From an uncultured delta proteobacterium (GTDB taxonomy: Bacteria > Desulfobacterota > Binatia > DP-6): DNA of 64,000 nucleotides. Made by a program: the position numbers and the translations under genes. The notes under the pieces were generated by a model. The model was not told the origin of the DNA. It saw only the letters and a list, made by a program, of their open reading frames with translations, and made no database searches. Location: the NCBI GenBank assembly GCA_963815115.1, contig CAWFFN010000005.1:736001-800000 (forward strand), given 5' to 3'. How positions within the stretch are numbered: the first letter of the stretch is position 1; each line of letters starts with the position of its first letter. This document shows positions 1 through 64,000 of the stretch, in pieces.

Positions 1-872
1 AGGCCGAGGCACTCCTCGACGATGCCGAGCGCCATCGCGACGACCCCGCTGCGCTCCATCGTGAACGTCGCCTTGGCGCCGGAGCGTGCCGGCGCGTCCT
101 CGGTCTCGCCGATCAGCCGGTCGCGGCCGACGCGAACGTCCTCGAGAAAGAGCTCGCCGGTCGGCGAGGAATGCATTCCCATCTTGCGCATCGGCTTCGA
201 CTGCGTGAGTCCCGGCATGCCTCGATCGAGGATGAAGCTCAGTACCTTCCGGTGCTTCGGGTCGGTGCCGTCGTCGAGCTTGCAGATGAAGACGATGGTG
301 TCGGCGAAGGGGCCGTTGGTGATGAAGGTCTTGCTGCCGTTCAGCACGTAACCGTCGCCGTCGCGGCGTGCGGTGGACTTCATCCCGCCGAAGGCGTCGG
401 AGCCCGAGCCCGGCTCGGTGATCGCCCAGGCGCCGATCGCCTCCAGGGTGAGGAGGGGGAGCGCCCAGCGCTCCTTCTGCGCGGTCGTACCCCTCGACAT
501 GATCGCCGTCGCGGTGAGGCCGAAGCTGACCCCCATGGCGGTGACCATGCCGGGGCACCAGCGGCAGAGCTCGATGATCGGGATGAGCTGGAGGCCGACG
601 CCCTCGCCCTCGCCGCCGCTCGAGCGCGGCCGCGACTTGGTGCTCTCTCCGCGTCCCTTGGTCTCCGCCGCCGCCTTCTCGCGTGCGATCTGGCTCGCGA
701 AGCGCTGCCGCGCCATCTCGTCCATGCCGAACGTGCGCATGAGCTTGCGCAGGATGTCGTACGGCGGCAGGTCGCCGTGCTCGAGGGCTTCCCAGTTGGG
801 CTTGATCTCCTCGTCGATGAACCGGCGCATCATGTCGCGGATCATCAGGTGCTGCTCATCCCATTCGATCAT
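1..872 (-). CDS. Acyl-CoA dehydrogenase (3' end runs off the window)
   Basis: Read by hand on the minus strand (not in the ORF track): MIEWDEQHLMIRDMMRRFIDEEIKP...GAWAITEPGSGSDAFG...YVLNGSKTFITNGP, which are ACAD motifs. Confidence 0.9.
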   Translation of the reverse strand, partial: MIEWDEQHLMIRDMMRRFIDEEIKPNWEALEHGDLPPYDILRKLMRTFGMDEMARQRFASQIAREKAAAETKGRGESTKSRPRSSGGEGEGVGLQLIPIIELCRWCPGMVTAMGVSFGLTATAIMSRGTTAQKERWALPLLTLEAIGAWAITEPGSGSDAFGGMKSTARRDGDGYVLNGSKTFITNGPFADTIVFICKLDDGTDPKHRKVLSFILDRGMPGLTQSKPMRKMGMHSSPTGELFLEDVRVGRDRLIGETEDAPARSGAKATFTMERSGVVAMALGIVEECLG

Positions 873-924
873 GCTGGCCTGCAGGGATAGCAAGGGTCGA
901 GGCGTGGAGCTAGAGTCGCCCGCC

Positions 925-1245
925 ATGGACGAGCAGGCGTACCTCCGGGCGGCCGAGGCCTGTCTGGACCGGGTCGGCCGCTGGCTCGGGGACCTGGAAG
1001 ACGTCGACCTCGTGGCGGGTGACGGCCTGGTCACGCTCGAGTTCGACGACGGCGCGCGCTTCGTGCTGAACCGCCAGGCCGCCGCACGTCAGATCTGGCT
1101 CGCGGCCGGTGCGCGCGCCTGGCACTACGGCTGGGACGATGCGCGGCACACCTGGGTCGACGACCGGGACGGTCACGACCTCTACGGTCGGATCGCCGAG
1201 GTGGTGGGCGAGAAGCTCGGCGTCCGGCTGTCGCCGCCCGCATGA
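925..1245 (+). CDS. cyaY: Iron donor protein CyaY (frataxin family)
   Basis: C-terminal part of ORF 373..1245 from ATG 925: DGLVTLEF...FVLNRQAAARQIWLAAG-ARAWHY, the frataxin signature. Confidence 0.85.
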   Translation: MDEQAYLRAAEACLDRVGRWLGDLEDVDLVAGDGLVTLEFDDGARFVLNRQAAARQIWLAAGARAWHYGWDDARHTWVDDRDGHDLYGRIAEVVGEKLGVRLSPPA

Positions 1246-1685
1246 GGATCGCCCTCGTCGCCGGCCTGTCCGCGTTCGTCCTGGCGCTCGCGGCGTGCGG
1301 CCGCAGCAGCCCGGGCGGCCCGACCTCGGGCGCGCCGGCCACGATCACCGGCGTTCCGTGGCGTCTCGTCGTCATCCAGTGGTCGGATGGCCGCAGCACC
1401 CGCCCCGAGGATGCGACGGGCTACTTCTTCGAGCTCGGCTCCGACGGACGGGTCAGCGGGAAGGCCGACTGCAACCGCTTGATGGGCACCTACACGCTCG
1501 ACGCCCACACGCTGCGCTTCGGGCCCCTGGCGACGACGCGCATGGCCTGTCCGCCGGGATCGGTCGACTCCGACTGGCTGCGCGCGCTCGGCTCGGCGTC
1601 CTCCTGGCTCGTGCGCGACGGCCATCTGCACGTCACGATGGCGGCGGATGCCGGGACGCTCGAGCTCGCCCCAGCGCCACGGTAG
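1242..1685 (+). CDS. META-domain (HslJ-like) lipoprotein
   Basis: Lipobox LAAC; GKADCNRLMGTY...LATTRMAC; ATGA overlap with cyaY. Confidence 0.85.
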   Translation: MRIALVAGLSAFVLALAACGRSSPGGPTSGAPATITGVPWRLVVIQWSDGRSTRPEDATGYFFELGSDGRVSGKADCNRLMGTYTLDAHTLRFGPLATTRMACPPGSVDSDWLRALGSASSWLVRDGHLHVTMAADAGTLELAPAPR

Positions 1686-1747
1686 TCGCGCAGAGCAGCG
1701 ACCACGCCGCCGTGGTGGCGAAGTTCGAGGGTATGTAGGGACGCGCG

Positions 1748-1795
1748 TTGACATGCATGCAGCATGGAGCGCATGCTCAGCGCATGCCGCGCATG
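1748..1795 (+). promoter_or_regulatory. Promoter/operator of the RHH-VapC TA operon
   Basis: TTGACA at 1748-1753, 18 nt spacer, CATGCT at 1772-1777; six CATG-core repeats between 1751 and 1795. Confidence 0.55.
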
Positions 1796-2014
1796 TTGCA
1801 GGTTCGAGACGTGCCCGAACCCATCCATCGGGCGCTGCGGGAACGAGCCGCCCGCCGCGGGAAGTCGCTGTCGGCGTACGTTCTCGAGCAGCTCGCAGAC
1901 CTAGCGCGGCAGCAGCCCCTCGAGGAATGGGTCGAGGAAGTCCACCGGCATCCGCCGGTGCGCCTCCGCACGTCGACTGCTCGTCTCGTCCGTCGCGAAC
2001 GTGAGGGACGGTGA
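1784..2014 (+). CDS. FitA/VapB-like ribbon-helix-helix antitoxin
   Basis: MPRMLQVRDVPEPIHRALRERAARRGKSLSAYV; GTGA overlap with the PIN toxin. Confidence 0.85.
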   Translation: MPRMLQVRDVPEPIHRALRERAARRGKSLSAYVLEQLADLARQQPLEEWVEEVHRHPPVRLRTSTARLVRREREGR

Positions 2015-2400
2015 TCGTCGTCGACGCGTCCTGTCTCCTCGAGGTGCTACTTCAAACGACCGCCGCCCCGGCCGTCGAGCGGCGATTCACACGCGCTGGC
2101 GGGCTGCACGGTCCCGAGGTGCTCGATCTCGAGATTCTGCAGGTGCTGCGGCGGCTCGTGGCCGCCCGCACGATATCGTCCGATCGGGCCGACCTCGCCG
2201 TTGGGGCCTTGGAGCGCGTGGCACTCCGCCGATGGTCGCATTCCGTGGTCCGCCGCCGTGCCTGGGCACTTCGGACGAATCTCTCGGCATACGACGCCGC
2301 GTACGTGGCGCTCGCCGAGCGACTGCGATGCGCGCTCGTCACGCGCGACGGACGGCTCGCCGGCTCGTCCGGCCACCAGGCACAGGTCGAAGTGGTCTGA
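2011..2400 (+). CDS. vapC: VapC PIN-domain toxin
   Basis: MIVVDAS...LDLEIL...NLSAYDAAYVALAE...LVTRD. Confidence 0.92.
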   Translation: MIVVDASCLLEVLLQTTAAPAVERRFTRAGGLHGPEVLDLEILQVLRRLVAARTISSDRADLAVGALERVALRRWSHSVVRRRAWALRTNLSAYDAAYVALAERLRCALVTRDGRLAGSSGHQAQVEVV

Positions 2401-2429
2401 CAGGATGGCCCCCGGGCGGGAGCGGGGTC

Positions 2430-2600
2430 CCAGTCCTTGCGGAGCACCCGATTCTCCCTCCGCAAATTGCCGTCGGCTCCTCGTGCTCCTCGGTCGTTGG
2501 CCCGTCGCACTCGCCCGCATCCACGGTGCAGCAAGGCAATGACCTCGGCTTCGAACTCCGGCGTGAATGCGGGTTGCCGTCGACGTACCCTGTTCCCATC
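2430..2600 (-). mobile_element. Degenerate IS3-family OrfA transposase remnant
   Basis: Pieces in different frames: RRRQPAFTPEFEAEVIAL / VDAGECDGPTTEEHEE / LRRENRVLRKD, resembling IS3 OrfA with the middle deleted. Confidence 0.65.
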
Positions 2601-2622
2601 GAGGCGCACTCGGGTCAATGCG

Positions 2623-4335
2623 CTAGACCGGGACCAGTTCCGGATAGACCGGCAGCCACATGGCGTCGCCCACGGTGCCCGGGATGGCCTCGTCGGCGAT
2701 CCGGCGCCGCCCGACACCCTCGTCGCGCGCCGCCGCCACCACCGCTGCCGCCACCCGCGCGGTCACGCGCCGGAGGTTGGCGACGGCCGGGAAGAGGCTG
2801 CTCGCGTCGAGGTGCTCGTCGCGCACCTCGTCGGCGAGCGCGCGTGCCGCCGACGCCAGCATGCCGTCGGTGACGCGCCGGGCCTCCGCGACCAGCGTCC
2901 CCAGCCCGATGCCCGGGAACACGAAGGCGTTGTTGGCCTGGCCGATCACGAAGGTGCGCTCGCCATGCTGCACCGGAGGGAACGGGCTTCCGGTGGCGAC
3001 GAGGGCGCGGCCGTCCGTCCAGGCGATGACGTCCGCGGGCTTCGCCTCGCACTGGCTGGTCGGGTTCGACAGCGGCAGCACCACCGGCCGCTCGACATGG
3101 CGAGCCATCTCGCGGATGACCTCCTCGGGGAAGGTGTCGGGTTCCCCCGACGTGCCGACCAGCGCCGTCGGCCGCAATGCCCGGACCACGGCGGCGAGAT
3201 CGCGCGGGCGGCCGCTCCCCAGCCCCACCGAGTCCGCCATCGCCGCCGGCCACGCCAGCTCGCGCTTGTACTCGTCGCGGATCGAGCCGTCGTCGACGAC
3301 GAGGCCGCGGCTGTCGAGGCAGACCACGGCGCGCACCAGCGCGTCCCCCCCGACGCCCTCGTCGGCCAGGGTGCGGCGAATGAGGCGGCCGATCCCGACG
3401 CCCGCCGCGCCCGCGCCGAGGATCACCACGCGCTGCTCGCGCATCGGGATGCGCGAGATGCATGTCCCGGCGATCAGCGCGGCGACGATGACGGCGGCGG
3501 TGCCCTGGATGTCGTCGTTGAACGAGGGCAGAACGTCGCGGTAGCGCTCGAGGAGGGCGAACGCCGTGCCCTTTTTGAAGTCCTCCCACTGGAGGAGCGC
3601 CTTCGGGAAGCGGCGTCGCACGGCCTGCACGAACTCCTCGATCAGCTCGTCGTACGGCGAGCCACGCAGCCGGGGATGGCGCCAACCGAGGTAGAGGTCG
3701 TCCTCCAGGAGCGCGCGGTTGTCGGTGCCGACGTCCAGGCTCACGGGGAGGGTGACCGCGGGATGGATGCCGGCGGCGGCGGTGTAGAGCGCGAGCTTGC
3801 CGATCGGGATGCCCATCCCGCCGGCGCCCTGGTCGCCCAGTCCGAGGATGCGCTCGTTGTCGGTCGCGACGATGAGACGCACGTCGTCGTAGGGGACGTG
3901 CGCGAGCACGGCGTCGATCCGTCCGCGCTGCTCGGGGTTGATCCAGATGCCGCGCGCACGGCGGAAGATGCGGCTGTACTTCCGGCACGCCTCTCCCACG
4001 GTCGGCGTGTAGACGATGGGGAGCAGCTCCTCGAGGTGGTCGAGCAGCACGCGGTAGAAGAGGTGCTCGTTGCGATCCTGGAGCGCTGCCAGCCCGATGT
4101 AGCGCTCGAGCGGGTCGGGCTTGCGCATGATGTTGGCGTAGGCGCGCTCTGCCTGCTGCGCCATGGTGCTCACGGCCGCCGGGAGCAACCCCTCGAGGTC
4201 GAATTGCCGACGCTCGTCGTGGCTGAAGGCGGTCGACTTGTTGTGCAGATGATGGCCGAGCAGGCGGGCGCCGCGCTCCCGCACCCAAACCCGAGAGCGG
4301 CCGTCGGGGGTACGCTCGAAGCGGTACGACTCCAT
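2623..4335 (-). CDS. maeA: NAD-dependent malic enzyme
   Basis: NKSTAFS, IVYTPTVGEAC, ILGLGDQG, QWEDF, FNDDIQGT, GAGAAGVG, LSNPT. Confidence 0.95.
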   Translation of the reverse strand: MESYRFERTPDGRSRVWVRERGARLLGHHLHNKSTAFSHDERRQFDLEGLLPAAVSTMAQQAERAYANIMRKPDPLERYIGLAALQDRNEHLFYRVLLDHLEELLPIVYTPTVGEACRKYSRIFRRARGIWINPEQRGRIDAVLAHVPYDDVRLIVATDNERILGLGDQGAGGMGIPIGKLALYTAAAGIHPAVTLPVSLDVGTDNRALLEDDLYLGWRHPRLRGSPYDELIEEFVQAVRRRFPKALLQWEDFKKGTAFALLERYRDVLPSFNDDIQGTAAVIVAALIAGTCISRIPMREQRVVILGAGAAGVGIGRLIRRTLADEGVGGDALVRAVVCLDSRGLVVDDGSIRDEYKRELAWPAAMADSVGLGSGRPRDLAAVVRALRPTALVGTSGEPDTFPEEVIREMARHVERPVVLPLSNPTSQCEAKPADVIAWTDGRALVATGSPFPPVQHGERTFVIGQANNAFVFPGIGLGTLVAEARRVTDGMLASAARALADEVRDEHLDASSLFPAVANLRRVTARVAAAVVAAARDEGVGRRRIADEAIPGTVGDAMWLPVYPELVPV

Positions 4336-4442
4336 CGTCGCTCCATTCTGCTGGCCTGGCCCGGGCGCTACAACCGCGCATCCGGGCCGCGCCAGGGTGG
4401 GCGGCGCTTGTCGCCATGCATCGGCGCGTTGTAGGCCGGCGC

Positions 4443-5663
4443 ATGAGCATCGTCGGTCGGGAGATGATCGATCCCCTGTACTACGAGCGCTACGGGTACC
4501 CGCACGCCTCGTGGGCCTACCTGCGCCGCTACGAGCCGGTGGCCTGGATGGAGCCGCCGGGCATGGAGCCCTTCTGGGCCGTCACGCGCTACGCCGACCT
4601 GTCGGCCATCTCCCGGGACCCCAAGCGCTGGAAGATCAATCCGCGCATGGCCGTCTTTCCGGAGGCGCAGATCTCGGCCGACAATCCGCCGTTCCGCCAC
4701 CTGCTGAACATGGACCCTCCGGAGCACGGGAAGTATCGCAACCTCCTGTCGCTCCGCTTCACGCCGAGGACGCTGGCGCCGAAGCGCGAGGCGGTCGGGC
4801 GCATCGTCGACGAGGCGCTCGATCACCTCGCCGAGCGGCGCGAGGCGGATTTCGTCGAGGACTTCGCCGCCACCATTCCGCTCGCCGTCATCGCCGAGAT
4901 GATCGGGCTGCCGCGCGCCGACTGGAAGCTGATGTTCGACCTGTCGAACGCGATCATCGCCAGCGAGGATCCCGAGTTCCAGAAGGGATCGACGACGCAC
5001 GAGACCATCGACCGCGCGGTCCAGACGTCGTTCGCCTACTTCCGCGCCATGGTGGAAGAGCGCCGCCGGGTGCCGCGGGACGACCTGGCGTCGGCGCTCG
5101 CCAACGCCGAGGTGCTCGGAGCCCCGATCGCCGAGTGGGAGCTGCTGTCCTACTTCGTGCTCCTCCTGGTCGCGGGCAACGAGACGACGCGCAACGCGAC
5201 CTCGGGCGGACTGCTCGCCCTGCTCGACCACAGGGACGAGCTCGAGAAGCTGCGCGCCGACCCGTCGCTGGTGCCGTCCGCCGTCGAGGAGATCGTGCGC
5301 TGGGTGTCGCCCGTGATCCAGTTCTGCCGCACCGCGGACGAGGCCGTGCAGGTCGGCGACACGACCGTGCGCTCGGGCGAGACGGTCTGCCTTCTCTACC
5401 CGTCGGCGAACCGCGACGACTCCGTCTTCCCCGATCCGTTCGCCTTCCGGGTGGACCGCAATCCGAACGAGCACCTCGCCTTCGGCATCGGCGTGCACTT
5501 CTGCCTGGGCGCGAATCTCGCCCGCCTGGAGCTGCAGGAGATCTTCCGGCAGCTGGTGCCGCGCCTGGCGGAGGTGGAGCTCGCGGGACCCGTCGAGCGC
5601 ATGCGGTCGAGCTTCGTGGGCGGCATCAAGCACATGCCGATCCGCTACCGGCTGGCGGCATGA
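4443..5663 (+). CDS. Cytochrome P450 (CYP125/CYP142-like)
   Basis: LLNMDPPEH, AGNETT, EEIVRW, HLAFGIGVHFCLG heme motif. Confidence 0.95.
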   Translation: MSIVGREMIDPLYYERYGYPHASWAYLRRYEPVAWMEPPGMEPFWAVTRYADLSAISRDPKRWKINPRMAVFPEAQISADNPPFRHLLNMDPPEHGKYRNLLSLRFTPRTLAPKREAVGRIVDEALDHLAERREADFVEDFAATIPLAVIAEMIGLPRADWKLMFDLSNAIIASEDPEFQKGSTTHETIDRAVQTSFAYFRAMVEERRRVPRDDLASALANAEVLGAPIAEWELLSYFVLLLVAGNETTRNATSGGLLALLDHRDELEKLRADPSLVPSAVEEIVRWVSPVIQFCRTADEAVQVGDTTVRSGETVCLLYPSANRDDSVFPDPFAFRVDRNPNEHLAFGIGVHFCLGANLARLELQEIFRQLVPRLAEVELAGPVERMRSSFVGGIKHMPIRYRLAA

Positions 5664-5835
5664 TCATGCGAGCGCTGGCGCTCGACGCTTCGCCGCGGCT
5701 CGTCTGCGCGCTCTTCTTGCTCTTCCTCATGGCGTGAGCTCCTCGCCGAGCGAGGCTGGAGCGTCTCACGCTTGCTGTCAATGGAGGCCCGTCACCATGT
5801 TCCCTCGGGGTCGCCACATCGGCTAGCCTGCGGCG

Positions 5836-6732
5836 ATGGCACAGACGATCCGTCACGTCGGCTTCCTCGGGCTCGGGCGCATGGGCTCGCCCATCGCGCG
5901 GAACGTCCTGAAGGCGGGCTTCGGGCTCACGGTGTGGAACCGGACGGCTGCCAGGGCCGAGCCCTTGGTGGCGGCGGGCGCGCGTCTCGCGCCTACTCCG
6001 CGCGACGCGGCCGCGGGCGCGGACGCCGTCGTCACCTCGCTCATGGACGACCGGTCGGTGCTCGACGTGGTCGGTGGGCCGGACGGTATCCTCGCCGGCC
6101 TGCCGCCCGGGGCCGTTCACGTGGGGACCTCGACGGTGTCGCCGGCGTGCACCCGCCGGGTCGCCGCGCTGCACGCGGCACACGGCAGCCACTTCGTCGC
6201 GGCGCCCGTGGCGGGGCGTCCCGACGTCGCGGAGGCGGGCCGGTTGCGCACGTTCGTCGCGGGCGACCCCGCCGCCGTCGCGCGCTGCCAGCCCCTCCTC
6301 GAGGCGTACACCGCGGGTGTGGTGAACCTCGGCGCGGAGCCCGCCGTCGCGAACAGCATGAAGCTGGCCGTCAACTACATGCTCGCCGTGGTCGTCGAGC
6401 TGATGGGCCAGGTGTACGCCTACGGGGAGAAGAGCGGTATCGACCCGGACGTCCTGGGCGCGGCCATGGCGGTGTTCTTCGGCAACCAGGCGCTCCAGGG
6501 CTACTCCGATCGGGAGCGGACGCGGAGCTTCGACGAGGTCGGCTTCGCGCTCGCCGCCGGCTTGAAGGACGTCGAGCTGGTGATGCAGGCCTCGGCGGAG
6601 GCCCGGGCCCCGCTGCCGTTCGCCGGCCCGGTGCGCGACGCGCTCATCGCCGCGCTGGCCAACGGCCTCGAGCACAAGGACTTCAGCGCCGTGGCGGAGG
6701 TTGCGCGCATGAACGCGGGCCTGGGCAGGTAG
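5836..6732 (+). CDS. Beta-hydroxyacid dehydrogenase family NAD(P)-dependent oxidoreductase
   Basis: GFLGLGRMG, VWNRT, APVAG, MKLAVN. Confidence 0.9.
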   Translation: MAQTIRHVGFLGLGRMGSPIARNVLKAGFGLTVWNRTAARAEPLVAAGARLAPTPRDAAAGADAVVTSLMDDRSVLDVVGGPDGILAGLPPGAVHVGTSTVSPACTRRVAALHAAHGSHFVAAPVAGRPDVAEAGRLRTFVAGDPAAVARCQPLLEAYTAGVVNLGAEPAVANSMKLAVNYMLAVVVELMGQVYAYGEKSGIDPDVLGAAMAVFFGNQALQGYSDRERTRSFDEVGFALAAGLKDVELVMQASAEARAPLPFAGPVRDALIAALANGLEHKDFSAVAEVARMNAGLGR

Positions 6733-6754
6733 TCGCTCTCGCACGCGCGGCCGG

Positions 6755-8167
6755 TCAGCCGAACTGCATCTCGCACACGTCCGCCGCCACCCGCAGCGGC
6801 GCGGCGGTGACGCGCCGGATGTCGTCGACGCCGACGCCAGGGGCGAGCTCGCGGAGCAGGAAGCCGTCCGCGTCGACGTCGATCACGGCCAGGTCGGTCA
6901 CCACCGTCCGGACGCAGCGCGCCGCCGTCAGCGGATACAAGCAACGCTCGACCAGCTTGGGTACGCCGTCGCGCGTCAGGTGGAACATGACCACGACGAT
7001 GCGCGCCTGCCCGGCGGCGAGGTCCATGGCGCCGCCGATCCCGCCGACGCCGGTCGCCGGCACGTTCCAGTTGGCGAGGTCGCCGTCCTGCGAGACCTGG
7101 AAGCCGCCCAGCACGACCGTGGTGATGCGTCCGCTCCGCGCCATGGCGAACGCGGTGGTGCTGTCGAAGTAGCTCGCCCCCGGGTGCTGGCGCACCAGCT
7201 GGCCGCTGGCGTTGTAGCAGTGGACGTCGGCGCTGCCCTCCTCGGCGAGCGGTCCGAAGCCGAGCATGCCGTTCTCGGAATGCAGGGTGATGTCCTGCTC
7301 GGGGTCGAGGGCGCTCGAGAGCAGCGTCGGAAGGCCGAGGCCGAGGTTGACGTACTCGCCGGGGCGCAGGAGCCGCGCCACCCGGCGCACCATCAGATCC
7401 GGCGGGATACCGGTCGGACCCTCGGTTCGCTCGCGCACCTCGAGGTCGTACAGTCGTCCCCATCTCCGGCTCAGCTCGCGGATCGCGGCCGCGTCGAGCG
7501 GGCGCTCGCAGACGACGACACGGTCGACGAACGCGCCGGGCGTCACCACGGCCTCCGGATCGAGCCCCCCCGCCTCGACGACGTCGTCGACCTCGGCGAC
7601 GGTCACGCGGGCGGCGGTGGCCATCATCGGATTGAAGTTGCGCGAGCCGCGGCGGTAGACGAGGTTGCCGAGCCGGTCGCCCCGCGCGGCGCGGACGAGG
7701 GCGAAGTCGCCGCGCAACGCGGTCTCGAGGACGTAGCGCCGTCCGCCGAACTCGCGCTCCTCCTTGCCACGAGCGGCGTCGGTACCGACACCCGTCGGGG
7801 TGTAGAATGCGGCCAGCCCGGCGCCGCCGGCGCGCACGCGCTCGATGAGCGTGCCCTGCGGGACGAGCTCGAGCTCGATGCTCCCGGAGCGGATGCCCGC
7901 TGCCATGGAGGTCTGCTGCTTGGGGTACATGGCGTAGCTCGCCACCAGCTTGCGGACGAGCCCGCTCTCGGCGAGGAGCTGCGGCGAGGTCGGACCGACG
8001 CCGGGCGTGTTGCAGACCAGGGTGAGGCCGCGCGCGCCGTGCTCGTACAGCGCTTGCAGGAGTGTGGTGGGCCAGCTCTGCACCACGCCGAAGCCGCCGA
8101 TCAGGATGGTCGCCCCGTCGGGGACGTCCGCGACCGCTTCCCGTGCGCTGGCGACGACCTTGTCCAT
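6755..8167 (-). CDS. 3-oxoacid CoA-transferase, fused A+B subunits
   Basis: From ATG 8167: DGATILIGGFG...PQGTLIERVRAGG (A half); YVNLGLGLP, HSENG, GGAMDL (B half). Confidence 0.92.
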   Translation of the reverse strand: MDKVVASAREAVADVPDGATILIGGFGVVQSWPTTLLQALYEHGARGLTLVCNTPGVGPTSPQLLAESGLVRKLVASYAMYPKQQTSMAAGIRSGSIELELVPQGTLIERVRAGGAGLAAFYTPTGVGTDAARGKEEREFGGRRYVLETALRGDFALVRAARGDRLGNLVYRRGSRNFNPMMATAARVTVAEVDDVVEAGGLDPEAVVTPGAFVDRVVVCERPLDAAAIRELSRRWGRLYDLEVRERTEGPTGIPPDLMVRRVARLLRPGEYVNLGLGLPTLLSSALDPEQDITLHSENGMLGFGPLAEEGSADVHCYNASGQLVRQHPGASYFDSTTAFAMARSGRITTVVLGGFQVSQDGDLANWNVPATGVGGIGGAMDLAAGQARIVVVMFHLTRDGVPKLVERCLYPLTAARCVRTVVTDLAVIDVDADGFLLRELAPGVGVDDIRRVTAAPLRVAADVCEMQFG

Positions 8168-8287
8168 GACGTGTCCTGGCGTTGTTCCGCGGGGGAGGCT
8201 CTGCACTATAGGAGTGGTCGCACCCGCACGACAAGGAGGAGGCATGCCCGCATCGCCGTCCGCACTGCCACGGCTGCCGAGGCCGCG

Positions 8288-9097
8288 ATGATGGACGCCG
8301 AGCTGCTCGGACTTCGGGACCGCGCCGCGCTGGTCACGGGTGCCGGCATGGGCATCGGCAAGGCGTGCGCGCTGCTGCTCGCCCGCGCCGGCGCGCGCCT
8401 CGTGGTCGCCGACCGTGACCTGACCGCCTGCGAGCGCACGGCGGGCGAGCTCCGCGCCCTGGGAGGAACGGCCATCGCGCTGGCGACCGACGTGCGCATG
8501 GCTCCCGAGGTGGAGGCGCTGGTGGCGGCGGCGGTCGACGGTCTCGGCACGCTCGACGTCTGCGTGCACAACGTCGGGGGGCTGGCGGGGCAGCCCGTCC
8601 AGCCGTTCCTCGACACACCGGTCGAATCCTTCGACGCGATCGCCGGGAACAACCTGCGCGCCACCTGGCTCTGCTGCCACGCCGCCGCGCGTGCCATGGT
8701 CGCCGGCGGCAGGCCCGGCAGCATCGTGAACGTGGCCTCGGTCGCGGCGCTGCGCGCCGTGCGCGGGATCGCCGCCTACGGCGCCGCCAAGGCGGCCGTC
8801 ACCAACCTCACCTTGCAGCTCGCCGTGGAGCTGGGGAGCCACGGCATTCGCGTGAACGCCGTGGCGCCGGCGACGACGGTGACCGAGCTGATCCGGGATC
8901 GGGTCGAGCGCGGCGAGTTTCGCGCCATCGAGGAAGCCAACCCGCTGGGCCGCCTGGCGACGCCGGACGACGTCGCCGGCGCGGTGGTGTTTCTCGCCTC
9001 GGACCTGGCGCGCTACGTGACCGGGCAGACGATCGTGGTCGACGGCGGTATCTCGTCGACGACGCGGCGCCTGGATCCGATGGCCCGCCGGAGCTAG
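8288..9097 (+). CDS. Short-chain dehydrogenase/reductase
   Basis: TGAGMGIG, YGAAK, IRVNAVAP. Confidence 0.92.
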   Translation: MMDAELLGLRDRAALVTGAGMGIGKACALLLARAGARLVVADRDLTACERTAGELRALGGTAIALATDVRMAPEVEALVAAAVDGLGTLDVCVHNVGGLAGQPVQPFLDTPVESFDAIAGNNLRATWLCCHAAARAMVAGGRPGSIVNVASVAALRAVRGIAAYGAAKAAVTNLTLQLAVELGSHGIRVNAVAPATTVTELIRDRVERGEFRAIEEANPLGRLATPDDVAGAVVFLASDLARYVTGQTIVVDGGISSTTRRLDPMARRS

Positions 9098-9495
9098 CGG
9101 GGGAGGGCGGGTCGGCGCGCGCCCGACTCGGCCAAGGCGTGCCCGCGCCCGAACTGAGAGAGCAGAACCAGCCCGCCCGCGACGACGACGGCGACGCCCA
9201 CGCCCCGGGTGAGCGCGCTGCCCAGCGCAGCGGGCGCGGCGAGCGTTGCCAGCCCGGCGAGGAGCGTCACGACGCTCGCCGGAAGCAACCACCAGGCGGT
9301 CTCCCGCACCCGCAGGGCGCCCACCAGGTTGATCCCGCCGGCGACGACGGCGAGCGCGGCCAGGGTGTAGAGCAGGACCAGGCCCGTCACGGACGCGACC
9401 GTCTCGGGCAGAGCGACGAGGGCGATTCCCGCGCAGAGCAGCAGCGCGCCGCGCAGGCGGCGGCCGTCATCCCGGCCATACCGAGGAGTCGTCAT
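9094..9495 (-). CDS. HdeD/DUF308-like membrane protein
   Basis: Several hydrophobic helices with a repeated G-x-x-A-L-x-x-P pattern. Confidence 0.6.
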   Translation of the reverse strand: MTTPRYGRDDGRRLRGALLLCAGIALVALPETVASVTGLVLLYTLAALAVVAGGINLVGALRVRETAWWLLPASVVTLLAGLATLAAPAALGSALTRGVGVAVVVAGGLVLLSQFGRGHALAESGARRPALPR

Positions 9496-9648
9496 GCTGC
9501 TTCCTGGAGGAGCAAGCGCCGTGCCGACCGACGTGGCGCGGGCCCAGGCGCCCGAATTCACGACGCTGGACGGCGCGTCCGAGGCCCGCCGTCTCCCTTT
9601 TTCCCATGCGGGCCCCGACTCCGTGCAAAATCGACACGACCGTGGCGC

Positions 9649-10977
9649 TCAGAGCGGTCCGCGGACCTCGGTCTCGAGCGGCCCCGCGTCGCGGCGGGCG
9701 TCGAGCGGCAGGTAGCTGCGCTCGCCGTGTCCGGCGTAGATCTGCTTCGGCCGGGCGATGCGCTGCTCCTCGTCGAGCACCATCTCCGCCCACTGCGCCA
9801 TCCAGCCCGCCGTGCGCGGGATGGCGAACAGCACCGGGAACATCTCCACGGGGAAGCCCATGGCGTCGTAGATGATGCCCGAATAGAAGTCGACGTTCGG
9901 GTAGAGACGTCGCTTGACGAAGTAGTCGTCCTCGAGCGCGATGCGCTCGAGCTCCAGAGCGACGTCGATGAGCGGGCTCTTTCCGGTCACCTCGAAGACC
10001 TGGTACGCCGCATCCTTGATGATCTTGGCGCGCGGGTCGTAGTTCTTGTAGACCCGGTGCCCGAAGCCCATCAGGCGCCGCTCGCCGGCCTTCACCTGCT
10101 TGATGAGCTCGGGGATGTGTCGCGTCGAGCCGATCTCCCGGAGCATGTGCACCACTTCCTCGTTGGCGCCGCCGTGACGGGGTCCGGAGAGCGCCGCGGC
10201 AGCGGCCGCGACGACCGAGTAGGGATCGGCGAGCGCGCTGCCCACCACCCGCGCCGCGGTGCTGGAGCAGTTCTGCTCGTGATCGGCGTGCAGGATGAAG
10301 AGCAGATCGAGCGCCTGCTCGAGCACCGGGTTGGGCCTGTACTTGAGCTCGGTCATCTTGAAGAGCATCGAGAGAAAGTTGCCGGTGTAGGAGAGGTCGT
10401 TGTCGGGATAGTTGTAGGGCAGCCCGCGACTGTTGCGGTAGGCGAACGCGGCGATGGTCGGCATCTTGCCGATCAGGCGGCGCGTCTGTACGCGGCGCGA
10501 CTCGAGGTCCATGACGTTCTTCGCGTCGGGATAGAACGTGGACAGGGCGCCGACCGTTCCCACCAGCATGCCCATCGGGTGCGCGTCGTACCGGAAGCCC
10601 TGCATGAAGCGCTTCAGGTTCTCGTGCACCATCGTGTGCATCGTGATGTTGTGCTGCCACATGGCGAGGTGGCTCGTCGTCGGCAGCTCGCCCTTGACGA
10701 TGAGATACGCGGTCTCGAGATACGTGCTCTTCTCCGCGAGCTCCTCGATGGGGTAGCCGCGGTAGCGCAGGATGCCGCGGTCGCCGTCGATGTAGGTGAC
10801 CTTGCTGCGGCACGACGCGGTGTTCATGAACGCCGGGTCGTAGCTCACCAGACCGGGGTCGTCGGGCCCCAGCTTGATGCGGGAGAGCTCCGTGGCGCGG
10901 ACCGCGCCGTCCTCGATCGGGAGCGTGTACTCCTTGCCGGTCCGGTTGTCCTTCACCGTCAGCGTGGACTCTGCCAT
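9649..10977 (-). CDS. gltA: Citrate synthase
   Basis: YIDGDRGILRYRGYPI, LHADHEQN, HGGANE, GFGHRVYKNYDPR, YPNVDF. Confidence 0.97.
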   Translation of the reverse strand: MAESTLTVKDNRTGKEYTLPIEDGAVRATELSRIKLGPDDPGLVSYDPAFMNTASCRSKVTYIDGDRGILRYRGYPIEELAEKSTYLETAYLIVKGELPTTSHLAMWQHNITMHTMVHENLKRFMQGFRYDAHPMGMLVGTVGALSTFYPDAKNVMDLESRRVQTRRLIGKMPTIAAFAYRNSRGLPYNYPDNDLSYTGNFLSMLFKMTELKYRPNPVLEQALDLLFILHADHEQNCSSTAARVVGSALADPYSVVAAAAAALSGPRHGGANEEVVHMLREIGSTRHIPELIKQVKAGERRLMGFGHRVYKNYDPRAKIIKDAAYQVFEVTGKSPLIDVALELERIALEDDYFVKRRLYPNVDFYSGIIYDAMGFPVEMFPVLFAIPRTAGWMAQWAEMVLDEEQRIARPKQIYAGHGERSYLPLDARRDAGPLETEVRGPL

Positions 10978-11153
10978 GGCCCACTTCTACCCTCGCGAAG
11001 GGGCATGGTGAAGCGGCACCGGGACCGCGCCGAACCCCCTCGAACGGGGCCCGTCGCCAAAGCGTCGCCCGCCCGACGCCGAGGATTCGCGGCGCGATCA
11101 CCTGCGGGTAACGGAGGGTGGCTACCCTCGGATGGCGAAGGAGGAGGTCGTGT

Positions 11154-11909
11154 ATGCGGACCCCGAACGCCCTGCCGATATTGCCTGGCGGCGACGTCGG
11201 GCTGGTCGTGAGCCTGGCCCGGACCGAGGAGGACGTGCGCGCGGCGCAACGCCTGCGCTGGCAGGTTTTCGTCGAGGAGCTGGGAGCGCGTGTCGAGAGC
11301 GAAGCGGGCGGTCTCGACGCGGACCGCTTCGATGCCCACTGCGATCATCTGCTGGTCCGCGAGCGGGACACGGGCGACGTGGTGGGCACCTACCGCATGC
11401 TCCCGCCGGAGCGCGTCGTACGCGCCGGCGGGCTCTACGCGGAGACCGAGTTCCACCTGACCCGCCTGCTCGGCATCGATCGGCTGGTCGAGGTGGGACG
11501 CGCCTGCGTGCGGCACGACTACCGGACGGGTTCCGTGATCTCGCTCCTCTGGACGGGCCTGCTGCGATACCTCCTCGACGGCGGACACGAGTTCGTGATC
11601 GGGTGCGCCAGCATCGGGCTCGGCGACGACATGGCCCGCGCCGCCGCGCTCTGCCGGCGACTCGTCCTCGAGCACGCGAGCCCGCCCGAGTGGCGGGTCT
11701 TCCCCCGCCGGCCCCTGCCCTGCGAGCCCGCGCCCGCGGTGCACGAGGCGCCGCTCCCGGCGCTCTTGAAGGGCTACCTGCGCCTGGGCGCGTACGTCTG
11801 CGGCGAGCCGGCATGGGATCCGGCCTTCGGCACCGCGGACGTTCTCCTGCTGCTTCCCCTGGAACGGCTGAGTCATCGCCATGCCGCCCGGCTCCTGCGC
11901 GCCGCCTGA
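11154..11909 (+). CDS. olsB: GNAT-type N-acyltransferase, OlsB-like (ornithine/amino lipid synthesis)
   Basis: AQRLRWQVF, DRFDAHCDHL, VGTYR, EVGRAC, LLKGYLRLGA, DPAFGTAD. Confidence 0.8.
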   Translation: MRTPNALPILPGGDVGLVVSLARTEEDVRAAQRLRWQVFVEELGARVESEAGGLDADRFDAHCDHLLVRERDTGDVVGTYRMLPPERVVRAGGLYAETEFHLTRLLGIDRLVEVGRACVRHDYRTGSVISLLWTGLLRYLLDGGHEFVIGCASIGLGDDMARAAALCRRLVLEHASPPEWRVFPRRPLPCEPAPAVHEAPLPALLKGYLRLGAYVCGEPAWDPAFGTADVLLLLPLERLSHRHAARLLRAA

Positions 11910-11916
11910 GACGCGC

Positions 11917-12978
11917 GTGGAGACGCCTCTGCCGGTCCGCTGCTTCCGCGCCGCGGTGTTTCTCGGGCAGGTGTGTCTGGTGTGGCTCGGTGCGGTACTC
12001 GTCGCGCCGCGGCTCTCGACGGCGAGGCGTGCGCGACTGAATGCACGGCTGGCCGCCCAGACGCTGGGTATCCTCCAGGTGCGCGTGCGCCGGCTCGGCG
12101 CCATGCCGTACGCCGACGGCCCGCTGCTGCTCGTCGCCAACCACGTCTCGTGGCTGGACGTCTACGCGCTCAACGCCACGGTCGGCGGGCCGCGCTCGGT
12201 CGCGAAGTCGGAGGTCGCGCGCTGGCCGATGGCCGGCGGCATCGCGCGCGGCTTCGGCACGTTTTTCCACGTGCGCGGCAGCTACCGCGATGCGGCCTGG
12301 GTGAAGGATGCGGTTGCCGTGGCCCTGCGGCGTGGCGAGCCCGTGGTCGTCTTCCCCGAGGGCACCACGAGCGAAGGCGGCCGGGTCGGCCGCTTCCATG
12401 CTGCATTCTTCCAGGCGGCCGTGGACGCCGGCGTCCCGGTGCAGCCGGTCGCGATCCACTATCCCACGCCGGACGGCGCTCCCGACCCGGCGGCCGCGTT
12501 CGTCGGCGAGATGACGTTCGTCGAGTCGCTCGCGCGCGTGCTGCGCCGGCGGCGGCTCGATACCCGCCTCACCTTCGGTCCGGTGCTGCCGAGCGCGGGA
12601 CGCACGCGGCGCGAGCTGGCGGCGCTCAGCCATGCCTTCATCGCGCTGGCGCTCGCCTGCCGGGCGGCAGTCGAAACCGCGCACACCGGCCATCCGCGCG
12701 CGTCTGGCGCGCGCCGCCTAGACATGACCCTCGACAGCCCGGATCGCATCGCATATGAGCCTGCGCGCCGCGGTGCGCCTCCGCGGCGGGAGGGTGAACG
12801 ATGCGACGGGTCGCTGGCGTCGTGCTGCTGGGTGCCATGCTGGCCCTCGGGGTCGCCTGCGCCGCGCCGTCGGCGGTGCCGGCAGCAGCGCCTCCGGCGC
12901 GCAGCCCGCTCGCGGCAGTTCGCCAGGGAATGCTACCCGCGGACGTGCGCAAGATCGCCGGGGCACCCACGGCGGTGA
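11917..12978 (+). CDS. olsA: PlsC-family acyltransferase, OlsA-like (long C-terminal tail overlaps the next gene)
   Basis: NHVSWLD, VAKSEV, FPEGTT; directly follows olsB. Confidence 0.8.
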   Translation: METPLPVRCFRAAVFLGQVCLVWLGAVLVAPRLSTARRARLNARLAAQTLGILQVRVRRLGAMPYADGPLLLVANHVSWLDVYALNATVGGPRSVAKSEVARWPMAGGIARGFGTFFHVRGSYRDAAWVKDAVAVALRRGEPVVVFPEGTTSEGGRVGRFHAAFFQAAVDAGVPVQPVAIHYPTPDGAPDPAAAFVGEMTFVESLARVLRRRRLDTRLTFGPVLPSAGRTRRELAALSHAFIALALACRAAVETAHTGHPRASGARRLDMTLDSPDRIAYEPARRGAPPRREGERCDGSLASCCWVPCWPSGSPAPRRRRCRQQRLRRAARSRQFARECYPRTCARSPGHPRR

Positions 12979-13154
12979 AGCCGTACATCACCGGCAAGGC
13001 CCTCGTTCCATGGTACTCCGGGCCCGATCGCACCCGGACCGCGTACTACTACAAGGGACAGGGCCGGGTGATCTTCTCGGGCGACGGCGCCAGTGCGGAC
13101 AGCCGGGTGCTCGAGGTGCAGTACGATCCGGGCGACCCGGGCTCGCCAAGGTAG
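12801..13154 (+). CDS. Small lipoprotein (BamE/SmpA-like fold possible)
   Basis: SD GGAGG upstream, signal peptide ending GVAC, VRQGMLPADVRKIAGAP. Confidence 0.7.
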   Translation: MRRVAGVVLLGAMLALGVACAAPSAVPAAAPPARSPLAAVRQGMLPADVRKIAGAPTAVKPYITGKALVPWYSGPDRTRTAYYYKGQGRVIFSGDGASADSRVLEVQYDPGDPGSPR

Positions 13155-13173
13155 TCTCGCCGGTAGTCTCGCC
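13150..13173 (+). repeat. Tandem 12-bp direct repeat GGTAGTCTCGCC x2
   Basis: Exact duplication seen directly. Confidence 0.8.
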
Positions 13174-13255
13174 ACCATCCGCTCTCCCGGGGCGTTCGTA
13201 CCCTCTACGACGACCAGGCGCGGCTCCCGAGCCGTCGCCCCGAGGAGGGACCGCG

Positions 13256-13666
13256 ATGTCGGACCGGATGCACGGACTCGAGAGCGTCGAGGCGCTCTTC
13301 GCCCCCGAGCAGCTTCTCCCGACGCAGTACGGCCCCGCTCGTCGCAACACCCGGGCGTGCGGCGAGCGGGCGCTGATGCTGGCGGTGCTCGAGGATGCGA
13401 TCCGTTGCCTCGAGGACGGTCCCCGGCGCGACGCGCGCGCCGCCCGCGAGACCGAGGCGTGGATCCGCTCCGACGACGAGGAGTGGCCCTTCTCGTTCCT
13501 GAATCTGTGCGCCAACCTGGAGATCGACGCCGGCCAGCTGCGCCGCGCACTGCTGCAGCGCGTGGCCGGTCGACGAACCCCCGTGCGCGAGCGCGGCAGG
13601 TCGAGCCGGGCGCCCGGATGGCCGACTTGCCCCGACCTGCCGCGCAGGGCTAGCTGCGTCGGGTGA
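13256..13666 (+). CDS. Conserved hypothetical protein (ERxLMLAVLEDA...WPFSF family)
   Basis: SD GAGGAGG; GERALMLAVLEDAIRC...EAWIRSDDEEWPFSFLNLCANLEID. Confidence 0.8.
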   Translation: MSDRMHGLESVEALFAPEQLLPTQYGPARRNTRACGERALMLAVLEDAIRCLEDGPRRDARAARETEAWIRSDDEEWPFSFLNLCANLEIDAGQLRRALLQRVAGRRTPVRERGRSSRAPGWPTCPDLPRRASCVG

Positions 13667-14475
13667 TCCGGTCCCGCTGGCGTTCCCTCCTCATGCTCAC
13701 AGCGCTCGCCGCGGTCGTGGCGAGCTCGACATCCCTCGCGGCCGGCGCCCCGAGGCTGCTGGCCCTCACCGAGGACGGTGGCCTTCTGGTGCTGCGCGCG
13801 GACCATCCCACCGAGGTCCAGCGTCTCCAGCCCCAGGGTCTCAGCGGACGTCTTCTCGGCATCGACATGCGGCCCGCCGACGGGAAGCTCTACGGCATCA
13901 CCAGTACCAACGACGTGTACCGAATCGACCCCGCCACCGGTGCCGCGACGCAGGTCAGCTCGCTCACCGTGCCGTTCGACGGTGACGTTCGCTCGGGCGT
14001 CGACTTCAACCCGCAGGCGGACCGCCTCCGGCTGGTGAGCCGCGACGGCCAGAACCTGCGCGTCAACGTCCTCCTCGGCGCCACCGCCGTCGACGGCGCG
14101 CTGGCCTTCCGTGCGGGAGACCCCAACGCGGGCAAGCGACCCCGGGTGACGGCCGCGGCGTACACGCACAACGTCGCGGATGCGCCCGATACGAAGCTCT
14201 TCGACATCGACTCCGACCTCGACATCCTGGTGCTGCAGGACCCGCCGAACGACGGGCAGCTCGCCACCGTCGGCCCACTCGGGATCGACTTCGGGCCGCT
14301 CGGCGGCTTCGACATCATCACCGACGCGGCCGGGCACGACGAGGCATGGGCGGCGTCGGGATCCACGCTCTATGGCGTCGATCTCACCAGCGGGGCGGCA
14401 CGCCCCAGCGGGACCATCGGGGATGGCCGCGCCAGCATCATCGGCCTGGCCGCCGCAGGTCCCGCGGCGCCCTGA
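13663..14475 (+). CDS. DUF4394-domain secreted protein
   Basis: Signal peptide; GIDMRPADGKLYG, DFNPQADRLR, AAAYT, LATVGPLG. Confidence 0.85.
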   Translation: MIRSRWRSLLMLTALAAVVASSTSLAAGAPRLLALTEDGGLLVLRADHPTEVQRLQPQGLSGRLLGIDMRPADGKLYGITSTNDVYRIDPATGAATQVSSLTVPFDGDVRSGVDFNPQADRLRLVSRDGQNLRVNVLLGATAVDGALAFRAGDPNAGKRPRVTAAAYTHNVADAPDTKLFDIDSDLDILVLQDPPNDGQLATVGPLGIDFGPLGGFDIITDAAGHDEAWAASGSTLYGVDLTSGAARPSGTIGDGRASIIGLAAAGPAAP

Positions 14476-14615
14476 TGGCCTGCATCCGTCCTCGACGCCC
14501 GAACGTAGTACAGGTAGCGCTCGTGCGTTGTCTCTTTTGCCTGTGCTAGGGGGAACGGCGTCTGCACGGGACTTCTGAAGACGCTGCCGATCGCCCCCCC
14601 CAGGCGGATGAGCGA

Positions 14616-15143
14616 TTGCTGAGCGCCGCGGCCGGGGATCCGTCCGCTTTGGGACTGCTCTATGATCGATATGGAAAACTCGTCTACGGCTTGGCACTTG
14701 CGATCCTCGGCTCCCGCCAGGAGGCAGAGGATCTCACCCAGGAGATCTTCCTGACCGTGTATGAGCACACCGGCTATGACCCGGGCCGGGGCTCGGTGAG
14801 TGCCTTTCTCACCACGATGACGCGCTCGCGGGCGATCGACCGCCTGCGGCGACGAGGGCGCTCGGTGCGGCTGCTGCGAACGTGGCACGAGGCCACCCCG
14901 CCGGCGCGAGGGCCCGTCACCCCCCTGGAGCGCGTCTCGATGCAGCAGTGCTCCGAGCGCGTCCGTGCCGCGCTGGAGGCGCTCCCCGAGGCGGAGCGGC
15001 AGGTACTCGAGCTCGCCTACTTCAGGGGTTTCAGTCAGGCCGAGATCGCCGCCGACCTCGACACTCCGCTCGGAACCGTCAAGAGCCGCTCCCGGCGTGC
15101 CCTGATGGCCCTCAAGCAGGCCCTCGGCGACCTGATGGGATGA
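14616..15143 (+). CDS. ECF RNA polymerase sigma factor (SigK-like)
   Basis: LYDRY, AEDLTQEIF, RSRAIDRLR, LAYFRGFSQAEIA, PLGTVKSR; start uncertain. Confidence 0.92.
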   Translation: MLSAAAGDPSALGLLYDRYGKLVYGLALAILGSRQEAEDLTQEIFLTVYEHTGYDPGRGSVSAFLTTMTRSRAIDRLRRRGRSVRLLRTWHEATPPARGPVTPLERVSMQQCSERVRAALEALPEAERQVLELAYFRGFSQAEIAADLDTPLGTVKSRSRRALMALKQALGDLMG

Positions 15144-15147
15144 CGGG

Positions 15148-15867
15148 ATGAGCGAGCCTCTCGACGCCTCCGAGGACCGGCTGGTCCAGTACGTGCTCGG
15201 CGAGCTGCGCCGTGACGAGGCGCAGGCGCTCGAACGCCGGCTGGGCGAGGACGACGCGCTGGCTGCGGAGGTGTGGCGGCTGAGGCAGGTTCTCGATCTC
15301 ATGCCGTATGCGTCGATCGCGGAGCCGCCGCCCGCGCTGCGCGACCGCATCCTGACCACCGCCGCCGCGCGCCAGGCACGGACGGTCAAGCCGCGCGCGC
15401 CGCGCCGCATCGTGTGGAGCCGCTTCGCGGCCGCGGCGGCGGCCACCCTGGCTCTGGCGTTCGGCTTCGACGCCTACCGCACGCGACAAGAGCTGGCGCT
15501 GCAGCGCGAGGTCACCGCGACGCTGCAGGAGCCGAACGTGATGCGCTCCTTCGCGATGGCCGGAACCGGCACGGCGGGCGGGGCGGTCGGCCGCGTCGCT
15601 CTCGATCTCGACGCCAAGCGGGGCGCGGTGGTGTTGAAGGGCATGCCCGTCCTGCCGGCGGGAGAGGTCTACCGGCTGTGGGCGAAGGTGGCGGACAAGA
15701 GCGTTCCCTGCGGCCAGTTCACGGCCAGCGACGACGGTGCCGTCGTGGCGCAGTTCGTGGTGCCGGTGGAGTCGTACACCGCCCCGATCGCGAAGCTCTT
15801 CGTCACCGTCGAGCCGTCGGCCCCGTCGGACGTCCCCACCGGGCCGACCGTCATGGTCAGCGTCTAA
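15148..15867 (+). CDS. RskA-type anti-sigma factor
   Basis: YVLGEL, PPPALRDRI, one TM helix, YRLW...VTVEP...PTGP. Confidence 0.88.
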   Translation: MSEPLDASEDRLVQYVLGELRRDEAQALERRLGEDDALAAEVWRLRQVLDLMPYASIAEPPPALRDRILTTAAARQARTVKPRAPRRIVWSRFAAAAAATLALAFGFDAYRTRQELALQREVTATLQEPNVMRSFAMAGTGTAGGAVGRVALDLDAKRGAVVLKGMPVLPAGEVYRLWAKVADKSVPCGQFTASDDGAVVAQFVVPVESYTAPIAKLFVTVEPSAPSDVPTGPTVMVSV

Positions 15868-15870
15868 GCG

Positions 15871-16038
15871 CGACCCGAGACGCAGTCTCGGGTCGAGAGC
15901 GCAGGCGAGCGTGTGGCGCGCGGTGGATCGTGCGAGCGCCCTGCCGCGCCGGCTTCGCCGGCCGCGGCACGACATCCGCACCGTTCCCCAAGCCTCACCC
16001 TCGCTCTCCCTCCCGACCCGAGACGCAGTCTCGGGTCG
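15871..16038. repeat. REP/REPIN-like element: two identical 25-bp palindromes CGACCCGAGAC-GCA-GTCTCGGGTCG (15871-15895, 16014-16038)
   Basis: Exact copies seen; the 118-nt spacer is itself self-complementary; lies between convergent genes. Confidence 0.8.
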
Positions 16039-16045
16039 GTTCTCT

Positions 16046-17482
16046 CTAGTAGGTGTAGGTCATCTCCAGGAAGCCGTAGTTGGCATCCCTACCAGCGAAC
16101 GTCTGCCCCACGACGCTGTGGCCGAAGGCGTGGCCGTAGTAGCCCTCGACGGTGAGCTGCTGGAGGACGGCGACGGTCACCGAGATGTCGGCGAGCGTGG
16201 CCAGCGAACGGTCGCCGTTGGCGGGGCTGCCGGCGTATCCGAAGAAGGTGTTGCTGGTCGCGCCGCCGCCGGAGTACCAGAGGTCGCGTCCCTCGGTGAG
16301 CCGCAGCCAGTGGATGTCGGTGCGTACCGAGACCCGCTCGTGGGGCCGGAGCATCAGCTCCAGGAAGGCGTCGCCGGAGTTCATCAGGTTGAAGAAGGGC
16401 AGCCTGGCGTACGTCCGCGCCGTCGGGATGAGCTGGAAGAACGTCGTGTGCCGGCCGTCGTTCGGGTCGTCGTCGCCCGACGAGCGGTTGTACCCTGCAC
16501 GCAGCCACGGCGCCGCCGGAAGCTGGGGAAGCTGGTATCCGCCTTCGGCGGCGAACGCCCACGCGCTGTGGGACTCGACGCCCCACGACCCCGTCTGCAC
16601 CGCCCCCCAGAGCAATCCGTCGACGATGCCGGGGCCCGCGTCGACGGCCGTGATGACGTCCGTGCCGATGGTGCTGATGCTGATGGGATCGGTATCGGCC
16701 ACGCGCTCCGGAAGCGGACGGTTGTCCACCTTGACCGCGTCGCGCCGCTCGTCGCGGTAGTACAGGTAGAAGAGACGCCCCTCGAGCGGAGGCGCCTGCG
16801 GGAGTCGCTTCAGGGTGAGCGCGAGGCCGGCGAGCTCGATGTCGAGCTCGCGGTTGGCGCTCACCTCGAACCCGCCCTGCGTCGGGCGGCTGCCGAAGGC
16901 GGTGACGTTCCAGTCGGGACGGTCGTAGGCCAGGCGCCCGCCGTCGAAGGCGCGGCCGACGTTGGTGAAGTCGAACGGCCCCACCAGCCGCTCGGCGATA
17001 CGGGTGCGCGCCACGACGGCGAGCGTCGCATCCGACGGGACGACCTCGAGCCCGTCGCGATACTCGAAACGCCCCAGCGTGCCGGTGAACCCGCGGCCGC
17101 GCGCGGTGAGCGAGGCCAGCTTCAAGACCGGCTCGCTCTGCGGCGTTCGACGCGTGTTGGCGAAGTAGATCGCGCCGGTACCGAGGTTGCCGACCGGGGG
17201 CGGCAGGCTCGCGTTCTCCGGCAGGTTGGCCAGCACGGTGTCCTGGAGCTGGAGATTCAGCTCGACGGGCGGGAGCAGCACGCGCACGCCGGCGCGGAAG
17301 CGATTGGCGAAGAAGTCGTAGCGATTGGCCCCGTCCTGGGCGGCGCCCGGGGGCGGCGCGAACCAGTCGACGAACTCGCCGCGTACCCGGTTGCTCAGCG
17401 TGAACGTGATGCGGTCGCGCCAGGTCGCATCGAGCTCGGCGGCGAGGGCGGCGCCGGCGGAGAGCAGGGCGAGCACGCCCAC
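16046..17482 (-). CDS. Alginate-export (AlgE-like) outer-membrane beta-barrel
   Basis: Signal peptide, GRAFDGGRL, SGDDDPNDGRHTTF, C-terminal YGFLEMTYTY; start approximate. Confidence 0.8.
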   Translation of the reverse strand: MGVLALLSAGAALAAELDATWRDRITFTLSNRVRGEFVDWFAPPPGAAQDGANRYDFFANRFRAGVRVLLPPVELNLQLQDTVLANLPENASLPPPVGNLGTGAIYFANTRRTPQSEPVLKLASLTARGRGFTGTLGRFEYRDGLEVVPSDATLAVVARTRIAERLVGPFDFTNVGRAFDGGRLAYDRPDWNVTAFGSRPTQGGFEVSANRELDIELAGLALTLKRLPQAPPLEGRLFYLYYRDERRDAVKVDNRPLPERVADTDPISISTIGTDVITAVDAGPGIVDGLLWGAVQTGSWGVESHSAWAFAAEGGYQLPQLPAAPWLRAGYNRSSGDDDPNDGRHTTFFQLIPTARTYARLPFFNLMNSGDAFLELMLRPHERVSVRTDIHWLRLTEGRDLWYSGGGATSNTFFGYAGSPANGDRSLATLADISVTVAVLQQLTVEGYYGHAFGHSVVGQTFAGRDANYGFLEMTYTY

Positions 17483-17514
17483 GAGCGCCGCGGGCGTACG
17501 CTCCCGGCCGTCTC

Positions 17515-18375
17515 TCAGAGCAGCTCCACGGGATCGCCCACGGCCACCCGGCCGGGCGTCGTCACGGTGGCATAGGCGCCGAGGTTCTGATCGCCGTCGC
17601 GTACGATGGCGCGCAGGACGAGCGGGTCCTTCGGCAGCCCGGGCTGTGCCTGCGTCGTCATGCTGCAGCGTGGGGTCGGCAGCTCGACGCGCACGACTGC
17701 CTCGCCGACGCGAAGCGACTTGCCGCTCCAGGCGGCGTCGACCAGGCCGCGCTCGCCGTGCGCCGACGCGATCAGCACGTTCGGGCGGAAGCGCCGGCGG
17801 TCGAAGCGGTCGGCCGGCGCATCGGCGCCGAGCGCGGCGAGCGACGCGGTCGTCAGCAGGTGCAGCGGGAAGGCATCGAAGTACGTCCCCACCGGCGAGG
17901 TGAACTCGAAGAGCTCCTGCGAGAACAGCGACAGATCCGGCAGCGGCTCCTCGGGGAGACGCCCGAAGACCTCGCGCAGCTCGTCCATCAGATCGGGCTT
18001 GTCGGGCAGGCCGCGGCGATAGTGGTCGCGATCCTCGGCAGGCTGGAGCGGCCAGATCGTGACCGTGCGTCCGAGGAACGCCGACAGGCGCGCCGCCACC
18101 TCGGGATCGTCGGTGGTCACCGAGGAGCCGTCCGGAAAGGTGATCTCGGCGGCCGGCACGCCCTCTCCGGGCTCGCGAAGGTAGCGCGCGGTACAGCGCA
18201 TCAGCGCCGGCAGCTTCTTGCCGCCGCGGATCTCGCCCGCCGCCTCGTCCCGCAGGGCCCAGCCGCGGTCGCCGGGCAGCCCGCGCGCCGCGATGGTCGT
18301 GCGCTCGAGCTGCTCGCCGACCATCGACTTCACCGGATAGCGCCAGAGCTCCTGAACCGTGCCGATCGTCGCCAT
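17515..18375 (-). CDS. MOSC-domain protein
   Basis: LWRYPVKSM, GDRGWAL, DAFPLHL, RRFRPN, PRCSMTT. Confidence 0.93.
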   Translation of the reverse strand: MATIGTVQELWRYPVKSMVGEQLERTTIAARGLPGDRGWALRDEAAGEIRGGKKLPALMRCTARYLREPGEGVPAAEITFPDGSSVTTDDPEVAARLSAFLGRTVTIWPLQPAEDRDHYRRGLPDKPDLMDELREVFGRLPEEPLPDLSLFSQELFEFTSPVGTYFDAFPLHLLTTASLAALGADAPADRFDRRRFRPNVLIASAHGERGLVDAAWSGKSLRVGEAVVRVELPTPRCSMTTQAQPGLPKDPLVLRAIVRDGDQNLGAYATVTTPGRVAVGDPVELL

Positions 18376-18463
18376 GGCGAGCCGTGTAGCATCGAGACGG
18401 TCGCATGGTCGAGTACCTTGTCGGGGCTGGCGGGCGGTGCGGGCCGGTGGTAGCGGCTGCCAC

Positions 18464-19684
<1,221 letters not shown>

Positions 19685-19693
19685 CGCCGCGCT

Positions 19694-20632
19694 CTACGGC
19701 GTCGTCTGCATGAACTGCGCGATCAGGGCGACGAGCGTGTCGGGAACGTCCTCCTGGCAGAAATGGCCAGCGCCGGGAAGCTGAACGACCGGACCGCCCG
19801 GCCAGAGGGCCTCGAAGTCGGCGATGGCGAGCGCTGGCGGGATGGCGTGGTCGCGCATGCCTTCGGCCAGCATGGCCGGCGTCGCCTTCAGCGCATCGAT
19901 GCCGCGGGCGCCCTCCACGACGTAGTCCCGGATGCGGCCGAGATGGGCGTCGAGCGGGAACTCGACCGCGCCGATGCACTCCTCGGGCGTCTCGAAGGGG
20001 GCCGCGTAGGCCCGGATCCACGTGTCGTCGACGGTGGCGGTGTTCTCGAAGCCGATGAGCTTCATCACCGAGAGCACGGTGCTGCCGAGGTTGCGCAGCA
20101 CCGCCTCGGTACGGCCGTTCTCGAGGCCGCCGCCGATCCAGCGGAACCAGCGGCTGTCCTGCAGGCGGGGCAGGTCCTTGCGGCCGGCGGAGCCGTAGCC
20201 CGCCAGCGAGTTGGCGTAGAAGAGCCGGCGCACGCGCTCGGGTTGTCGGACCGTGTACTGGGTGGCGATCGGCCCCCCCCAGTCCTGCGCGACGAAGGTG
20301 ATCCCGGAGAGCCCGAGGCCGTCGATCCAGCTCGTCAGGTTCTCGACGTGGGCACGCAGGGTGTAGCCGCGGTCCTGCGGCGTCTCGCTCTTTCCGAAGC
20401 CCATGTGGTCGGGCACGAGGACGCGCCAGCGCTCGGCGAGGCGCGGGATCATCCGGCGATAGAGGTAGCCCCAGGTCGGCTCGCCGTGGAGGCAGACGAT
20501 GGCCTCGCCGCTCGGCGGGCCCTCGTCGATGTAGTGCAGGCGGAAGGCACGGGCGGCACCGGCGGCCGGTACCTCGTGGAAGCGAGCCGCATACGGCCAC
20601 GTGGCGTCGAAGGTCTCGTCCGCAGGGATCAT
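19694..20632 (-). CDS. Haloalkane dehalogenase/OleB-family alpha/beta hydrolase
   Basis: HGEPTWGYLYR, QDWGG, GHFCQED. Confidence 0.9.
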   Translation of the reverse strand: MIPADETFDATWPYAARFHEVPAAGAARAFRLHYIDEGPPSGEAIVCLHGEPTWGYLYRRMIPRLAERWRVLVPDHMGFGKSETPQDRGYTLRAHVENLTSWIDGLGLSGITFVAQDWGGPIATQYTVRQPERVRRLFYANSLAGYGSAGRKDLPRLQDSRWFRWIGGGLENGRTEAVLRNLGSTVLSVMKLIGFENTATVDDTWIRAYAAPFETPEECIGAVEFPLDAHLGRIRDYVVEGARGIDALKATPAMLAEGMRDHAIPPALAIADFEALWPGGPVVQLPGAGHFCQEDVPDTLVALIAQFMQTTP

Positions 20633-20718
20633 GGCACGATGAGATACACCGCATGCCCGGCGTTGCCAGCGGGCGGCCTCCCTTGCGACTCCGGCGTGCG
20701 CGCCCCTAGAGTGCAGGC

Positions 20719-21144
20719 ATGCAGATCCGGCCCGGGGTGGCGGCGGTGATCTTCGCGGACGACCGGGTCCTGCTGCAGCGACGTGACGACACGGGACGCT
20801 GGGGGCTGCCGGGCGGCGGCGTCGAGCCCGGCGAGTCGGTGCGACAGGCGATCGTCCGCGAGGTGCGTGAGGAGACCGGGCTCGAGGTCGATCCGGTGCG
20901 TCTGATCGGGGTCTACTCCGATCCCGTCCACCACCAGGTCGTCTCCTATCCCGACGGCAACGTGATCCATTACGTCAGCAGCGTCTTCGAGTGCGTCGTG
21001 CGCGCGGGCGCGCTCGAGTGCGGGGAGGAGTCGCTCGAGCTGGGCTGGTTCCACCCCGAAGCGCTGCCCGAGGACATGATGCTCATCTCGACGATCCGCA
21101 TCCGCGATGCCCTGGCGCGCCAGGTCGGAGCGTTCGTGCGATGA
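20719..21144 (+). CDS. NUDIX hydrolase
   Basis: [23 protein letters not shown] Nudix box. Confidence 0.93.
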
Positions 21145-22025
21145 GGGCCCTCGGCGTTCTCGTCCTCGGTGTCGCGGCGATGGCGTCGGCCGCCGAGCCG
21201 CGCTTCTTCGTGGCCGGCGACGGGACGCTCGACATCGCGAGCCGCGCGCTCGGCGAGCACGTCACCGTGCGCTACCGGCGCGACGACGGCGCCTACGACT
21301 ACGACGCCCTGACCAGGATCCGCCATCTGCTGCGCTGCCGGGGGGACGGCTACGAGGCGGAGATCACGCCCCGCTTCGTCGAGCTGCTGGGCTACCTGAA
21401 CGTGCGCAGCGGCCGTCCGCTCGCGCTGCTCTCCGGCTTCCGCAGCCCGAGCTACAACGACGGTGTCCGCCGGCGTGGCCTGCCGGCGTCGCGCGACTCG
21501 CTGCACACCGAGGGACTGGCAGCCGACCTCGCGTTCCCGCGCGACCTGCTCGAGCCGCTCTGGTTCGGGATCCGGGAGCTCGACTGCTGCGGCGCGGGCT
21601 ACTACGCCCGTGAGGGCTTCCTGCACGTCGACGTCGGCCGGCCGCGCTACTGGGAGCCGTCGACGTCGCGGGTCGACGAGGACCTCTCCGGCGGCAACGC
21701 GCGCGTCTTCGCGCGCACGGACTACGACCGCTACGTGCCGGGCGAGATGATGCTGGTGCGGCTCCACGCCGTCACGCTCCCGCCGCTGCGGCTCGAGCGT
21801 ACGGCGCGGCTCGTAGCCGACGGTGACGGCAAGGGCGCCACGGTGACGGTGGCGGAGGTCGGCGCGCCCGCGGGCAGCGGCTGCATCCCGGCCGATCGCG
21901 CGACCCGGCTCCTGGTGAAGGGGGCGCCTGCGGTCGCGCGCGGGCGGATCGTGTTCACGACCTGCGAGCCCCGTGCCGAACGCACGCCGGCGATCGTCGA
22001 GACGAATCCCGTCTCGCTCCGCTGA
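21141..22025 (+). CDS. DUF882/YcbK (peptidase M15) family secreted protein with C-terminal extension
   Basis: [22 protein letters not shown]...FLHVDVG. Confidence 0.88.
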
Positions 22026-22035
22026 ACGGTCGCTC

Positions 22036-22620
22036 TCAGGCCTCGGCCGGCGTCAGCCAGATGCGTGGCAACGCGGGCGGCTCCCAGGCGACCAGCCGAT
22101 CGAGCAGCGATTCGGCGTCCGTGTCCGCGAGGAGCATCGCCGCCCGCGCGGGCTCGACGAAGCCGCCGGCGACGGCGTCGTCGAGGAGCAGGCGCAGGCC
22201 GCGCCAGTAGCCGTCCACGTCGAGGAGCGCGACGGGTTTGCGATGGATGCCGAGCTGCAGCCAGGTGAGCATCTCGAGCAGCTCCTCGAACGTCCCGAGA
22301 CCGCCAGGCAGCGCGATGAATCCGTCGGCGAGCGTCGCCATCGTCTCCTTGCGCTCGTGCATGCCCGACACCACGCGCAGCTCGCTGAGGCCGGCGTGCG
22401 CGATCTCGGCGGAGTAGAGGCCGCGGGGAATGATCCCGATCGCCGTGCCACCGCCGGTGAGGACGGCGTCGGCGAGGATACCCATCAGGCCGATCGAGCC
22501 GCCGCCGTAGACCAGCCCGAGGCCGCGTCGCGCGAGCGCGTCGCCGAGGGCACGGGCCGCGTCGGCATACGCCGGGCGGCTACCGGTCGAGGAGCCGCAG
22601 AAGACGCAGAGGCGTCGCAT
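22036..22620 (-). CDS. LOG family (TIGR00730) phosphoribohydrolase
   Basis: CVFCGS, VYGGGSIGLMG, MHERK, PGGLGTFEE. Confidence 0.95.
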   Translation of the reverse strand: MRRLCVFCGSSTGSRPAYADAARALGDALARRGLGLVYGGGSIGLMGILADAVLTGGGTAIGIIPRGLYSAEIAHAGLSELRVVSGMHERKETMATLADGFIALPGGLGTFEELLEMLTWLQLGIHRKPVALLDVDGYWRGLRLLLDDAVAGGFVEPARAAMLLADTDAESLLDRLVAWEPPALPRIWLTPAEA

Positions 22621-22749
22621 GGGCCGGCAATGTGCGCGAAATCGACCCGCTGCGCTAGCTGGTCTGCCTGCCGCTCGCCGGCGGGCACCCCCGGTCCTCG
22701 ATGCCGCGGCGTCGACTGCGGATCGCCGGCGAGCTCGACCGATCTCGCG

Positions 22750-23976
22750 TCAGGGTCCGACCGCGCTGAACATCGCCCCGTTCGCCTTCTTCACCCGGGT
22801 GAGCGCCGTGCCGAAACACGAGGCATCGCTCGTCAGGACCTGAACCGTCGCGCCGCTCTGGCTCTGCAGCGAGGCCGCGATCCCTCGCGGCAAGGTCGAG
22901 GCGGTGTTCTTGCCGATGATCTGGACGTTGCCCTTGCCCAGCTGACCGCCGCCCAGCTTGATCTTCGAGATCCCGTCCGCAGCGGTGCTCTTGTCCGTAT
23001 ACTCGTATCCCTTGGCGGACATCGTGGACCAGCACGATAGTTGGCCGCACAGGCCTCCCGCTCGCGCGACCGTGTACACACCCTTCAGCTGGTTGGCGGC
23101 GTCGTAGATGCAGACCTTGTAGCTCGTCCTCCCCGTGACGGGGTTCCCGAACTCGCTCGCCGTGACGGCCGTCCGCAGCTTCGAGAGCGACAGCCGCAGC
23201 TTTCCCTTGCCGGTCTTCCTCTCACTCACGAGCAGGACGCCCTTCCCGGAAGCGACGCAATCGACGGCCGGAGCGGGTCCGCAGCCGAACAGGGTGGTCG
23301 TCGTGGTCGTACTCGTGGTGGTCGTCGTGATGCTCACCGCTGCCGCGCACTCCGGATCCGCCGCGTCGACCAACCCGTCGCCGTCGTTGTCGAGACCGAC
23401 GGGGTCGGCATCGAGCGGCATGTCTTCATCGGCGCTCGAGCACGGGTTCCTCAGCCTGCTGAACATGGGCTGGTAGTACGGGGGCGCCACATTCTCGCCG
23501 AGCAACGTCGGGAAGGGGTCGGGAGACCCGAGCGCTCCCGACCGGTGGCAGCCCGAGCTCCCGCATGCGGTGATGCCCAGGTTCACGTGGAACCGGCGGA
23601 GGCCGTACGCGGTTGCCTTCGGCTCGCCACTGTCTGGTGACGTCTCGCCGTAGTCCTGGCCGTGACACCCGGCGCAGCCGAAACCTCCGCCGGGGCCGCT
23701 CCAATACGTGCGAACCGGCGTGCTGCCTCCTCCCGCGGAATGACACACGTTGCAGGTCGTGATGCCCAACTGTGTCCGGTGCTGGAAATGCAACGGACCA
23801 TTGCCGCCCTGGAAGCCGTCGTGGCACGAGACGCACCCTTTTCCGGCGCCGTCGTCGTACATCGGATACGCATGCGCGTTCGCGCACCACGCCAGGCACA
23901 GAAGAAAAAGGGCGTGGCCCGTCCGCAGTGCAATCGCCTTCGCGGACGTGCCAGACCTGGATCGGACTCGCGTCAT
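22750..23976 (-). CDS. Secreted multiheme cytochrome c with Ca-binding motif, Thr linker and C-terminal domain
   Basis: CVSCH, CNVCH, CAGCH, CGSSGCH; DNDGDGLVD; poly-Thr. Confidence 0.8.
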   Translation of the reverse strand: MTRVRSRSGTSAKAIALRTGHALFLLCLAWCANAHAYPMYDDGAGKGCVSCHDGFQGGNGPLHFQHRTQLGITTCNVCHSAGGGSTPVRTYWSGPGGGFGCAGCHGQDYGETSPDSGEPKATAYGLRRFHVNLGITACGSSGCHRSGALGSPDPFPTLLGENVAPPYYQPMFSRLRNPCSSADEDMPLDADPVGLDNDGDGLVDAADPECAAAVSITTTTTSTTTTTTLFGCGPAPAVDCVASGKGVLLVSERKTGKGKLRLSLSKLRTAVTASEFGNPVTGRTSYKVCIYDAANQLKGVYTVARAGGLCGQLSCWSTMSAKGYEYTDKSTAADGISKIKLGGGQLGKGNVQIIGKNTASTLPRGIAASLQSQSGATVQVLTSDASCFGTALTRVKKANGAMFSAVGP

Positions 23977-23986
23977 TCACTCCCCC

Positions 23987-26347
23987 TCAATGAACCGACT
24001 CCGAAGCCTTCGCCTCGACGAAGTGGCGCGGAACCTCGTCCATCTTGCCGAGCAGGCGCAGGACGACATCGAGCGCGTTCTGAACGGCCGGATTCGGCTT
24101 CTCGGCAAGCGAACGCCGATAGTAGGACTCCGCTTCTTCGAGCTTCCCTTGCTTCACCAGCGCCTCTGCGAGGTTGTTGCAGGCCGGTGTGTACTTCGGG
24201 TTGATGTCGAGCGCGCTGCGAAACTCCGCCACCGCCTCCTCCGTCCGACCCTGCCGGGCGATCACGTATCCCAGGCCGTTGTGGGTCTCGGCAGTCGGCC
24301 GTCCGGGCAGCGCTCGGCGGTAGTGGCCCTCGGCCTCGGCGAACTTCCCCGCCTGCACGAGCGTGACGGCCAGGTTGATGTGCGCCGAGGCGCAGTTCGC
24401 GTCCAGCTCGAGCGCTTTCCGGTAGTCCTCGAGCGCCTCCGCCGATCTCCCCAGCTGCGCCAGGGTGAAACCGAGGTCGCTGTAGATTTCCGCCTTCGGT
24501 TCGGACTCGAGCGATGCTTCGAAGTGCTTGGCGGCCTCGTCGAGCTGACCGAGCTCGACGAGCGCGAGCGCCAGGTTGTTGTGCGCCTTCGCGTTGCCGG
24601 GATTGGCCGCCAGGGCCCGCCTGTACTCCGGCACCGCGTCCGCGGTCCGTCCGTCCTGGAACAACGTCCATCCCAGTGCATTGCGCAGCTCCGGGTCGTC
24701 CGGAGCGACCTCCAGCCCGCGCCGATAGGCTCGCTCGGCGCCCTCGTGGTTTCCCGTGTGCTCGTTGGCCATCCCGGCCCGCAGAAACGAGTAGGCATCC
24801 AGGAACTGCTCGCGAATCTCGGCAATGGCGTCACCGGGCAGCTTCACGAACTCCGGGATGTTCGCGGCCCGGTCCGCCGAGGTGAATCGCTCGAGGAGGA
24901 CAGGCGGGCTGTCGTTTCCATCCTCGTCGATGTGTGTGAGGAACAGCTGGGTGTACGGCCCGTTGACCTTCGAGGAGAATACCAGCCAGCGGCTGTTCGA
25001 CGACCAGCTGTGCCAGGAGTTCATGCGCGCGGTGTTGTAGCGCAGCCGTCTCGCGACGCCGCCCTCGGCCGGGATGATGTACAGCTCGCTGTCGGGCTGC
25101 AGCAGCATGTAGCTCTTGGCCTTGCAGAAGATGATCCACTTCCCGTCGGGCGAGTACTTCGGGAAGAAGTTGCTCATCCCGTCTCCCGAGGCGCCTCGAA
25201 GCGGCTCGGCCGTTCCGCCCTTCCCGTCGTTGAACGGGACCCTGTAGAGGTCGTAGCGGAAGGGCTTCTTCTGGACCGTGAACTCCGGAACGTCCTTCTG
25301 GTCGACCAACGCGCTGTTCTGCTCGTGGAGGCCCTCCGCGTGGTAGGCCTTCGCCCTGGCGAACACGATGTACTTGCCGTCCGGGCTCCATACCGCGTTG
25401 CTCTGCACGTACTGCGGGTCGTCGGCGCCGGGCAGCGGCGAATACGTCTCGGTCTCCCGATCGTAGACGACGAGGATGCCCTTGATGGGAAAGAAGAGCT
25501 GCGAGAACATCAGGTCGGGCATCGCGACGAACACGGAGCGATCCTTGACCGTGCTGACCACGTATCGTCCCGTCGGCGAGACGCGAGACAACAAGCCGAA
25601 GGTGACCTCGCCGTCGTCACGCTTGTAGTCCGACCACGTGGTGATCTTCGCGTCGTCCATCACCATGTGCTTCGACACGTTCATGATGGCGTAGGCGCCC
25701 TTGTCGTTGCCGTAGTCGACGTCCATCCCGAGCACGCTGCCGTTGTCCGCGAACGAATGACAGTTCCCGCACACGGGGAGGTTCTGCAGCACGATCGGCG
25801 GGCCGGACTCCGAGTCGACGGTTCCGAAGCGCCAGCGGATGCGTGACGGATCCTGTACGGCTTTCAGAAAGGGCAGCGGAACTTCCCGGTAGAACAGGGA
25901 GTCGCCAACCGCGTCCCTCGACGTGCGGATATGCACCGATGCCGGCGAGGCGGTCGCGCGCTTCGTGCGGTCGACACCCGAGACGAGCACCTCGGCATCG
26001 CGCTCCGAGCTGAGCTGCTTGATCAGCCTCCAGCGGTCCTCCGAGGGCCTCCAGTTCGGCGCGTCGACCGACTCTCTCAGAATCTCGCCGCCGGTGAAGT
26101 CTCGCACCATCACGTCCCAGCGATCGGCGCCGCCGGTCTCGTCCTGCCACACGAAGGTCGGAGCGACGCTCTCCGGCGGAAACAGCGTCCCCTCCAGCGG
26201 ATAGGTGATCCGCAGTCCTGCTTCGTTGGCGGCGCCCGTCTCACGCGCGGCGCCGTCGCGAGAGCAACCGGCAAGGAAGACGGCGGCAGCGAGCGCCAGC
26301 GAGACGACGGCGGCAGTGACCGCGCGTGAGCGACGTCCCTTCGGCAT
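23987..26347 (-). CDS. Lipoprotein with CxxCH, PD40/TolB-like propeller and C-terminal TPRs
   Basis: LAGC lipobox; VCGNCHSF; WSPDGKYIVF, YSPDGKWIIF, WSSNSRWLVFSS; repeated HNNL/YRRAL TPR motifs. Confidence 0.88.
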   Translation of the reverse strand: MPKGRRSRAVTAAVVSLALAAAVFLAGCSRDGAARETGAANEAGLRITYPLEGTLFPPESVAPTFVWQDETGGADRWDVMVRDFTGGEILRESVDAPNWRPSEDRWRLIKQLSSERDAEVLVSGVDRTKRATASPASVHIRTSRDAVGDSLFYREVPLPFLKAVQDPSRIRWRFGTVDSESGPPIVLQNLPVCGNCHSFADNGSVLGMDVDYGNDKGAYAIMNVSKHMVMDDAKITTWSDYKRDDGEVTFGLLSRVSPTGRYVVSTVKDRSVFVAMPDLMFSQLFFPIKGILVVYDRETETYSPLPGADDPQYVQSNAVWSPDGKYIVFARAKAYHAEGLHEQNSALVDQKDVPEFTVQKKPFRYDLYRVPFNDGKGGTAEPLRGASGDGMSNFFPKYSPDGKWIIFCKAKSYMLLQPDSELYIIPAEGGVARRLRYNTARMNSWHSWSSNSRWLVFSSKVNGPYTQLFLTHIDEDGNDSPPVLLERFTSADRAANIPEFVKLPGDAIAEIREQFLDAYSFLRAGMANEHTGNHEGAERAYRRGLEVAPDDPELRNALGWTLFQDGRTADAVPEYRRALAANPGNAKAHNNLALALVELGQLDEAAKHFEASLESEPKAEIYSDLGFTLAQLGRSAEALEDYRKALELDANCASAHINLAVTLVQAGKFAEAEGHYRRALPGRPTAETHNGLGYVIARQGRTEEAVAEFRSALDINPKYTPACNNLAEALVKQGKLEEAESYYRRSLAEKPNPAVQNALDVVLRLLGKMDEVPRHFVEAKASESVH

Positions 26348-26355
26348 CTCGCCGA

Positions 26356-27699
26356 CTACGCTCCCGCCGTCGCAGCGGGGAGGAGCGCTATGGCCTCGGT
26401 TTCACAGAGCAGGTCGGGACGGCACAACGGAGCCTCGACGAGCGCGCACGGGAAGCCGTCGAGGCCGCGCGTGCGAAGCATCGAGCGCAGAACCGGCGCA
26501 TCGCTCGGGTTCTTGAGATACGTGACCCCCGACGCGAGGTTCTCGAAGCTGGCGCCCTGCCGGGCGAGCAGCGACGCGATGTTGTCCAGCATGCGATCGA
26601 CCTGGGCCTCGAAGTGTCCCACGTGGACGGTCCGTCCCACTTCGTCGATGCTCGCGGTTCCGGAGACGTAGAGGGTCACCTTGTTCGCGTCGGCGATCCT
26701 CAGGCCGCGCGAGAAGTCCGCACCATAGGTCCACGCTTCGTTGAGCAAGGGGGTGTGAATCGGCGCGATGTCGAGCCCCCGGGAAGACGTTGCCGCATGG
26801 AGGCTCATGGAGAAGTCGTGCGCCCCCGAAAACGGAGCGCCCTGAACGCACGTGCTGGCAGGCCTTCGCTCGATGCCGCAGCGCCGGAAGAACTCGCGCC
26901 GGGCTCTGTTGAGCGCGGCATAGTCCCGGTCGATGTTCCGCACGTGGATCCACGTGCGGACGACGTTGGCGAAGCTCATCCCGGCGTCGGCGAGCAGACC
27001 CTCGGCGACACGGAACATGTGGTACGCCTCCTCGAATGCGTCTTCCCCCGACCCGTAGATGTTCCCGGTGTGCAGGGAGGTCTGGTCGCCCAGGCGGACA
27101 ACCGTCGCGCGCGCTCGCGGTGCGCAGGCTTCGCACGAGCAGGCGGAGGTCCGACTCGCCTCGTACGCCGAGTACGACCCCCCGGAGCGAGGAATCACGG
27201 CCACCGCGGAGAGCTCGAGGTGCGCGCGGCGGTCGAGCGGAGGCTGTCCGATGAACGTCGTCGCCACGGGGCCGGCCTCGAGCCCGGCCGCCCGGACCAC
27301 CCGACAACGTGCGCGACGCACCACCTCGCAGTGCTCTCGGATCCGTCGAAGGAACACGGTCTCGGTGACGATGGCCTCGGGTCCCGCGCCTTCCCGGGCA
27401 AGCGCGGCGAGCAGGGCCTCGTAGAGCGCGTCGGCTTGCCGGGCCGCATCCGGGATCCCCTCGCCCGGCCGGCACTGGATGAACAGCTCATCCGCCATGG
27501 GGCCGCTGAACCGGCGAAGAGCGATCGACGCGCTGCTCGCCTGGACGCGGCGATCGAATGCTGCGGGCTGCGCCGCGGCCGCCTCCCGCCCTGGTGCGAC
27601 CGGCATCCGCCGCGCGCGTGATCCTCGATCGTCCTCGTGGACCCACGCCGCCGGCTGCCGGCGGCGTGGCGTACCGAGGACTTCCACGGCCCGGCTCAT
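26356..27699 (-). CDS. Tandem Rid (YjgF/L-PSP) domain protein
   Basis: FIGQPPL, VVRTWIHV, PASTCVQG, FSRG, YVSGTASID, CRPDLLCETE. Confidence 0.85.
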   Translation of the reverse strand: MSRAVEVLGTPRRRQPAAWVHEDDRGSRARRMPVAPGREAAAAQPAAFDRRVQASSASIALRRFSGPMADELFIQCRPGEGIPDAARQADALYEALLAALAREGAGPEAIVTETVFLRRIREHCEVVRRARCRVVRAAGLEAGPVATTFIGQPPLDRRAHLELSAVAVIPRSGGSYSAYEASRTSACSCEACAPRARATVVRLGDQTSLHTGNIYGSGEDAFEEAYHMFRVAEGLLADAGMSFANVVRTWIHVRNIDRDYAALNRARREFFRRCGIERRPASTCVQGAPFSGAHDFSMSLHAATSSRGLDIAPIHTPLLNEAWTYGADFSRGLRIADANKVTLYVSGTASIDEVGRTVHVGHFEAQVDRMLDNIASLLARQGASFENLASGVTYLKNPSDAPVLRSMLRTRGLDGFPCALVEAPLCRPDLLCETEAIALLPAATAGA

Positions 27700-27704
27700 G
27701 GGCG

Positions 27705-28865
27705 CTACCTGCAGCTCCGGGCCATCAGGGGCGGCACAACCGGCGCCTCGAACGTACCGTACTTGTTGTTCGCGAAGCAGTTCTCGTGACCCGTATCGAA
27801 CATGAGGTACGTCACGTCCGCCGCAAACAGCTCCAGGCCACCGAACGGCGTCGGAGCGGTTCCGTTGCTCTTGAAGACGTTCGAGACGTACGTGTTGTCG
27901 TCCGGGGCGGACTCGACTTGCGGAGGGTTCGATGAGCAGTCGAACTGTGATCCCGCCACCGCCACGCAGTAGTCGACGACCGTGATGCCGTAGAAGTTGT
28001 TCCTCTCGATCCGGTTCTTCTGAATGTTCACGTTGTCGACGCCCAAGACCAGAATGCCGCCACCGGGTGGCAGGGACGCGGACATCGAACCTGGCGGCGC
28101 GTCATTCGGCTCGTTGTTGTCGTGCACGTAGTTGCCGACGATGTCCCAGTTGCCGTCGTTTCCGAGCGGAGGCAGAGACGCTGCCGAAGGATGATAGAGG
28201 CCGATCCCGGTGGTGTTGTGGTGAATGTGGTTGTTCTTCGCCACGATGTTCTTCGAGACCGTGATCTCGAGGCCCGTGGGGCTGTTGTAGAACTCGTTGT
28301 TGAGAACGCGGACGTTCTCGGACGCCTCGATCCACAGCGCGCTGTCTTCCGAGCCGTACGCGACGTTCTTCTTCACGAGGCCGTTCGCCGAAAGGGTCGG
28401 CCAGATCCCGTTCTCCAGGTTGGAGATCGACTCGTTTCTCTCGATATTGAAGTCGTGCACGTGTCGCAGCCAGATGCCGTTGTTCGAGAACCCCTCGACG
28501 GTGAAGCCCTTGATCGTCACGCCGACGACATCGGGATCGCCCGGGTTTGCAGGCTCGACCATGATGCCGTGCTTCTGACCTGGGCCCGGCAGGATGCGGA
28601 CCTTCACCTTTGGCAGCCTGCTCTTGGCGAGCAGCCTCAGTGGCTTGGTGATGCGGACGGCGGCCGTCCCCGCGTGCGTCTCGGTGTAGTCGCCGGGCAT
28701 CACGACGATCGTGTCACCCGGCGACGCAGCGTCGACCGCCTCCTGGATCGACTGTCCGGGCGCTACCCTGGACACGGCCGCCGGGGCCGTCGCGGGGATA
28801 CACCCGAGGGCGAAACCCAAAACCGATACTGCACCAATGCTCAGTCTAGCTTGTGTCACTTTCAT
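27705..28865 (-). CDS. Secreted parallel (right-handed) beta-helix protein
   Basis: Signal peptide; SIQEAVDAASPGDTI...PGDY; Asn/Gly-ladder repeats. Confidence 0.88.
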   Translation of the reverse strand: MKVTQARLSIGAVSVLGFALGCIPATAPAAVSRVAPGQSIQEAVDAASPGDTIVVMPGDYTETHAGTAAVRITKPLRLLAKSRLPKVKVRILPGPGQKHGIMVEPANPGDPDVVGVTIKGFTVEGFSNNGIWLRHVHDFNIERNESISNLENGIWPTLSANGLVKKNVAYGSEDSALWIEASENVRVLNNEFYNSPTGLEITVSKNIVAKNNHIHHNTTGIGLYHPSAASLPPLGNDGNWDIVGNYVHDNNEPNDAPPGSMSASLPPGGGILVLGVDNVNIQKNRIERNNFYGITVVDYCVAVAGSQFDCSSNPPQVESAPDDNTYVSNVFKSNGTAPTPFGGLELFAADVTYLMFDTGHENCFANNKYGTFEAPVVPPLMARSCR

Positions 28866-29062
28866 CCTCTCCTGTGCGCTCGGAAGCGTACGCTCGGTCG
28901 AACTATCGATCGGCCGTGACCGGGTAGATGACCGGCGGTCACGTGCGATCGTCAAATGCCGCCTTCAGACCAGCGCGCGTCACGCCGGGCGCAGCACTTT
29001 AGTCGCACCGCTGTGGATCGTTCTCGGCTTGCCTTACACACGGCGATATCCGCGGCGCCAGG

Positions 29063-29078
29063 TGCAGCATGTGTGCCA
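29063..29078 (-). promoter_or_regulatory. Sigma54-type promoter (-24/-12)
   Basis: Minus strand reads TGGCAC-ACATG-CTGCA, matching TGGCAC-N5-TTGCW spacing, about 200 nt upstream of the beta-helix gene. Confidence 0.65.
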
Positions 29079-29140
29079 GCGGACTCCGCCCGTGGCGGCG
29101 CACTTTCCTTGCACTTCCGCGAACGACGGGCGCGGGTTCG

Positions 29141-29177
29141 TGTCCCCACACGAAACGGTGGGACATTATTTCCCATG
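29141..29177. promoter_or_regulatory. Putative enhancer-binding-protein sites (UAS)
   Basis: TGTCCCCAC...GTGGGACA inverted repeat plus overlapping TGGGA-cattatt-TCCCA, 60-100 nt upstream of the sigma54 motif. Confidence 0.5.
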
Positions 29178-29483
29178 CGCTTCGGGACGCCTGCCGAGCC
29201 CGGTCTGGGCCGCGGCGGCTGGCGTTCGTCGTACCGATGGGTCCGCGGTCGATGCAGGCTATCTGGGATCTACCGGCCCTGGCCTGGCTGGCCGGAGTTC
29301 GGCGGCGCGCTTCTCGTGCGCGGTCGAGGTGGCGAGCGTCTTTCTCGACCTCGATCGTCCCTCCCGGGCTGATCGACGGCTGGCGCACGATACAGCGCCC
29401 GAGACCGCCGCAGGAGAGCGGTGTTCGCTTGCGCCGGGTCGACGTCCACGCCGCCCGGGCGCGGCGCCTTCCCCGGCCGCACC

Positions 29484-29705
29484 TCATCGCCACGGCGACA
29501 CGGCGAGGAAGAGGAGCCACAGCCCGAGCAGCAGAACCAGGGCGAGGCCGAGCAAGAGCGCATTGCGCGCCCACCGCCTGACCATGGCGTCGAGGAACTC
29601 GCGCCAGCCGAGGGTGAGCGGCGGGACGAAGAGCGTCACCAGCGCCGCCCACGCGCCCGCGAGCACGAGCACCAGCGCGACGAGCATGAGGAGGCGAGCA
29701 GGCAT
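29484..29705 (-). CDS. Small two-TM membrane protein, last gene of the ABC operon
   Basis: SD-like GAGGGG then MPARLLMLVALVLVLAG...; two hydrophobic segments; 11 nt after the SBP stop. Confidence 0.6.
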   Translation of the reverse strand: MPARLLMLVALVLVLAGAWAALVTLFVPPLTLGWREFLDAMVRRWARNALLLGLALVLLLGLWLLFLAVSPWR

Positions 29706-29716
29706 CCCCTCACCCC

Positions 29717-30562
29717 TCACAGACCCTTGTCCAGGAACTCGCGCACCACCTCGGCCGGCGACCGGTGATCGCCGTCGACCGCCCGGTTGAGCCGCCGCAT
29801 GGTCGTCGCCGAGATCTTTCCCGCGAGGCCCGCGAGGACGTCGCCGAGGCCGGGGAACTGCTCGAGGGTCGCGCGGCGCACCACCGGCACCGCCTCGTAG
29901 GGCGGGAAGGCATGACGGTCGTCGGTGAGCATGACCAGCGCGAGGGTGTCGATCTGCGCGTCGGTCGCGCTGCCGACGGCGAGGTCGGCCTTCCGCTCCG
30001 CGAGGGCACGGTAGAGGAGGCCCAGGTCCATGGTGCGGACGTCGCGGAACGCGAGGCCATAGGTCCGCTCGAGGGCGGGGAAGCCGTCCGCGCGCTGCTG
30101 GAACTCGTAGCCGAAGGCGGCGGTCCAGTCGCGGGCCGGACCGACCGCCGCGGAGATGGTGCGCACGCCCGCCTCGGGACGCACGACGAGGGCGAACGTG
30201 TTGTCGAAGCCGAGCGGCTCGGTCCAGACCAGCCCGGGCGCGTAGGCCTCGCGGACGCGCGCGAGAACGCGCGCCGGATCGGTATCGGGGGGTTCCTTCA
30301 GCACGGCGGTGAGCGCGGTGCCGGTGTACTCGACGTAGACGTCGATCTGCCCCGCACGCAGGGCCGCGTCGGCCACGAAGGTGCCGCCGAGGTCGAGCTT
30401 GCGCTGGACGGGGATGCCCGCCCGCTCCAGCACCTGCGCCAGCAGCTCCCCGAGGATGCGCTGCTCGGTGAAGTTCTTCGAGCCGACGACCACGCGGTCG
30501 CCGCGGCCGCCACACGCCGTGACGGCGACGAGGAGCAGGACTGCTGCAGCGACGCGCATCAT
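29717..30562 (-). CDS. Betaine/osmoprotectant (OpuC/OsmX-type) ABC substrate-binding lipoprotein
   Basis: VTAC lipobox, VVGSKNFTEQ, YVEYTGT, GFDNTFAL, FPPYEA. Confidence 0.92.
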   Translation of the reverse strand: MMRVAAAVLLLVAVTACGGRGDRVVVGSKNFTEQRILGELLAQVLERAGIPVQRKLDLGGTFVADAALRAGQIDVYVEYTGTALTAVLKEPPDTDPARVLARVREAYAPGLVWTEPLGFDNTFALVVRPEAGVRTISAAVGPARDWTAAFGYEFQQRADGFPALERTYGLAFRDVRTMDLGLLYRALAERKADLAVGSATDAQIDTLALVMLTDDRHAFPPYEAVPVVRRATLEQFPGLGDVLAGLAGKISATTMRRLNRAVDGDHRSPAEVVREFLDKGL

Positions 30563-31167
30563 CGCGGCGGACGCAGGCGGCGCTCCAGGGCGCCGAGAAG
30601 GGAGTCGGCGCCGAGCGCGAGCGCGGCAGCGGGCAGCGCGCCGGCGAGGATGGTGCGGTTGTCCACCATGGCGACGCCGCGGAAGATGAAGACCCCGAGG
30701 CCGCCGGCTCCGATGGCCGCCGCGATCGTCGCCAGGCCGATGCCGATCACGGTGGCGAGCCGGACGCCGGCGAGGATGACGCTGGCTGCGAGCGGCAGCT
30801 CGACGCGGCGGAGCAGCTGGCGGTCGGTCATGCCGAGGCCGCGGCCCGCCTCGCGCACCGCGGGATCGACGCCGCTGATCCCGACCACGGTGTTCCGCAG
30901 GACCGGCAGGACGGAGTAGAGGGTGAGCGCGATCAGCGCGGTGCGCGTCCCGATGCCGCCGAGGAACGGGACCGGGATGAGGAGCCCGAAGAGCGCCAGG
31001 CTCGGAATCGTCTGCACGGCGCTCGCCGCGCCCAGCACGAGGCGCTGCCAGCCGGGCCGCCGGGTGAGCACGATCCCGAGCGGCACGCCGATGGCGGTCG
31101 CGATCCCCACGGAGACGACGACCAGGAGCAGATGGCGGCCGGTCTCGGTCAGGATCTCGGTGGCCAC
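30559..31167 (-). CDS. Osmoprotectant ABC permease
   Basis: QTIPSLALFG, EAGRGLGMT EAA motif, IGAGGLG. Confidence 0.93.
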   Translation of the reverse strand: MATEILTETGRHLLLVVVSVGIATAIGVPLGIVLTRRPGWQRLVLGAASAVQTIPSLALFGLLIPVPFLGGIGTRTALIALTLYSVLPVLRNTVVGISGVDPAVREAGRGLGMTDRQLLRRVELPLAASVILAGVRLATVIGIGLATIAAAIGAGGLGVFIFRGVAMVDNRTILAGALPAAALALGADSLLGALERRLRPPR

Positions 31168-31172
31168 GGCGG

Positions 31173-31913
31173 TCAGTCCTGGCCGGCCTGGAGGAAGGCT
31201 CGCACCGTGGGATCGTCCGTTGCCGCGAGCTGGTCGGGCGTGCCGACCGCGAGGAGCCGGCCATCGGCGAGCAGCGCGAGCCGGTCGGCGACGCGCGCCG
31301 CCTCGCGCAGGTCGTGGGTGACGAAGACGGCCGTCTTCCCGAGCTGCCGCTGGAGCGCGCGGAAGGACTCCTGGAGCTCGCGCCGGGTGATCGGATCGAG
31401 CGCCGCGAAGGGCTCGTCGAGGAGGAGCAGGGGCGGGTCGGCGGCGAGGGCGCGTGCCACGCCGACGCGTTGCCGTTGGCCGCCGGAGAGCTCGTGGGGG
31501 TAGCGTCGACCGTACTCGGCGTCAGGCAGGCCGACGAGCTCGAGCAGCTCCTCCACGCGCGCCCGCCGGCGATTGCCGTCCCAGCCCTCCAGCTCCGGGA
31601 CGATACCCGCGTTCGCCGCGACCGTGAGGTGCGGCAGCAGGCCGATGTCCTGGATGACGTAGCCGGTCCTGCGGCGCAGCCGGATGGGATCCCATTCGGT
31701 GGTGGGACGACCGGCGACGCGCACCGTGCCCGTCGTCGGCAGGAGGAGGGCGTTCACCAGCCGCAGCGCCGTCGTCTTCCCGGAGCCGCTGCGGCCGATG
31801 AGCGCCAGCGTCTCGCCCTCGGCGACATCGAGCCCGAGGCCGTCGAGGATCGGACGTCCCGCCGGCGTGCGCACCGAGGCGCCGTCGTACTCGACGAAGC
31901 CGGAGCCGCTCAT
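31173..31913 (-). CDS. Osmoprotectant ABC ATP-binding subunit
   Basis: GRSGSGKTT, LSGGQRQRVG, LLLDEPF, VTHD. Confidence 0.93.
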   Translation of the reverse strand: MSGSGFVEYDGASVRTPAGRPILDGLGLDVAEGETLALIGRSGSGKTTALRLVNALLLPTTGTVRVAGRPTTEWDPIRLRRRTGYVIQDIGLLPHLTVAANAGIVPELEGWDGNRRRARVEELLELVGLPDAEYGRRYPHELSGGQRQRVGVARALAADPPLLLLDEPFAALDPITRRELQESFRALQRQLGKTAVFVTHDLREAARVADRLALLADGRLLAVGTPDQLAATDDPTVRAFLQAGQD

Positions 31914-32890
31914 GGGCCGAAGCCCGGCGCGGCGCCGTCCACCTGGATGCGCGCCGGACGGGCCGGCGTCTCGCCGGCCCTGGCGATCGGGGCCACGTCG
32001 TTCGGGCCGTCGGGACAGAGGAGCGCCGCGAGCGCCTGGAGCTGCCGGCGACCCACGCCGACCTCGAACATGCCGCCGAGGTAGACCGCGATCCCGCGGG
32101 ACCGGCAGGCCGCCGCCGCCGCCAGCATCTCGAATATCCCGCCCATGCGCGCCGGCTTGAGGTTCGCGGCCACCGGCCGCACGGGCAGCCGGTGGACGTC
32201 GTCGGCAGTGGAGAGGGGAGAGTCCGCGGCGAGCCGGCGCTGCAGATCGCCCGACCACGGCGCCAGGTCCCAGCACGGGTCCTCGACCAGCGCGTCCGGG
32301 AGGATGCGGTGCGCACGCTCGTGGTCGGCGCGCGTGCCGGCGTTCTTCCAGTCGAGTACGGCGATCCGGCCCGACGCGGCGAGGGCGGCGAGGGTGGCAT
32401 CGTCCCACGCCGGGTCGGCGTCGACCTTGAGCTCCACGTTGCCGTGACGGCGCGCCTCGGCGGCGGGGTCGGCGACGCGCCCGAAGGACACGACGTAGCG
32501 CACCGGCCGGGGCGCATGACCGGCGATCTCGAACAGGCTCACGCCGTGCTGGCGCAGCGCCAGATCGATGGCCGCCGCCTCGAGCGCTGCCCGGTCGTAG
32601 GGTTCTGCGATCGAGTCCGCGATGGCGGCGCTCCACGCGTCCAGCCGCCACGTGCCGCGCGGCACGCGGGGCGCGGTCCGGTCACGGAAGGCGCCGTGCT
32701 CGGCCTCGGTCCAGCCGACGTGCTCGCTCCGTCCCGCAGCCCCGTTGCCTCGCAGCGTCAGCCGCGAGCTCGGACGTGGACCGTCGGGATAGGACGGCAC
32801 GTCCACGGCGCCGACCTCGACGCTCACCTGCTCGATGGTCACCGCGAGCGCGCGGAGCGCGGTGCGCAGCGCCTCAGGCGTCGCGAGCAC
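31910..32890 (-). CDS. Uncharacterised enolase-superfamily (MLE/epimerase-like) enzyme
   Basis: ALEAAAIDLAL, ELKVD, LVEDP, LAADSP, NLKPARMGG, GGMFEVGVG; start approximate. Confidence 0.8.
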   Translation of the reverse strand: MLATPEALRTALRALAVTIEQVSVEVGAVDVPSYPDGPRPSSRLTLRGNGAAGRSEHVGWTEAEHGAFRDRTAPRVPRGTWRLDAWSAAIADSIAEPYDRAALEAAAIDLALRQHGVSLFEIAGHAPRPVRYVVSFGRVADPAAEARRHGNVELKVDADPAWDDATLAALAASGRIAVLDWKNAGTRADHERAHRILPDALVEDPCWDLAPWSGDLQRRLAADSPLSTADDVHRLPVRPVAANLKPARMGGIFEMLAAAAACRSRGIAVYLGGMFEVGVGRRQLQALAALLCPDGPNDVAPIARAGETPARPARIQVDGAAPGFGP

Positions 32891-35156
32891 AGCGGAAGCC
32901 GGCGAAGAGCTGGCGGCGCTGCGGCAGGTCCCAGTTGCGGAAGGTATTGCGGGCGACCAGGGGCTGCGTCGCCCACGATCCGCCACGCAGCACCTTGTAA
33001 CCCTTGCCGAAGTGGACCTCGGAGTACTCGGCATAGGGGAAGGCGACGAAGCCCGGATAGGCCGCCAGGTCGCTCGCCGTCCACTCCCACACGTCGCCGA
33101 GGAGCTGGTGGCAGCCGAAGTAGCTCGCGCCCTGCGGGTAGGCGCCGACGGCGGCGGGCGAGAACGTGCGCTGGTCGAGGTTCGCAAGCTCGGGCGTCGG
33201 TGGCGAATCGCCCCAAGGGTAGCGTCTCGGCGTGCCACGTTCCAGGTCCCAGGCCGCCGCCTTCTCCCACTCCGCCTCGCTGGGCAGCCGCTTGCCGATC
33301 CAGCGCGCGTACGCGTCGGCCTCGTACCAGCAGACATGGATCACCGGCTGGTCGAGCGCGAGCGGCACGAGCCGGCCGAAGGCACGCTCGTGCCAGGTTC
33401 CGTCGCTCGCCTGCCACCACTGCGCCGGATGTCTGACGCCCGCGTCGAGCAGCCAGCGCCAGCCGGCCTCCGTCCACAGCTCCCGCCGCCGGTAGCCGCC
33501 GTCCTCCATGAAACGCAGGAAGTCGCCGTTGACGGTGGGGCAGCGGTCGATCCGGAAGCGCGGCACGAAGACCTCGTGCGCCGGCCGCTCGTTGTCGTAG
33601 GCGAAGCGGCGATCGTCGGTTCCCATCAGGAATGCCCCGGCCGGAACGACGACCTCGGCGGCGGCGAGAGGACCGAACGATTCGGGAGGGTCGCAGCGGC
33701 GCGGCAGCTCGTAGACGAGGTCGTCGATGAGCTGGATCGTCTGCAGGATGGTCTCGGTGTGCTGCGCTTCGTGCTGCGCCAGCATCGCGTGCACGAAGCC
33801 ACCGGCGAGCAGCGGGGCGGTGGCGGGGAAGGTCGCGCGCGCCAGCACGGCGAACGTCCGCCGCCGCGTCTCGTCGAAGTATCGTACGCAGTAGGCGCGC
33901 TGCAGCAACGGCAGGCGGGCACGGGTGGCGCGCGGATGGGCGACGGCGTCGTACAGGTGATCGCGCCGCCGGTCCTCGTCGTCGCGGCGGCCCTCGGGAT
34001 CGTGGGCGCGCCGGATCCACTGCTCCTCGAAGTTCGCGATGTGGCCGAGGTCCCAGACGATCGGGCTCATGAGGGTGCTGTGCTGCCGGGTGAGCTGCTC
34101 CTCGGTGAGCGGGGCGACCAGCTCGAGCGTGCGGGCACGCGCTCGCCCGAGCAGGCGCTCGGCCACGAGGCGCGTCGAGGGCGGGGGAGGGGCGGGGCGC
34201 CGGCGCAGCAGGAGCAGCGCGAACGCCTGCGCGGGATCGGTGATGGTCTCGACCGCTTCGAAGCCGTGGCGCGCGGCCGCGGCGGTCATCTCCGGAATCC
34301 GGAACTTGCGGCTCACCTCGGTGAGCACCATCTCGCCGGCCGCGAGGCGGAACGAGCGGTCGAGCTCGGGAAGCTCGATGACCGCCGGGCGGGTGAAGCG
34401 GGCGAAGATGTCGATGCGCTCGCGGCTCTCGTTCCAGTAGGCGACGTGCTCGATGGCGTCGAGATCGAGGCGCGTGCCGAGGTCGCGATTCATGCGGGCG
34501 AAGAGGTTGCGGGTGAAGGCCGCGCTCACCCCGGCCGCGTCGTTGTAGGCCGCTTCGAGGACGGCCGGATCCTTCACCAGGTCGAGGCCGAGGAGCAGGT
34601 GATCGCCGGCCGACAGGCCGTCGGTGACGCGCTCGAGGAACGCGGCGGTCTCGGTGCGGTCGAAGTTGCCGAGGCTGCTGCCGAGGAAGAGCAGCACCAG
34701 GGGCGAGAACTCGCGCAGCCGGGCGAAGGCCTGCTCGTAGGTGCCGGCGAGGGCGCGTACCCGCAGGCTGGGGAAGTCGCCTTCCAGCGTCCGGCACGAG
34801 GCGTCCAGCATGTCGCGGCTGATGTCGACCGGAACGTAGCGCGCTCGCTGGCCGCCGGCGGTCCAGGCGCGCAGCAGGTGGCGCGTCTTGGTCGAGCTGC
34901 CGGAGCCCAGCTCGACGAGGGTCGGCGCTCCCGCGCGCGCGCGCAGCCGGGAAGCGTGCGCGGCGAGCAGCGCATCCTCGGTCCGGGTGAGATAGTATTC
35001 CGGCTGGCGGGTGATGTCCTCGAACAGCCCGCTGCCCTCGGCATCGTACAGGTAGCGGCAGGAGAGCCAGCGCGGCGAGTCGCCCAGACCGCGCGCGATC
35101 GACTGCGCGAACGCCGCGCGGGCCAGCGCGCGGGTACCCAGCTCGTCGCGTGTCAT
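32874..35156 (-). CDS. EgtD-EgtB fusion (histidine N-methyltransferase-like + ergothioneine sulfoxide synthase)
   Basis: N half: YDAEGSGLFEDIT...EYYLTRTE, VELGSGSSTKT, FLGSSLGNF, TEVSRKF. C half: SPIVWDLGH, HEAQHTE, FGE-like domain, GDVWEWT, RNWDLPQRRQLFAGFR. Confidence 0.92.
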   Translation of the reverse strand: MTRDELGTRALARAAFAQSIARGLGDSPRWLSCRYLYDAEGSGLFEDITRQPEYYLTRTEDALLAAHASRLRARAGAPTLVELGSGSSTKTRHLLRAWTAGGQRARYVPVDISRDMLDASCRTLEGDFPSLRVRALAGTYEQAFARLREFSPLVLLFLGSSLGNFDRTETAAFLERVTDGLSAGDHLLLGLDLVKDPAVLEAAYNDAAGVSAAFTRNLFARMNRDLGTRLDLDAIEHVAYWNESRERIDIFARFTRPAVIELPELDRSFRLAAGEMVLTEVSRKFRIPEMTAAAARHGFEAVETITDPAQAFALLLLRRRPAPPPPSTRLVAERLLGRARARTLELVAPLTEEQLTRQHSTLMSPIVWDLGHIANFEEQWIRRAHDPEGRRDDEDRRRDHLYDAVAHPRATRARLPLLQRAYCVRYFDETRRRTFAVLARATFPATAPLLAGGFVHAMLAQHEAQHTETILQTIQLIDDLVYELPRRCDPPESFGPLAAAEVVVPAGAFLMGTDDRRFAYDNERPAHEVFVPRFRIDRCPTVNGDFLRFMEDGGYRRRELWTEAGWRWLLDAGVRHPAQWWQASDGTWHERAFGRLVPLALDQPVIHVCWYEADAYARWIGKRLPSEAEWEKAAAWDLERGTPRRYPWGDSPPTPELANLDQRTFSPAAVGAYPQGASYFGCHQLLGDVWEWTASDLAAYPGFVAFPYAEYSEVHFGKGYKVLRGGSWATQPLVARNTFRNWDLPQRRQLFAGFRCARDA

Positions 35157-35569
35157 GCCGTGGTCGCCTTCCGGATCGCCGCGCCCACGTCCGCCAGCGT
35201 GCGCGACGTGCGTCGAGGGAAGATCGTGTGGATGGTTCCGGCGCCGTCGCCCGGCCATCGCGGCACGATGTGAACGTGAACGTGGGGGACCGTCTGGCCG
35301 GTGGCCTCGCCGTTGTTGATGCCGATCGTGGTGCCGGCCGCGCCCACCGCGAGGCGCACGGGATCGGCGAGCCGGCGCACGAGGCGGAAGAGACCGTCGG
35401 CCGCCGCCGGCTCCAGCGCCTCGATGGTGGGCACATGCGCCGTCGGCACCACGAGCGTGTGGCCATCGGCGAGAGGCTCGAGGTCGAGAAAGGCGACGCC
35501 GTCGGGTGCGCGGGCCACCACCTCGGCGGGTATCTCACCGGCGACGATGCGACAGAAGACGCACGTCAT
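35153..35569 (-). CDS. HIT family nucleotide hydrolase
   Basis: CVFCRI, GQTVPHVHVHIVPR; ATGA overlap with the fusion gene. Confidence 0.93.
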   Translation of the reverse strand: MTCVFCRIVAGEIPAEVVARAPDGVAFLDLEPLADGHTLVVPTAHVPTIEALEPAAADGLFRLVRRLADPVRLAVGAAGTTIGINNGEATGQTVPHVHVHIVPRWPGDGAGTIHTIFPRRTSRTLADVGAAIRKATTA

Positions 35570-35687
35570 CTCCCGGCCTCCTCGTGGCGCGGGTACGCCC
35601 GGCCGCCCCTCGGGGCCAACGCGGCTCGCCTCACCGCGCCGCATCCTGCCAGGTATGGCAAACAAGGGAAGCCCCCTCGGAAGCTGG

Positions 35688-36299
35688 TCAGAGGACTGCG
35701 TCGAGCAACGTTCGCGTGGCCGCGCCAGGGTTTCCGGCCGAGAGAATGGCGCGGATCACGGCGATGCCCCACGCGCCCGCCGCCCGCAGCTCGGGGACGC
35801 TGGCGGCCGTGACTCCGCCGATGGCGAGGACGGGAATGCGCGCTGCCGCCACCGCGCCGCGCAGGCGCGCGGCGCCCTGCGGCGGGCCGAAGGACGTCTT
35901 CGACGGCGTGGCATGGACGGGGCCGAAGAACGCGAAGTCGGCCGTGGCGGCGGCGACCTCCGCCGCCGCGTGCGTCGAGATGCCGATCAGTGCGCCGGCC
36001 GGCAGCAGGCTGCGGACCACGTCCACCGGCATCGACCCGCCGCCGAGGTGCACGCCGTCGGCGCCGGCGGCGAGGGCGACGTCGACGCGGTCGTTCACCA
36101 GCAGCAGCGCGCCCGTACCGGCCGTCAGGGCGCGCAGCCGCTCGGCGAGTACGAGGAGAGGCCGCCCGGGCAGATCCCTTTCCCGAAGCTGCACGGCGGG
36201 CAGCCCGGCGTCGAGCGCCGCCGCGACGACGTCGCACAGGTCGCGCCCGCCGGTGGCATGGCGGTCGGTGACCAGCACGAGCTTCGGTGGCGCCGCCAT
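35688..36299 (-). CDS. thiE: Thiamine-phosphate synthase (ThiE/TenI family)
   Basis: VQLRE, LVNDRVD, ADGVHL, GISTH, TPSK, AIGG. Confidence 0.85.
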   Translation of the reverse strand: MAAPPKLVLVTDRHATGGRDLCDVVAAALDAGLPAVQLRERDLPGRPLLVLAERLRALTAGTGALLLVNDRVDVALAAGADGVHLGGGSMPVDVVRSLLPAGALIGISTHAAAEVAAATADFAFFGPVHATPSKTSFGPPQGAARLRGAVAAARIPVLAIGGVTAASVPELRAAGAWGIAVIRAILSAGNPGAATRTLLDAVL

Positions 36300-36309
36300 C
36301 GCACGCACT

Positions 36310-37830
36310 CTAGCGCAGCCCATGGGGCGGGTCAGTTGCCGGGCGGCGCGTGCTCCCGTCCGCGATCGCGGCGCGGAACGGCTCGAGCTGGGGGTCGCCG
36401 GTCCGCTCCATGTGCGCCAGCAGCAGCCCTGCGAGGTGCTCGACGTCATGGCGATAGGCAGGCGCGTCGATCACGTTGTGACGCTCGTCCGGGTCGCGTT
36501 CCAGGTCGTAGAGGGCGAGGACGGTGCCGAAGACGTACTGCCGGACGCGCGCGGCGACCGCGGCGTCGTGGCGCGCCGCCGCGGCGAGTGCAGGGAACGT
36601 CAGCCCGTTCATCGCCTCCACCCGGAACCGCCTCCGGCCGTCCGCCCACGGCTCGAAGATCAGCGAGCGCGTGTTCGTGCGCACGCAGCGCTGCGGAAAG
36701 GCCGCGCCGCTGCGCACCGTGTTCACGTGGGTGACGACGTGGTCGCGTCCGTCCTGCGTTTCCCCGCGCAGCAGCGGGCCCCAGGAGCGGCCGTCCATGC
36801 CCGCCGGTGGGGCGACCTCGAGCAGCCCCAGGAGCGTCGGCATCAGGTCCACGCTGCTCACCATCGCCTCGTGCGACGCCGCCGGCGGCATGGCGGGATA
36901 GCGCAGGACCACCGGCGACCAGGTGCCGTCGCGATAGACGGTGGCCTTGGCGAACGGGACCGACATGCCGTTGTCGGAGAGGAACACGACCACCGTGTCG
37001 CCGACGTGCCCCGCGGCATCGAGCGCGTCGAGCACCGCGCCGAGGCTCCGGTCCATGCGGGCGACGTTCGCATAGTAGCGCGTGAGCTCCCGGCGGACGG
37101 GCGGCAGGTCTTCCAGGACGCCGGGCACGAGGCCGGGGCCGGCCCGCAGCGCCCAGGCGTGGACCGCGGCCCGCTCGAAACGTCCGCCGACGCCCGACGG
37201 CCATCGGTCCAGATCGCTGCCGAGGAAGGGGCGATGCGGGTCGGTGATGTTGGCGTCGACGAAGAAGGGACGGCCGGCGCGACGCGCTTCGTCGAGGCAG
37301 CGCGTGACGGCCGCGCCGATCCGGGACGGTCGGCGTCCGGAGCCGCGCAGGGCGAGGTCCCACGGGAACTTCGCAGGGGGGCGCATGTGCGACAGCTTGT
37401 TGATCGCGGCCGTGAAGTAGCCCCGTGCCTGCAGGACCTCGACCAGGGTCGGAACGTCGCGGGCGACGGGGCCGAACCCGAGCGCGCCGTTGCGGTGCGG
37501 CACGCGCCCGGTCAGCAGCGCCGCGCGCGACGGCGCGCAGATGGACGCGGTGAGGTGGGCGTTGACGAAGCGATGCGAGGAGCGGGCCAGCGCATCGAGG
37601 CGCGGCGTCGCCGGCATGAGGCTTCCCATCCACCCCGCCGAGTCGGCGTTGAGGTCGTCGGCGGTGATCAGGAGGAGGTTCGGGCGCCGTGGCAGCGGCT
37701 GCTGGGCGGCGGCGGCCGGAGCGCCGCGCGCCGGGCCGGCGCCCGCGACGCTCCACGCGAGCAGCACGGAGAGTCGCGTCGCCCGCAGCAGACCGCCGCA
37801 CGCTGCGCCGCGGGCCGTCCTCGCCACCAT
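36310..37830 (-). CDS. Formylglycine-dependent sulfatase, secreted
   Basis: LLITADDL, CAPSRAALLTGR, SDNG, LYDLERDPDE. Confidence 0.92.
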   Translation of the reverse strand: MVARTARGAACGGLLRATRLSVLLAWSVAGAGPARGAPAAAAQQPLPRRPNLLLITADDLNADSAGWMGSLMPATPRLDALARSSHRFVNAHLTASICAPSRAALLTGRVPHRNGALGFGPVARDVPTLVEVLQARGYFTAAINKLSHMRPPAKFPWDLALRGSGRRPSRIGAAVTRCLDEARRAGRPFFVDANITDPHRPFLGSDLDRWPSGVGGRFERAAVHAWALRAGPGLVPGVLEDLPPVRRELTRYYANVARMDRSLGAVLDALDAAGHVGDTVVVFLSDNGMSVPFAKATVYRDGTWSPVVLRYPAMPPAASHEAMVSSVDLMPTLLGLLEVAPPAGMDGRSWGPLLRGETQDGRDHVVTHVNTVRSGAAFPQRCVRTNTRSLIFEPWADGRRRFRVEAMNGLTFPALAAAARHDAAVAARVRQYVFGTVLALYDLERDPDERHNVIDAPAYRHDVEHLAGLLLAHMERTGDPQLEPFRAAIADGSTRRPATDPPHGLR

Positions 37831-37910
37831 CGCCGCGAGCCCAGCAAGCGGGATGCCCCCGCGGAGATGCAGCTCGATTCGATGCTTGGATCAGCCCCCC
37901 CGGGGTCGGT

Positions 37911-37979
37911 GTGAAGCGCGATGCACGCCGGCAGCCGGGCGACGAGAACGCGTGGCGTGCATCGAGTACGGCGCTTCAC
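37911..37979. other. Bulged stem-loop between the SDR and the sulfatase
   Basis: GTGAAGCGC/GCGCTTCAC and CGATGCACGCC/GGCGTGCATCG arms. Confidence 0.6.
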
Positions 37980-38017
37980 GGTTCGCCGCGCCGACCTGTG
38001 CGAAGAGCGGCCGCGGA

Positions 38018-38758
38018 TCAGCGCAGGTGGCGGCCGCCGTCGGCCCGGATGGTCTCACCGGTGATGAAGTCGTTCTCGATGAGAGCCAGCACGGCGTGGG
38101 CGATCGCTTCCTCGCCGCCCCACCGCCCGAGCGGTGTCTCGCGCTCGACCGCGCGCCGCTCCTCGGTGCCGAGCTCGGGGGGAGCGAGGATCGGCCCGGG
38201 GGCGACGGCATTCACCAGGATCTGGTCGCCCGCCAGCTCGAGCGCGAGCGCTTCCGTCAGACCCACCACGGCCGCCTTGGCGACGTAGTACGGCAGGTAG
38301 CCCGGATAGCGAGGCCGGCCGCTGCGCGACAGCCAGTCGGCGAAGAGCACGATGCGCCCTCCGCCTGCGGCCCGCATGTGGGGAGCAGCCGCCCGCGCGC
38401 ACAGGAACGCCGCCCGCGCGTCGACCGCCAGGCTGTCGTCCCAGTCGCGCTCGGTGAGCGCGTCGAACGGGGTCTTGGCGTAGCGCGACGCCATGTGGAC
38501 CAGGACGTCGAGGCGCCCGAGCGTCTCGACGACGTGGGCCACGAGTGCGTCGCACTCGGCTGCCTTGGTCAGATCGGCCGCGAACGCCGTCGCCCGCCGT
38601 CCGAGCGCCCGCACCGCGTCGGCCGCGCGCTCGACGTCCTCGCGCGAGCGATTGTAGGAGAAGGCGAGGTCGGCACCGCGGGTCGCGAGCGCCAGCGCGA
38701 CGCCGCCGCCCACGCGCTTCGCGCCGGTGATGAGGACGGTCTTGCCGGTGAGGTCCAT
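38018..38758 (-). CDS. Pteridine reductase/FolM-like SDR
   Basis: TGAKRVG, YYVAK, VNAVAPGPIL. Confidence 0.88.
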   Translation of the reverse strand: MDLTGKTVLITGAKRVGGGVALALATRGADLAFSYNRSREDVERAADAVRALGRRATAFAADLTKAAECDALVAHVVETLGRLDVLVHMASRYAKTPFDALTERDWDDSLAVDARAAFLCARAAAPHMRAAGGGRIVLFADWLSRSGRPRYPGYLPYYVAKAAVVGLTEALALELAGDQILVNAVAPGPILAPPELGTEERRAVERETPLGRWGGEEAIAHAVLALIENDFITGETIRADGGRHLR

Positions 38759-38950
38759 GGTTGAGAACGCGTCGAGTCCGAGCCGTAGGCATTGTCGCAT
38801 GCCGGCGCTCGCGCGACCACCGGGTCGTGCCGTGCCGCGAGCGCGGGTGATTTCCGTTCCGATCTGCACAGCGTCGACCGCCAGCTCTTCGCCTGATCTC
38901 CGCGGCGGGCGCGGCGCTGCGGGGGAGATGGCTCCCCGGAAAGGTACCGG

Positions 38951-38987
38951 ATTGGCCCCCTGGAGCCACTTCCAGGGTCAATTGGAC
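38951..38987. promoter_or_regulatory. Probable MocR operator
   Basis: ATTGGCC...ATTGGAC direct repeats flanking a CCCTGGA-N6-TCCAGGG palindrome just upstream of the MocR gene. Confidence 0.6.
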
Positions 38988-39004
38988 TCCACTACCCTTG
39001 TGCC

Positions 39005-40570
39005 GTGCTCGAGATCGCCTTCCGGCCGGATCGCGCCAGCGAGGTGCCCATGGCGCGGCAGCTGGCCGACCACGTGGCGACGCTGGTCACGAGCGGACGC
39101 CTGCTCGGGGGCTCCAGGCTGCCGGCGTCGCGCGAAGCCGCGATCGCGCTCGGCGTCTCGCGCAAGACCGTGAGCGCGGCGTACCAGCAGCTCGCCGCTC
39201 GCGGGCTGACCGCTGCGCATGTGGGGCAGGGCACGTTCGTGCTGCTCGGCACCCCGCCGCCTGCCGCCGCACCGCGCGCAGCCGCCGCTCGCACGCCCCG
39301 CGAGTTCGCGTGGGACGGCCTCCTGGCGCGGGTGCCGCCGGTGCCGCTCAGCCTCCGCCGGGCCGAGCGCGGCGGCCCCTCTCCCTACGACTTCCGCGGC
39401 GGCCGGATCGAGGCCTCGGCGCTGCCGCTGGCCGACCTGCGCTGGGCCATGGGGCACGCGTTCCGATCCCGGGCGGGGCTCCAGGCGCTCGCGTCACACC
39501 ACGATCCCGCCGGCTGGCCGCCGTTGCGGCGCGAGATCGCGCGCCTCCTCGTCCGGCGCGGCATCTCGTGCGACGCTCGCGAGGTCGCGGTGGTGAACGG
39601 CCTCCAGCACGCCATCGACCTCGCGGCCCGGGTGCTGGTCGAGCCCGGCGACGCCGTGGTCATGGAGCAACCCGGGTACTTCGGAGCCGCCCTGGCCTTC
39701 GCGGCCCGGGGAGCCGACGTGCTCGGCGTCGACGTCGATGGCGAGGGCCTGCGCACCGACCGTCTCGCGCGCGTCCTGCGGCTCCGGCGCGTCAAGCTGG
39801 TGTACGTCACGCCGGCGACCCAGAGCCCGACCGGCGCGATGATGAGCCCGGCGCGTCGCGAGGCCCTCCTCGCCCTGGCCGACGAGCATCAGGTGCCGAT
39901 CCTCGAGGACGACTACGACAACGAGCTGCGCTACGCGGGTCCGGTCCAGCCGGCGCTCAAGGCGACCGATCCCGCCGGTCAGATCGTCCACGCCGGCACC
40001 TTCTCCAAGGTGCTGTTCCCGGGGCTGCGCGTGGGCTACGTCGTGGCGCCGCGCGTGCTGCTCGAGCGCCTGGTCGCGGCGCGTGCGGCGAGTGACTTCG
40101 GCAGCGGCGTCGTGCAGCAGGCGGCGCTGGCCAGCCTGCTCGCTACCGGCGCTCTCGACCGCCACCTGCAGCGCGCGCGGCGGCTCTATGGCCGGCGGAT
40201 GGCTGCCCTGCTCGCCGCCCTGGGTCGCGAGATGCCGGCGGGCGCGCGCTGGACCGAGCCGCGCAGCGGACATCTGGTCTGGCTCACGCTCCCGTCCGGT
40301 GTCGATGGGGATCGCGTGCATCAGGCGGCCCTCGCGCTCGGTGTCGCCTACACGCGCGGCGAGGTCTTCTTCGCCGACGGCCGTGGCGGCGAGCACATCG
40401 CCCTGGCCTGCGCCGCGGTCGACGAGGCGACCATCGCCAAGGGCGTCGCGCGGCTGGCGCGCGCGATCCGCGAGGTGGCGTCGAGCGGTCACCCGGCTGG
40501 TGTTCGGCGGCCGGCCGCGGGCGAGCGGCTGGCGAGAAGGAGGAGCGATGGCACGCAGCGAGCGGGGTGA
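39005..40570 (+). CDS. MocR/GabR family PLP-dependent GntR regulator
   Basis: wHTH RLPASRE...GVSRKTV; EDDYD; GTFSKVLFPGLRVGY. Confidence 0.93.
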   Translation: MLEIAFRPDRASEVPMARQLADHVATLVTSGRLLGGSRLPASREAAIALGVSRKTVSAAYQQLAARGLTAAHVGQGTFVLLGTPPPAAAPRAAAARTPREFAWDGLLARVPPVPLSLRRAERGGPSPYDFRGGRIEASALPLADLRWAMGHAFRSRAGLQALASHHDPAGWPPLRREIARLLVRRGISCDAREVAVVNGLQHAIDLAARVLVEPGDAVVMEQPGYFGAALAFAARGADVLGVDVDGEGLRTDRLARVLRLRRVKLVYVTPATQSPTGAMMSPARREALLALADEHQVPILEDDYDNELRYAGPVQPALKATDPAGQIVHAGTFSKVLFPGLRVGYVVAPRVLLERLVAARAASDFGSGVVQQAALASLLATGALDRHLQRARRLYGRRMAALLAALGREMPAGARWTEPRSGHLVWLTLPSGVDGDRVHQAALALGVAYTRGEVFFADGRGGEHIALACAAVDEATIAKGVARLARAIREVASSGHPAGVRRPAAGERLARRRSDGTQRAG

Positions 40571-40967
40571 TTTCTGGTTCTGGGCGCTCGGCGTCTTCGG
40601 CCTGGCCAACCTCGCCAATGCAGCCTGGATGCTGGCCGATCCCGCGCACTGGTATGCCACCCTCCCGGCCGCCGTCCCGGACACCGGTCCGCTCAACCTG
40701 CACTTCGTCCGCGACATCGGGAGCGCGTTCGCGGTGATGGGGGGCGCCCTGCTCGCCGCGGCGGTGTGGCCGGCATTCCGGGTCCCCGCGCTCGCCGCCA
40801 CTGCCGGGTTCTACGTCCTGCACGCTCTCGTCCACGTCACCGACACCGTCGGGGGACGGCTGCCGCCATCACACTGGCTGATCGACTTTCCCGGCGTGTA
40901 CGGGCCCGCGGTGCTGCTGGTCGTGCTCACCGTGGCGGCTGCACGCTCGAGCGGGGCCGCGCGATGA
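40548..40967 (+). CDS. Membrane protein
   Basis: SD AGGAGGAG; four TM helices; GPLNLHFVRDIG. Confidence 0.8.
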   Translation: MARSERGDFWFWALGVFGLANLANAAWMLADPAHWYATLPAAVPDTGPLNLHFVRDIGSAFAVMGGALLAAAVWPAFRVPALAATAGFYVLHALVHVTDTVGGRLPPSHWLIDFPGVYGPAVLLVVLTVAAARSSGAAR

Positions 40968-41113
40968 CGGCCGCGGCTCGCATCGCGCTCGGCATCATCC
41001 TCGGGCTGCTCCTCGCGACCTTGCCCTTTGTTCACTACCGGCTCGGTGGCGCGCACGCCCGCGCCGACCCGGCCGTCGATACGGGAGGTTCACATGCGCA
41101 TCGCACCGATTGA
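40964..41113 (+). CDS. Small single-TM protein
   Basis: ATGA-coupled 49-aa ORF with a hydrophobic N-terminus. Confidence 0.5.
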   Translation: MTAAARIALGIILGLLLATLPFVHYRLGGAHARADPAVDTGGSHAHRTD

Positions 41114-41690
41114 GAAATCCGGTCCCCTGATGCGGCTCGCCGGCTGGATGATGCGGCGTCAGTTCGGGAAGAGCCTGACGCCCTGGCAGGTGATCTTCAC
41201 CCGGCTGCCGCGTGCGGTTCCCACCCAGCTCGCGGTGTACTGGGGGCTCGAGAAGGGCCTATCCCTCGCGCCCGACCTCCAGCTCCTGATCCAGAGCCAC
41301 GTCGCTTCGCTCAACGGCTGCACCTTCTGCGTCGACATCGGACGCGCCATCGCAACCTACCGGGGCCTCACGCTGGAGAAGCTGGACGCGGTGGCGAGCT
41401 GGCGCACGAGCCCGCTCTTCGACGCCGCCGAGCGCGCCGCCCTGGGGTACGTGGAGGAGGCGACCCGCACCAAGCGCGCCTCCGACGCCACCTTCGCCGA
41501 GCTGCGGGCGCACTTCGACGACCGCCAGATCGTCGCCATCACCTGGCTCAACGCCGTCGAGAACTACTTCAACCTGCTGAATGGCCCGCTGGGAATCGAA
41601 TCCGACGGCCTGTGCGCCATCGCCGAGCGCCGGACCGGTCGAGTCGTGCCCGCGTCGCCCGCGCCGGCCGCGCGCGCCGCGACCCGGTGA
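41094..41690 (+). CDS. Carboxymuconolactone decarboxylase/AhpD family protein
   Basis: SLNGCTFCVD CxxC, ERAALGY, FAELRAHF. Confidence 0.9.
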   Translation: MRIAPIEKSGPLMRLAGWMMRRQFGKSLTPWQVIFTRLPRAVPTQLAVYWGLEKGLSLAPDLQLLIQSHVASLNGCTFCVDIGRAIATYRGLTLEKLDAVASWRTSPLFDAAERAALGYVEEATRTKRASDATFAELRAHFDDRQIVAITWLNAVENYFNLLNGPLGIESDGLCAIAERRTGRVVPASPAPAARAATR

Positions 41691-41771
41691 GCGCGAGACC
41701 CCCGGCGCCCGCCTGGCCGCGCGTGAGGGCGATCCACCGGATGCTGTGACGCCACCGGAGCGGTCGCGATG

Positions 41772-42176
41772 CTACCGCCCCAGAACGGTCCACCCGAGCG
41801 AGCGCGCGGCCTGAGCCTGGCGGACGTCGTAGGTGAGAAACGGCAAGCCACCTGCACCTGCCCGTTCGGCCGCAGCCAGGTGGAGCGCATCGAGCGTGCG
41901 GACCTGCAGCGTCTCGGCAAGGACGCCGGCGCGTTCACAGGTGGTCTCGTCGAGCTCCACGACCAGCATCCGCGACCAGTCCGCACGAAAGACCGTGCGC
42001 ACGCGGGCACGTTCGGGCCCGCGCAGGAGCCGGCCCAGGTTGCGGAGCACCTCGACCCAGGTATGGCGCGCCGTGACCCACGACGGATCTGCTACCAGCA
42101 AGCGCTCGCACGCCGTGCTGTCGTCCTCGTCGACGTAGCGCTTGAGCAGCGCGCTGGTGTCGACGTACAGGCTCAC
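41772..42176 (-). CDS. vapC: VapC PIN-domain toxin
   Basis: YVDTSALLKRY, VRTLDALHLAAA, LTYD. Confidence 0.92.
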   Translation of the reverse strand: MSLYVDTSALLKRYVDEDDSTACERLLVADPSWVTARHTWVEVLRNLGRLLRGPERARVRTVFRADWSRMLVVELDETTCERAGVLAETLQVRTLDALHLAAAERAGAGGLPFLTYDVRQAQAARSLGWTVLGR

Positions 42177-42436
42177 TCGCCACGGTCCTCCGCGAGCGCT
42201 TCGTCGATGCGCACGACGCCGCGCGCGCGGCGGACTTTGGCAGGCGGCGGAACCCGACCTGCTGGCGCCGAGATCCAACCCTGGCTGACACCTTCCTCCA
42301 GGCGGGGTGCGGCCGGCAAGGGCGCGAGGATGGCCTTGGGCACCCCACGATCCGTCACCCGGATCGTTTCTCCCCGGGCGACACGCTCGAGGTATCGAGA
42401 CAGCCGTTGCTTCAGCTCGCGGACGCCGACGTCCAT
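42173..42436 (-). CDS. Phd/YefM family antitoxin
   Basis: VGVRELKQRLSRYL...GETIRVTDRGVP. Confidence 0.92.
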   Translation of the reverse strand: MDVGVRELKQRLSRYLERVARGETIRVTDRGVPKAILAPLPAAPRLEEGVSQGWISAPAGRVPPPAKVRRARGVVRIDEALAEDRGE

Positions 42437-42438
42437 GG

Positions 42439-42469
42439 GGCCACATTACACGGGCGATGTGGCTACATC
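42439..42469 (-). promoter_or_regulatory. Operator of the Phd-VapC module
   Basis: Near-palindrome GATGTGGCTACATC (42456-42469) plus a GGCCACAT half-site next to the start codon. Confidence 0.6.
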
Positions 42470-42631
42470 AAAGCCTTTCGCCCGACGCCCCCGCCGTCGC
42501 GCAGATTCACCTCGATGCGACCGAGCTCAGCGCGCCTCGTGACCTCGCAAGGCACTGCTCCTTGAACTTGGCGCGAACTTGGCCGCGGGGATCGTCTTCG
42601 CCATGAGCGCGGTCTACCACTGTTCAGAAAA

Positions 42632-43265
42632 GTGTCCGTCTCGGCGGACGCGGCCCCGCGCCGGCGCTTCCCGTCTACCCGCCCGAGTCCCAGCGAGGAA
42701 GGGGTCTTCCGCCATGAGGGCGACTACTGGACCAGTACCTACGGCGAGCGCACGGTGCGGGTCCGCGATGGCCGCGGCCTCGGGTATCTGGCGCAGCTGC
42801 TGCGCCACCCCGGTCGGAAGATGCCCGCGACCTTCCTGGCGGGCGGCCAGAACGCCAACGGCCGACATGCGGATCGCGATGACGAGACCGTCGTGGCCAG
42901 CGACCTGGGCGATGCCGGTCCGCTCCTCGACGCGCGGGCGGCCGCAGAGTACCGCCGACGGGCCGTGGAGCTGCACGCCGAGCTGGCCGAGGCCGAGGCG
43001 CGCAACGACCTGGGACAGCTCGCGCGAATCCGCGGGGAGATCGAGCTGCTGCGGACGCACCTGGCGGCGCTGCACGGCGGCCGGCGGACGGCGTCCCATG
43101 CCGAGCGCGCCCCGGCTGACCGTCACCAAGGGGATCAAGGCGGCACTGGCACGGCTGGGAGCGGCGCATCCGGCGCTGGGTGAGCATCTCACGGCGACGG
43201 TGAGACGAGGCTACCTCTGCGTCTACCGCCCCGACCCCCGGCGGCCGATCCGCTGGCGCGAGTGA
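42632..43265 (+). pseudogene. Frameshifted stand-alone C-terminal domain of ATPase-type transcriptional regulators
   Basis: FRHEGDYW...GLGYLAQLLRHP...DAGPLLD...AERA, then one extra C at 43110-43113; continues RLTVTKGIKAAL...CVYRPDP in another frame. Confidence 0.75.
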
Positions 43266-43437
43266 AGGCAACCGCTGCAACAGCGTCCCGCCGAGGCGCA
43301 CCGGGTACTCCGCCGCTCGCCGGCACAGCGGTTCGGCCGCGGCGTCGCGGAGATTGAGCCCGGCGTTCCGGACGGCGGCTTTCCGCAGCGCCTGGCATGC
43401 CGCACCCGGGCGGCCCGGGGCCTGACTGGCTCCAAAC

Positions 43438-44211
43438 CTACCGGATGCGGCCGTCGAGCGGGCTCGACGCCGCGGCGTGCAGCTTCGCCTCGATGCGCCC
43501 GGCGAGAAAGGCCTTGCGGCCGGCGTCGACGCCGAGCCGCATCGCCTCCGCCATCAGGATCGGATCGCGCGCGCCGGCGATGGCCGTGTTCATGAGGACG
43601 GCGTCGCAGCCGAGCTCGAGAGCCTCTGCCGCGTGCGAAGCCGTGCCGACCCCGGCGTCGACGATCACCGGGACGCGGCTCTGCTCGACGATGATGCGCA
43701 GGTTGAACGGGTTGCGGATGCCGAGCCCCGACCCGATGGGTGCGGCCAGCGGCATGACGGCGACGCAGCCGAGGTCCTCGAGCCGCTTGCAGGCCACCGG
43801 GTCGTCGGTGACGTAGGGCAACACCCGGAACCCTTCGGCGACGAGCTGCCGCGCCGCCTCGATCGTCGCGGGCACGTCCGGGAACAGCGTCCGCTCGTCG
43901 CCGATCACCTCGAGCTTCACCAGGGTGCCGACGCCCGCCTCGCGCGCCAGCCGCACGGTGCGCACGGCGTCCTCGGCCGTGTAGCAGCCCGCGGTGTTGG
44001 GCAGGATCGTGAAGCGGTCGAGCGGGAGGTGGTCGAGCAGGTTCTCCTTGCCCGGATCGGTGATGTTCACGCGCCGGACCGCGACCGTGACGATCTCCGC
44101 TCCGGACGCGTCCACCGCGCGGCGGGTCTCCTCGAACGAGCGGTATTTCCCGGTGCCGACGATGAGGCGCGAGTGGTACTCGCGACCGGCGAGGACGAAG
44201 GGATCCGTCAT
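43438..44211 (-). CDS. thiG: Thiazole synthase
   Basis: [36 protein letters not shown]. Confidence 0.97.
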
Positions 44212-44216
44212 TGCGT

Positions 44217-44417
44217 TCAGCCGCCCCCGACGAAGTGGATGACCTCGATGGCGTCGCCCTCGCGCAGCGTCGTGCTGGGGTACGCGGCGCGCGGGACGAC
44301 CGCGCGGTTCACCTCGACGGCGATGCGCCGCGCACCGAGGCCGAGGATGGCCACCAGATCCGCCACGGTCGCGCCGTCGGGCAGCGCGCGCTGTTCGTCG
44401 TTCACCACCACCGTCAC
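44217..44417 (-). CDS. thiS: Sulfur carrier protein ThiS
   Basis: AVEVN...[10 protein letters not shown]-terminus, upstream of thiG. Confidence 0.93.
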
Positions 44418-44470
44418 CGTACGCCCGACGATATCGTCCCGCCGGGAGCCTGACAACAACTCCCGCCGTC

Positions 44471-45511
44471 TCACGCCGGTGCGGGGGGCTCCAGCGGATA
44501 GCCCGCCTCCCGCCACGCGCGCACGCCGCCGTCGAGCGCGACGGCGCGCGTGTACCCGAGCGTGCGAAGCATCGCCGCCGCCAGGGTCGAGATCTTGCCG
44601 AACTCGCAGTACAGGAGAATGCGCGCCGTCGGATCCGGGAGCTCCTTGTCCACGCGGAGCTCGAGCTGGCCGCGCGGGATGTGGCGCGCTCGCGGGATGT
44701 GGCCCGCCTCGTAGGCGTCGCGTTCGCGCACGTCGAGGACGACGAGTTCCGGGTCGGACTCGGTGACCCGCGCGCGCACCTCCTCCATCGACATGAACGC
44801 GATCCGGCGCGCCGCCTCGTCGAGCATCTGCGCGACCGTCTTCCCGCCCGTCCGGTTGGCGCGCAGCGCCTCGGTGAGGTGGTCGGGCAGATCGATCTTG
44901 AGCGCCCGCATCTGGGCGACGAAGTCGGCTGGCTCGCGGTGCTGGAGCCGGGGATTCTCGGCCTTCTCCCGGCCGAGCGTGGTGACCGGGGTACCCTTGT
45001 AGTTGTGGCCCGGGAAGACCTGCAGGGCGTCGTCGAGGCGAAGGAGCTTCCCGAAGAGGCTCTCGTACAACGCCTCGGGGTTCCCCGTCGGCAGGTCCGT
45101 TCGCCCGGTCCCGAGGCGGAGCAGGGTGTCGCCGGTGAGCACGCGATCGGCGAGCACGAGCGAGATCGAGTCGTCGGTGTGGCCCGGAGTGTACAGGACG
45201 CGCAGCCGGAGACGCCCGGCGATGATCGTCTCGCCGTCGTCCACGCGCACGTCGACGTAGGGCGCGGGGCTGGCGCGGTGCATGACGATCGGCACGCCGA
45301 GGCGCCGGCCCAGCTCGCGCGTCGCCGAGAAGTGGTCCGCGTGCGTGTGCGTGTCGACGAGGTACTGGAGCCGCACGCCGGTCTTCGCGGTCAGCGCGAG
45401 GTAGCGGTCGATCTGGCTCAGTTCGGGGTCGACGAGGATCGCGGAGCAGGTGTCGGGACAGCCGATCAGGTACGACAGGCAGCCACCGGTGCGCACCTCC
45501 TCGAAGATCAT
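44471..45511 (-). CDS. Persulfide dioxygenase-like MBL fused to rhodanese
   Basis: THTHADH, TPGHT, TGDTL, GRTD, PGHNY; rhodanese DVRE...GHIP...YCEFG...LDGGVRAW. Confidence 0.9.
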
Positions 45512-45543
45512 CCCGCGATTGTCCGCCTCGCCCGGGCGCGCCG

Positions 45544-46065
45544 TCAACGCCCGGGCGCTTCGCACGGCTCGCCCGGCTGCGCGACCAGATCGAGCACCTC
45601 CCCGGCGAGCCGGATGACGCAGTCGCGCAGCTCGTCGTCGAGATCGAGCACCAGCTCGCGGGCGGACGCCATCCACTGCTCGTGCACGCCTTCCTGGAAG
45701 AAGAGCGGCAGCAGCCGGACGAAGGTCTCGATGCCGAAACGGATCACGTCGATGTCGCGCCGCAAGGGCTCGGACGGCATCCCCGTGGCATTGCGGAAGA
45801 CGTGCACGTAGAGGCTGGCGTGCGGGTTGGGGAGCACCGTGACGCCGGTCTCGGAGGCGGTCTGCTCCGCGATCCGGCACCACGTCGCATCGCGTTCCAG
45901 AATCTTGAGGATCGGCTCGCGGTCCGACTGGGGGAGCTTCGCGAACACGCGCAGCACGCGCTCGGTGAGCGGGTCGGCCGTGAGCTTCTCGGCCAGCTCG
46001 TGCGCGGTGACCAGGATCGCCTGGAGCGCATCGAGCCGCGTCGCCGGAACATCGGCGGCAGTCAT
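45544..46065 (-). CDS. Hypothetical protein
   Basis: Protein-like helical ORF ([14 protein letters not shown]...[11 protein letters not shown]) filling the gap. Confidence 0.7.
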
Positions 46066-46180
46066 GCCAGCAGAGTGCGGGATCCGAGCCGAGCGGATCA
46101 AGGGATATTTCGGCGCGCGGCGTCTCGCGAAGATGACAACCTGCGGCCTGCTTGGTATGGGACGTGGTCGTCGGAGCCGC

Positions 46181-47320
46181 ATGCAGGACATGGAGGGCAG
46201 GACCCAGGGCAGACCCACGATCGCCGAGGTGAGCCTCAATGCCCTGCGCGACAACTGCCGTCAGGCGGTGGCGCTGGTGCCCGCCGGGGTGTCGGTGCTC
46301 GCGGTGGTGAAGGCCGATGGCTACGGCCACGGGGCGGCGCCCGCGGCGCGCGCGTTCCTCGACGGCGGTGCGACCGGGCTCGGCGTCTCCATGGTCAGCG
46401 AGGGGAGCGAGCTCCGCCGCGCGGGCATCGAGGCGCCGGTGGTGGTCCTCGGTGGCGCCTTCCCCGGTGAGGAGGCGGCGGCGGTGGCGCACGATCTGGC
46501 CGTCGCCGTGTGGACCCTCGAGGGCGGCCGCGCCCTGGCCGCCGCTGCACGTGCCGCGGGCCGCACGGCTGCCATCCACCTCAAGGTGAACACGGGAATG
46601 ACGCGGCTCGGATGCGAGGTGGAAGACGTGCGCGCGCTGGGGGAGTCGTTGGCCGGCGAGCTGCATCTCCGGCTCGAAGGCGTGTTCTCCCATTTCGCCT
46701 CCGCCGAAGCCGTCGAGACGGAGTCGGCGCGGGCCCAGCTGGCACGTTTCGCCGCGGCCGTGGAGGAGCTGGCCGCGGCCGGGATTCGCCCGCCCCAGGT
46801 CCATCTCGCCAACAGCGCCGCCGTCCTCGCCGAGCCGTCGGCGCACTTCACCATGGTGCGGCCGGGCCTGATGCTCTACGGCTACGCGCCGGCACCGCAC
46901 CTGGCGGCGCGCGCGCGGCTGCGGCCCGCGATGCGGCTTCGCACGCGCATCGCCCAGGTCCGCCGCGTGCCCGCCGGGACACCCGTGGGCTACGGCGGCA
47001 CGTGGACCGCCGCGCGCGTGTCGTGTCTGGCCACGCTGCCCCTCGGCTACGCCGACGGCTACCGTCGTGCGGCGTCGAACCGCGGCCACATGCTGGTCGG
47101 CGCCCGGCGCGTGCCGGTGGCCGGCCGGGTGTGCATGGATCACGTCATGCTGGACGTCACCGACGCCCCGGAGCCGCGTGCGGGCGACCCGGTGACCGTC
47201 TTCGGCCCGAGTCTCGGGGCGGACGAGGTGGCGGGCTGGAGCGACACCATCGCGTACGAGGTGCTCACGTCCGTCGGCAAGCGCGTCCCGCGCGTCTACG
47301 TGGAGGAGTTCGATGCCTAG
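46181..47320 (+). CDS. alr: Alanine racemase
   Basis: AVVKADGYGHG, HLKVNTGMTRLG, VRPGL, GRVCMD. Confidence 0.96.
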   Translation: MQDMEGRTQGRPTIAEVSLNALRDNCRQAVALVPAGVSVLAVVKADGYGHGAAPAARAFLDGGATGLGVSMVSEGSELRRAGIEAPVVVLGGAFPGEEAAAVAHDLAVAVWTLEGGRALAAAARAAGRTAAIHLKVNTGMTRLGCEVEDVRALGESLAGELHLRLEGVFSHFASAEAVETESARAQLARFAAAVEELAAAGIRPPQVHLANSAAVLAEPSAHFTMVRPGLMLYGYAPAPHLAARARLRPAMRLRTRIAQVRRVPAGTPVGYGGTWTAARVSCLATLPLGYADGYRRAASNRGHMLVGARRVPVAGRVCMDHVMLDVTDAPEPRAGDPVTVFGPSLGADEVAGWSDTIAYEVLTSVGKRVPRVYVEEFDA

Positions 47321-48857
47321 GGTGAAGCGGGCGCTGCTCAGCGTCTCCGACAAGCGCGGATTGCTCGAGCTGGCGCGCGGACTGCGCGAGCTCGGAGTCG
47401 AGATGCTGTCGACCGGCGGGACGGCGAAGCTGCTCGCCGACGCCGGGCTCCCGGTGACGCAGGTGAGCGACTACACCGGCTTCCCCGAGATGCTCGACGG
47501 CCGCGTGAAGACCCTGCACCCGAAGATCCACGGCGGCCTGCTCGGACGGCGCGACCTGCCGGCCCATCTGGCTGCCATGCGGGAGCACGGCATCGAGCCG
47601 ATCGATCTCGTGGTGGTGAACCTGTATCCCTTCCGGGAGACCATCGCGAAGCCGGGCACCACGCTCGAGGAGGCCATCGAGCAGATCGACATCGGCGGCC
47701 CGTCGATGCTGCGGTCGGCGGCCAAGAACCACGCCGCGGTGACCGTCCTCGTCGACCCCGACGACTACGCGTCGGTGCTGGGCGAGCTGCGCGCGTCCGG
47801 GGGCGAGGTGTCGGCGGCGACCAACCGCCGCCTCGCCCAGAAGGTCTTCCACGTGACGGCCTCGTACGACGGCGCGATCGCCGACTATCTCGGAGCGCGC
47901 GCCGAGACCGCATTCGGCGAGACCTTCCACTGGAGCGGTGCCAAGGCTCTCGACATGCGCTACGGCGAGAACCCGCACCAGCGTGCCGCGCTCTACGGCG
48001 GCTTCCTGTGCGTCGCCGAGCCGCTGCACGGCAAGGAGCTCTCCTACAACAACGTCGTCGACATCGACGCGGCCCTGGCGCTGGCCAGCGAGTTCCTCGC
48101 CGGGCCCGGGACGGCCGTGGCCATCCTGAAACACAACACGCCGTGCGGCGTCGGCGTGGGGCGGGACGCCCGCGAGGCCTGGCAGCGAGCGTACGCGACC
48201 GATCCCGAATCGCCCTTCGGGGGCATCGTGGTCTCGACCACGCCGTTCACGGAAGCCCTGGCGCAGGCGGTCGACGAGATCTTCACCGAGGTGCTGATCG
48301 CGCCCGCGTTCGAGCCCGCGGCCTGGGAGCTGCTCACCCGGAAGAAGGCGCGCCGCCTGGTGCGCTGGAATCCGGCTGCGGCGCCGGTCGACCGGCCCGT
48401 CATGCGCGGCGTCGTCGCGGGTCTGCTGGTGCAGGACGCGGACCGTTCCATCGAAGATGCCCGCACGGCGAAGGTCGTGACCCGGCGCGCCCCCAGCGAC
48501 GAGGAGCTCCGGGCCCTCGACTTCGCCTGGCGCGTGGTCAAGCACGTCAAGTCGAACGCCATCGTGTTCGCGGCCGCCGACCGCACGCTCGCCCTCGGTG
48601 GCGGGCAGACCTCGCGGGTCGAGCCGGTGCGGGCCGCGCGGGCGCGTGCCGAGCGCCTGCACATCTCGCTCGCCGGCTCGGTGCTCGCGAGCGACGCGTT
48701 CTTTCCCTTCGCGGACGGCCTCGAGGAGGCGATCGCCGCGGGCGCCACCGCCGTCATCCAGCCCGGCGGCAGCACGCGCGACGAGGAGGTGATCCGTGCG
48801 GCCGACGCGCGCGGCGTCGCCATGGTCTTCACCGGCATCCGGCACTTCCGGCACTGA
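47313..48857 (+). CDS. purH: AICAR transformylase/IMP cyclohydrolase
   Basis: ALLSVSDK, GRVKTLHP, RYGENPHQ, SDAFFPF, RHFRH. Confidence 0.97.
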   Translation: MPRVKRALLSVSDKRGLLELARGLRELGVEMLSTGGTAKLLADAGLPVTQVSDYTGFPEMLDGRVKTLHPKIHGGLLGRRDLPAHLAAMREHGIEPIDLVVVNLYPFRETIAKPGTTLEEAIEQIDIGGPSMLRSAAKNHAAVTVLVDPDDYASVLGELRASGGEVSAATNRRLAQKVFHVTASYDGAIADYLGARAETAFGETFHWSGAKALDMRYGENPHQRAALYGGFLCVAEPLHGKELSYNNVVDIDAALALASEFLAGPGTAVAILKHNTPCGVGVGRDAREAWQRAYATDPESPFGGIVVSTTPFTEALAQAVDEIFTEVLIAPAFEPAAWELLTRKKARRLVRWNPAAAPVDRPVMRGVVAGLLVQDADRSIEDARTAKVVTRRAPSDEELRALDFAWRVVKHVKSNAIVFAAADRTLALGGGQTSRVEPVRAARARAERLHISLAGSVLASDAFFPFADGLEEAIAAGATAVIQPGGSTRDEEVIRAADARGVAMVFTGIRHFRH

Positions 48858-48860
48858 GTG

Positions 48861-50153
48861 ATGCGCGTTCTCGTCGTCGGCGGGGGAGGCCGCGAGCACG
48901 CGCTCGCCTGGAAGCTCGCCCGCAGCCCCCGCGTGGAGGCGGTGTGGTGCGCCCCCGGCAATGCGGGCATCGCGGAGGTGGCGACCTGCGTCCCCATCGC
49001 GGTCGACGACGTGAAAGGCCTCGCGCGCTTCGCCCACGAGCACGGGATCGATCTCACCGTGGTCGGCCCCGAGCTGCCGCTCACGCTCGGCCTGGTCGAT
49101 CGCTTCGCGCAGGACGGCCTCCGTGCCTTCGGCCCCACGGCCGCGGCGGCGCGGCTGGAGGGATCCAAGGTCTTCGCCAAGGAGCTGCTGCGCCAGCTCC
49201 GGTTGCCCACGGCGTTCTTCGGTGCGTTCGCCGATCCGGACGAGGCGGCGCGGTTCGTCGACGAGGTCGGCGCCCCGGTCGTCGTGAAGGCCGACGGCCT
49301 CGCCGCCGGCAAGGGCGTCTTCATCTGCCCGACGGTGCGCGAGGCACGGGAAGCGGTGGATCAGATCATGCGCCAGCGGCTGTTCGGTGACGCCGGCTCC
49401 CGGGTCGTGGTCGAGGAGTTCCTGGAGGGCGAGGAGCTGTCGTTCATGGCGATCAGCGATGGCGACACCGTGCTGCCGCTCGAGCCGTCGCAGGACCACA
49501 AGCGCGCGCTCGACGGCGACCGCGGTCCGAATACCGGCGGCATGGGAGCCTACTCGCCCGTTCCCCTGATGACGGAGGGGCTCCGCGACCACGTGATGCG
49601 CGACATCATGGAGCCGCTGGTGATCGGGCTGGCGCGGCAGGGCGTGCGCTACACGGGCGTTCTCTACGCCGGGCTCATGGTGCGCGAGGGCCGTGCCAAG
49701 GTCCTCGAGTTCAACGTGCGCTTCGGCGACCCCGAGGCCCAGGTCCTGATGCTGCGGCTGACGTCCGACCTGGCGGCGCTGATGGAAGCGGCCTGCGAGG
49801 GCTCCCTGGCCGACGAGACGGTGACCTGGGATCCGCGGGCGGCGGCCTGCGTCGTGCTGGCCGCCGAGGGGTACCCCGGCACGGTCGAGCGCGGCCGACC
49901 CATCCACGGGCTCGACGCGCTCGATGGCTGGACCGGCGGGGTCGTCTTTCATTCCGCGACGCGACGCGAGAACGGCCGGGTGGTCACCGACGGCGGCCGC
50001 GTCCTCGGCGTCACCGCTCGCGGCGGCACCGTCGCGGACGCGGTCGCCGAGGCCTACGCCGCGGTCGCCCGCATCGCATGGCCCGGCATGCACTACCGGC
50101 AGGACATCGGACACCGGGCGGTCGGGCGTCCGCCGGAGGAGCAGCGTTCCTGA
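48861..50153 (+). CDS. purD: Phosphoribosylamine-glycine ligase
   Basis: GGGGREHAL, KADGLAAGKGV, QDHKR, NTGGMG, RFGDPE. Confidence 0.97.
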   Translation: MRVLVVGGGGREHALAWKLARSPRVEAVWCAPGNAGIAEVATCVPIAVDDVKGLARFAHEHGIDLTVVGPELPLTLGLVDRFAQDGLRAFGPTAAAARLEGSKVFAKELLRQLRLPTAFFGAFADPDEAARFVDEVGAPVVVKADGLAAGKGVFICPTVREAREAVDQIMRQRLFGDAGSRVVVEEFLEGEELSFMAISDGDTVLPLEPSQDHKRALDGDRGPNTGGMGAYSPVPLMTEGLRDHVMRDIMEPLVIGLARQGVRYTGVLYAGLMVREGRAKVLEFNVRFGDPEAQVLMLRLTSDLAALMEAACEGSLADETVTWDPRAAACVVLAAEGYPGTVERGRPIHGLDALDGWTGGVVFHSATRRENGRVVTDGGRVLGVTARGGTVADAVAEAYAAVARIAWPGMHYRQDIGHRAVGRPPEEQRS

Positions 50154-50773
50154 GCACGCCGGAGGCCGGAGCCGTTGCCGCTGCCGTCGAAGCGCTCGCC
50201 GCCGGCGGGCTGGTCGTCTTCCCCACCGAGACCGTCTACGGGCTCGGTGCGAAGGCGCGATCGCCGGAAGCCGTGGAACGCCTGGTGGCGGTGCGCGGGC
50301 GCGAGGCGGACAAGCCCATTCTCGTCCTCGTCGCCGATCTCTCCATGGCGGCATCGGTGAGCCGCGAGCCATCGCGGGAGGCGCGGCGCCTGGCCGACCG
50401 CTTCTGGCCGGGCGCACTGACCCTCGTGCTGCCCGCGCGCGACGGTCTGCCGGCGCCCCTCACGGCGGGTACCGGCACGATCGGCGTGCGCGTTCCGGCG
50501 CATCCGACGGCGCGCGCGCTGGTCGCCGGCCTGGGCGGACCCGTGACGGCGCCGAGCGCGAACCCCCCCGGAGCGGAGCCGCCCCGCACGCTGGCGGCGG
50601 CGCGCGCCTACTTCGGCGACGCGGTCGCGGTGTACGTCGACGGCGGCGCGTTGCCGGGCGGCGGGTCGACGGTGGCGTCGGTGGACGGAGGGGAGCTGCG
50701 CGTGCTGCGCGCCGGACCGGTTCCCGAGTCGGCGCTGCGAGCGGCGCTGGACGAGGTGCCATGGCCGTCGTGA
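50078..50773 (+). CDS. tsaC: L-threonylcarbamoyladenylate synthase (Sua5/TsaC)
   Basis: FPTETVYGL, FWPGALT, PSAN; true start probably near 50150. Confidence 0.9.
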   Translation: MARHALPAGHRTPGGRASAGGAAFLSTPEAGAVAAAVEALAAGGLVVFPTETVYGLGAKARSPEAVERLVAVRGREADKPILVLVADLSMAASVSREPSREARRLADRFWPGALTLVLPARDGLPAPLTAGTGTIGVRVPAHPTARALVAGLGGPVTAPSANPPGAEPPRTLAAARAYFGDAVAVYVDGGALPGGGSTVASVDGGELRVLRAGPVPESALRAALDEVPWPS

Positions 50774-51978
50774 GCCCGTTTCGCGCGCTGCGCTACGACG
50801 CGGCGCGCGTCGGCGATCTCGGTGCGGTGGTGGCGCCGCCCTACGACGTCATCTCGGGCGCACAGCAGGACGCCCTCTACGCTCGCAGCCCGTGGAACGT
50901 CGTGCGTCTGATCCTGCCGCGCGAGCCCGAGCGCGCGAGGGCCGCGGCGGCGACGCTGCGCGCGTGGATCGAGTCGGGCGTGCTCGCGCTCGATCCCGAG
51001 CCGGCGCTCTACTTCTACTCCCAGGAGTTCTCGCTGAGCGACGGCTCGCGGCACCGCCGCGACGGCGTGCTCTGCCGCCTCGGGCTCGAGGAGTTCGCGA
51101 GCGGCGTCGTGCGTCCCCACGAGCGCACCTTCCCCGGCCCCAAGGCGGACCAGCTCGCGCTGCTGCGCGCGACCGGCGCGTACCTGAGCCCCATCTTCGG
51201 CCTCTACGCGCGCCCAGGAGAGCGGCTCCGGGACGTGGCCGGCATCGACGGAGCGCCGCTCGTCGAGCTCACCGAGGAGCACGGCGAGACCCATCGCCTG
51301 TGGCGCGTCACCGACCCGCACGCCGTGGCGCAGGTCGCGGCGGCGCTGGCGGGGGAGACCATCTTCATCGCCGACGGCCACCACCGCTACGAGACGGCGC
51401 TCGCCTATCGTGCCGAGCGCGGCGCGGCGGGACCGCCGTCGATTCTGGCCTTCATCTCGAACATGGAGGAGCCGGGGCTGGTGGTGCTGCCGACGCACCG
51501 GCTGCTCCGCGTACCGTTGCGCCTCGCGCCCGGCGATCTCGAGGCCAGCCTGCGGCAGTCCTTCGCGGTGGCACCGCTGCCGCCGCAGGGACCGCGCCCG
51601 GCGGGCGCGCTCGACGTGGTGCTGCCCGACCGCCGACTGCGGCTGCACCCGCGGGCCGCGGCGCTGGTCCGCGTTGCCGGGCTGCCGCCCACCATCCGCG
51701 GCCTCGACGTCGCGGTGCTGCACGGCGCGATCCTGGATCCGATCCTCGGGGTCGGGTCCGGGGACCTCGAGTTCACGCACGAGGACAGCGAGGCCTTCGA
51801 GGCCGTGTCGTCCCGCCGTGCCACGGCGGCCTTCCTCCTGAACCCGCCGAGCGTCGCCGCCGTGCGCGCGGTCTGCCTCGCCGGCGAGCTGATGCCCGAG
51901 AAGTCGACCTACTTCTACCCGAAGCTCGCCTCGGGTCTGGTGTTCGATGTGGTCGCGCGCCCCCCGTCTGCCGGGTGA
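50761..51978 (+). CDS. DUF1015 family protein
   Basis: PPYDVIS, PHERT, IADGHHRYE, PTHR, MPEKSTYFYPK. Confidence 0.92.
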   Translation: MAVVSPFRALRYDAARVGDLGAVVAPPYDVISGAQQDALYARSPWNVVRLILPREPERARAAAATLRAWIESGVLALDPEPALYFYSQEFSLSDGSRHRRDGVLCRLGLEEFASGVVRPHERTFPGPKADQLALLRATGAYLSPIFGLYARPGERLRDVAGIDGAPLVELTEEHGETHRLWRVTDPHAVAQVAAALAGETIFIADGHHRYETALAYRAERGAAGPPSILAFISNMEEPGLVVLPTHRLLRVPLRLAPGDLEASLRQSFAVAPLPPQGPRPAGALDVVLPDRRLRLHPRAAALVRVAGLPPTIRGLDVAVLHGAILDPILGVGSGDLEFTHEDSEAFEAVSSRRATAAFLLNPPSVAAVRAVCLAGELMPEKSTYFYPKLASGLVFDVVARPPSAG

Positions 51979-52008
51979 AACGGGGGCCCCGTTCCCGGGG
52001 CCCCCGTT
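51979..52008. terminator. Strong hairpin between convergent genes (probable intrinsic terminator)
   Basis: AACGGGGGCCCC-GTTCCC-GGGGCCCCCGTT. Confidence 0.8.
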
Positions 52009-52016
52009 GGTTCGCG

Positions 52017-54926
52017 CTAGAACTCGCGGCAGCTCACGCCCGAGCTCGTCGCCCGGCAGTCCGAGATGTCGTCCGTCCGGTCGATGCCGGTGTCGTGCGA
52101 GACGGTCGCCCGCACCGGGCCCGCGAACGGGCCGACGATCGGCCGCCGCTTCAACTTGATCACGAACTTCCACTGGTTGGGGACGCCGAGCTGCTTGAAC
52201 GTCGCCTGCGAGGCGTGATGGGAATCGGTGCTCTTGCAGCCGATCTTCTTCCCCTTGGCGATGCACGTGGTCCACACGAAGCTCTGGCTGGTGCCGAGGT
52301 TGTCGTTCACCTGGATGCCGATCGGCGCCGAGGTGTTCAGGGCGTCACCCGGCCCGCTGGTGAGGAAGTCGCCCTTCAGGGTGATCGAGCCGTTGGCGCC
52401 GGTCGCGCTGGTGTTCCTCTTGAACTTGGCCTGCGTCAGGTTGATCGCCGCGTCGTTGCCGTCGCAGACGTTGCCCGCGCCGTCGTTGTCGAGGTCCTCC
52501 TGGCCTGGGTTCGCGACCGTGGGGCAGTTGTCGTTGGCACTGCAGATCAGGTCGCCGTCGGGATCGCCACCGCCGCCGTCGACGCAGGTGCCGGCCTGGC
52601 AGGTATCGGAGAGGGTGCAGCTGTCGGGAGCGCCGGCGCAGGCGGTTCCGTTCGGCTTTGGCGTCGTCACGCAGGTCCCGGTCGGCTCGCTGCAGGCCGA
52701 GTTGTTGCACTGGTTCCCGAGGCACGCGACCGGCGTGCCGGTCTGACAGCTGCCGGCGCTGCACGTCTCGCTCCCGTTGCAGGCGAGCCCGTCGCTGCAG
52801 TCGGCAGGCGTGCTGCAGCTGACACACGCCGGGACGGCCGTCGCCACCGGCGCGACCGTGACCGCTCCGGAGATCGTGTCGCAGCCGGCATTGTTCGGTC
52901 CGGCGACGCATCCCCACCAGTTCCCCGTGAACGTCTGGGGGGCAGCCGGGGCCGTGTTCACGAAGCCCGCCGCGTTGCCCTTGATCGAGTTGGAGTTCCC
53001 GCCGACGAGCGGGACGACGCCATCGCCCGTGTCGTCGTCGATCACCTCGATGCCCGCCACGCTCGCCGCCGTGATGTGGTTGCAGGTGAGGGTACCCGCG
53101 GAGTTGCCCGTGTTCCCGCTGAACGACAGCGCGGCCACGCCGAGATTGCCCCCCTGGATGGTGTTGAGGGAGACGGTCGCATTGCCATCGTCGAGCACCA
53201 GGCCCTCGAAGCGGTTGCCGGTGAGCTGGTTCCCGCTGATGCTGGAGGTGCCCGTGTTGTAGACGCCGATGTCGTTCGCGCCGATCGTGTTGCCGGACAC
53301 CGTCGTGCCCGCGCCCGCGGGCAGCAGCAGGATGCCGGCCGATTGCGTGTCGTTGATCGGGTCCGGCCCGCACGTCGTCGGGACGTTGCACTCGTTGCCC
53401 GAGATGTCGTTGTGCACGATGGTCGCCTTGGCGTCGATCACGACCACGCCGTTGGACGCGATCGCCGGCGTCGGGCCGGGGCCGGTGATCGTGTTGTCGT
53501 GTGCGTTCAGGGTGCTCGCGGGATCGCGCACGTCGATGCCGTTCTTCTGGTAGTTCAGGATGCTGCTGCTGCGCACGATGGCCGTTGCGGGCGAGCCCGG
53601 ATCGCCGACCCGGATGGCACGGCCGAACTGGCAGCCGCTGAGCGGCTGGTCGCGGATGTCCGTCACCGACAGGTCGTGGAGATCGGCCGACGCGCCGTTC
53701 ATCACGTGGATGCCGGCATTGATGCTCCCGCAGCCCGAGGGACCCGGGCCCGCAACGGTGAGCGCGCTCATGTCGACCGCGACCGGGCTGCCGACGATCT
53801 GGACGATGTCACCCGCCGCCGGCAGGGTCGGCGGGGCCTGGATGATCGTGGAACCGGCCCCCGCGCCGACGACGGTCAGGTTCTTCGGGATGCTCACCTG
53901 CTCCGGGAACGTCCCGCCCGCGACCTGCACGACGTCGCCGGCGCAGGCGACGTCGACCGCGTGCTGCACGGTCTTGCAGGGTTCCGCGACCACGCGGCAG
54001 TCGTTGAACGTGTCGTCGCCGGTCGTGGCCACGTATCGCGTGGCGGCCATGCACACGGTGCTCGCGTAGCTCACGTCGTCGAAGTAGAAGCCCTGGCCGG
54101 CGATGCCCTCGGCGTCGCCGCCGACGCGGAACAGCAGCGAGTCGACGGTCGGCGGGTTGCTCGGGAAGTCGACGGGCTGGTTGTTCGGGAAGAAGTCCTC
54201 CCACGACGTGATGCGCTGCACCGGTCCGTTGTCGACGCTCACGCGCACGACGTCGTTCGCCTTCCCGTCGTAGAACTCCATCTCCAGGTCGACCCGGTGC
54301 CAGTCCGTGCGGCTGAGATTGGTGGGGCTGAGCACGTGGAAGACGAAGCACTTGCCCTCGCTGTCGGGAGGGTTGTTGATGAGGTCGGTGCACCCGCCGG
54401 GCGGCACGCGGTAGTCGTTGAGGCTCACCGAGAGGCCGACCCGGCCGTCGCCGGGGTCGGTCACGTTGTCGCTCACCTGAATCCAGCTCATGCGCGCGCC
54501 GTCGCCCCGGTCGGCGCTGACCACGACGTGCGAGTCCTGCGCGGAGCCGGTGACGGAGTGGAACCAGAAGGTGGCGGTGAAGCGGGGCCGGAGAACCCCG
54601 CCCGAGAAGCCCCCGGCGATCGCGCCGGGCTCGCCCGCCTCGTCGGTGAGCGACGGCGAGAAGATCTGGTCGCCGAAGGAGCCGCTGGTGAACGAGCTCG
54701 ACTCGCGGAAGCTCCGCGAGCCCGCATGTGCCAGCGCGCCGGTCACTCCCTGGTCGATGGACGAGTTGACGGGGATGCCCGGCGGGGTCTGCCCGCCCCA
54801 GCCGTCCTGCCCGTCGATGGAGCCGACGTTGTAAGCCGGTGATTCGAAGTCCACGGAGATGGAATCCGCTCTGGCCGACCCGATGCCGGCCAGGAGCGCA
54901 GCGCCTACGATCAACGCGGTTCGCAT
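52017..54926 (-). CDS. Large secreted protein: N-terminal lectin-like region, beta-helix, Cys-rich and thrombospondin type-3 repeats
   Basis: Signal peptide MRTALIVG...ARA; PCKTVQHAVD; NWWG; DNCPTVANPGQEDLDNDGAGNVCD. Confidence 0.85.
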   Translation of the reverse strand: MRTALIVGAALLAGIGSARADSISVDFESPAYNVGSIDGQDGWGGQTPPGIPVNSSIDQGVTGALAHAGSRSFRESSSFTSGSFGDQIFSPSLTDEAGEPGAIAGGFSGGVLRPRFTATFWFHSVTGSAQDSHVVVSADRGDGARMSWIQVSDNVTDPGDGRVGLSVSLNDYRVPPGGCTDLINNPPDSEGKCFVFHVLSPTNLSRTDWHRVDLEMEFYDGKANDVVRVSVDNGPVQRITSWEDFFPNNQPVDFPSNPPTVDSLLFRVGGDAEGIAGQGFYFDDVSYASTVCMAATRYVATTGDDTFNDCRVVAEPCKTVQHAVDVACAGDVVQVAGGTFPEQVSIPKNLTVVGAGAGSTIIQAPPTLPAAGDIVQIVGSPVAVDMSALTVAGPGPSGCGSINAGIHVMNGASADLHDLSVTDIRDQPLSGCQFGRAIRVGDPGSPATAIVRSSSILNYQKNGIDVRDPASTLNAHDNTITGPGPTPAIASNGVVVIDAKATIVHNDISGNECNVPTTCGPDPINDTQSAGILLLPAGAGTTVSGNTIGANDIGVYNTGTSSISGNQLTGNRFEGLVLDDGNATVSLNTIQGGNLGVAALSFSGNTGNSAGTLTCNHITAASVAGIEVIDDDTGDGVVPLVGGNSNSIKGNAAGFVNTAPAAPQTFTGNWWGCVAGPNNAGCDTISGAVTVAPVATAVPACVSCSTPADCSDGLACNGSETCSAGSCQTGTPVACLGNQCNNSACSEPTGTCVTTPKPNGTACAGAPDSCTLSDTCQAGTCVDGGGGDPDGDLICSANDNCPTVANPGQEDLDNDGAGNVCDGNDAAINLTQAKFKRNTSATGANGSITLKGDFLTSGPGDALNTSAPIGIQVNDNLGTSQSFVWTTCIAKGKKIGCKSTDSHHASQATFKQLGVPNQWKFVIKLKRRPIVGPFAGPVRATVSHDTGIDRTDDISDCRATSSGVSCREF

Positions 54927-55129
54927 GAGCCCTCCTGCGAGACTAGATAGGGAACGTGAGCGGTGAGGGACTAACTGAAGCTCTGCGTACAAGTCAAGGG
55001 AATCGAGGAGGTGGCATGACCGCTCGTTGCGATGAGCCGATCGGAGCCGTGGAACCCAGCTGCGGCCGTCGCCGGAGGGACGGCGGCCACTCGGCTGCGA
55101 ATCCACGGCCGCGCGGGCTGCCCAGGGCC

Positions 55130-55745
55130 TTCGCCTGCGTCGCGCGAGGCGATGCGGTGGAGGCGCCCTGCGGGCTGAGCGACATGGCCGCGGATACCGC
55201 CGGGTTGCTCGCCGTGCTCGACATCGATGCGGTGCACATCGTGGGCGCGCCGCTGGACGGCACGATCGCGCAGACGCTCGCCAGCGAGATCCCGCGCGCG
55301 TGCCCGGCCTCACCTCGATCATGTCGACGACCGGGGAGCGGGGTCTGCCCGGCGCCACGCCCGGGGCGGCGGCGCTGCTCATACCGGTGCCGTCCGATCG
55401 CGAGGGGAAACATCGCGCGCGGCGTCCAGGTGTTCCGAGCGAATGGGCGGCCCGGGCTTTCCGTTCGACGAGCGCGGGTACGTGATCGCGCCGCCCGGGC
55501 CTGGAACCGCTGCTTCCATCCCGCCGGCACCGCTCGCCAGATCATGGCGATCCTCGCTGCGCCCAGCCGGCGCGAGGCGCTGCGTCGCGTGCGCGTGCCG
55601 TCGCTCGTGATTCACGGCGTCGACGATCCCCTGGTGCCGCTCGCGTGCGGGGTCGACACGGCCGACGCCATCCCGGGGGCGGAGCGGCTGGTCATCGAGG
55701 GCATGAGGCACGACCTGTCGCGGGCAACGCGGCCGCTCGCTTGCC
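55130..55745 (+). pseudogene. Decayed alpha/beta hydrolase
   Basis: LSDMAADTAGLL...HIVGAPLDGTIAQ (nucleophile Ser lost), LTSIMSTTG, VIHGVDDPLVP...IEGMRHD spread over several frames; no N-terminus. Confidence 0.8.
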
Positions 55746-55776
55746 GCTCCGCCTGCAACCTGCAATCAGGCTGCTC

Positions 55777-56721
55777 ATGCGCACGACGCCCGAACAGGAC
55801 GCCGAGATCTCCGCCGCCCGCACGGCGTGCACCGAGACCCGCCGTCCCACCGTCCCGGCGCTGGAGGAGCTGCTCTACCAGGTGTTGCCGGTGCTCGATC
55901 ACGGCTTCGTGCGCGTCGTCGACTACATGGGCGACGACGCGGCGATCGTGCAGGCTGCGCGCGTGTCGTACGGCAGGGGGACCAGGCGGGTCAACGAGGA
56001 CCGCGGCCTGATCCGCTACCTCATGCGCCACCAGCACACCACGCCATTCGAGATGTGCGAGCTGAAGCTGCACTGCAAGCTGCCGATCTTCGTCGCGCGC
56101 CAGTGGATCCGGCACCGGACGGCGAACGTGAACGAATACTCGGGGCGCTATTCGATCCTCGACCGGGAGTTCTACCTGCCGCCGGCCGACGCGCTGTGCG
56201 TGCAGTCGACCGGCAACCGCCAGGGGCGCGGCGAGAGCCTCGAGGCCGAGCGGGCAGCGGCCGTCCTCCAGCTCCTCAGGGACGACGCCATCCGGTGCTA
56301 CGACCACTATCAGGAGATGCTGAACGAGGACGACGCCGGCCGGCCCCTGCGGCCGGGAGCGCCTTCGCTGGCGCGCGAGCTGGCCCGGATCAACCTGACG
56401 CTCGGCTTCTACACGCAGTGGTACTGGAAGACCGACCTGCACAACCTGCTCCACTTCCTCCTGCTGCGTGGCGACGCCCACGCCCAGGAGGAGATCCGGG
56501 CGTACGCGCGGTCGATCGGCGACGTCGCGCGCCGCTGGGTGCCGCTGGCCTGGGAGGCGTTCGTCGACTACCGCCTCGAGGCCATGACGCTGTCACGCGC
56601 CGAGCGCGAGGCGGTCCGGGGTCTGCTCGCCGGCGAGCGGCCCGATCTCGCCGCGCTCGGGCTTTCCAAGCGTGAGCAGGACGAGTTGCACGCCAAGCTC
56701 GGTCCCCATGGTCTGCGGTGA
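55777..56721 (+). CDS. thyX: FAD-dependent thymidylate synthase
   Basis: AARVSY, HTTPFE, RQWIRHR...NEYSGRYS, HAQEEIR. Confidence 0.96.
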   Translation: MRTTPEQDAEISAARTACTETRRPTVPALEELLYQVLPVLDHGFVRVVDYMGDDAAIVQAARVSYGRGTRRVNEDRGLIRYLMRHQHTTPFEMCELKLHCKLPIFVARQWIRHRTANVNEYSGRYSILDREFYLPPADALCVQSTGNRQGRGESLEAERAAAVLQLLRDDAIRCYDHYQEMLNEDDAGRPLRPGAPSLARELARINLTLGFYTQWYWKTDLHNLLHFLLLRGDAHAQEEIRAYARSIGDVARRWVPLAWEAFVDYRLEAMTLSRAEREAVRGLLAGERPDLAALGLSKREQDELHAKLGPHGLR

Positions 56722-57089
56722 CCGCGCTGGATGTCCCGAAGGTCGTGCAGCGGGGCGTCCGGCTGTTCAATCGGGGTCGCTACCTCGATGCGCAGGCGTT
56801 GTGGGAGGACGCCTGGCGCGCGGCACCGACCGAGGCGCGCGGGTTCCTCGAGGCGCTGGTTCAGCTCGCCGGCGGCCTCCACCTCCGCACGCGACGGGGC
56901 GGCATGCGCGGCGCCGAGCATCTGATGTCGCAGGCCCTGGTCACGCTCGAGGACTACCGGCCGGCGGCGCACGGCCTCGACGTCGACGCCCTGCTGACGG
57001 AGTTCGGCGCCTACGTCGACTGGATCCGCTCCATACGCCGGCCGCATCGCTTGACGGACGCGCTGCGCGTCCCGAGGCTCCGGAGCTGA
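56718..57089 (+). CDS. DUF309 family protein
   Basis: LFNRGRYLDAQALWEDAW...ALVQLAGGLH. Confidence 0.85.
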   Translation: MTALDVPKVVQRGVRLFNRGRYLDAQALWEDAWRAAPTEARGFLEALVQLAGGLHLRTRRGGMRGAEHLMSQALVTLEDYRPAAHGLDVDALLTEFGAYVDWIRSIRRPHRLTDALRVPRLRS

Positions 57090-57093
57090 GGCG

Positions 57094-57978
57094 ATGGCCG
57101 AGCACACCCTCGAGCAGGTGCGTGCGGGCCTGCGCCAGGCGCGTTACATCACCACGCCGCGGGTCGAGACCGCGCTCTTCCTCTCCCTCACGCTCGAGAA
57201 GCCGCTGCTCGCCGAGGGCCCCGCGGGCGCCGGCAAGACCGAGCTGGGCAAGGTGCTCGCCGGCATGCTCGGCACCGACCTGCTGCGGCTCCAGTGCTAC
57301 GAGGGTCTGGACGAATCGCGCGCGCTCTTCGAGTGGAACTACCAGAAGCAGCTGCTGCGCATCCAGGCCGATCACGGCGAGGGCCGGCACTGGGAGGACG
57401 TCGCGCACGACGTCTTCTCGCACGACTTCCTGCTCGAGCGTCCGCTGCTGCGCGCCATCACCTCGCCGCGCAAGGTCGTGCTGCTGATCGACGAGATCGA
57501 CAAGGCCGATCCCGAGTTCGAGGCCTTCCTGCTCGAGGTGCTGAGCGACTTCCAGGTCTCGGTGCCGGAGCTGGGCACGCTCACGGCGCGCCACCGTCCC
57601 GTCGTGGTGCTGACCTCGAACCGGACGCGCGACCTCTCGGAGGCATTGCTGCGCCGCTGCCTGCACCTCTTCGTCGACTTCCCCGGCCCCGAGAAGGAGG
57701 CCGAGATCATCGGCCTGAAGGTGCCCGACCTCGACGCGCGCCTCGGCGCCCAGATCGCGCGCTTCGTTGCCGGGCTCCGGCGCCTCGAGCTGCGCAAGGC
57801 GCCGAGCATCGCCGAGACGCTGGACTGGGCGCGCGGGCTGTGCGCGCTCGGGGTGCGGGAGCTGGACGCCGCGACGGTCCGCCAGACGCTGTCCCTGGTG
57901 CTGAAGCACGAGGACGACCTGCGCAAGGCGGAGGCCAAGGTGGGCTCGCTGATCTCGGCGGGCGCCGGCCGCGGCTGA
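57094..57978 (+). CDS. MoxR family AAA+ ATPase (CoxD-like)
   Basis: GPAGAGKT, RLQCYEG, LLIDEIDK, LRRC. Confidence 0.93.
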   Translation: MAEHTLEQVRAGLRQARYITTPRVETALFLSLTLEKPLLAEGPAGAGKTELGKVLAGMLGTDLLRLQCYEGLDESRALFEWNYQKQLLRIQADHGEGRHWEDVAHDVFSHDFLLERPLLRAITSPRKVVLLIDEIDKADPEFEAFLLEVLSDFQVSVPELGTLTARHRPVVVLTSNRTRDLSEALLRRCLHLFVDFPGPEKEAEIIGLKVPDLDARLGAQIARFVAGLRRLELRKAPSIAETLDWARGLCALGVRELDAATVRQTLSLVLKHEDDLRKAEAKVGSLISAGAGRG

Positions 57979-57980
57979 CC

Positions 57981-59123
57981 ATGCGCGCCCGGCTGCTCGC
58001 CTTCGCGCAGGCGCTGCGCGCACACGAAATCGAGGTGTCGGTCGCCGAGACGATGGACGCCGTGGCCGCGGTCGCGGCCGCCGGAGTGGAGCGCGAGACA
58101 CTGCGCGAGGCGCTCGCCGCCACGCTGGTGAAGGACGAGCGCGACCGGCCGCTGTTCGACCGCCTCTTCGAGGCGGCCTTTCCCCTGGCGGGCGACGGAG
58201 AGAAAGGCCGCACCCGGCGGCGCGCAGCCGGTGGCCTCGGCGTGCCCGGCGCGGGTCGCAGCACCGGGTCGCAGCCGGGTGGATCGGGTGGCCGGCCGCG
58301 TGGGATGCCCGACGAGAAGCGTGAGTCCGGCCGGGCGGCCGGCGCGCTCGTCCCGCGAGAGGAGATGCCCGGCGCGGCGGAAGGACGCGACGACCGCGGT
58401 CGCACTGCCAGGCGGCGAGCCTTGCTCGAGCAGCCGCTCGAGCTGCTGACTGCCCGCGACGTCGCGGAGGCTCGTGACCTGGTGCGCGAGCTCGGCGCCC
58501 GGCTGCGAGGCCGGCTCGCCCGGCGCGAGCGTGCGCTGCGCCGGGGCCGCCTCGACCTGCGCCGGACCCTGCGCGCCGCCGTCGGGAGCGGGGGCGTGCC
58601 GCTGCGGCTGCGCCGCCGGGCGCGCCGGCCGGGCCGCCCCGACCTGGTGGCGCTGTGCGATCTCTCGGGGTCGGTGGCCGCCGCCAGCGAGCTGCTCCTC
58701 GGGCTGGTCGCGCCGGCGGCGCGCTACTTCCGCCGCGTGCACCTCTTCGGGTACGTCGACCGGCTGTGCGCCGTGTCGATCGAGCAGGGGCACGTCGCGC
58801 CGGCCGGCCCGCTCGATCTCCATGCGCGCTCGGACTTCGGTCGCGTCCTCGCCGACCTCTGGCAGCGCGAGCGCGCCGTGCTCGGCCGCGGCACCCTCGT
58901 GCTCGTCCTGGGCGACGCGCGCAACAATCGCCTGCCGCCCCGTGCCGACCTCTTGCGTGCGGTGCGCGAGCGCGTGCAGCGCCTCCTCTGGCTCAACCCC
59001 GAGCCGCGCGTGCGCTGGGACACCGGCGACAGCGTGCTCCGCCTCTACGCCACGAGCTGCGACGCGGTGCTCGAGTGCCTCACACTCGGCGCCCTCGTCG
59101 CGGCCGTGCGCCGGGCGATCTGA
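57981..59123 (+). CDS. VWA-domain CoxE-like protein
   Basis: LDLRRTLR, CDLSGS, LGDARNN, WLNPEP...WDTGDS. Confidence 0.9.
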   Translation: MRARLLAFAQALRAHEIEVSVAETMDAVAAVAAAGVERETLREALAATLVKDERDRPLFDRLFEAAFPLAGDGEKGRTRRRAAGGLGVPGAGRSTGSQPGGSGGRPRGMPDEKRESGRAAGALVPREEMPGAAEGRDDRGRTARRRALLEQPLELLTARDVAEARDLVRELGARLRGRLARRERALRRGRLDLRRTLRAAVGSGGVPLRLRRRARRPGRPDLVALCDLSGSVAAASELLLGLVAPAARYFRRVHLFGYVDRLCAVSIEQGHVAPAGPLDLHARSDFGRVLADLWQRERAVLGRGTLVLVLGDARNNRLPPRADLLRAVRERVQRLLWLNPEPRVRWDTGDSVLRLYATSCDAVLECLTLGALVAAVRRAI

Positions 59124-59228
59124 TCGCGTAGGATCGGCGTCGCATGCGCAGAGAGATGACGGGCTGAGCGGCACCATTCTGCAGCCGACCTCTACACAGT
59201 CCCTGCGGTTTCAACGGGCCTTTTCGGC

Positions 59229-59378
59229 CCGGGCGAGCCCTGGGGGACGGATGCGACGTGCTTCTGGGCGGCGCGCGCCGGCTGGTGCGGGTTCTTCGGC
59301 GCGATCGAGCACGGCACGGACGAAGTCGTGGGGTGGAAGGCGACGAAGGTCCGGGCGAAGATGCGCGCGGCAGCGTGA
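59229..59378 (+). mobile_element. IS integrase-core (rve, IS3/IS481-like) remnant
   Basis: Hand translation PGEPWGTDATCFWAARAGWCGFFGAIEHGTDEVVGWKATK*, resembling the WxTDxT...W...xD...xxGW start of DDE cores. Confidence 0.7.
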
Positions 59379-60574
59379 CTAGGACGGGACAATGTCCAGA
59401 GAACCCGGACCGGTACAGGTCATTCCTGGCCGGATTCTCCCGGGTCACGTCGGGGCGCGACGTCATCCCGGAGATCGACGGCCTGCGGTTCATCGCCATT
59501 GCGGGCGTGATCGCGCACCACGTCGTCCTATACGCATCTGAGAGCTACGTGGGGGTGCCCGGATCGGCAGAGGTGACGCGATGGGCCCACGCCGGCGCGT
59601 TCGGCGTTCAGCTCTTCTTCGTGATCAGCGGCATGGTGCTCGGCCTGCCGTTCGCGCGCCAGTACATCCAGAGGGGGCCCCCGGTCCGGGTCGGCGCATA
59701 CTTCAAGCGGCGTCTCACTCGCCTCGAGCCTCCGTATCTCGTCAGCCTCGTCACGATCTACCTCGTGAAGGTCGGCGGAAACCTGTCAAGGGCTCGGGCC
59801 CTCGCTCCGAACCTCGTGGCCAGCATGGGATACGTACACGACTTTGTCTACAACCACGACAGCTACATCAGCGGCGTTGCGTGGTCGCTCGAGGTCGAGT
59901 TTCAATTCTACCTGCTCGCGCCGCTCCTTGCGCTCGTCTACCGCCTTCCATCCGTCTCGTCGCGGCGCCTCACACTCATCGCGATGGCGGTCGGTCTCGT
60001 CGCGTTCGTGAGCTGGAATCCCGGCGGTTTCGTTGACAGGTTCCATCTGGGACGATCGATTCTGGTGAACGGCCAGTACTTCTTCGCCGGGATGCTTCTC
60101 GCTGACTGGTACATCGCGTGGCGGGATCCCGGCCCGGAGCACGGCCACCGCGGCTTCGACATCGTGTGCCTGCTCGCGTTTCTCGTGATCTTCGTCAGCA
60201 TCGACCAGTGGCCACGGGAGTATGCGGTCGCAGAGGTGCTGCGCGCCGGCCTGATCGTCCTGTGCTATTGGGCCGTCTTCCACGCGCGCGCGACCCGCTC
60301 GTTCTTTCGAATCCCGACGATCGTCGTCATCGGCGGCATGTGCTACTCCATTTACCTGACGCATAACGCCGTCATCTACCTTGTTGCTCATGTCCTCGTA
60401 GGAATGCCGCATCCCACACTCCAGTGGATAGGACTTGCGGTGCTCGGTCCGCTTGCTTCACTGGTCGTTGGCGCCGGCTTCTTCCGCATGGTCGAGCGAC
60501 CGACGATGCAACGCGACTGGCCGCAGCGGTTGCGCCGGCTCCTGTTCGCCCCGCGCAAGCTAGCGGGAGCGTGA
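59375..60574 (+). CDS. Acyltransferase family 3 (OafA-like membrane O-acyltransferase)
   Basis: EIDGLRFIA, GVQLFFVISG, RRLTRL, WSLEVEFQFY, YSIYLTH; start approximate. Confidence 0.92.
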   Translation: MTRTGQCPENPDRYRSFLAGFSRVTSGRDVIPEIDGLRFIAIAGVIAHHVVLYASESYVGVPGSAEVTRWAHAGAFGVQLFFVISGMVLGLPFARQYIQRGPPVRVGAYFKRRLTRLEPPYLVSLVTIYLVKVGGNLSRARALAPNLVASMGYVHDFVYNHDSYISGVAWSLEVEFQFYLLAPLLALVYRLPSVSSRRLTLIAMAVGLVAFVSWNPGGFVDRFHLGRSILVNGQYFFAGMLLADWYIAWRDPGPEHGHRGFDIVCLLAFLVIFVSIDQWPREYAVAEVLRAGLIVLCYWAVFHARATRSFFRIPTIVVIGGMCYSIYLTHNAVIYLVAHVLVGMPHPTLQWIGLAVLGPLASLVVGAGFFRMVERPTMQRDWPQRLRRLLFAPRKLAGA

Positions 60575-60824
60575 CTGGCCAGCCGCGGCTGCCGGCGGCC
60601 TCACAGAGGACAGGGGAACTTCACGCGCGCAGCGCTGCCAGGGGCTCCGCTCCGCGTCGTCCCGCGGTCGTGAGCAGGCGCGGAACTCCGGATGGCGTGC
60701 GAGACGCAAGGGCCGGCCACGATCTCGGCCGGATCGTCGATCTGAAAGACGCGTCGGCGTCGTGGAGCATCTTGCGGAATGCTCAGTCCCGTCGTGGGAT
60801 CGGTGGTGCGTGCCGCGGGATGGC

Positions 60825-62135
60825 TCACACCATCGTTGCGAGCCGGCGCCGGAGCTGAGAGGCGCCTCCGCGCATGCGGCTGGTGATGAACTCCAGATTC
60901 CGCTGCGACAGGAAGTAGCGGAGCCGTAGGAAGACTTCGGCGTTGTTGAGGCTGAACAGGATACGATGGCGCTTCCAGTTCCCTTCGTTCGCCAGGAGGG
61001 TGCAGCGGGCCGAAACGCCCAAAGTCTGCACGCCAAAAGGAAACTTGAAGGCAAAGTGCAGCGGCTGCGAGTTGACAACCAAGTGGGGTGGGATCTCCGG
61101 GCCGAGTTGGCGCCAACTGCGCTTAGCGACGGAGAACTCGAACCGTGCATTGATGTCCGGGCAGTGGACCACGACGGGCTGAAGCAGGCGGAGGACTGGG
61201 CCCGCATAGCGATGGTGTAGCTGTGCCGCGAGCTCTTCGAATGCCGCCTTGAGTTCCTCCGCCGGCACGTGGCTCGGCGGATCGTATGGCAGATCCGGCG
61301 CCTTCGCATGGTCCTTATCGAACCGTGCTAGCGCCGGCGCGGAGTCGTAGGGGACGTCGAGGTCAAACACGTCGCCAGGGTAAAGGACAGCCACGTCAAC
61401 GGTCTTCGCGCGGCAGAAGTCAACCACATCGCGGACACCGTTCGCATAGTCGTTCATGTATCGATTGTCCTGCGTCGAGAAGTACACGAAACTGGCGAAC
61501 GGAATGGTAGTACGGGCGCCGAGATCGAGGTGGTTCCGCGCCACCTTCTCCAAGACGCTGTGCGCCAGAACGGTGAGACGTCGTTCGCGCTCCGGCATAC
61601 CCGAGTAGCCCGCGAGCGAGAATTGGTTGAGTACTACATCTGCGGTACCAATGTCCCGGCGGATGAGCTTGCAGTCCGGCGTGCGGATCTCCGCGTCATT
61701 GACGTTCACGAGCACGCGCCCCTCGCTGCGCACCGCGAGACACGAGTTCATCAAACCTTCCTGGTAGCAGTAGACATCGCAGGACGGGGTGAGCTGGACC
61801 GTCTTGCGATGGGGCAGAGCTCGAAACTCGCGAAAGCCCAGACGGCGGAACGCGTCGAACATCTTGTCCGAGTTGTTCCTTTGAAAGAGCACGGTGACGC
61901 GCTCCTTGAACGCCGATGGGAGGGCTCGTAGCGTAGGGATGTGAAAGTGGTCCGGGTGCTCGTGCGAAATCCACAGGTAGGCGATCTCGTCAAGCCATTT
62001 CGGGTCCCAGCATGCTGGCGGGTACAACGACCAAGACTCGTTGAATGCTTTTCCCGCTAGCCACGGATCGGTCCATATTCGGACGTCCCCTGCCTGCACA
62101 ATGACGGACGCGTGGGAGACTAGTTGGATCTGCAT
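60825..62135 (-). CDS. MBL-fold protein, UlaG/CMP-Neu5Ac hydroxylase-like, no Rieske domain
   Basis: HAS...TDPWLAGKAFNESW, ISHEHPDH, NVND, IPFASF. Confidence 0.8.
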   Translation of the reverse strand: MQIQLVSHASVIVQAGDVRIWTDPWLAGKAFNESWSLYPPACWDPKWLDEIAYLWISHEHPDHFHIPTLRALPSAFKERVTVLFQRNNSDKMFDAFRRLGFREFRALPHRKTVQLTPSCDVYCYQEGLMNSCLAVRSEGRVLVNVNDAEIRTPDCKLIRRDIGTADVVLNQFSLAGYSGMPERERRLTVLAHSVLEKVARNHLDLGARTTIPFASFVYFSTQDNRYMNDYANGVRDVVDFCRAKTVDVAVLYPGDVFDLDVPYDSAPALARFDKDHAKAPDLPYDPPSHVPAEELKAAFEELAAQLHHRYAGPVLRLLQPVVVHCPDINARFEFSVAKRSWRQLGPEIPPHLVVNSQPLHFAFKFPFGVQTLGVSARCTLLANEGNWKRHRILFSLNNAEVFLRLRYFLSQRNLEFITSRMRGGASQLRRRLATMV

Positions 62136-62783
62136 CGGGCGTCCCTACCCTGGACCGTGGAGGCCACCGTCATCTTTGTGGCTCGCTTCGCCTCAAACGT
62201 TTACCGCGTCGTGCGCCTGCCCGCCAGAGGGATGGACCACGTCAACCGAGCTCATGAGGCACGGCCATCGTCATCTTCACTCCTTCCCTCCCGTGTGTAC
62301 GCGCAAGCCGCCCATAGTTGGCGGAGAATCAGCCGGGTCGAGATGATGGCCGCGAACAGGCAGGACGGCTCCTGTGTGGCCGAGGGTTCGACGTGGCTCT
62401 TGAGGAGCCTCACGCCCCCCTCTTGGACGGCGTTCAATCGTCACCGTCTGGCCGAAGAGCGCATGCCCCGACGGCGTCGCGGGGGATTGCCGGAGAGCGG
62501 GCTCAGTAACGTCGACGTCGGGGCGGCGCGCGACGGCATCCTGGGGACGTGCCCATCGCGCACGGCGCGAAGAACTTCGTCTTGGTCACCACCGACAGGG
62601 CCGTGCAGATGCCACGGGCACTACCAAGTGGGACGACGCCAAGGCTGGTGCATGGTGGTCCAGGGCTCCAGAGCCAGGCGCGGTCGCTTCGTTGCGGTGC
62701 GGTAGCCGACGCAGCACCGCCGGCCAATTGCATCGCCACGACGGCATCCGCAGCGCCCGACCCGACCACGCCTCTCTCCACCT

Positions 62784-64000
62784 CTACTCGTTCGCGTGAT
62801 CGCGCGGTGCGGTGACCATCGGGAAGTGATCCGTGCGGAAGGGCGAGGCGGGCAGCCCAGCTTTGTTCCACAGGTTGACCATCGGATAGTTCTCCCAACC
62901 AAAGCGCACGGCGACAGGCTGTGCGACTTGCGGACTGGACACGATGATCTTCTCGCCTTCAATGTCGGCTACGGCAGACACGAACTTCCGATCTGCACCC
63001 GCCACGGCAAAACCAGCCAACTTCCCGCCCTTTGCGACCAAGCCGCCGCCGACATGGGTGAAGCTCAAAACAGCGCGATTGCCCTCGATCTTCAGGCCAG
63101 AATACACCGGCCCCGAATACTCGATCTCTTCGCCATAAGCGATAGCGCGCGCGGCCAGCGCCAGCCGTTCGCCCACCTGGCGTTTCTCTTTTGGATGAAT
63201 GTCGCGTTCTTCACCGACATCTGTGATGACGGCCATCCCGGTCTTCGGCAATTCCAGGGTCAGCGATTGCGCTTCGCGCAGTTCCGGCCACGTGCCTGCC
63301 GCTGGTGGTGCGTACGGCGCAAGCTGTACAAACACGAACGGCAGGTCATTTCCCCTATCCCGTCCGAATGTTTTGCGCCAATCCTGAATCATCGCAGGAA
63401 AGGTCCCTCGGTATTCGTAGGCACGAGTCGCATTCGCTTCACCCTGATACCAGATCACGCCGCGCATCGCGTATGGAACCAACGGCGCGATCATCCCGTT
63501 GTACAGGCCCGCGGGACGATTCTGATGTTCCGGCCCCATCGGTTTGGCGGGCGCTGCCGGTGCGGGCGTCCCTGCCTCCTTGGCATCGGCGGCATCCCGT
63601 TTGTATGTGTCCATCGCGGCGTCCCACGTGGCTTTGTGTTGAGGCCAGGCGGCAACAGACGTGGCGTAACGAGCGCGAACTCCGGCAAAAGCTGGATCAC
63701 TCGCCACGACGCGACCGCTCGTCCACGATTCGACTGGCGTACCGGCGTATGAAGCATTGATCAAACCAACGGGCACACCGTGCCGCGCCAGTTGCAACGC
63801 GCGACCGAAGAAATACCCGACAGCAGAAAAGTTCGCGGCCGAAGTTGGCGTGCATTCCCACCAGTTACCTCTGACATCGGCGACAGGCGCATCCTGCGGA
63901 TTGCGGGGCACGGTGAAGAACCGAAGCGTCGGATGGTTCGCTGCCGCAATATCGGCATGTGCGTTGGTGGTGTGCGACAGGGGAAATGCCATATTCGATT
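62784..64000 (-). CDS. Sialate O-acetylesterase (SASA) family, 5' end beyond the window
   Basis: Window ends in the (G)QSNM motif; FSAVGYFF, WYQGEAN, DIHPKEK, LPASPFRTD. Confidence 0.92.
   Translation of the reverse strand, partial: SNMAFPLSHTTNAHADIAAANHPTLRFFTVPRNPQDAPVADVRGNWWECTPTSAANFSAVGYFFGRALQLARHGVPVGLINASYAGTPVESWTSGRVVASDPAFAGVRARYATSVAAWPQHKATWDAAMDTYKRDAADAKEAGTPAPAAPAKPMGPEHQNRPAGLYNGMIAPLVPYAMRGVIWYQGEANATRAYEYRGTFPAMIQDWRKTFGRDRGNDLPFVFVQLAPYAPPAAGTWPELREAQSLTLELPKTGMAVITDVGEERDIHPKEKRQVGERLALAARAIAYGEEIEYSGPVYSGLKIEGNRAVLSFTHVGGGLVAKGGKLAGFAVAGADRKFVSAVADIEGEKIIVSSPQVAQPVAVRFGWENYPMVNLWNKAGLPASPFRTDHFPMVTAPRDHANE

Follow-up and report, generated by a model that had tools for sequence, protein, structure and literature searches.

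The window analysed, a stretch of 64,000 nt from a soil bacterium, contains on the minus strand, at positions 29717-35569, six tightly coupled genes, which encode in this order a HIT protein, an EgtD-EgtB fusion, a DUF8230 protein, and the ATPase, the permease and the substrate-binding protein (SBP) of an ABC system. The locus appears to be an ergothioneine biosynthesis operon of non-mycobacterial design, a variant of the known pathway, and its core is the pair formed by EgtD-EgtB and DUF8230. This agrees with an earlier note, which had proposed a variant ergothioneine system: EgtD and EgtB score over the NCBIfam cut-offs, EgtC and EgtE are absent, and the gene for the enolase-type DUF8230 protein is co-conserved. 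With a likelihood just short of even, DUF8230 may also take the alpha-proton from the cysteine of the sulfoxide, eliminate the sulfur and replace both EgtC and EgtE. If true, this would be a new route to the antioxidant ergothioneine, in which an enolase-type enzyme stands for the two usual late enzymes. Literature searches retrieved no paper on this ergothioneine variant.

Gene organization and the EgtD-EgtB fusion

Gene identities were confirmed with Pfam and NCBIfam profiles. The coupled set begins with a gene (35153..35569, 138 aa) that has the ribosome-binding site GAGGAGG and encodes a HIT-family protein (Pfam HIT, 83.5 bits) with an intact histidine triad, HVHVHIV. This gene is followed by those for the EgtD-EgtB fusion (32874..35156, 760 aa) and the enolase-superfamily protein, Pfam DUF8230 (31910..32890, 326 aa, GTG start at 32890). 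The transporter genes encode an ABC ATPase of the betaine/proline/choline (ProV/OpuC) type (31173..31913, 246 aa; ABC_tran, 119.7 bits), the single permease of the cluster (30559..31167, 202 aa; BPD_transp_1, 75.1 bits) and a lipoprotein SBP of the OpuAC/ProX/OpuBC/OpuCC type (29717..30562, 281 aa; OpuAC, 185.5 bits), all on the minus strand.

The ATGA start/stop overlaps described in the earlier note at 35153-35156, 31910-31913 and 30559-30562 were all found on this strand. The remaining junctions had been said to overlap or to leave gaps of 11 nt at most, which is correct for the fusion and the enolase gene (17-nt overlap) and for the ATPase and the permease (5-nt gap); the gap between the SBP and a small hydrophobic ORF is 11 nt with the ATG at 29705, or 29 nt with the ATG at 29687. 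This ORF (29484..29705, minus strand, 67-73 aa), counted at the time as the seventh gene of the operon, is a doubtful gene. Its GC3 is coding-like (GC3-based coding score 22.1); no family was matched in Pfam and NCBIfam, and tblastn against 52 related loci gave nothing better than E = 1.6. Six genes of the operon are thus solid.

The N-terminal part of the fusion (aa 16-318, about 34203-35111) is a histidine N-alpha-methyltransferase, EgtD (Methyltransf_33, 332.1 bits; TIGR03438, 318.5 against a cut-off of 290.9), and the C-terminal part (aa 336-758, about 32883-34151) is a sulfoxide synthase made up of DinB_2 and FGE-sulfatase domains, EgtB (TIGR03440, 393.8 against 360). The fusion gene is the only egtB/egtD copy in the genome. 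The solved structure nearest to its EgtB domain is M. thermoresistibile EgtB, 4x8b (359 bits), and equivalents of H51/H134/H138, Y377, Y380, R87, R90, W415, D416 and R420 are retained; those of R87, R90, Y377, Y380, W415, D416 and R420 are shared by the window fusion and 29 of 30 linked ones, while none of 20 stand-alone EgtB-like genes fetched from a 200-genome sample of the class has the full donor-residue set. Because the residues that bind the glutamyl and cysteinyl moieties in mycobacterial EgtB are kept, we infer that the EgtB domain takes gamma-glutamylcysteine as sulfur donor, so that its product would be hercynyl-gamma-glutamylcysteine sulfoxide. Type I EgtBs using cysteine, reported from cyanobacteria, count against this assignment.

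The absence of EgtA, EgtC and EgtE, already claimed on the basis of the locus, holds at curated cut-offs in the 100%-complete genome, where the best scores are 71.6 for EgtE (cut-off 400), 25.9 for EgtC (218.65) and 152.1 for EgtA (370.8). The latter match is an ordinary glutamate-cysteine ligase homologue and not a dedicated EgtA; since GshB is also present (371 bits), gamma-glutamylcysteine should be available. The genome contains two GGT loci, which could strip the gamma-glutamyl group. EgtE is absent from all 200 sampled genomes, including those with a stand-alone EgtB (about 9 candidates per genome scored), and its absence therefore does not single out the DUF8230 genomes. Generic PLP lyases could perform the last step of the pathway.

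On a quite unlikely reading, the fusion would take free cysteine, as fungal Egt1 does, the synthesis would be completed by a housekeeping PLP beta-lyase, and DUF8230 would be non-essential or non-catalytic, for instance a scaffold or a regulator. Fungal Egt1, whose donor is cysteine according to a passage of PMC11237966, has the same order of domains, EgtD before EgtB, and many bacteria are reported, in the introduction of PMC13209761, to produce ergothioneine with egtB and egtD only. Against this, the equivalent of the glutamyl-binding Asp416 is retained in 30 of 31 fusions, and the three metal ligands, K155, K245 and R248 of DUF8230 are fully conserved down to 32% identity, which points to a working enzyme.

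Conservation of the locus and its optional genes

Co-conservation of the enolase gene with the fusion, as the earlier note supposed, was observed both in related loci and across the class. The enolase gene lies directly downstream of EgtD-EgtB in 33 of the 52 loci recovered with the enolase alignment; among the 43 loci whose upstream flank reaches 1500 nt or more, 30 have EgtD/EgtB directly upstream of it, and the gene calls show a single EgtD-EgtB ORF there in 30/30 cases. The 200-genome class sample contains DUF8230 in 36 genomes, and in 33 it adjoins EgtB; in three sampled genomes (G017, G538, G646) the two genes are on separate contigs. All 32 EgtB matches in open frames of at least 740 aa (355-421 bits) belong to DUF8230-positive genomes. 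DUF8230 and the fusion are co-inherited across distant lineages. EgtC exceeds its cut-off in 27 of the 200 genomes, each time beside a stand-alone EgtB, and no sampled genome has both EgtC and DUF8230. The host is not an actinobacterium, and its GTDB class is the one with MAGs labelled Candidatus Binatia at NCBI.

The EgtB search gave no match at all in six genomes with DUF8230 homologues (G025, G027, G028, G031, G033, G035), and in G029 and G030 (unpublished) EgtB reaches only 92.7 and 26.9 bits, under cut-off. The homologues in these EgtB-negative genomes share the same nine catalytic residues, and some of them adjoin purine or molybdenum-cofactor genes. The chemistry of the family is therefore not confined to ergothioneine.

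The transporter and the HIT protein, previously listed as parts of the cluster, are present here but facultative elsewhere: an ABC ATPase is found within 6 kb in 20 of the 33 linked loci, and a HIT homologue upstream of the fusion in 11 of them. Both are optional accessories. It is nevertheless conceivable, if distinctly improbable, that the enolase serves the transporter and not the synthase, by converting an imported betaine or N-acyl amino acid, its place after egtDB being a matter of packing. HpbD, an enolase-superfamily betaine epimerase encoded beside a betaine ABC transporter, is a precedent; besides the 20 linked loci with an ATPase, in locus L044 the ABC genes follow the enolase gene, and the 3.2 kb before it contain no EgtDB. 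Conversely, nine linked loci (L029, L030, L036, L039, L041, L042, L043, L045, L050) have no ABC gene in the flanks covered, which extend at least 4.5 kb downstream in all nine; upstream, the sequence covered is short in L036 (842 nt), L045 (2969 nt) and L041 (3083 nt), and long in the others. In Polyangia-type loci the transporter is upstream of egtDB and has a different architecture, with a fused SBD-TMD, yet the enolase gene is still directly 3' of the fusion; the two-lysine set of the betaine epimerases is also absent.

The ATPase lacks CBS domains and scores 260.6 with TIGR01186, under the subfamily cut-off of 326.6. PDB matches of the SBP include OpuBC-derived sensors (3.8e-50), OpuBC/OpuCC (2e-42), AfProX (8.6e-42) and EgtUC (1.9e-34), and its pocket residues K29, F31, Y79, T82, F119, N121 and F123 are ProX-like. 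The idea that the SBP binds ergothioneine was not borne out: the EgtU specificity determinants, as published in passages of PMC9732360, are missing, G244 being replaced by Phe, F293 by Tyr and Y337 by Phe, a set shared with the glycine-betaine-binding AfProX (equivalence of residues derived from chain offsets and matching motifs rather than a printed alignment). The ABC system probably takes up a quaternary-ammonium compound of betaine type; this could be hercynine or ergothioneine, though neither is indicated.

The DUF8230 protein and its possible reaction

By sequence, the assignment of the DUF8230 protein to the enolases is weaker (MR_MLE_C 26.4, under the cut-off of 29.4; phmmer against 2zc8, 1.1e-12). 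Its AF2 model (pLDDT 96.4) matches N-acylamino-acid racemases, OSBS, dipeptide epimerases and muconate cycloisomerases with a Foldseek probability of 1.0, and on this modelled structure an enolase-superfamily fold of the MLE subgroup is considered secure. Homologues up to 90% identity carry PF26684/PF26685 (DUF8230_N/C), of unknown function in Pfam. That the gene is menC, encoding the o-succinylbenzoate synthase of menaquinone synthesis and located here by chance, has a practically negligible probability. The top NCBIfam match is indeed the C-terminal part of menC TIGR01928, and one JGI record labels a homologue O-succinylbenzoate synthase. This identity is contradicted by the score (44.3 bits, far under the cut-off of 200.65), by the Asp found at the position of K163, which a passage of PMC12006748 describes as the sole general acid/base in OSBS catalysis, and by the absence of MenD from the 100%-complete genome (best 84.6 against 244.2 bits).

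Alignment with two NAAARs revealed that K155-x-D157 replaces KxK, D157 being in the place of the second lysine, that D180-x-K182 replaces DxN, and that K245-P-A-R248 falls on the KPAR motif; D180, E203 and D223 are the metal ligands. K155, D157, D180, K182, E203, D204, D223, K245 and R248 are invariant in 46/46 alignment rows. In NSAR/OSBS, as described in passages of PMC12006748, K263 exchanges the proton of the L-substrate, R266 enables K263, and K163 serves the D-substrate. Of the N-succinylamino-acid racemase site, DUF8230 thus retains the metal ligands together with the L-specific Lys/Arg pair, but not the opposite-face lysine. Loss of the second KxK lysine could instead imply that K182 serves as the base, or that another reaction takes place.

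Among the roles suggested earlier for the enolase step, racemisation is disfavoured by the missing lysine, while a substitute for EgtC/EgtE fits best, because none of the 200 sampled genomes combines EgtC with DUF8230. In the proposed scheme, the EgtD domain would convert histidine to hercynine, and the type I EgtB domain would join it with gamma-glutamylcysteine by oxidative C-S bond formation. DUF8230 would hold the N-acylated sulfoxide as N-succinylamino-acid racemases hold their substrates; K245, activated by R248, would abstract the alpha-proton from the L-cysteine moiety, and the enolate would be stabilised on Mg2+ via D180, E203 and D223. Without an opposite-face lysine for reprotonation, the sulfur substituent would be expelled by beta-elimination, yielding ergothioneine sulfenic acid, which thiols would reduce to ergothioneine, together with gamma-glutamyl-dehydroalanine, whose hydrolysis would release glutamine and pyruvate. 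EgtC and EgtE would in this way both be replaced by a single PLP-independent enzyme. Among members of the enolase superfamily, no C-S lyase is known to us.

DUF8230 could also act in the ergothioneine pathway through another reaction: it might epimerise the alpha-carbon of cysteine or hercynine via K182, or have a tailoring or recycling role towards ergothioneine or an intermediate; we regard this as unlikely. It would leave C-S cleavage to a generic PLP lyase and gamma-glutamyl removal to GGT, which is present in the genome. Tight adjacency is evidence of a functional link and leaves the reaction unspecified, the nearest structures are racemases and epimerases, and K182, invariant and two residues past the first metal ligand, could serve as acid/base. 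Moreover, EgtE is missing even where EgtB stands alone, so some unlinked lyase must exist there. On the other side, the D-face catalytic lysine is Asp in all 46 rows, a tailoring role leaves the exclusion of EgtC (no overlap, 36 versus 27 genomes) unexplained, and to our knowledge an epimerised intermediate has no place in ergothioneine synthesis.

Comparison with known systems

Actinobacterial ergothioneine operons are egtABCDE. As in the mycobacterial system, EgtD and EgtB of the window pass curated cut-offs, and the residues of 4x8b that bind iron and gamma-glutamylcysteine, as well as its catalytic Tyr, are present in the EgtB domain. Unlike there, the two are one polypeptide, the genome lacks EgtC, EgtE and a dedicated EgtA, and the DUF8230 gene occupies the EgtB-side position held by EgtC in other sampled genomes. 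Fungal Egt1, with Egt2, similarly combines methyltransferase and sulfoxide synthase, in this order, in a short pathway without EgtC; in contrast, the EgtB part of the window fusion is of bacterial type I by score and retains the Asp that binds the glutamyl group, and no PLP C-S lyase of Egt2/EgtE type is linked to the fusion.

DUF8230 shares the fold of NSAR/OSBS (2zc8, 1sja, 1r0m; Foldseek probability 1.0, TM 0.65-0.8). Strands 3, 4 and 5 end in the metal ligands, and the first KxK Lys, the strand-6 Lys in KPAR(M/L)GG, the R266-equivalent Arg and the GGM(F/L)E.G(V/I)GR motif are likewise retained. It differs in having Asp at the K163 position and Lys for the Asn of DxN; it scores under the MR_MLE_C and TIGR01928 cut-offs, and Pfam 38.1 places it in a family of its own, DUF8230.

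Opu-family ABC systems (EgtUV) import ergothioneine. The SBP belongs to the same OpuAC fold family as S. pneumoniae EgtU (7txk) and L. monocytogenes BilEB, with the same ATPase type, and keeps the Lys that binds the carboxylate, together with the Thr and the Asn that forms the base of the aromatic cage; it departs from EgtU at the three positions reported above, and permease and SBP are separate genes.

Epimerases of the HpbD group use two lysines. As for HpbD, the 4-hydroxyproline betaine 2-epimerase, a gene for an MLE-subgroup enzyme adjoins betaine-type ABC transporter genes. HpbD has Lys at the R266 position, according to PMC12006748. DUF8230, unlike HpbD, lacks one lysine, and its constant neighbour is EgtDB, not the transporter.

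Organization and conservation of the cluster

Genes were called in the window, whose G+C content is about 72%, by a GC3-based method, followed by Pfam and NCBIfam scans. Six genes on the minus strand make up the cluster: a HIT protein (35153-35569), an EgtD-EgtB fusion of 760 aa (32874-35156), an enolase-superfamily protein of 326 aa (31910-32890), an ABC ATPase (31173-31913), a permease (30559-31167) and an OpuAC-type lipoprotein, the substrate-binding protein or SBP (29717-30562). All are defined by gene calls and, with the exception of the enolase-type gene, by Pfam matches, joined by NCBIfam ones for the fusion. A seventh gene had been counted in the earlier note; it corresponds to a small hydrophobic ORF (29484-29705, minus strand), a gene call which belongs to no family and has no match in the 52 related loci described below, and the gene count was therefore taken as six. 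The three ATGA overlaps reported in the same note proved real on re-inspection of the sequence, the remaining junctions being a 17-nt overlap, a 5-nt gap and a gap of 11 or 29 nt, and its observation as a whole was confirmed.

Upstream of the HIT gene, across a 118-nt gap, lies thiE (35688-36299) and, beyond it, a sulfatase gene (36310-37767). One terminator-like site is located between thiE and the HIT gene (minus strand, 35685-35670); the scan returned three such sites versus 1.7 +/- 1.5 expected, a number not above chance, and the promoter scan returned no promoter-like sites. On the opposite side, LOG-family, M15 peptidase and NUDIX genes directly follow the SBP gene in related loci from other genomes (L019-L022, L025, L040). 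In the window these genes are found at 20719-22620, separated from the SBP gene by about 7 kb of lower-GC DNA (22700-29480, 0.65-0.69), which encodes a TPR/PD40 protein, a RidA-like protein and a beta-helix protein and looks like an insertion. The GC content also drops to 0.63 over 60000-64000, versus about 0.72 elsewhere.

An alignment of the enolase-type protein was used to scan one genome per species, and 52 loci were obtained. A same-strand EgtB/EgtD gene is located directly upstream of the enolase-type gene in 33 of them, and in each of the 30 gene calls this upstream gene is a single EgtD-EgtB ORF. Upstream DNA extends to 1500 nt or more in 43 loci, of which 30 are linked; the three further linked loci have short flanks that show the end of egtB. 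Thirteen sufficiently flanked loci are unlinked: the Binatia MAG locus L044, L046 and 11 loci labelled Actinobacteria/Actinomycetes, Gaiellaceae or Solirubrobacterales (32-39% identity). Upstream flanks shorter than 1500 nt occur in the other four unlinked loci, L055, L058, L059 and L061 (labelled Gaiellales, Gaiellaceae, Thermoleophilia and a Halopenitus archaeon). All but one of the 52 loci carry MAG labels, and the remaining one comes from a lichen-metagenome bin.

The linked loci carry the NCBI labels Candidatus Binatia, 'delta proteobacterium', Haliangiales, Myxococcales/Polyangia, Thermodesulfobacteriota, Limnocylindria and Gemmatimonadales, some of which are unreliable, since several of these genomes share one GTDB class. 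The labels of L018, L019, L025, L037, L040 and L067 are Haliangiales, delta proteobacterium, Thermodesulfobacteriota and Limnocylindria; against these labels, the genomes of the last five group in one class with MAGs that NCBI labels Candidatus Binatia, a class that also includes a genome from the family of the window.

In a sample of 200 genomes from the GTDB class containing the window's family, DUF8230, the family to which the enolase-type gene is assigned through its homologues, was detected in 36 genomes and adjoins EgtB in 33 of these; together with the linked loci, this bears out the proposed co-conservation with the fusion. In the other three (G017, G538, G646) the two genes lie on separate contigs, and the EgtB match of G646 is cut at a contig end. 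When open-frame length was used as a proxy for fusion, all 32 EgtB matches with a frame of at least 740 aa and 355-421 bits fell in DUF8230 genomes; in addition, a partial EgtB of the same bit-score class, at a contig start, was found in G619, which has no DUF8230 match. In a census at the phylum level the enolase gene occurred in 2/301 and 2/151 sampled genomes, too sparsely to tabulate, which suggests that its distribution is patchy.

The EgtD-EgtB fusion and the enolase-type protein

The EgtD half of the fusion matches TIGR03438 with 318.5 bits (cut-off 290.9), over model positions 2-300 of 301, and Pfam Methyltransf_33 (PF10017) with 332.1 bits. The EgtB half has a DinB_2 and FGE-sulfatase architecture and matches TIGR03440 with 393.8 bits (cut-off 360); the SenA model gives 353.7 bits, under its cut-off of 420. 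The nearest structure to this half is the EgtB of M. thermoresistibile (4x8b, 359 bits), structures of type II EgtB, SenA, OvsA and EgtB-IV scoring far below it. The fusion is the sole egtB and egtD of its source genome, which measures 6.9 Mb and is 100% complete.

Equivalents of the iron site H51/H134/H138 and of the catalytic Tyr377, as listed in the accessible text of PMC4768315, are present in the window and in 31/31 aligned fusions. Those of the gamma-glutamylcysteine-binding residues R87, R90, D416 and R420 are found in the window and in 29 of 30 linked fusions; the fusion of L019 deviates at two of the residue positions, close to a likely frameshift. In the accessible part of the EgtB literature the R87/D416 pair is reported as implicated in thiol binding, and D416 to hydrogen-bond the glutamyl moiety of gamma-glutamylcysteine. 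The EgtB half of the window also retains the equivalents of Y380 and W415, as do the same 29 fusions. The genome encodes a glutamate-cysteine ligase homologue and GshB, so that gamma-glutamylcysteine should be available, and from its residues the fusion would be expected to produce hercynyl-gamma-glutamylcysteine sulfoxide.

Twenty stand-alone EgtB-like genes were retrieved from the class sample for comparison, and none has the full residue set. These are distinct from the fusion type and fall into four other classes: one with Y377 lost and F/F/A at positions 415/416/420, one with K87/Y416, one with H87 and either F or Y at 416, a SenA-like combination under a published criterion, and a low-scoring one. 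In the stand-alone EgtBs adjacent to EgtC (L076-L081, from genomes G593, G660, G559, G510, G528 and G451), R87 is replaced by Lys, D416 by Tyr and R420 by a hydrophobic residue; although EgtC is kept beside them, these EgtBs depart from the mycobacterial gamma-glutamylcysteine site.

The enolase-type protein is barely reached by sequence models (MR_MLE_C, 26.4 versus 29.4 bits; menC TIGR01928, 44.3 versus 200.65). It is assigned to a family through its homologues: PF26684 and PF26685, which Pfam 38.1 names DUF8230_N and DUF8230_C (looked up on homologue P0062), are both carried, as precomputed domains, by all 120 homologues among the matches listed, which are 54-90% identical. The family is moderately large, with 940 representative clusters when E <= 0.001 is required and 85 when the limit is E <= 1e-30. 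An AlphaFold model (AF2, 34 sequences; pLDDT 96.4, pTM 0.94) consists of a capping domain and a TIM-barrel fold. Foldseek gave at least 500 matches at E <= 0.001, the best 35 of which are enolase-superfamily proteins, namely N-acylamino-acid racemases (NAAARs), OSBS/NSAR, muconate cycloisomerases and dipeptide epimerases, with probability 1.00.

Catalytic residues were placed by phmmer alignments to two NAAARs and by the strand positions in the AF2 model. D180, E203 and D223, at the ends of strands 176-180, 201-203 and 220-222, correspond to the D/E/D metal ligands of NAAARs; the strand-6 lysine is K245, within a KPARMGG motif, and R248 occupies the position of R266 of NSAR. The KxK motif is not kept, as it reads K155-V-D157, with the first Lys retained and Asp in place of the second in 46/46 rows of the alignment, and the Asn of DxN is replaced by Lys (K182). 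Nine catalytic-site residues are invariant in all 46 aligned sequences, at identities down to 32%; L026, L035, L040, L043, L045, L067 and L069 were left out of this alignment because their gene calls are short or split. R39, R100 and W60 are confined in it to the subfamily linked to EgtDB.

According to the accessible text of PMC12006748, K163 and K263 are opposite-face acid/base catalysts, measured with D- and L-substrate respectively, R266 enables K263, K163 is the only acid/base in the OSBS reaction, and K161 is conserved across the enolase superfamily. Read against these roles, the DUF8230 residues indicate that the catalytic apparatus of the L side is kept, as is the metal site for stabilising an enolate, and that the D-side base is missing, a pattern as expected for an enzyme that would abstract a proton and then eliminate, rather than racemise. 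Membership of the NSAR/OSBS family, MenC included, was considered and rejected, as both family cut-offs are missed, the K163 equivalent is Asp and MenD is absent from the genome. A search for longer proteins that include the enolase domain yielded two, of 627 and 1068 aa. Each is visibly a product of frameshifts that run egtB, the enolase gene and the ATPase gene together, and hence no Rosetta-stone fusion was found.

DUF8230 homologues also occur in eight genomes lacking an EgtB over cut-off (one of them, G030, unpublished), which indicates that the family as a whole has other roles as well. In L060 (9617-11347) a homologue was called together with a C-terminal MoaC domain in a single ORF of 576 aa, after which comes a MoaB/Mog-like gene, and in L046 (8747-11005) a homologue begins 1 nt past a MoeA gene; a tie of some members to molybdenum-cofactor genes is possible. 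In the Gaiellales-type loci L055, L058 (from G030), L061 and L063, homologues that share the catalytic residues have purQ, purS, purC, purB, purE and purD as neighbours, and EgtB was not found in these genomes.

Transporter and accessory genes

All three ABC components belong to the ProV/OpuC type. A homologous ABC system lies within 6 kb in 20 of the 33 linked loci and was not found in the available flank of nine; the transporter is an optional accessory. Two architectures were observed: in the window and in Binatia-type loci, separate ABC genes are located downstream of the enolase gene, and in Polyangia-type loci an ATPase and a fused SBD-TMD protein are encoded upstream of the fusion. This suggests that the transporter was recruited repeatedly, and hence that its tie to the pathway is real, though optional.

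The earlier note had placed the ABC genes in an ergothioneine/aromatic-betaine system and pointed to the EgtUV importers of ergothioneine. In the accessible text of PMC9732360, the ergothioneine specificity of EgtU is assigned to G244 and an F293/Y337 switch, G244F lowering the affinity about 100-fold, and a Phe/Tyr/Phe-type pattern at the determinant sites is given for the glycine-betaine-binding AfProX. The SBP of the window has F31, Y79 and F119 at the places of G244, F293 and Y337, as do the other 19 of the 20 linked SBPs with an N-terminus, an equivalence derived from chain offsets and from the GSK.F, EYTGT and F.N.(F/Y) motifs rather than from direct alignment. By published criteria the SBP is thus not an EgtU. 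The interpretation in that note is supported in part: a variant ergothioneine system with a co-conserved enolase gene was retained; an SBP of EgtU type and the seventh gene were not.

The HIT protein has an intact triad (HVHVHIV) and matches Pfam HIT with 83.5 bits; equivalog cut-offs were not reached. A homologue is found upstream of the fusion in 11 of the 33 linked loci. Nine Binatia-type loci (e.g. L021:10957-11430) have, unlike the window, a gene for a 157-aa PNPOx-like protein, a flavin-binding split barrel, which separates the enolase gene from that of the ABC ATPase. Just upstream of Polyangia-type clusters, a pyridine-nucleotide disulfide oxidoreductase is encoded in L048, L049 and L066 (L049:3168-4421) and a thioredoxin/DsbA-OsmC fusion in L048 and L050 (L050:717-1679); for the products of these thiol-redox genes, the disulfide or the sulfenic acid of ergothioneine would be possible targets.

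Late steps of the pathway and comparison with known systems

The source genome lacks EgtC and EgtE, the amidohydrolase and the PLP lyase of the mycobacterial pathway, as the earlier note had anticipated for the cluster: the best matches reach 25.9 bits for EgtC (cut-off 218.65) and 71.6 for EgtE (cut-off 400), leaving the five-gene egtABCDE set without these two members. No EgtE over cut-off was found in the 33 genomes with DUF8230 and EgtB, nor, among the roughly nine candidates scored per genome, in any of the 200 genomes of the class sample; its absence therefore says little, and the test cannot discriminate.

EgtC is more informative. It exceeds the cut-off in 27 of the 200 class-sample genomes, always about 200 nt or less from a stand-alone EgtB, and in none of the 36 DUF8230 genomes, where the best matches below threshold score 199.6, 189.9 and 126.2 bits and none is adjacent. 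It is also not found over cut-off in five Solirubrobacterales genomes with EgtB and an unlinked DUF8230. The slot adjacent to EgtB is thus occupied by EgtC or else by DUF8230, and the case for placing DUF8230 among the late steps depends chiefly on this alternation. The 189.9-bit EgtC-like sequence (G008:C10:1577391-1578239, in L029) is encoded on the strand opposite the enolase gene, some 7 kb downstream of it. Against a late-step role stand the homologues noted above in eight genomes that lack an EgtB over cut-off, and two GGT loci of the source genome could serve to remove the gamma-glutamyl group.

We tentatively propose, as a possibility that we hold to be rather doubtful, that DUF8230 is the first enolase-superfamily C-S lyase. 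Metal-dependent and PLP-independent, it would act directly on hercynyl-gamma-glutamylcysteine sulfoxide, merging the EgtC and EgtE steps into one beta-elimination that yields glutamine and pyruvate.

Ergothioneine is a widely studied antioxidant, made by commercial fermentation, and, to our knowledge, its late steps are unassigned in many bacteria with egtB and egtD only. If true, the proposal would define a third aerobic ergothioneine route, in Binatia-type, myxobacterial and Gemmatimonadota soil bacteria, and would supply the missing steps in a sizeable group of uncultured soil bacteria through a dedicated, PLP-independent enzyme converting the EgtB product to ergothioneine. It would also assign a role to a Pfam DUF that counts 85 representative clusters at E <= 1e-30, and would extend the well-studied enolase superfamily by a new type of reaction, relatives outside ergothioneine clusters forming a wider family of 'half-racemase' lyases on N-acyl amino acids. 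In practice, it would provide a two-gene production cassette that needs neither EgtC nor EgtE and draws on gamma-glutamylcysteine. Two recombinant proteins and LC-MS would allow an inexpensive check of this prediction.

In literature searches, which left most subscription journals outside, no paper was found linking ergothioneine to an enolase-superfamily enzyme, mentioning DUF8230 or PF26685/PF26684, or combining egtB with muconate, and no title or abstract was found to describe a module of EgtDB fusion and enolase gene. What is new here is the mutual exclusion of EgtC and DUF8230, the conserved gamma-glutamylcysteine site, the 'half-racemase' reading of the active site, the two transporter architectures and the failed EgtU test.

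The system of the window is a variant of the known ergothioneine pathway. It is like the mycobacterial pathway in the first two steps, but is without EgtC and EgtE, and its fusion resembles fungal Egt1 in architecture; what distinguishes it from both is a constant partner from DUF8230, a family without assigned function.
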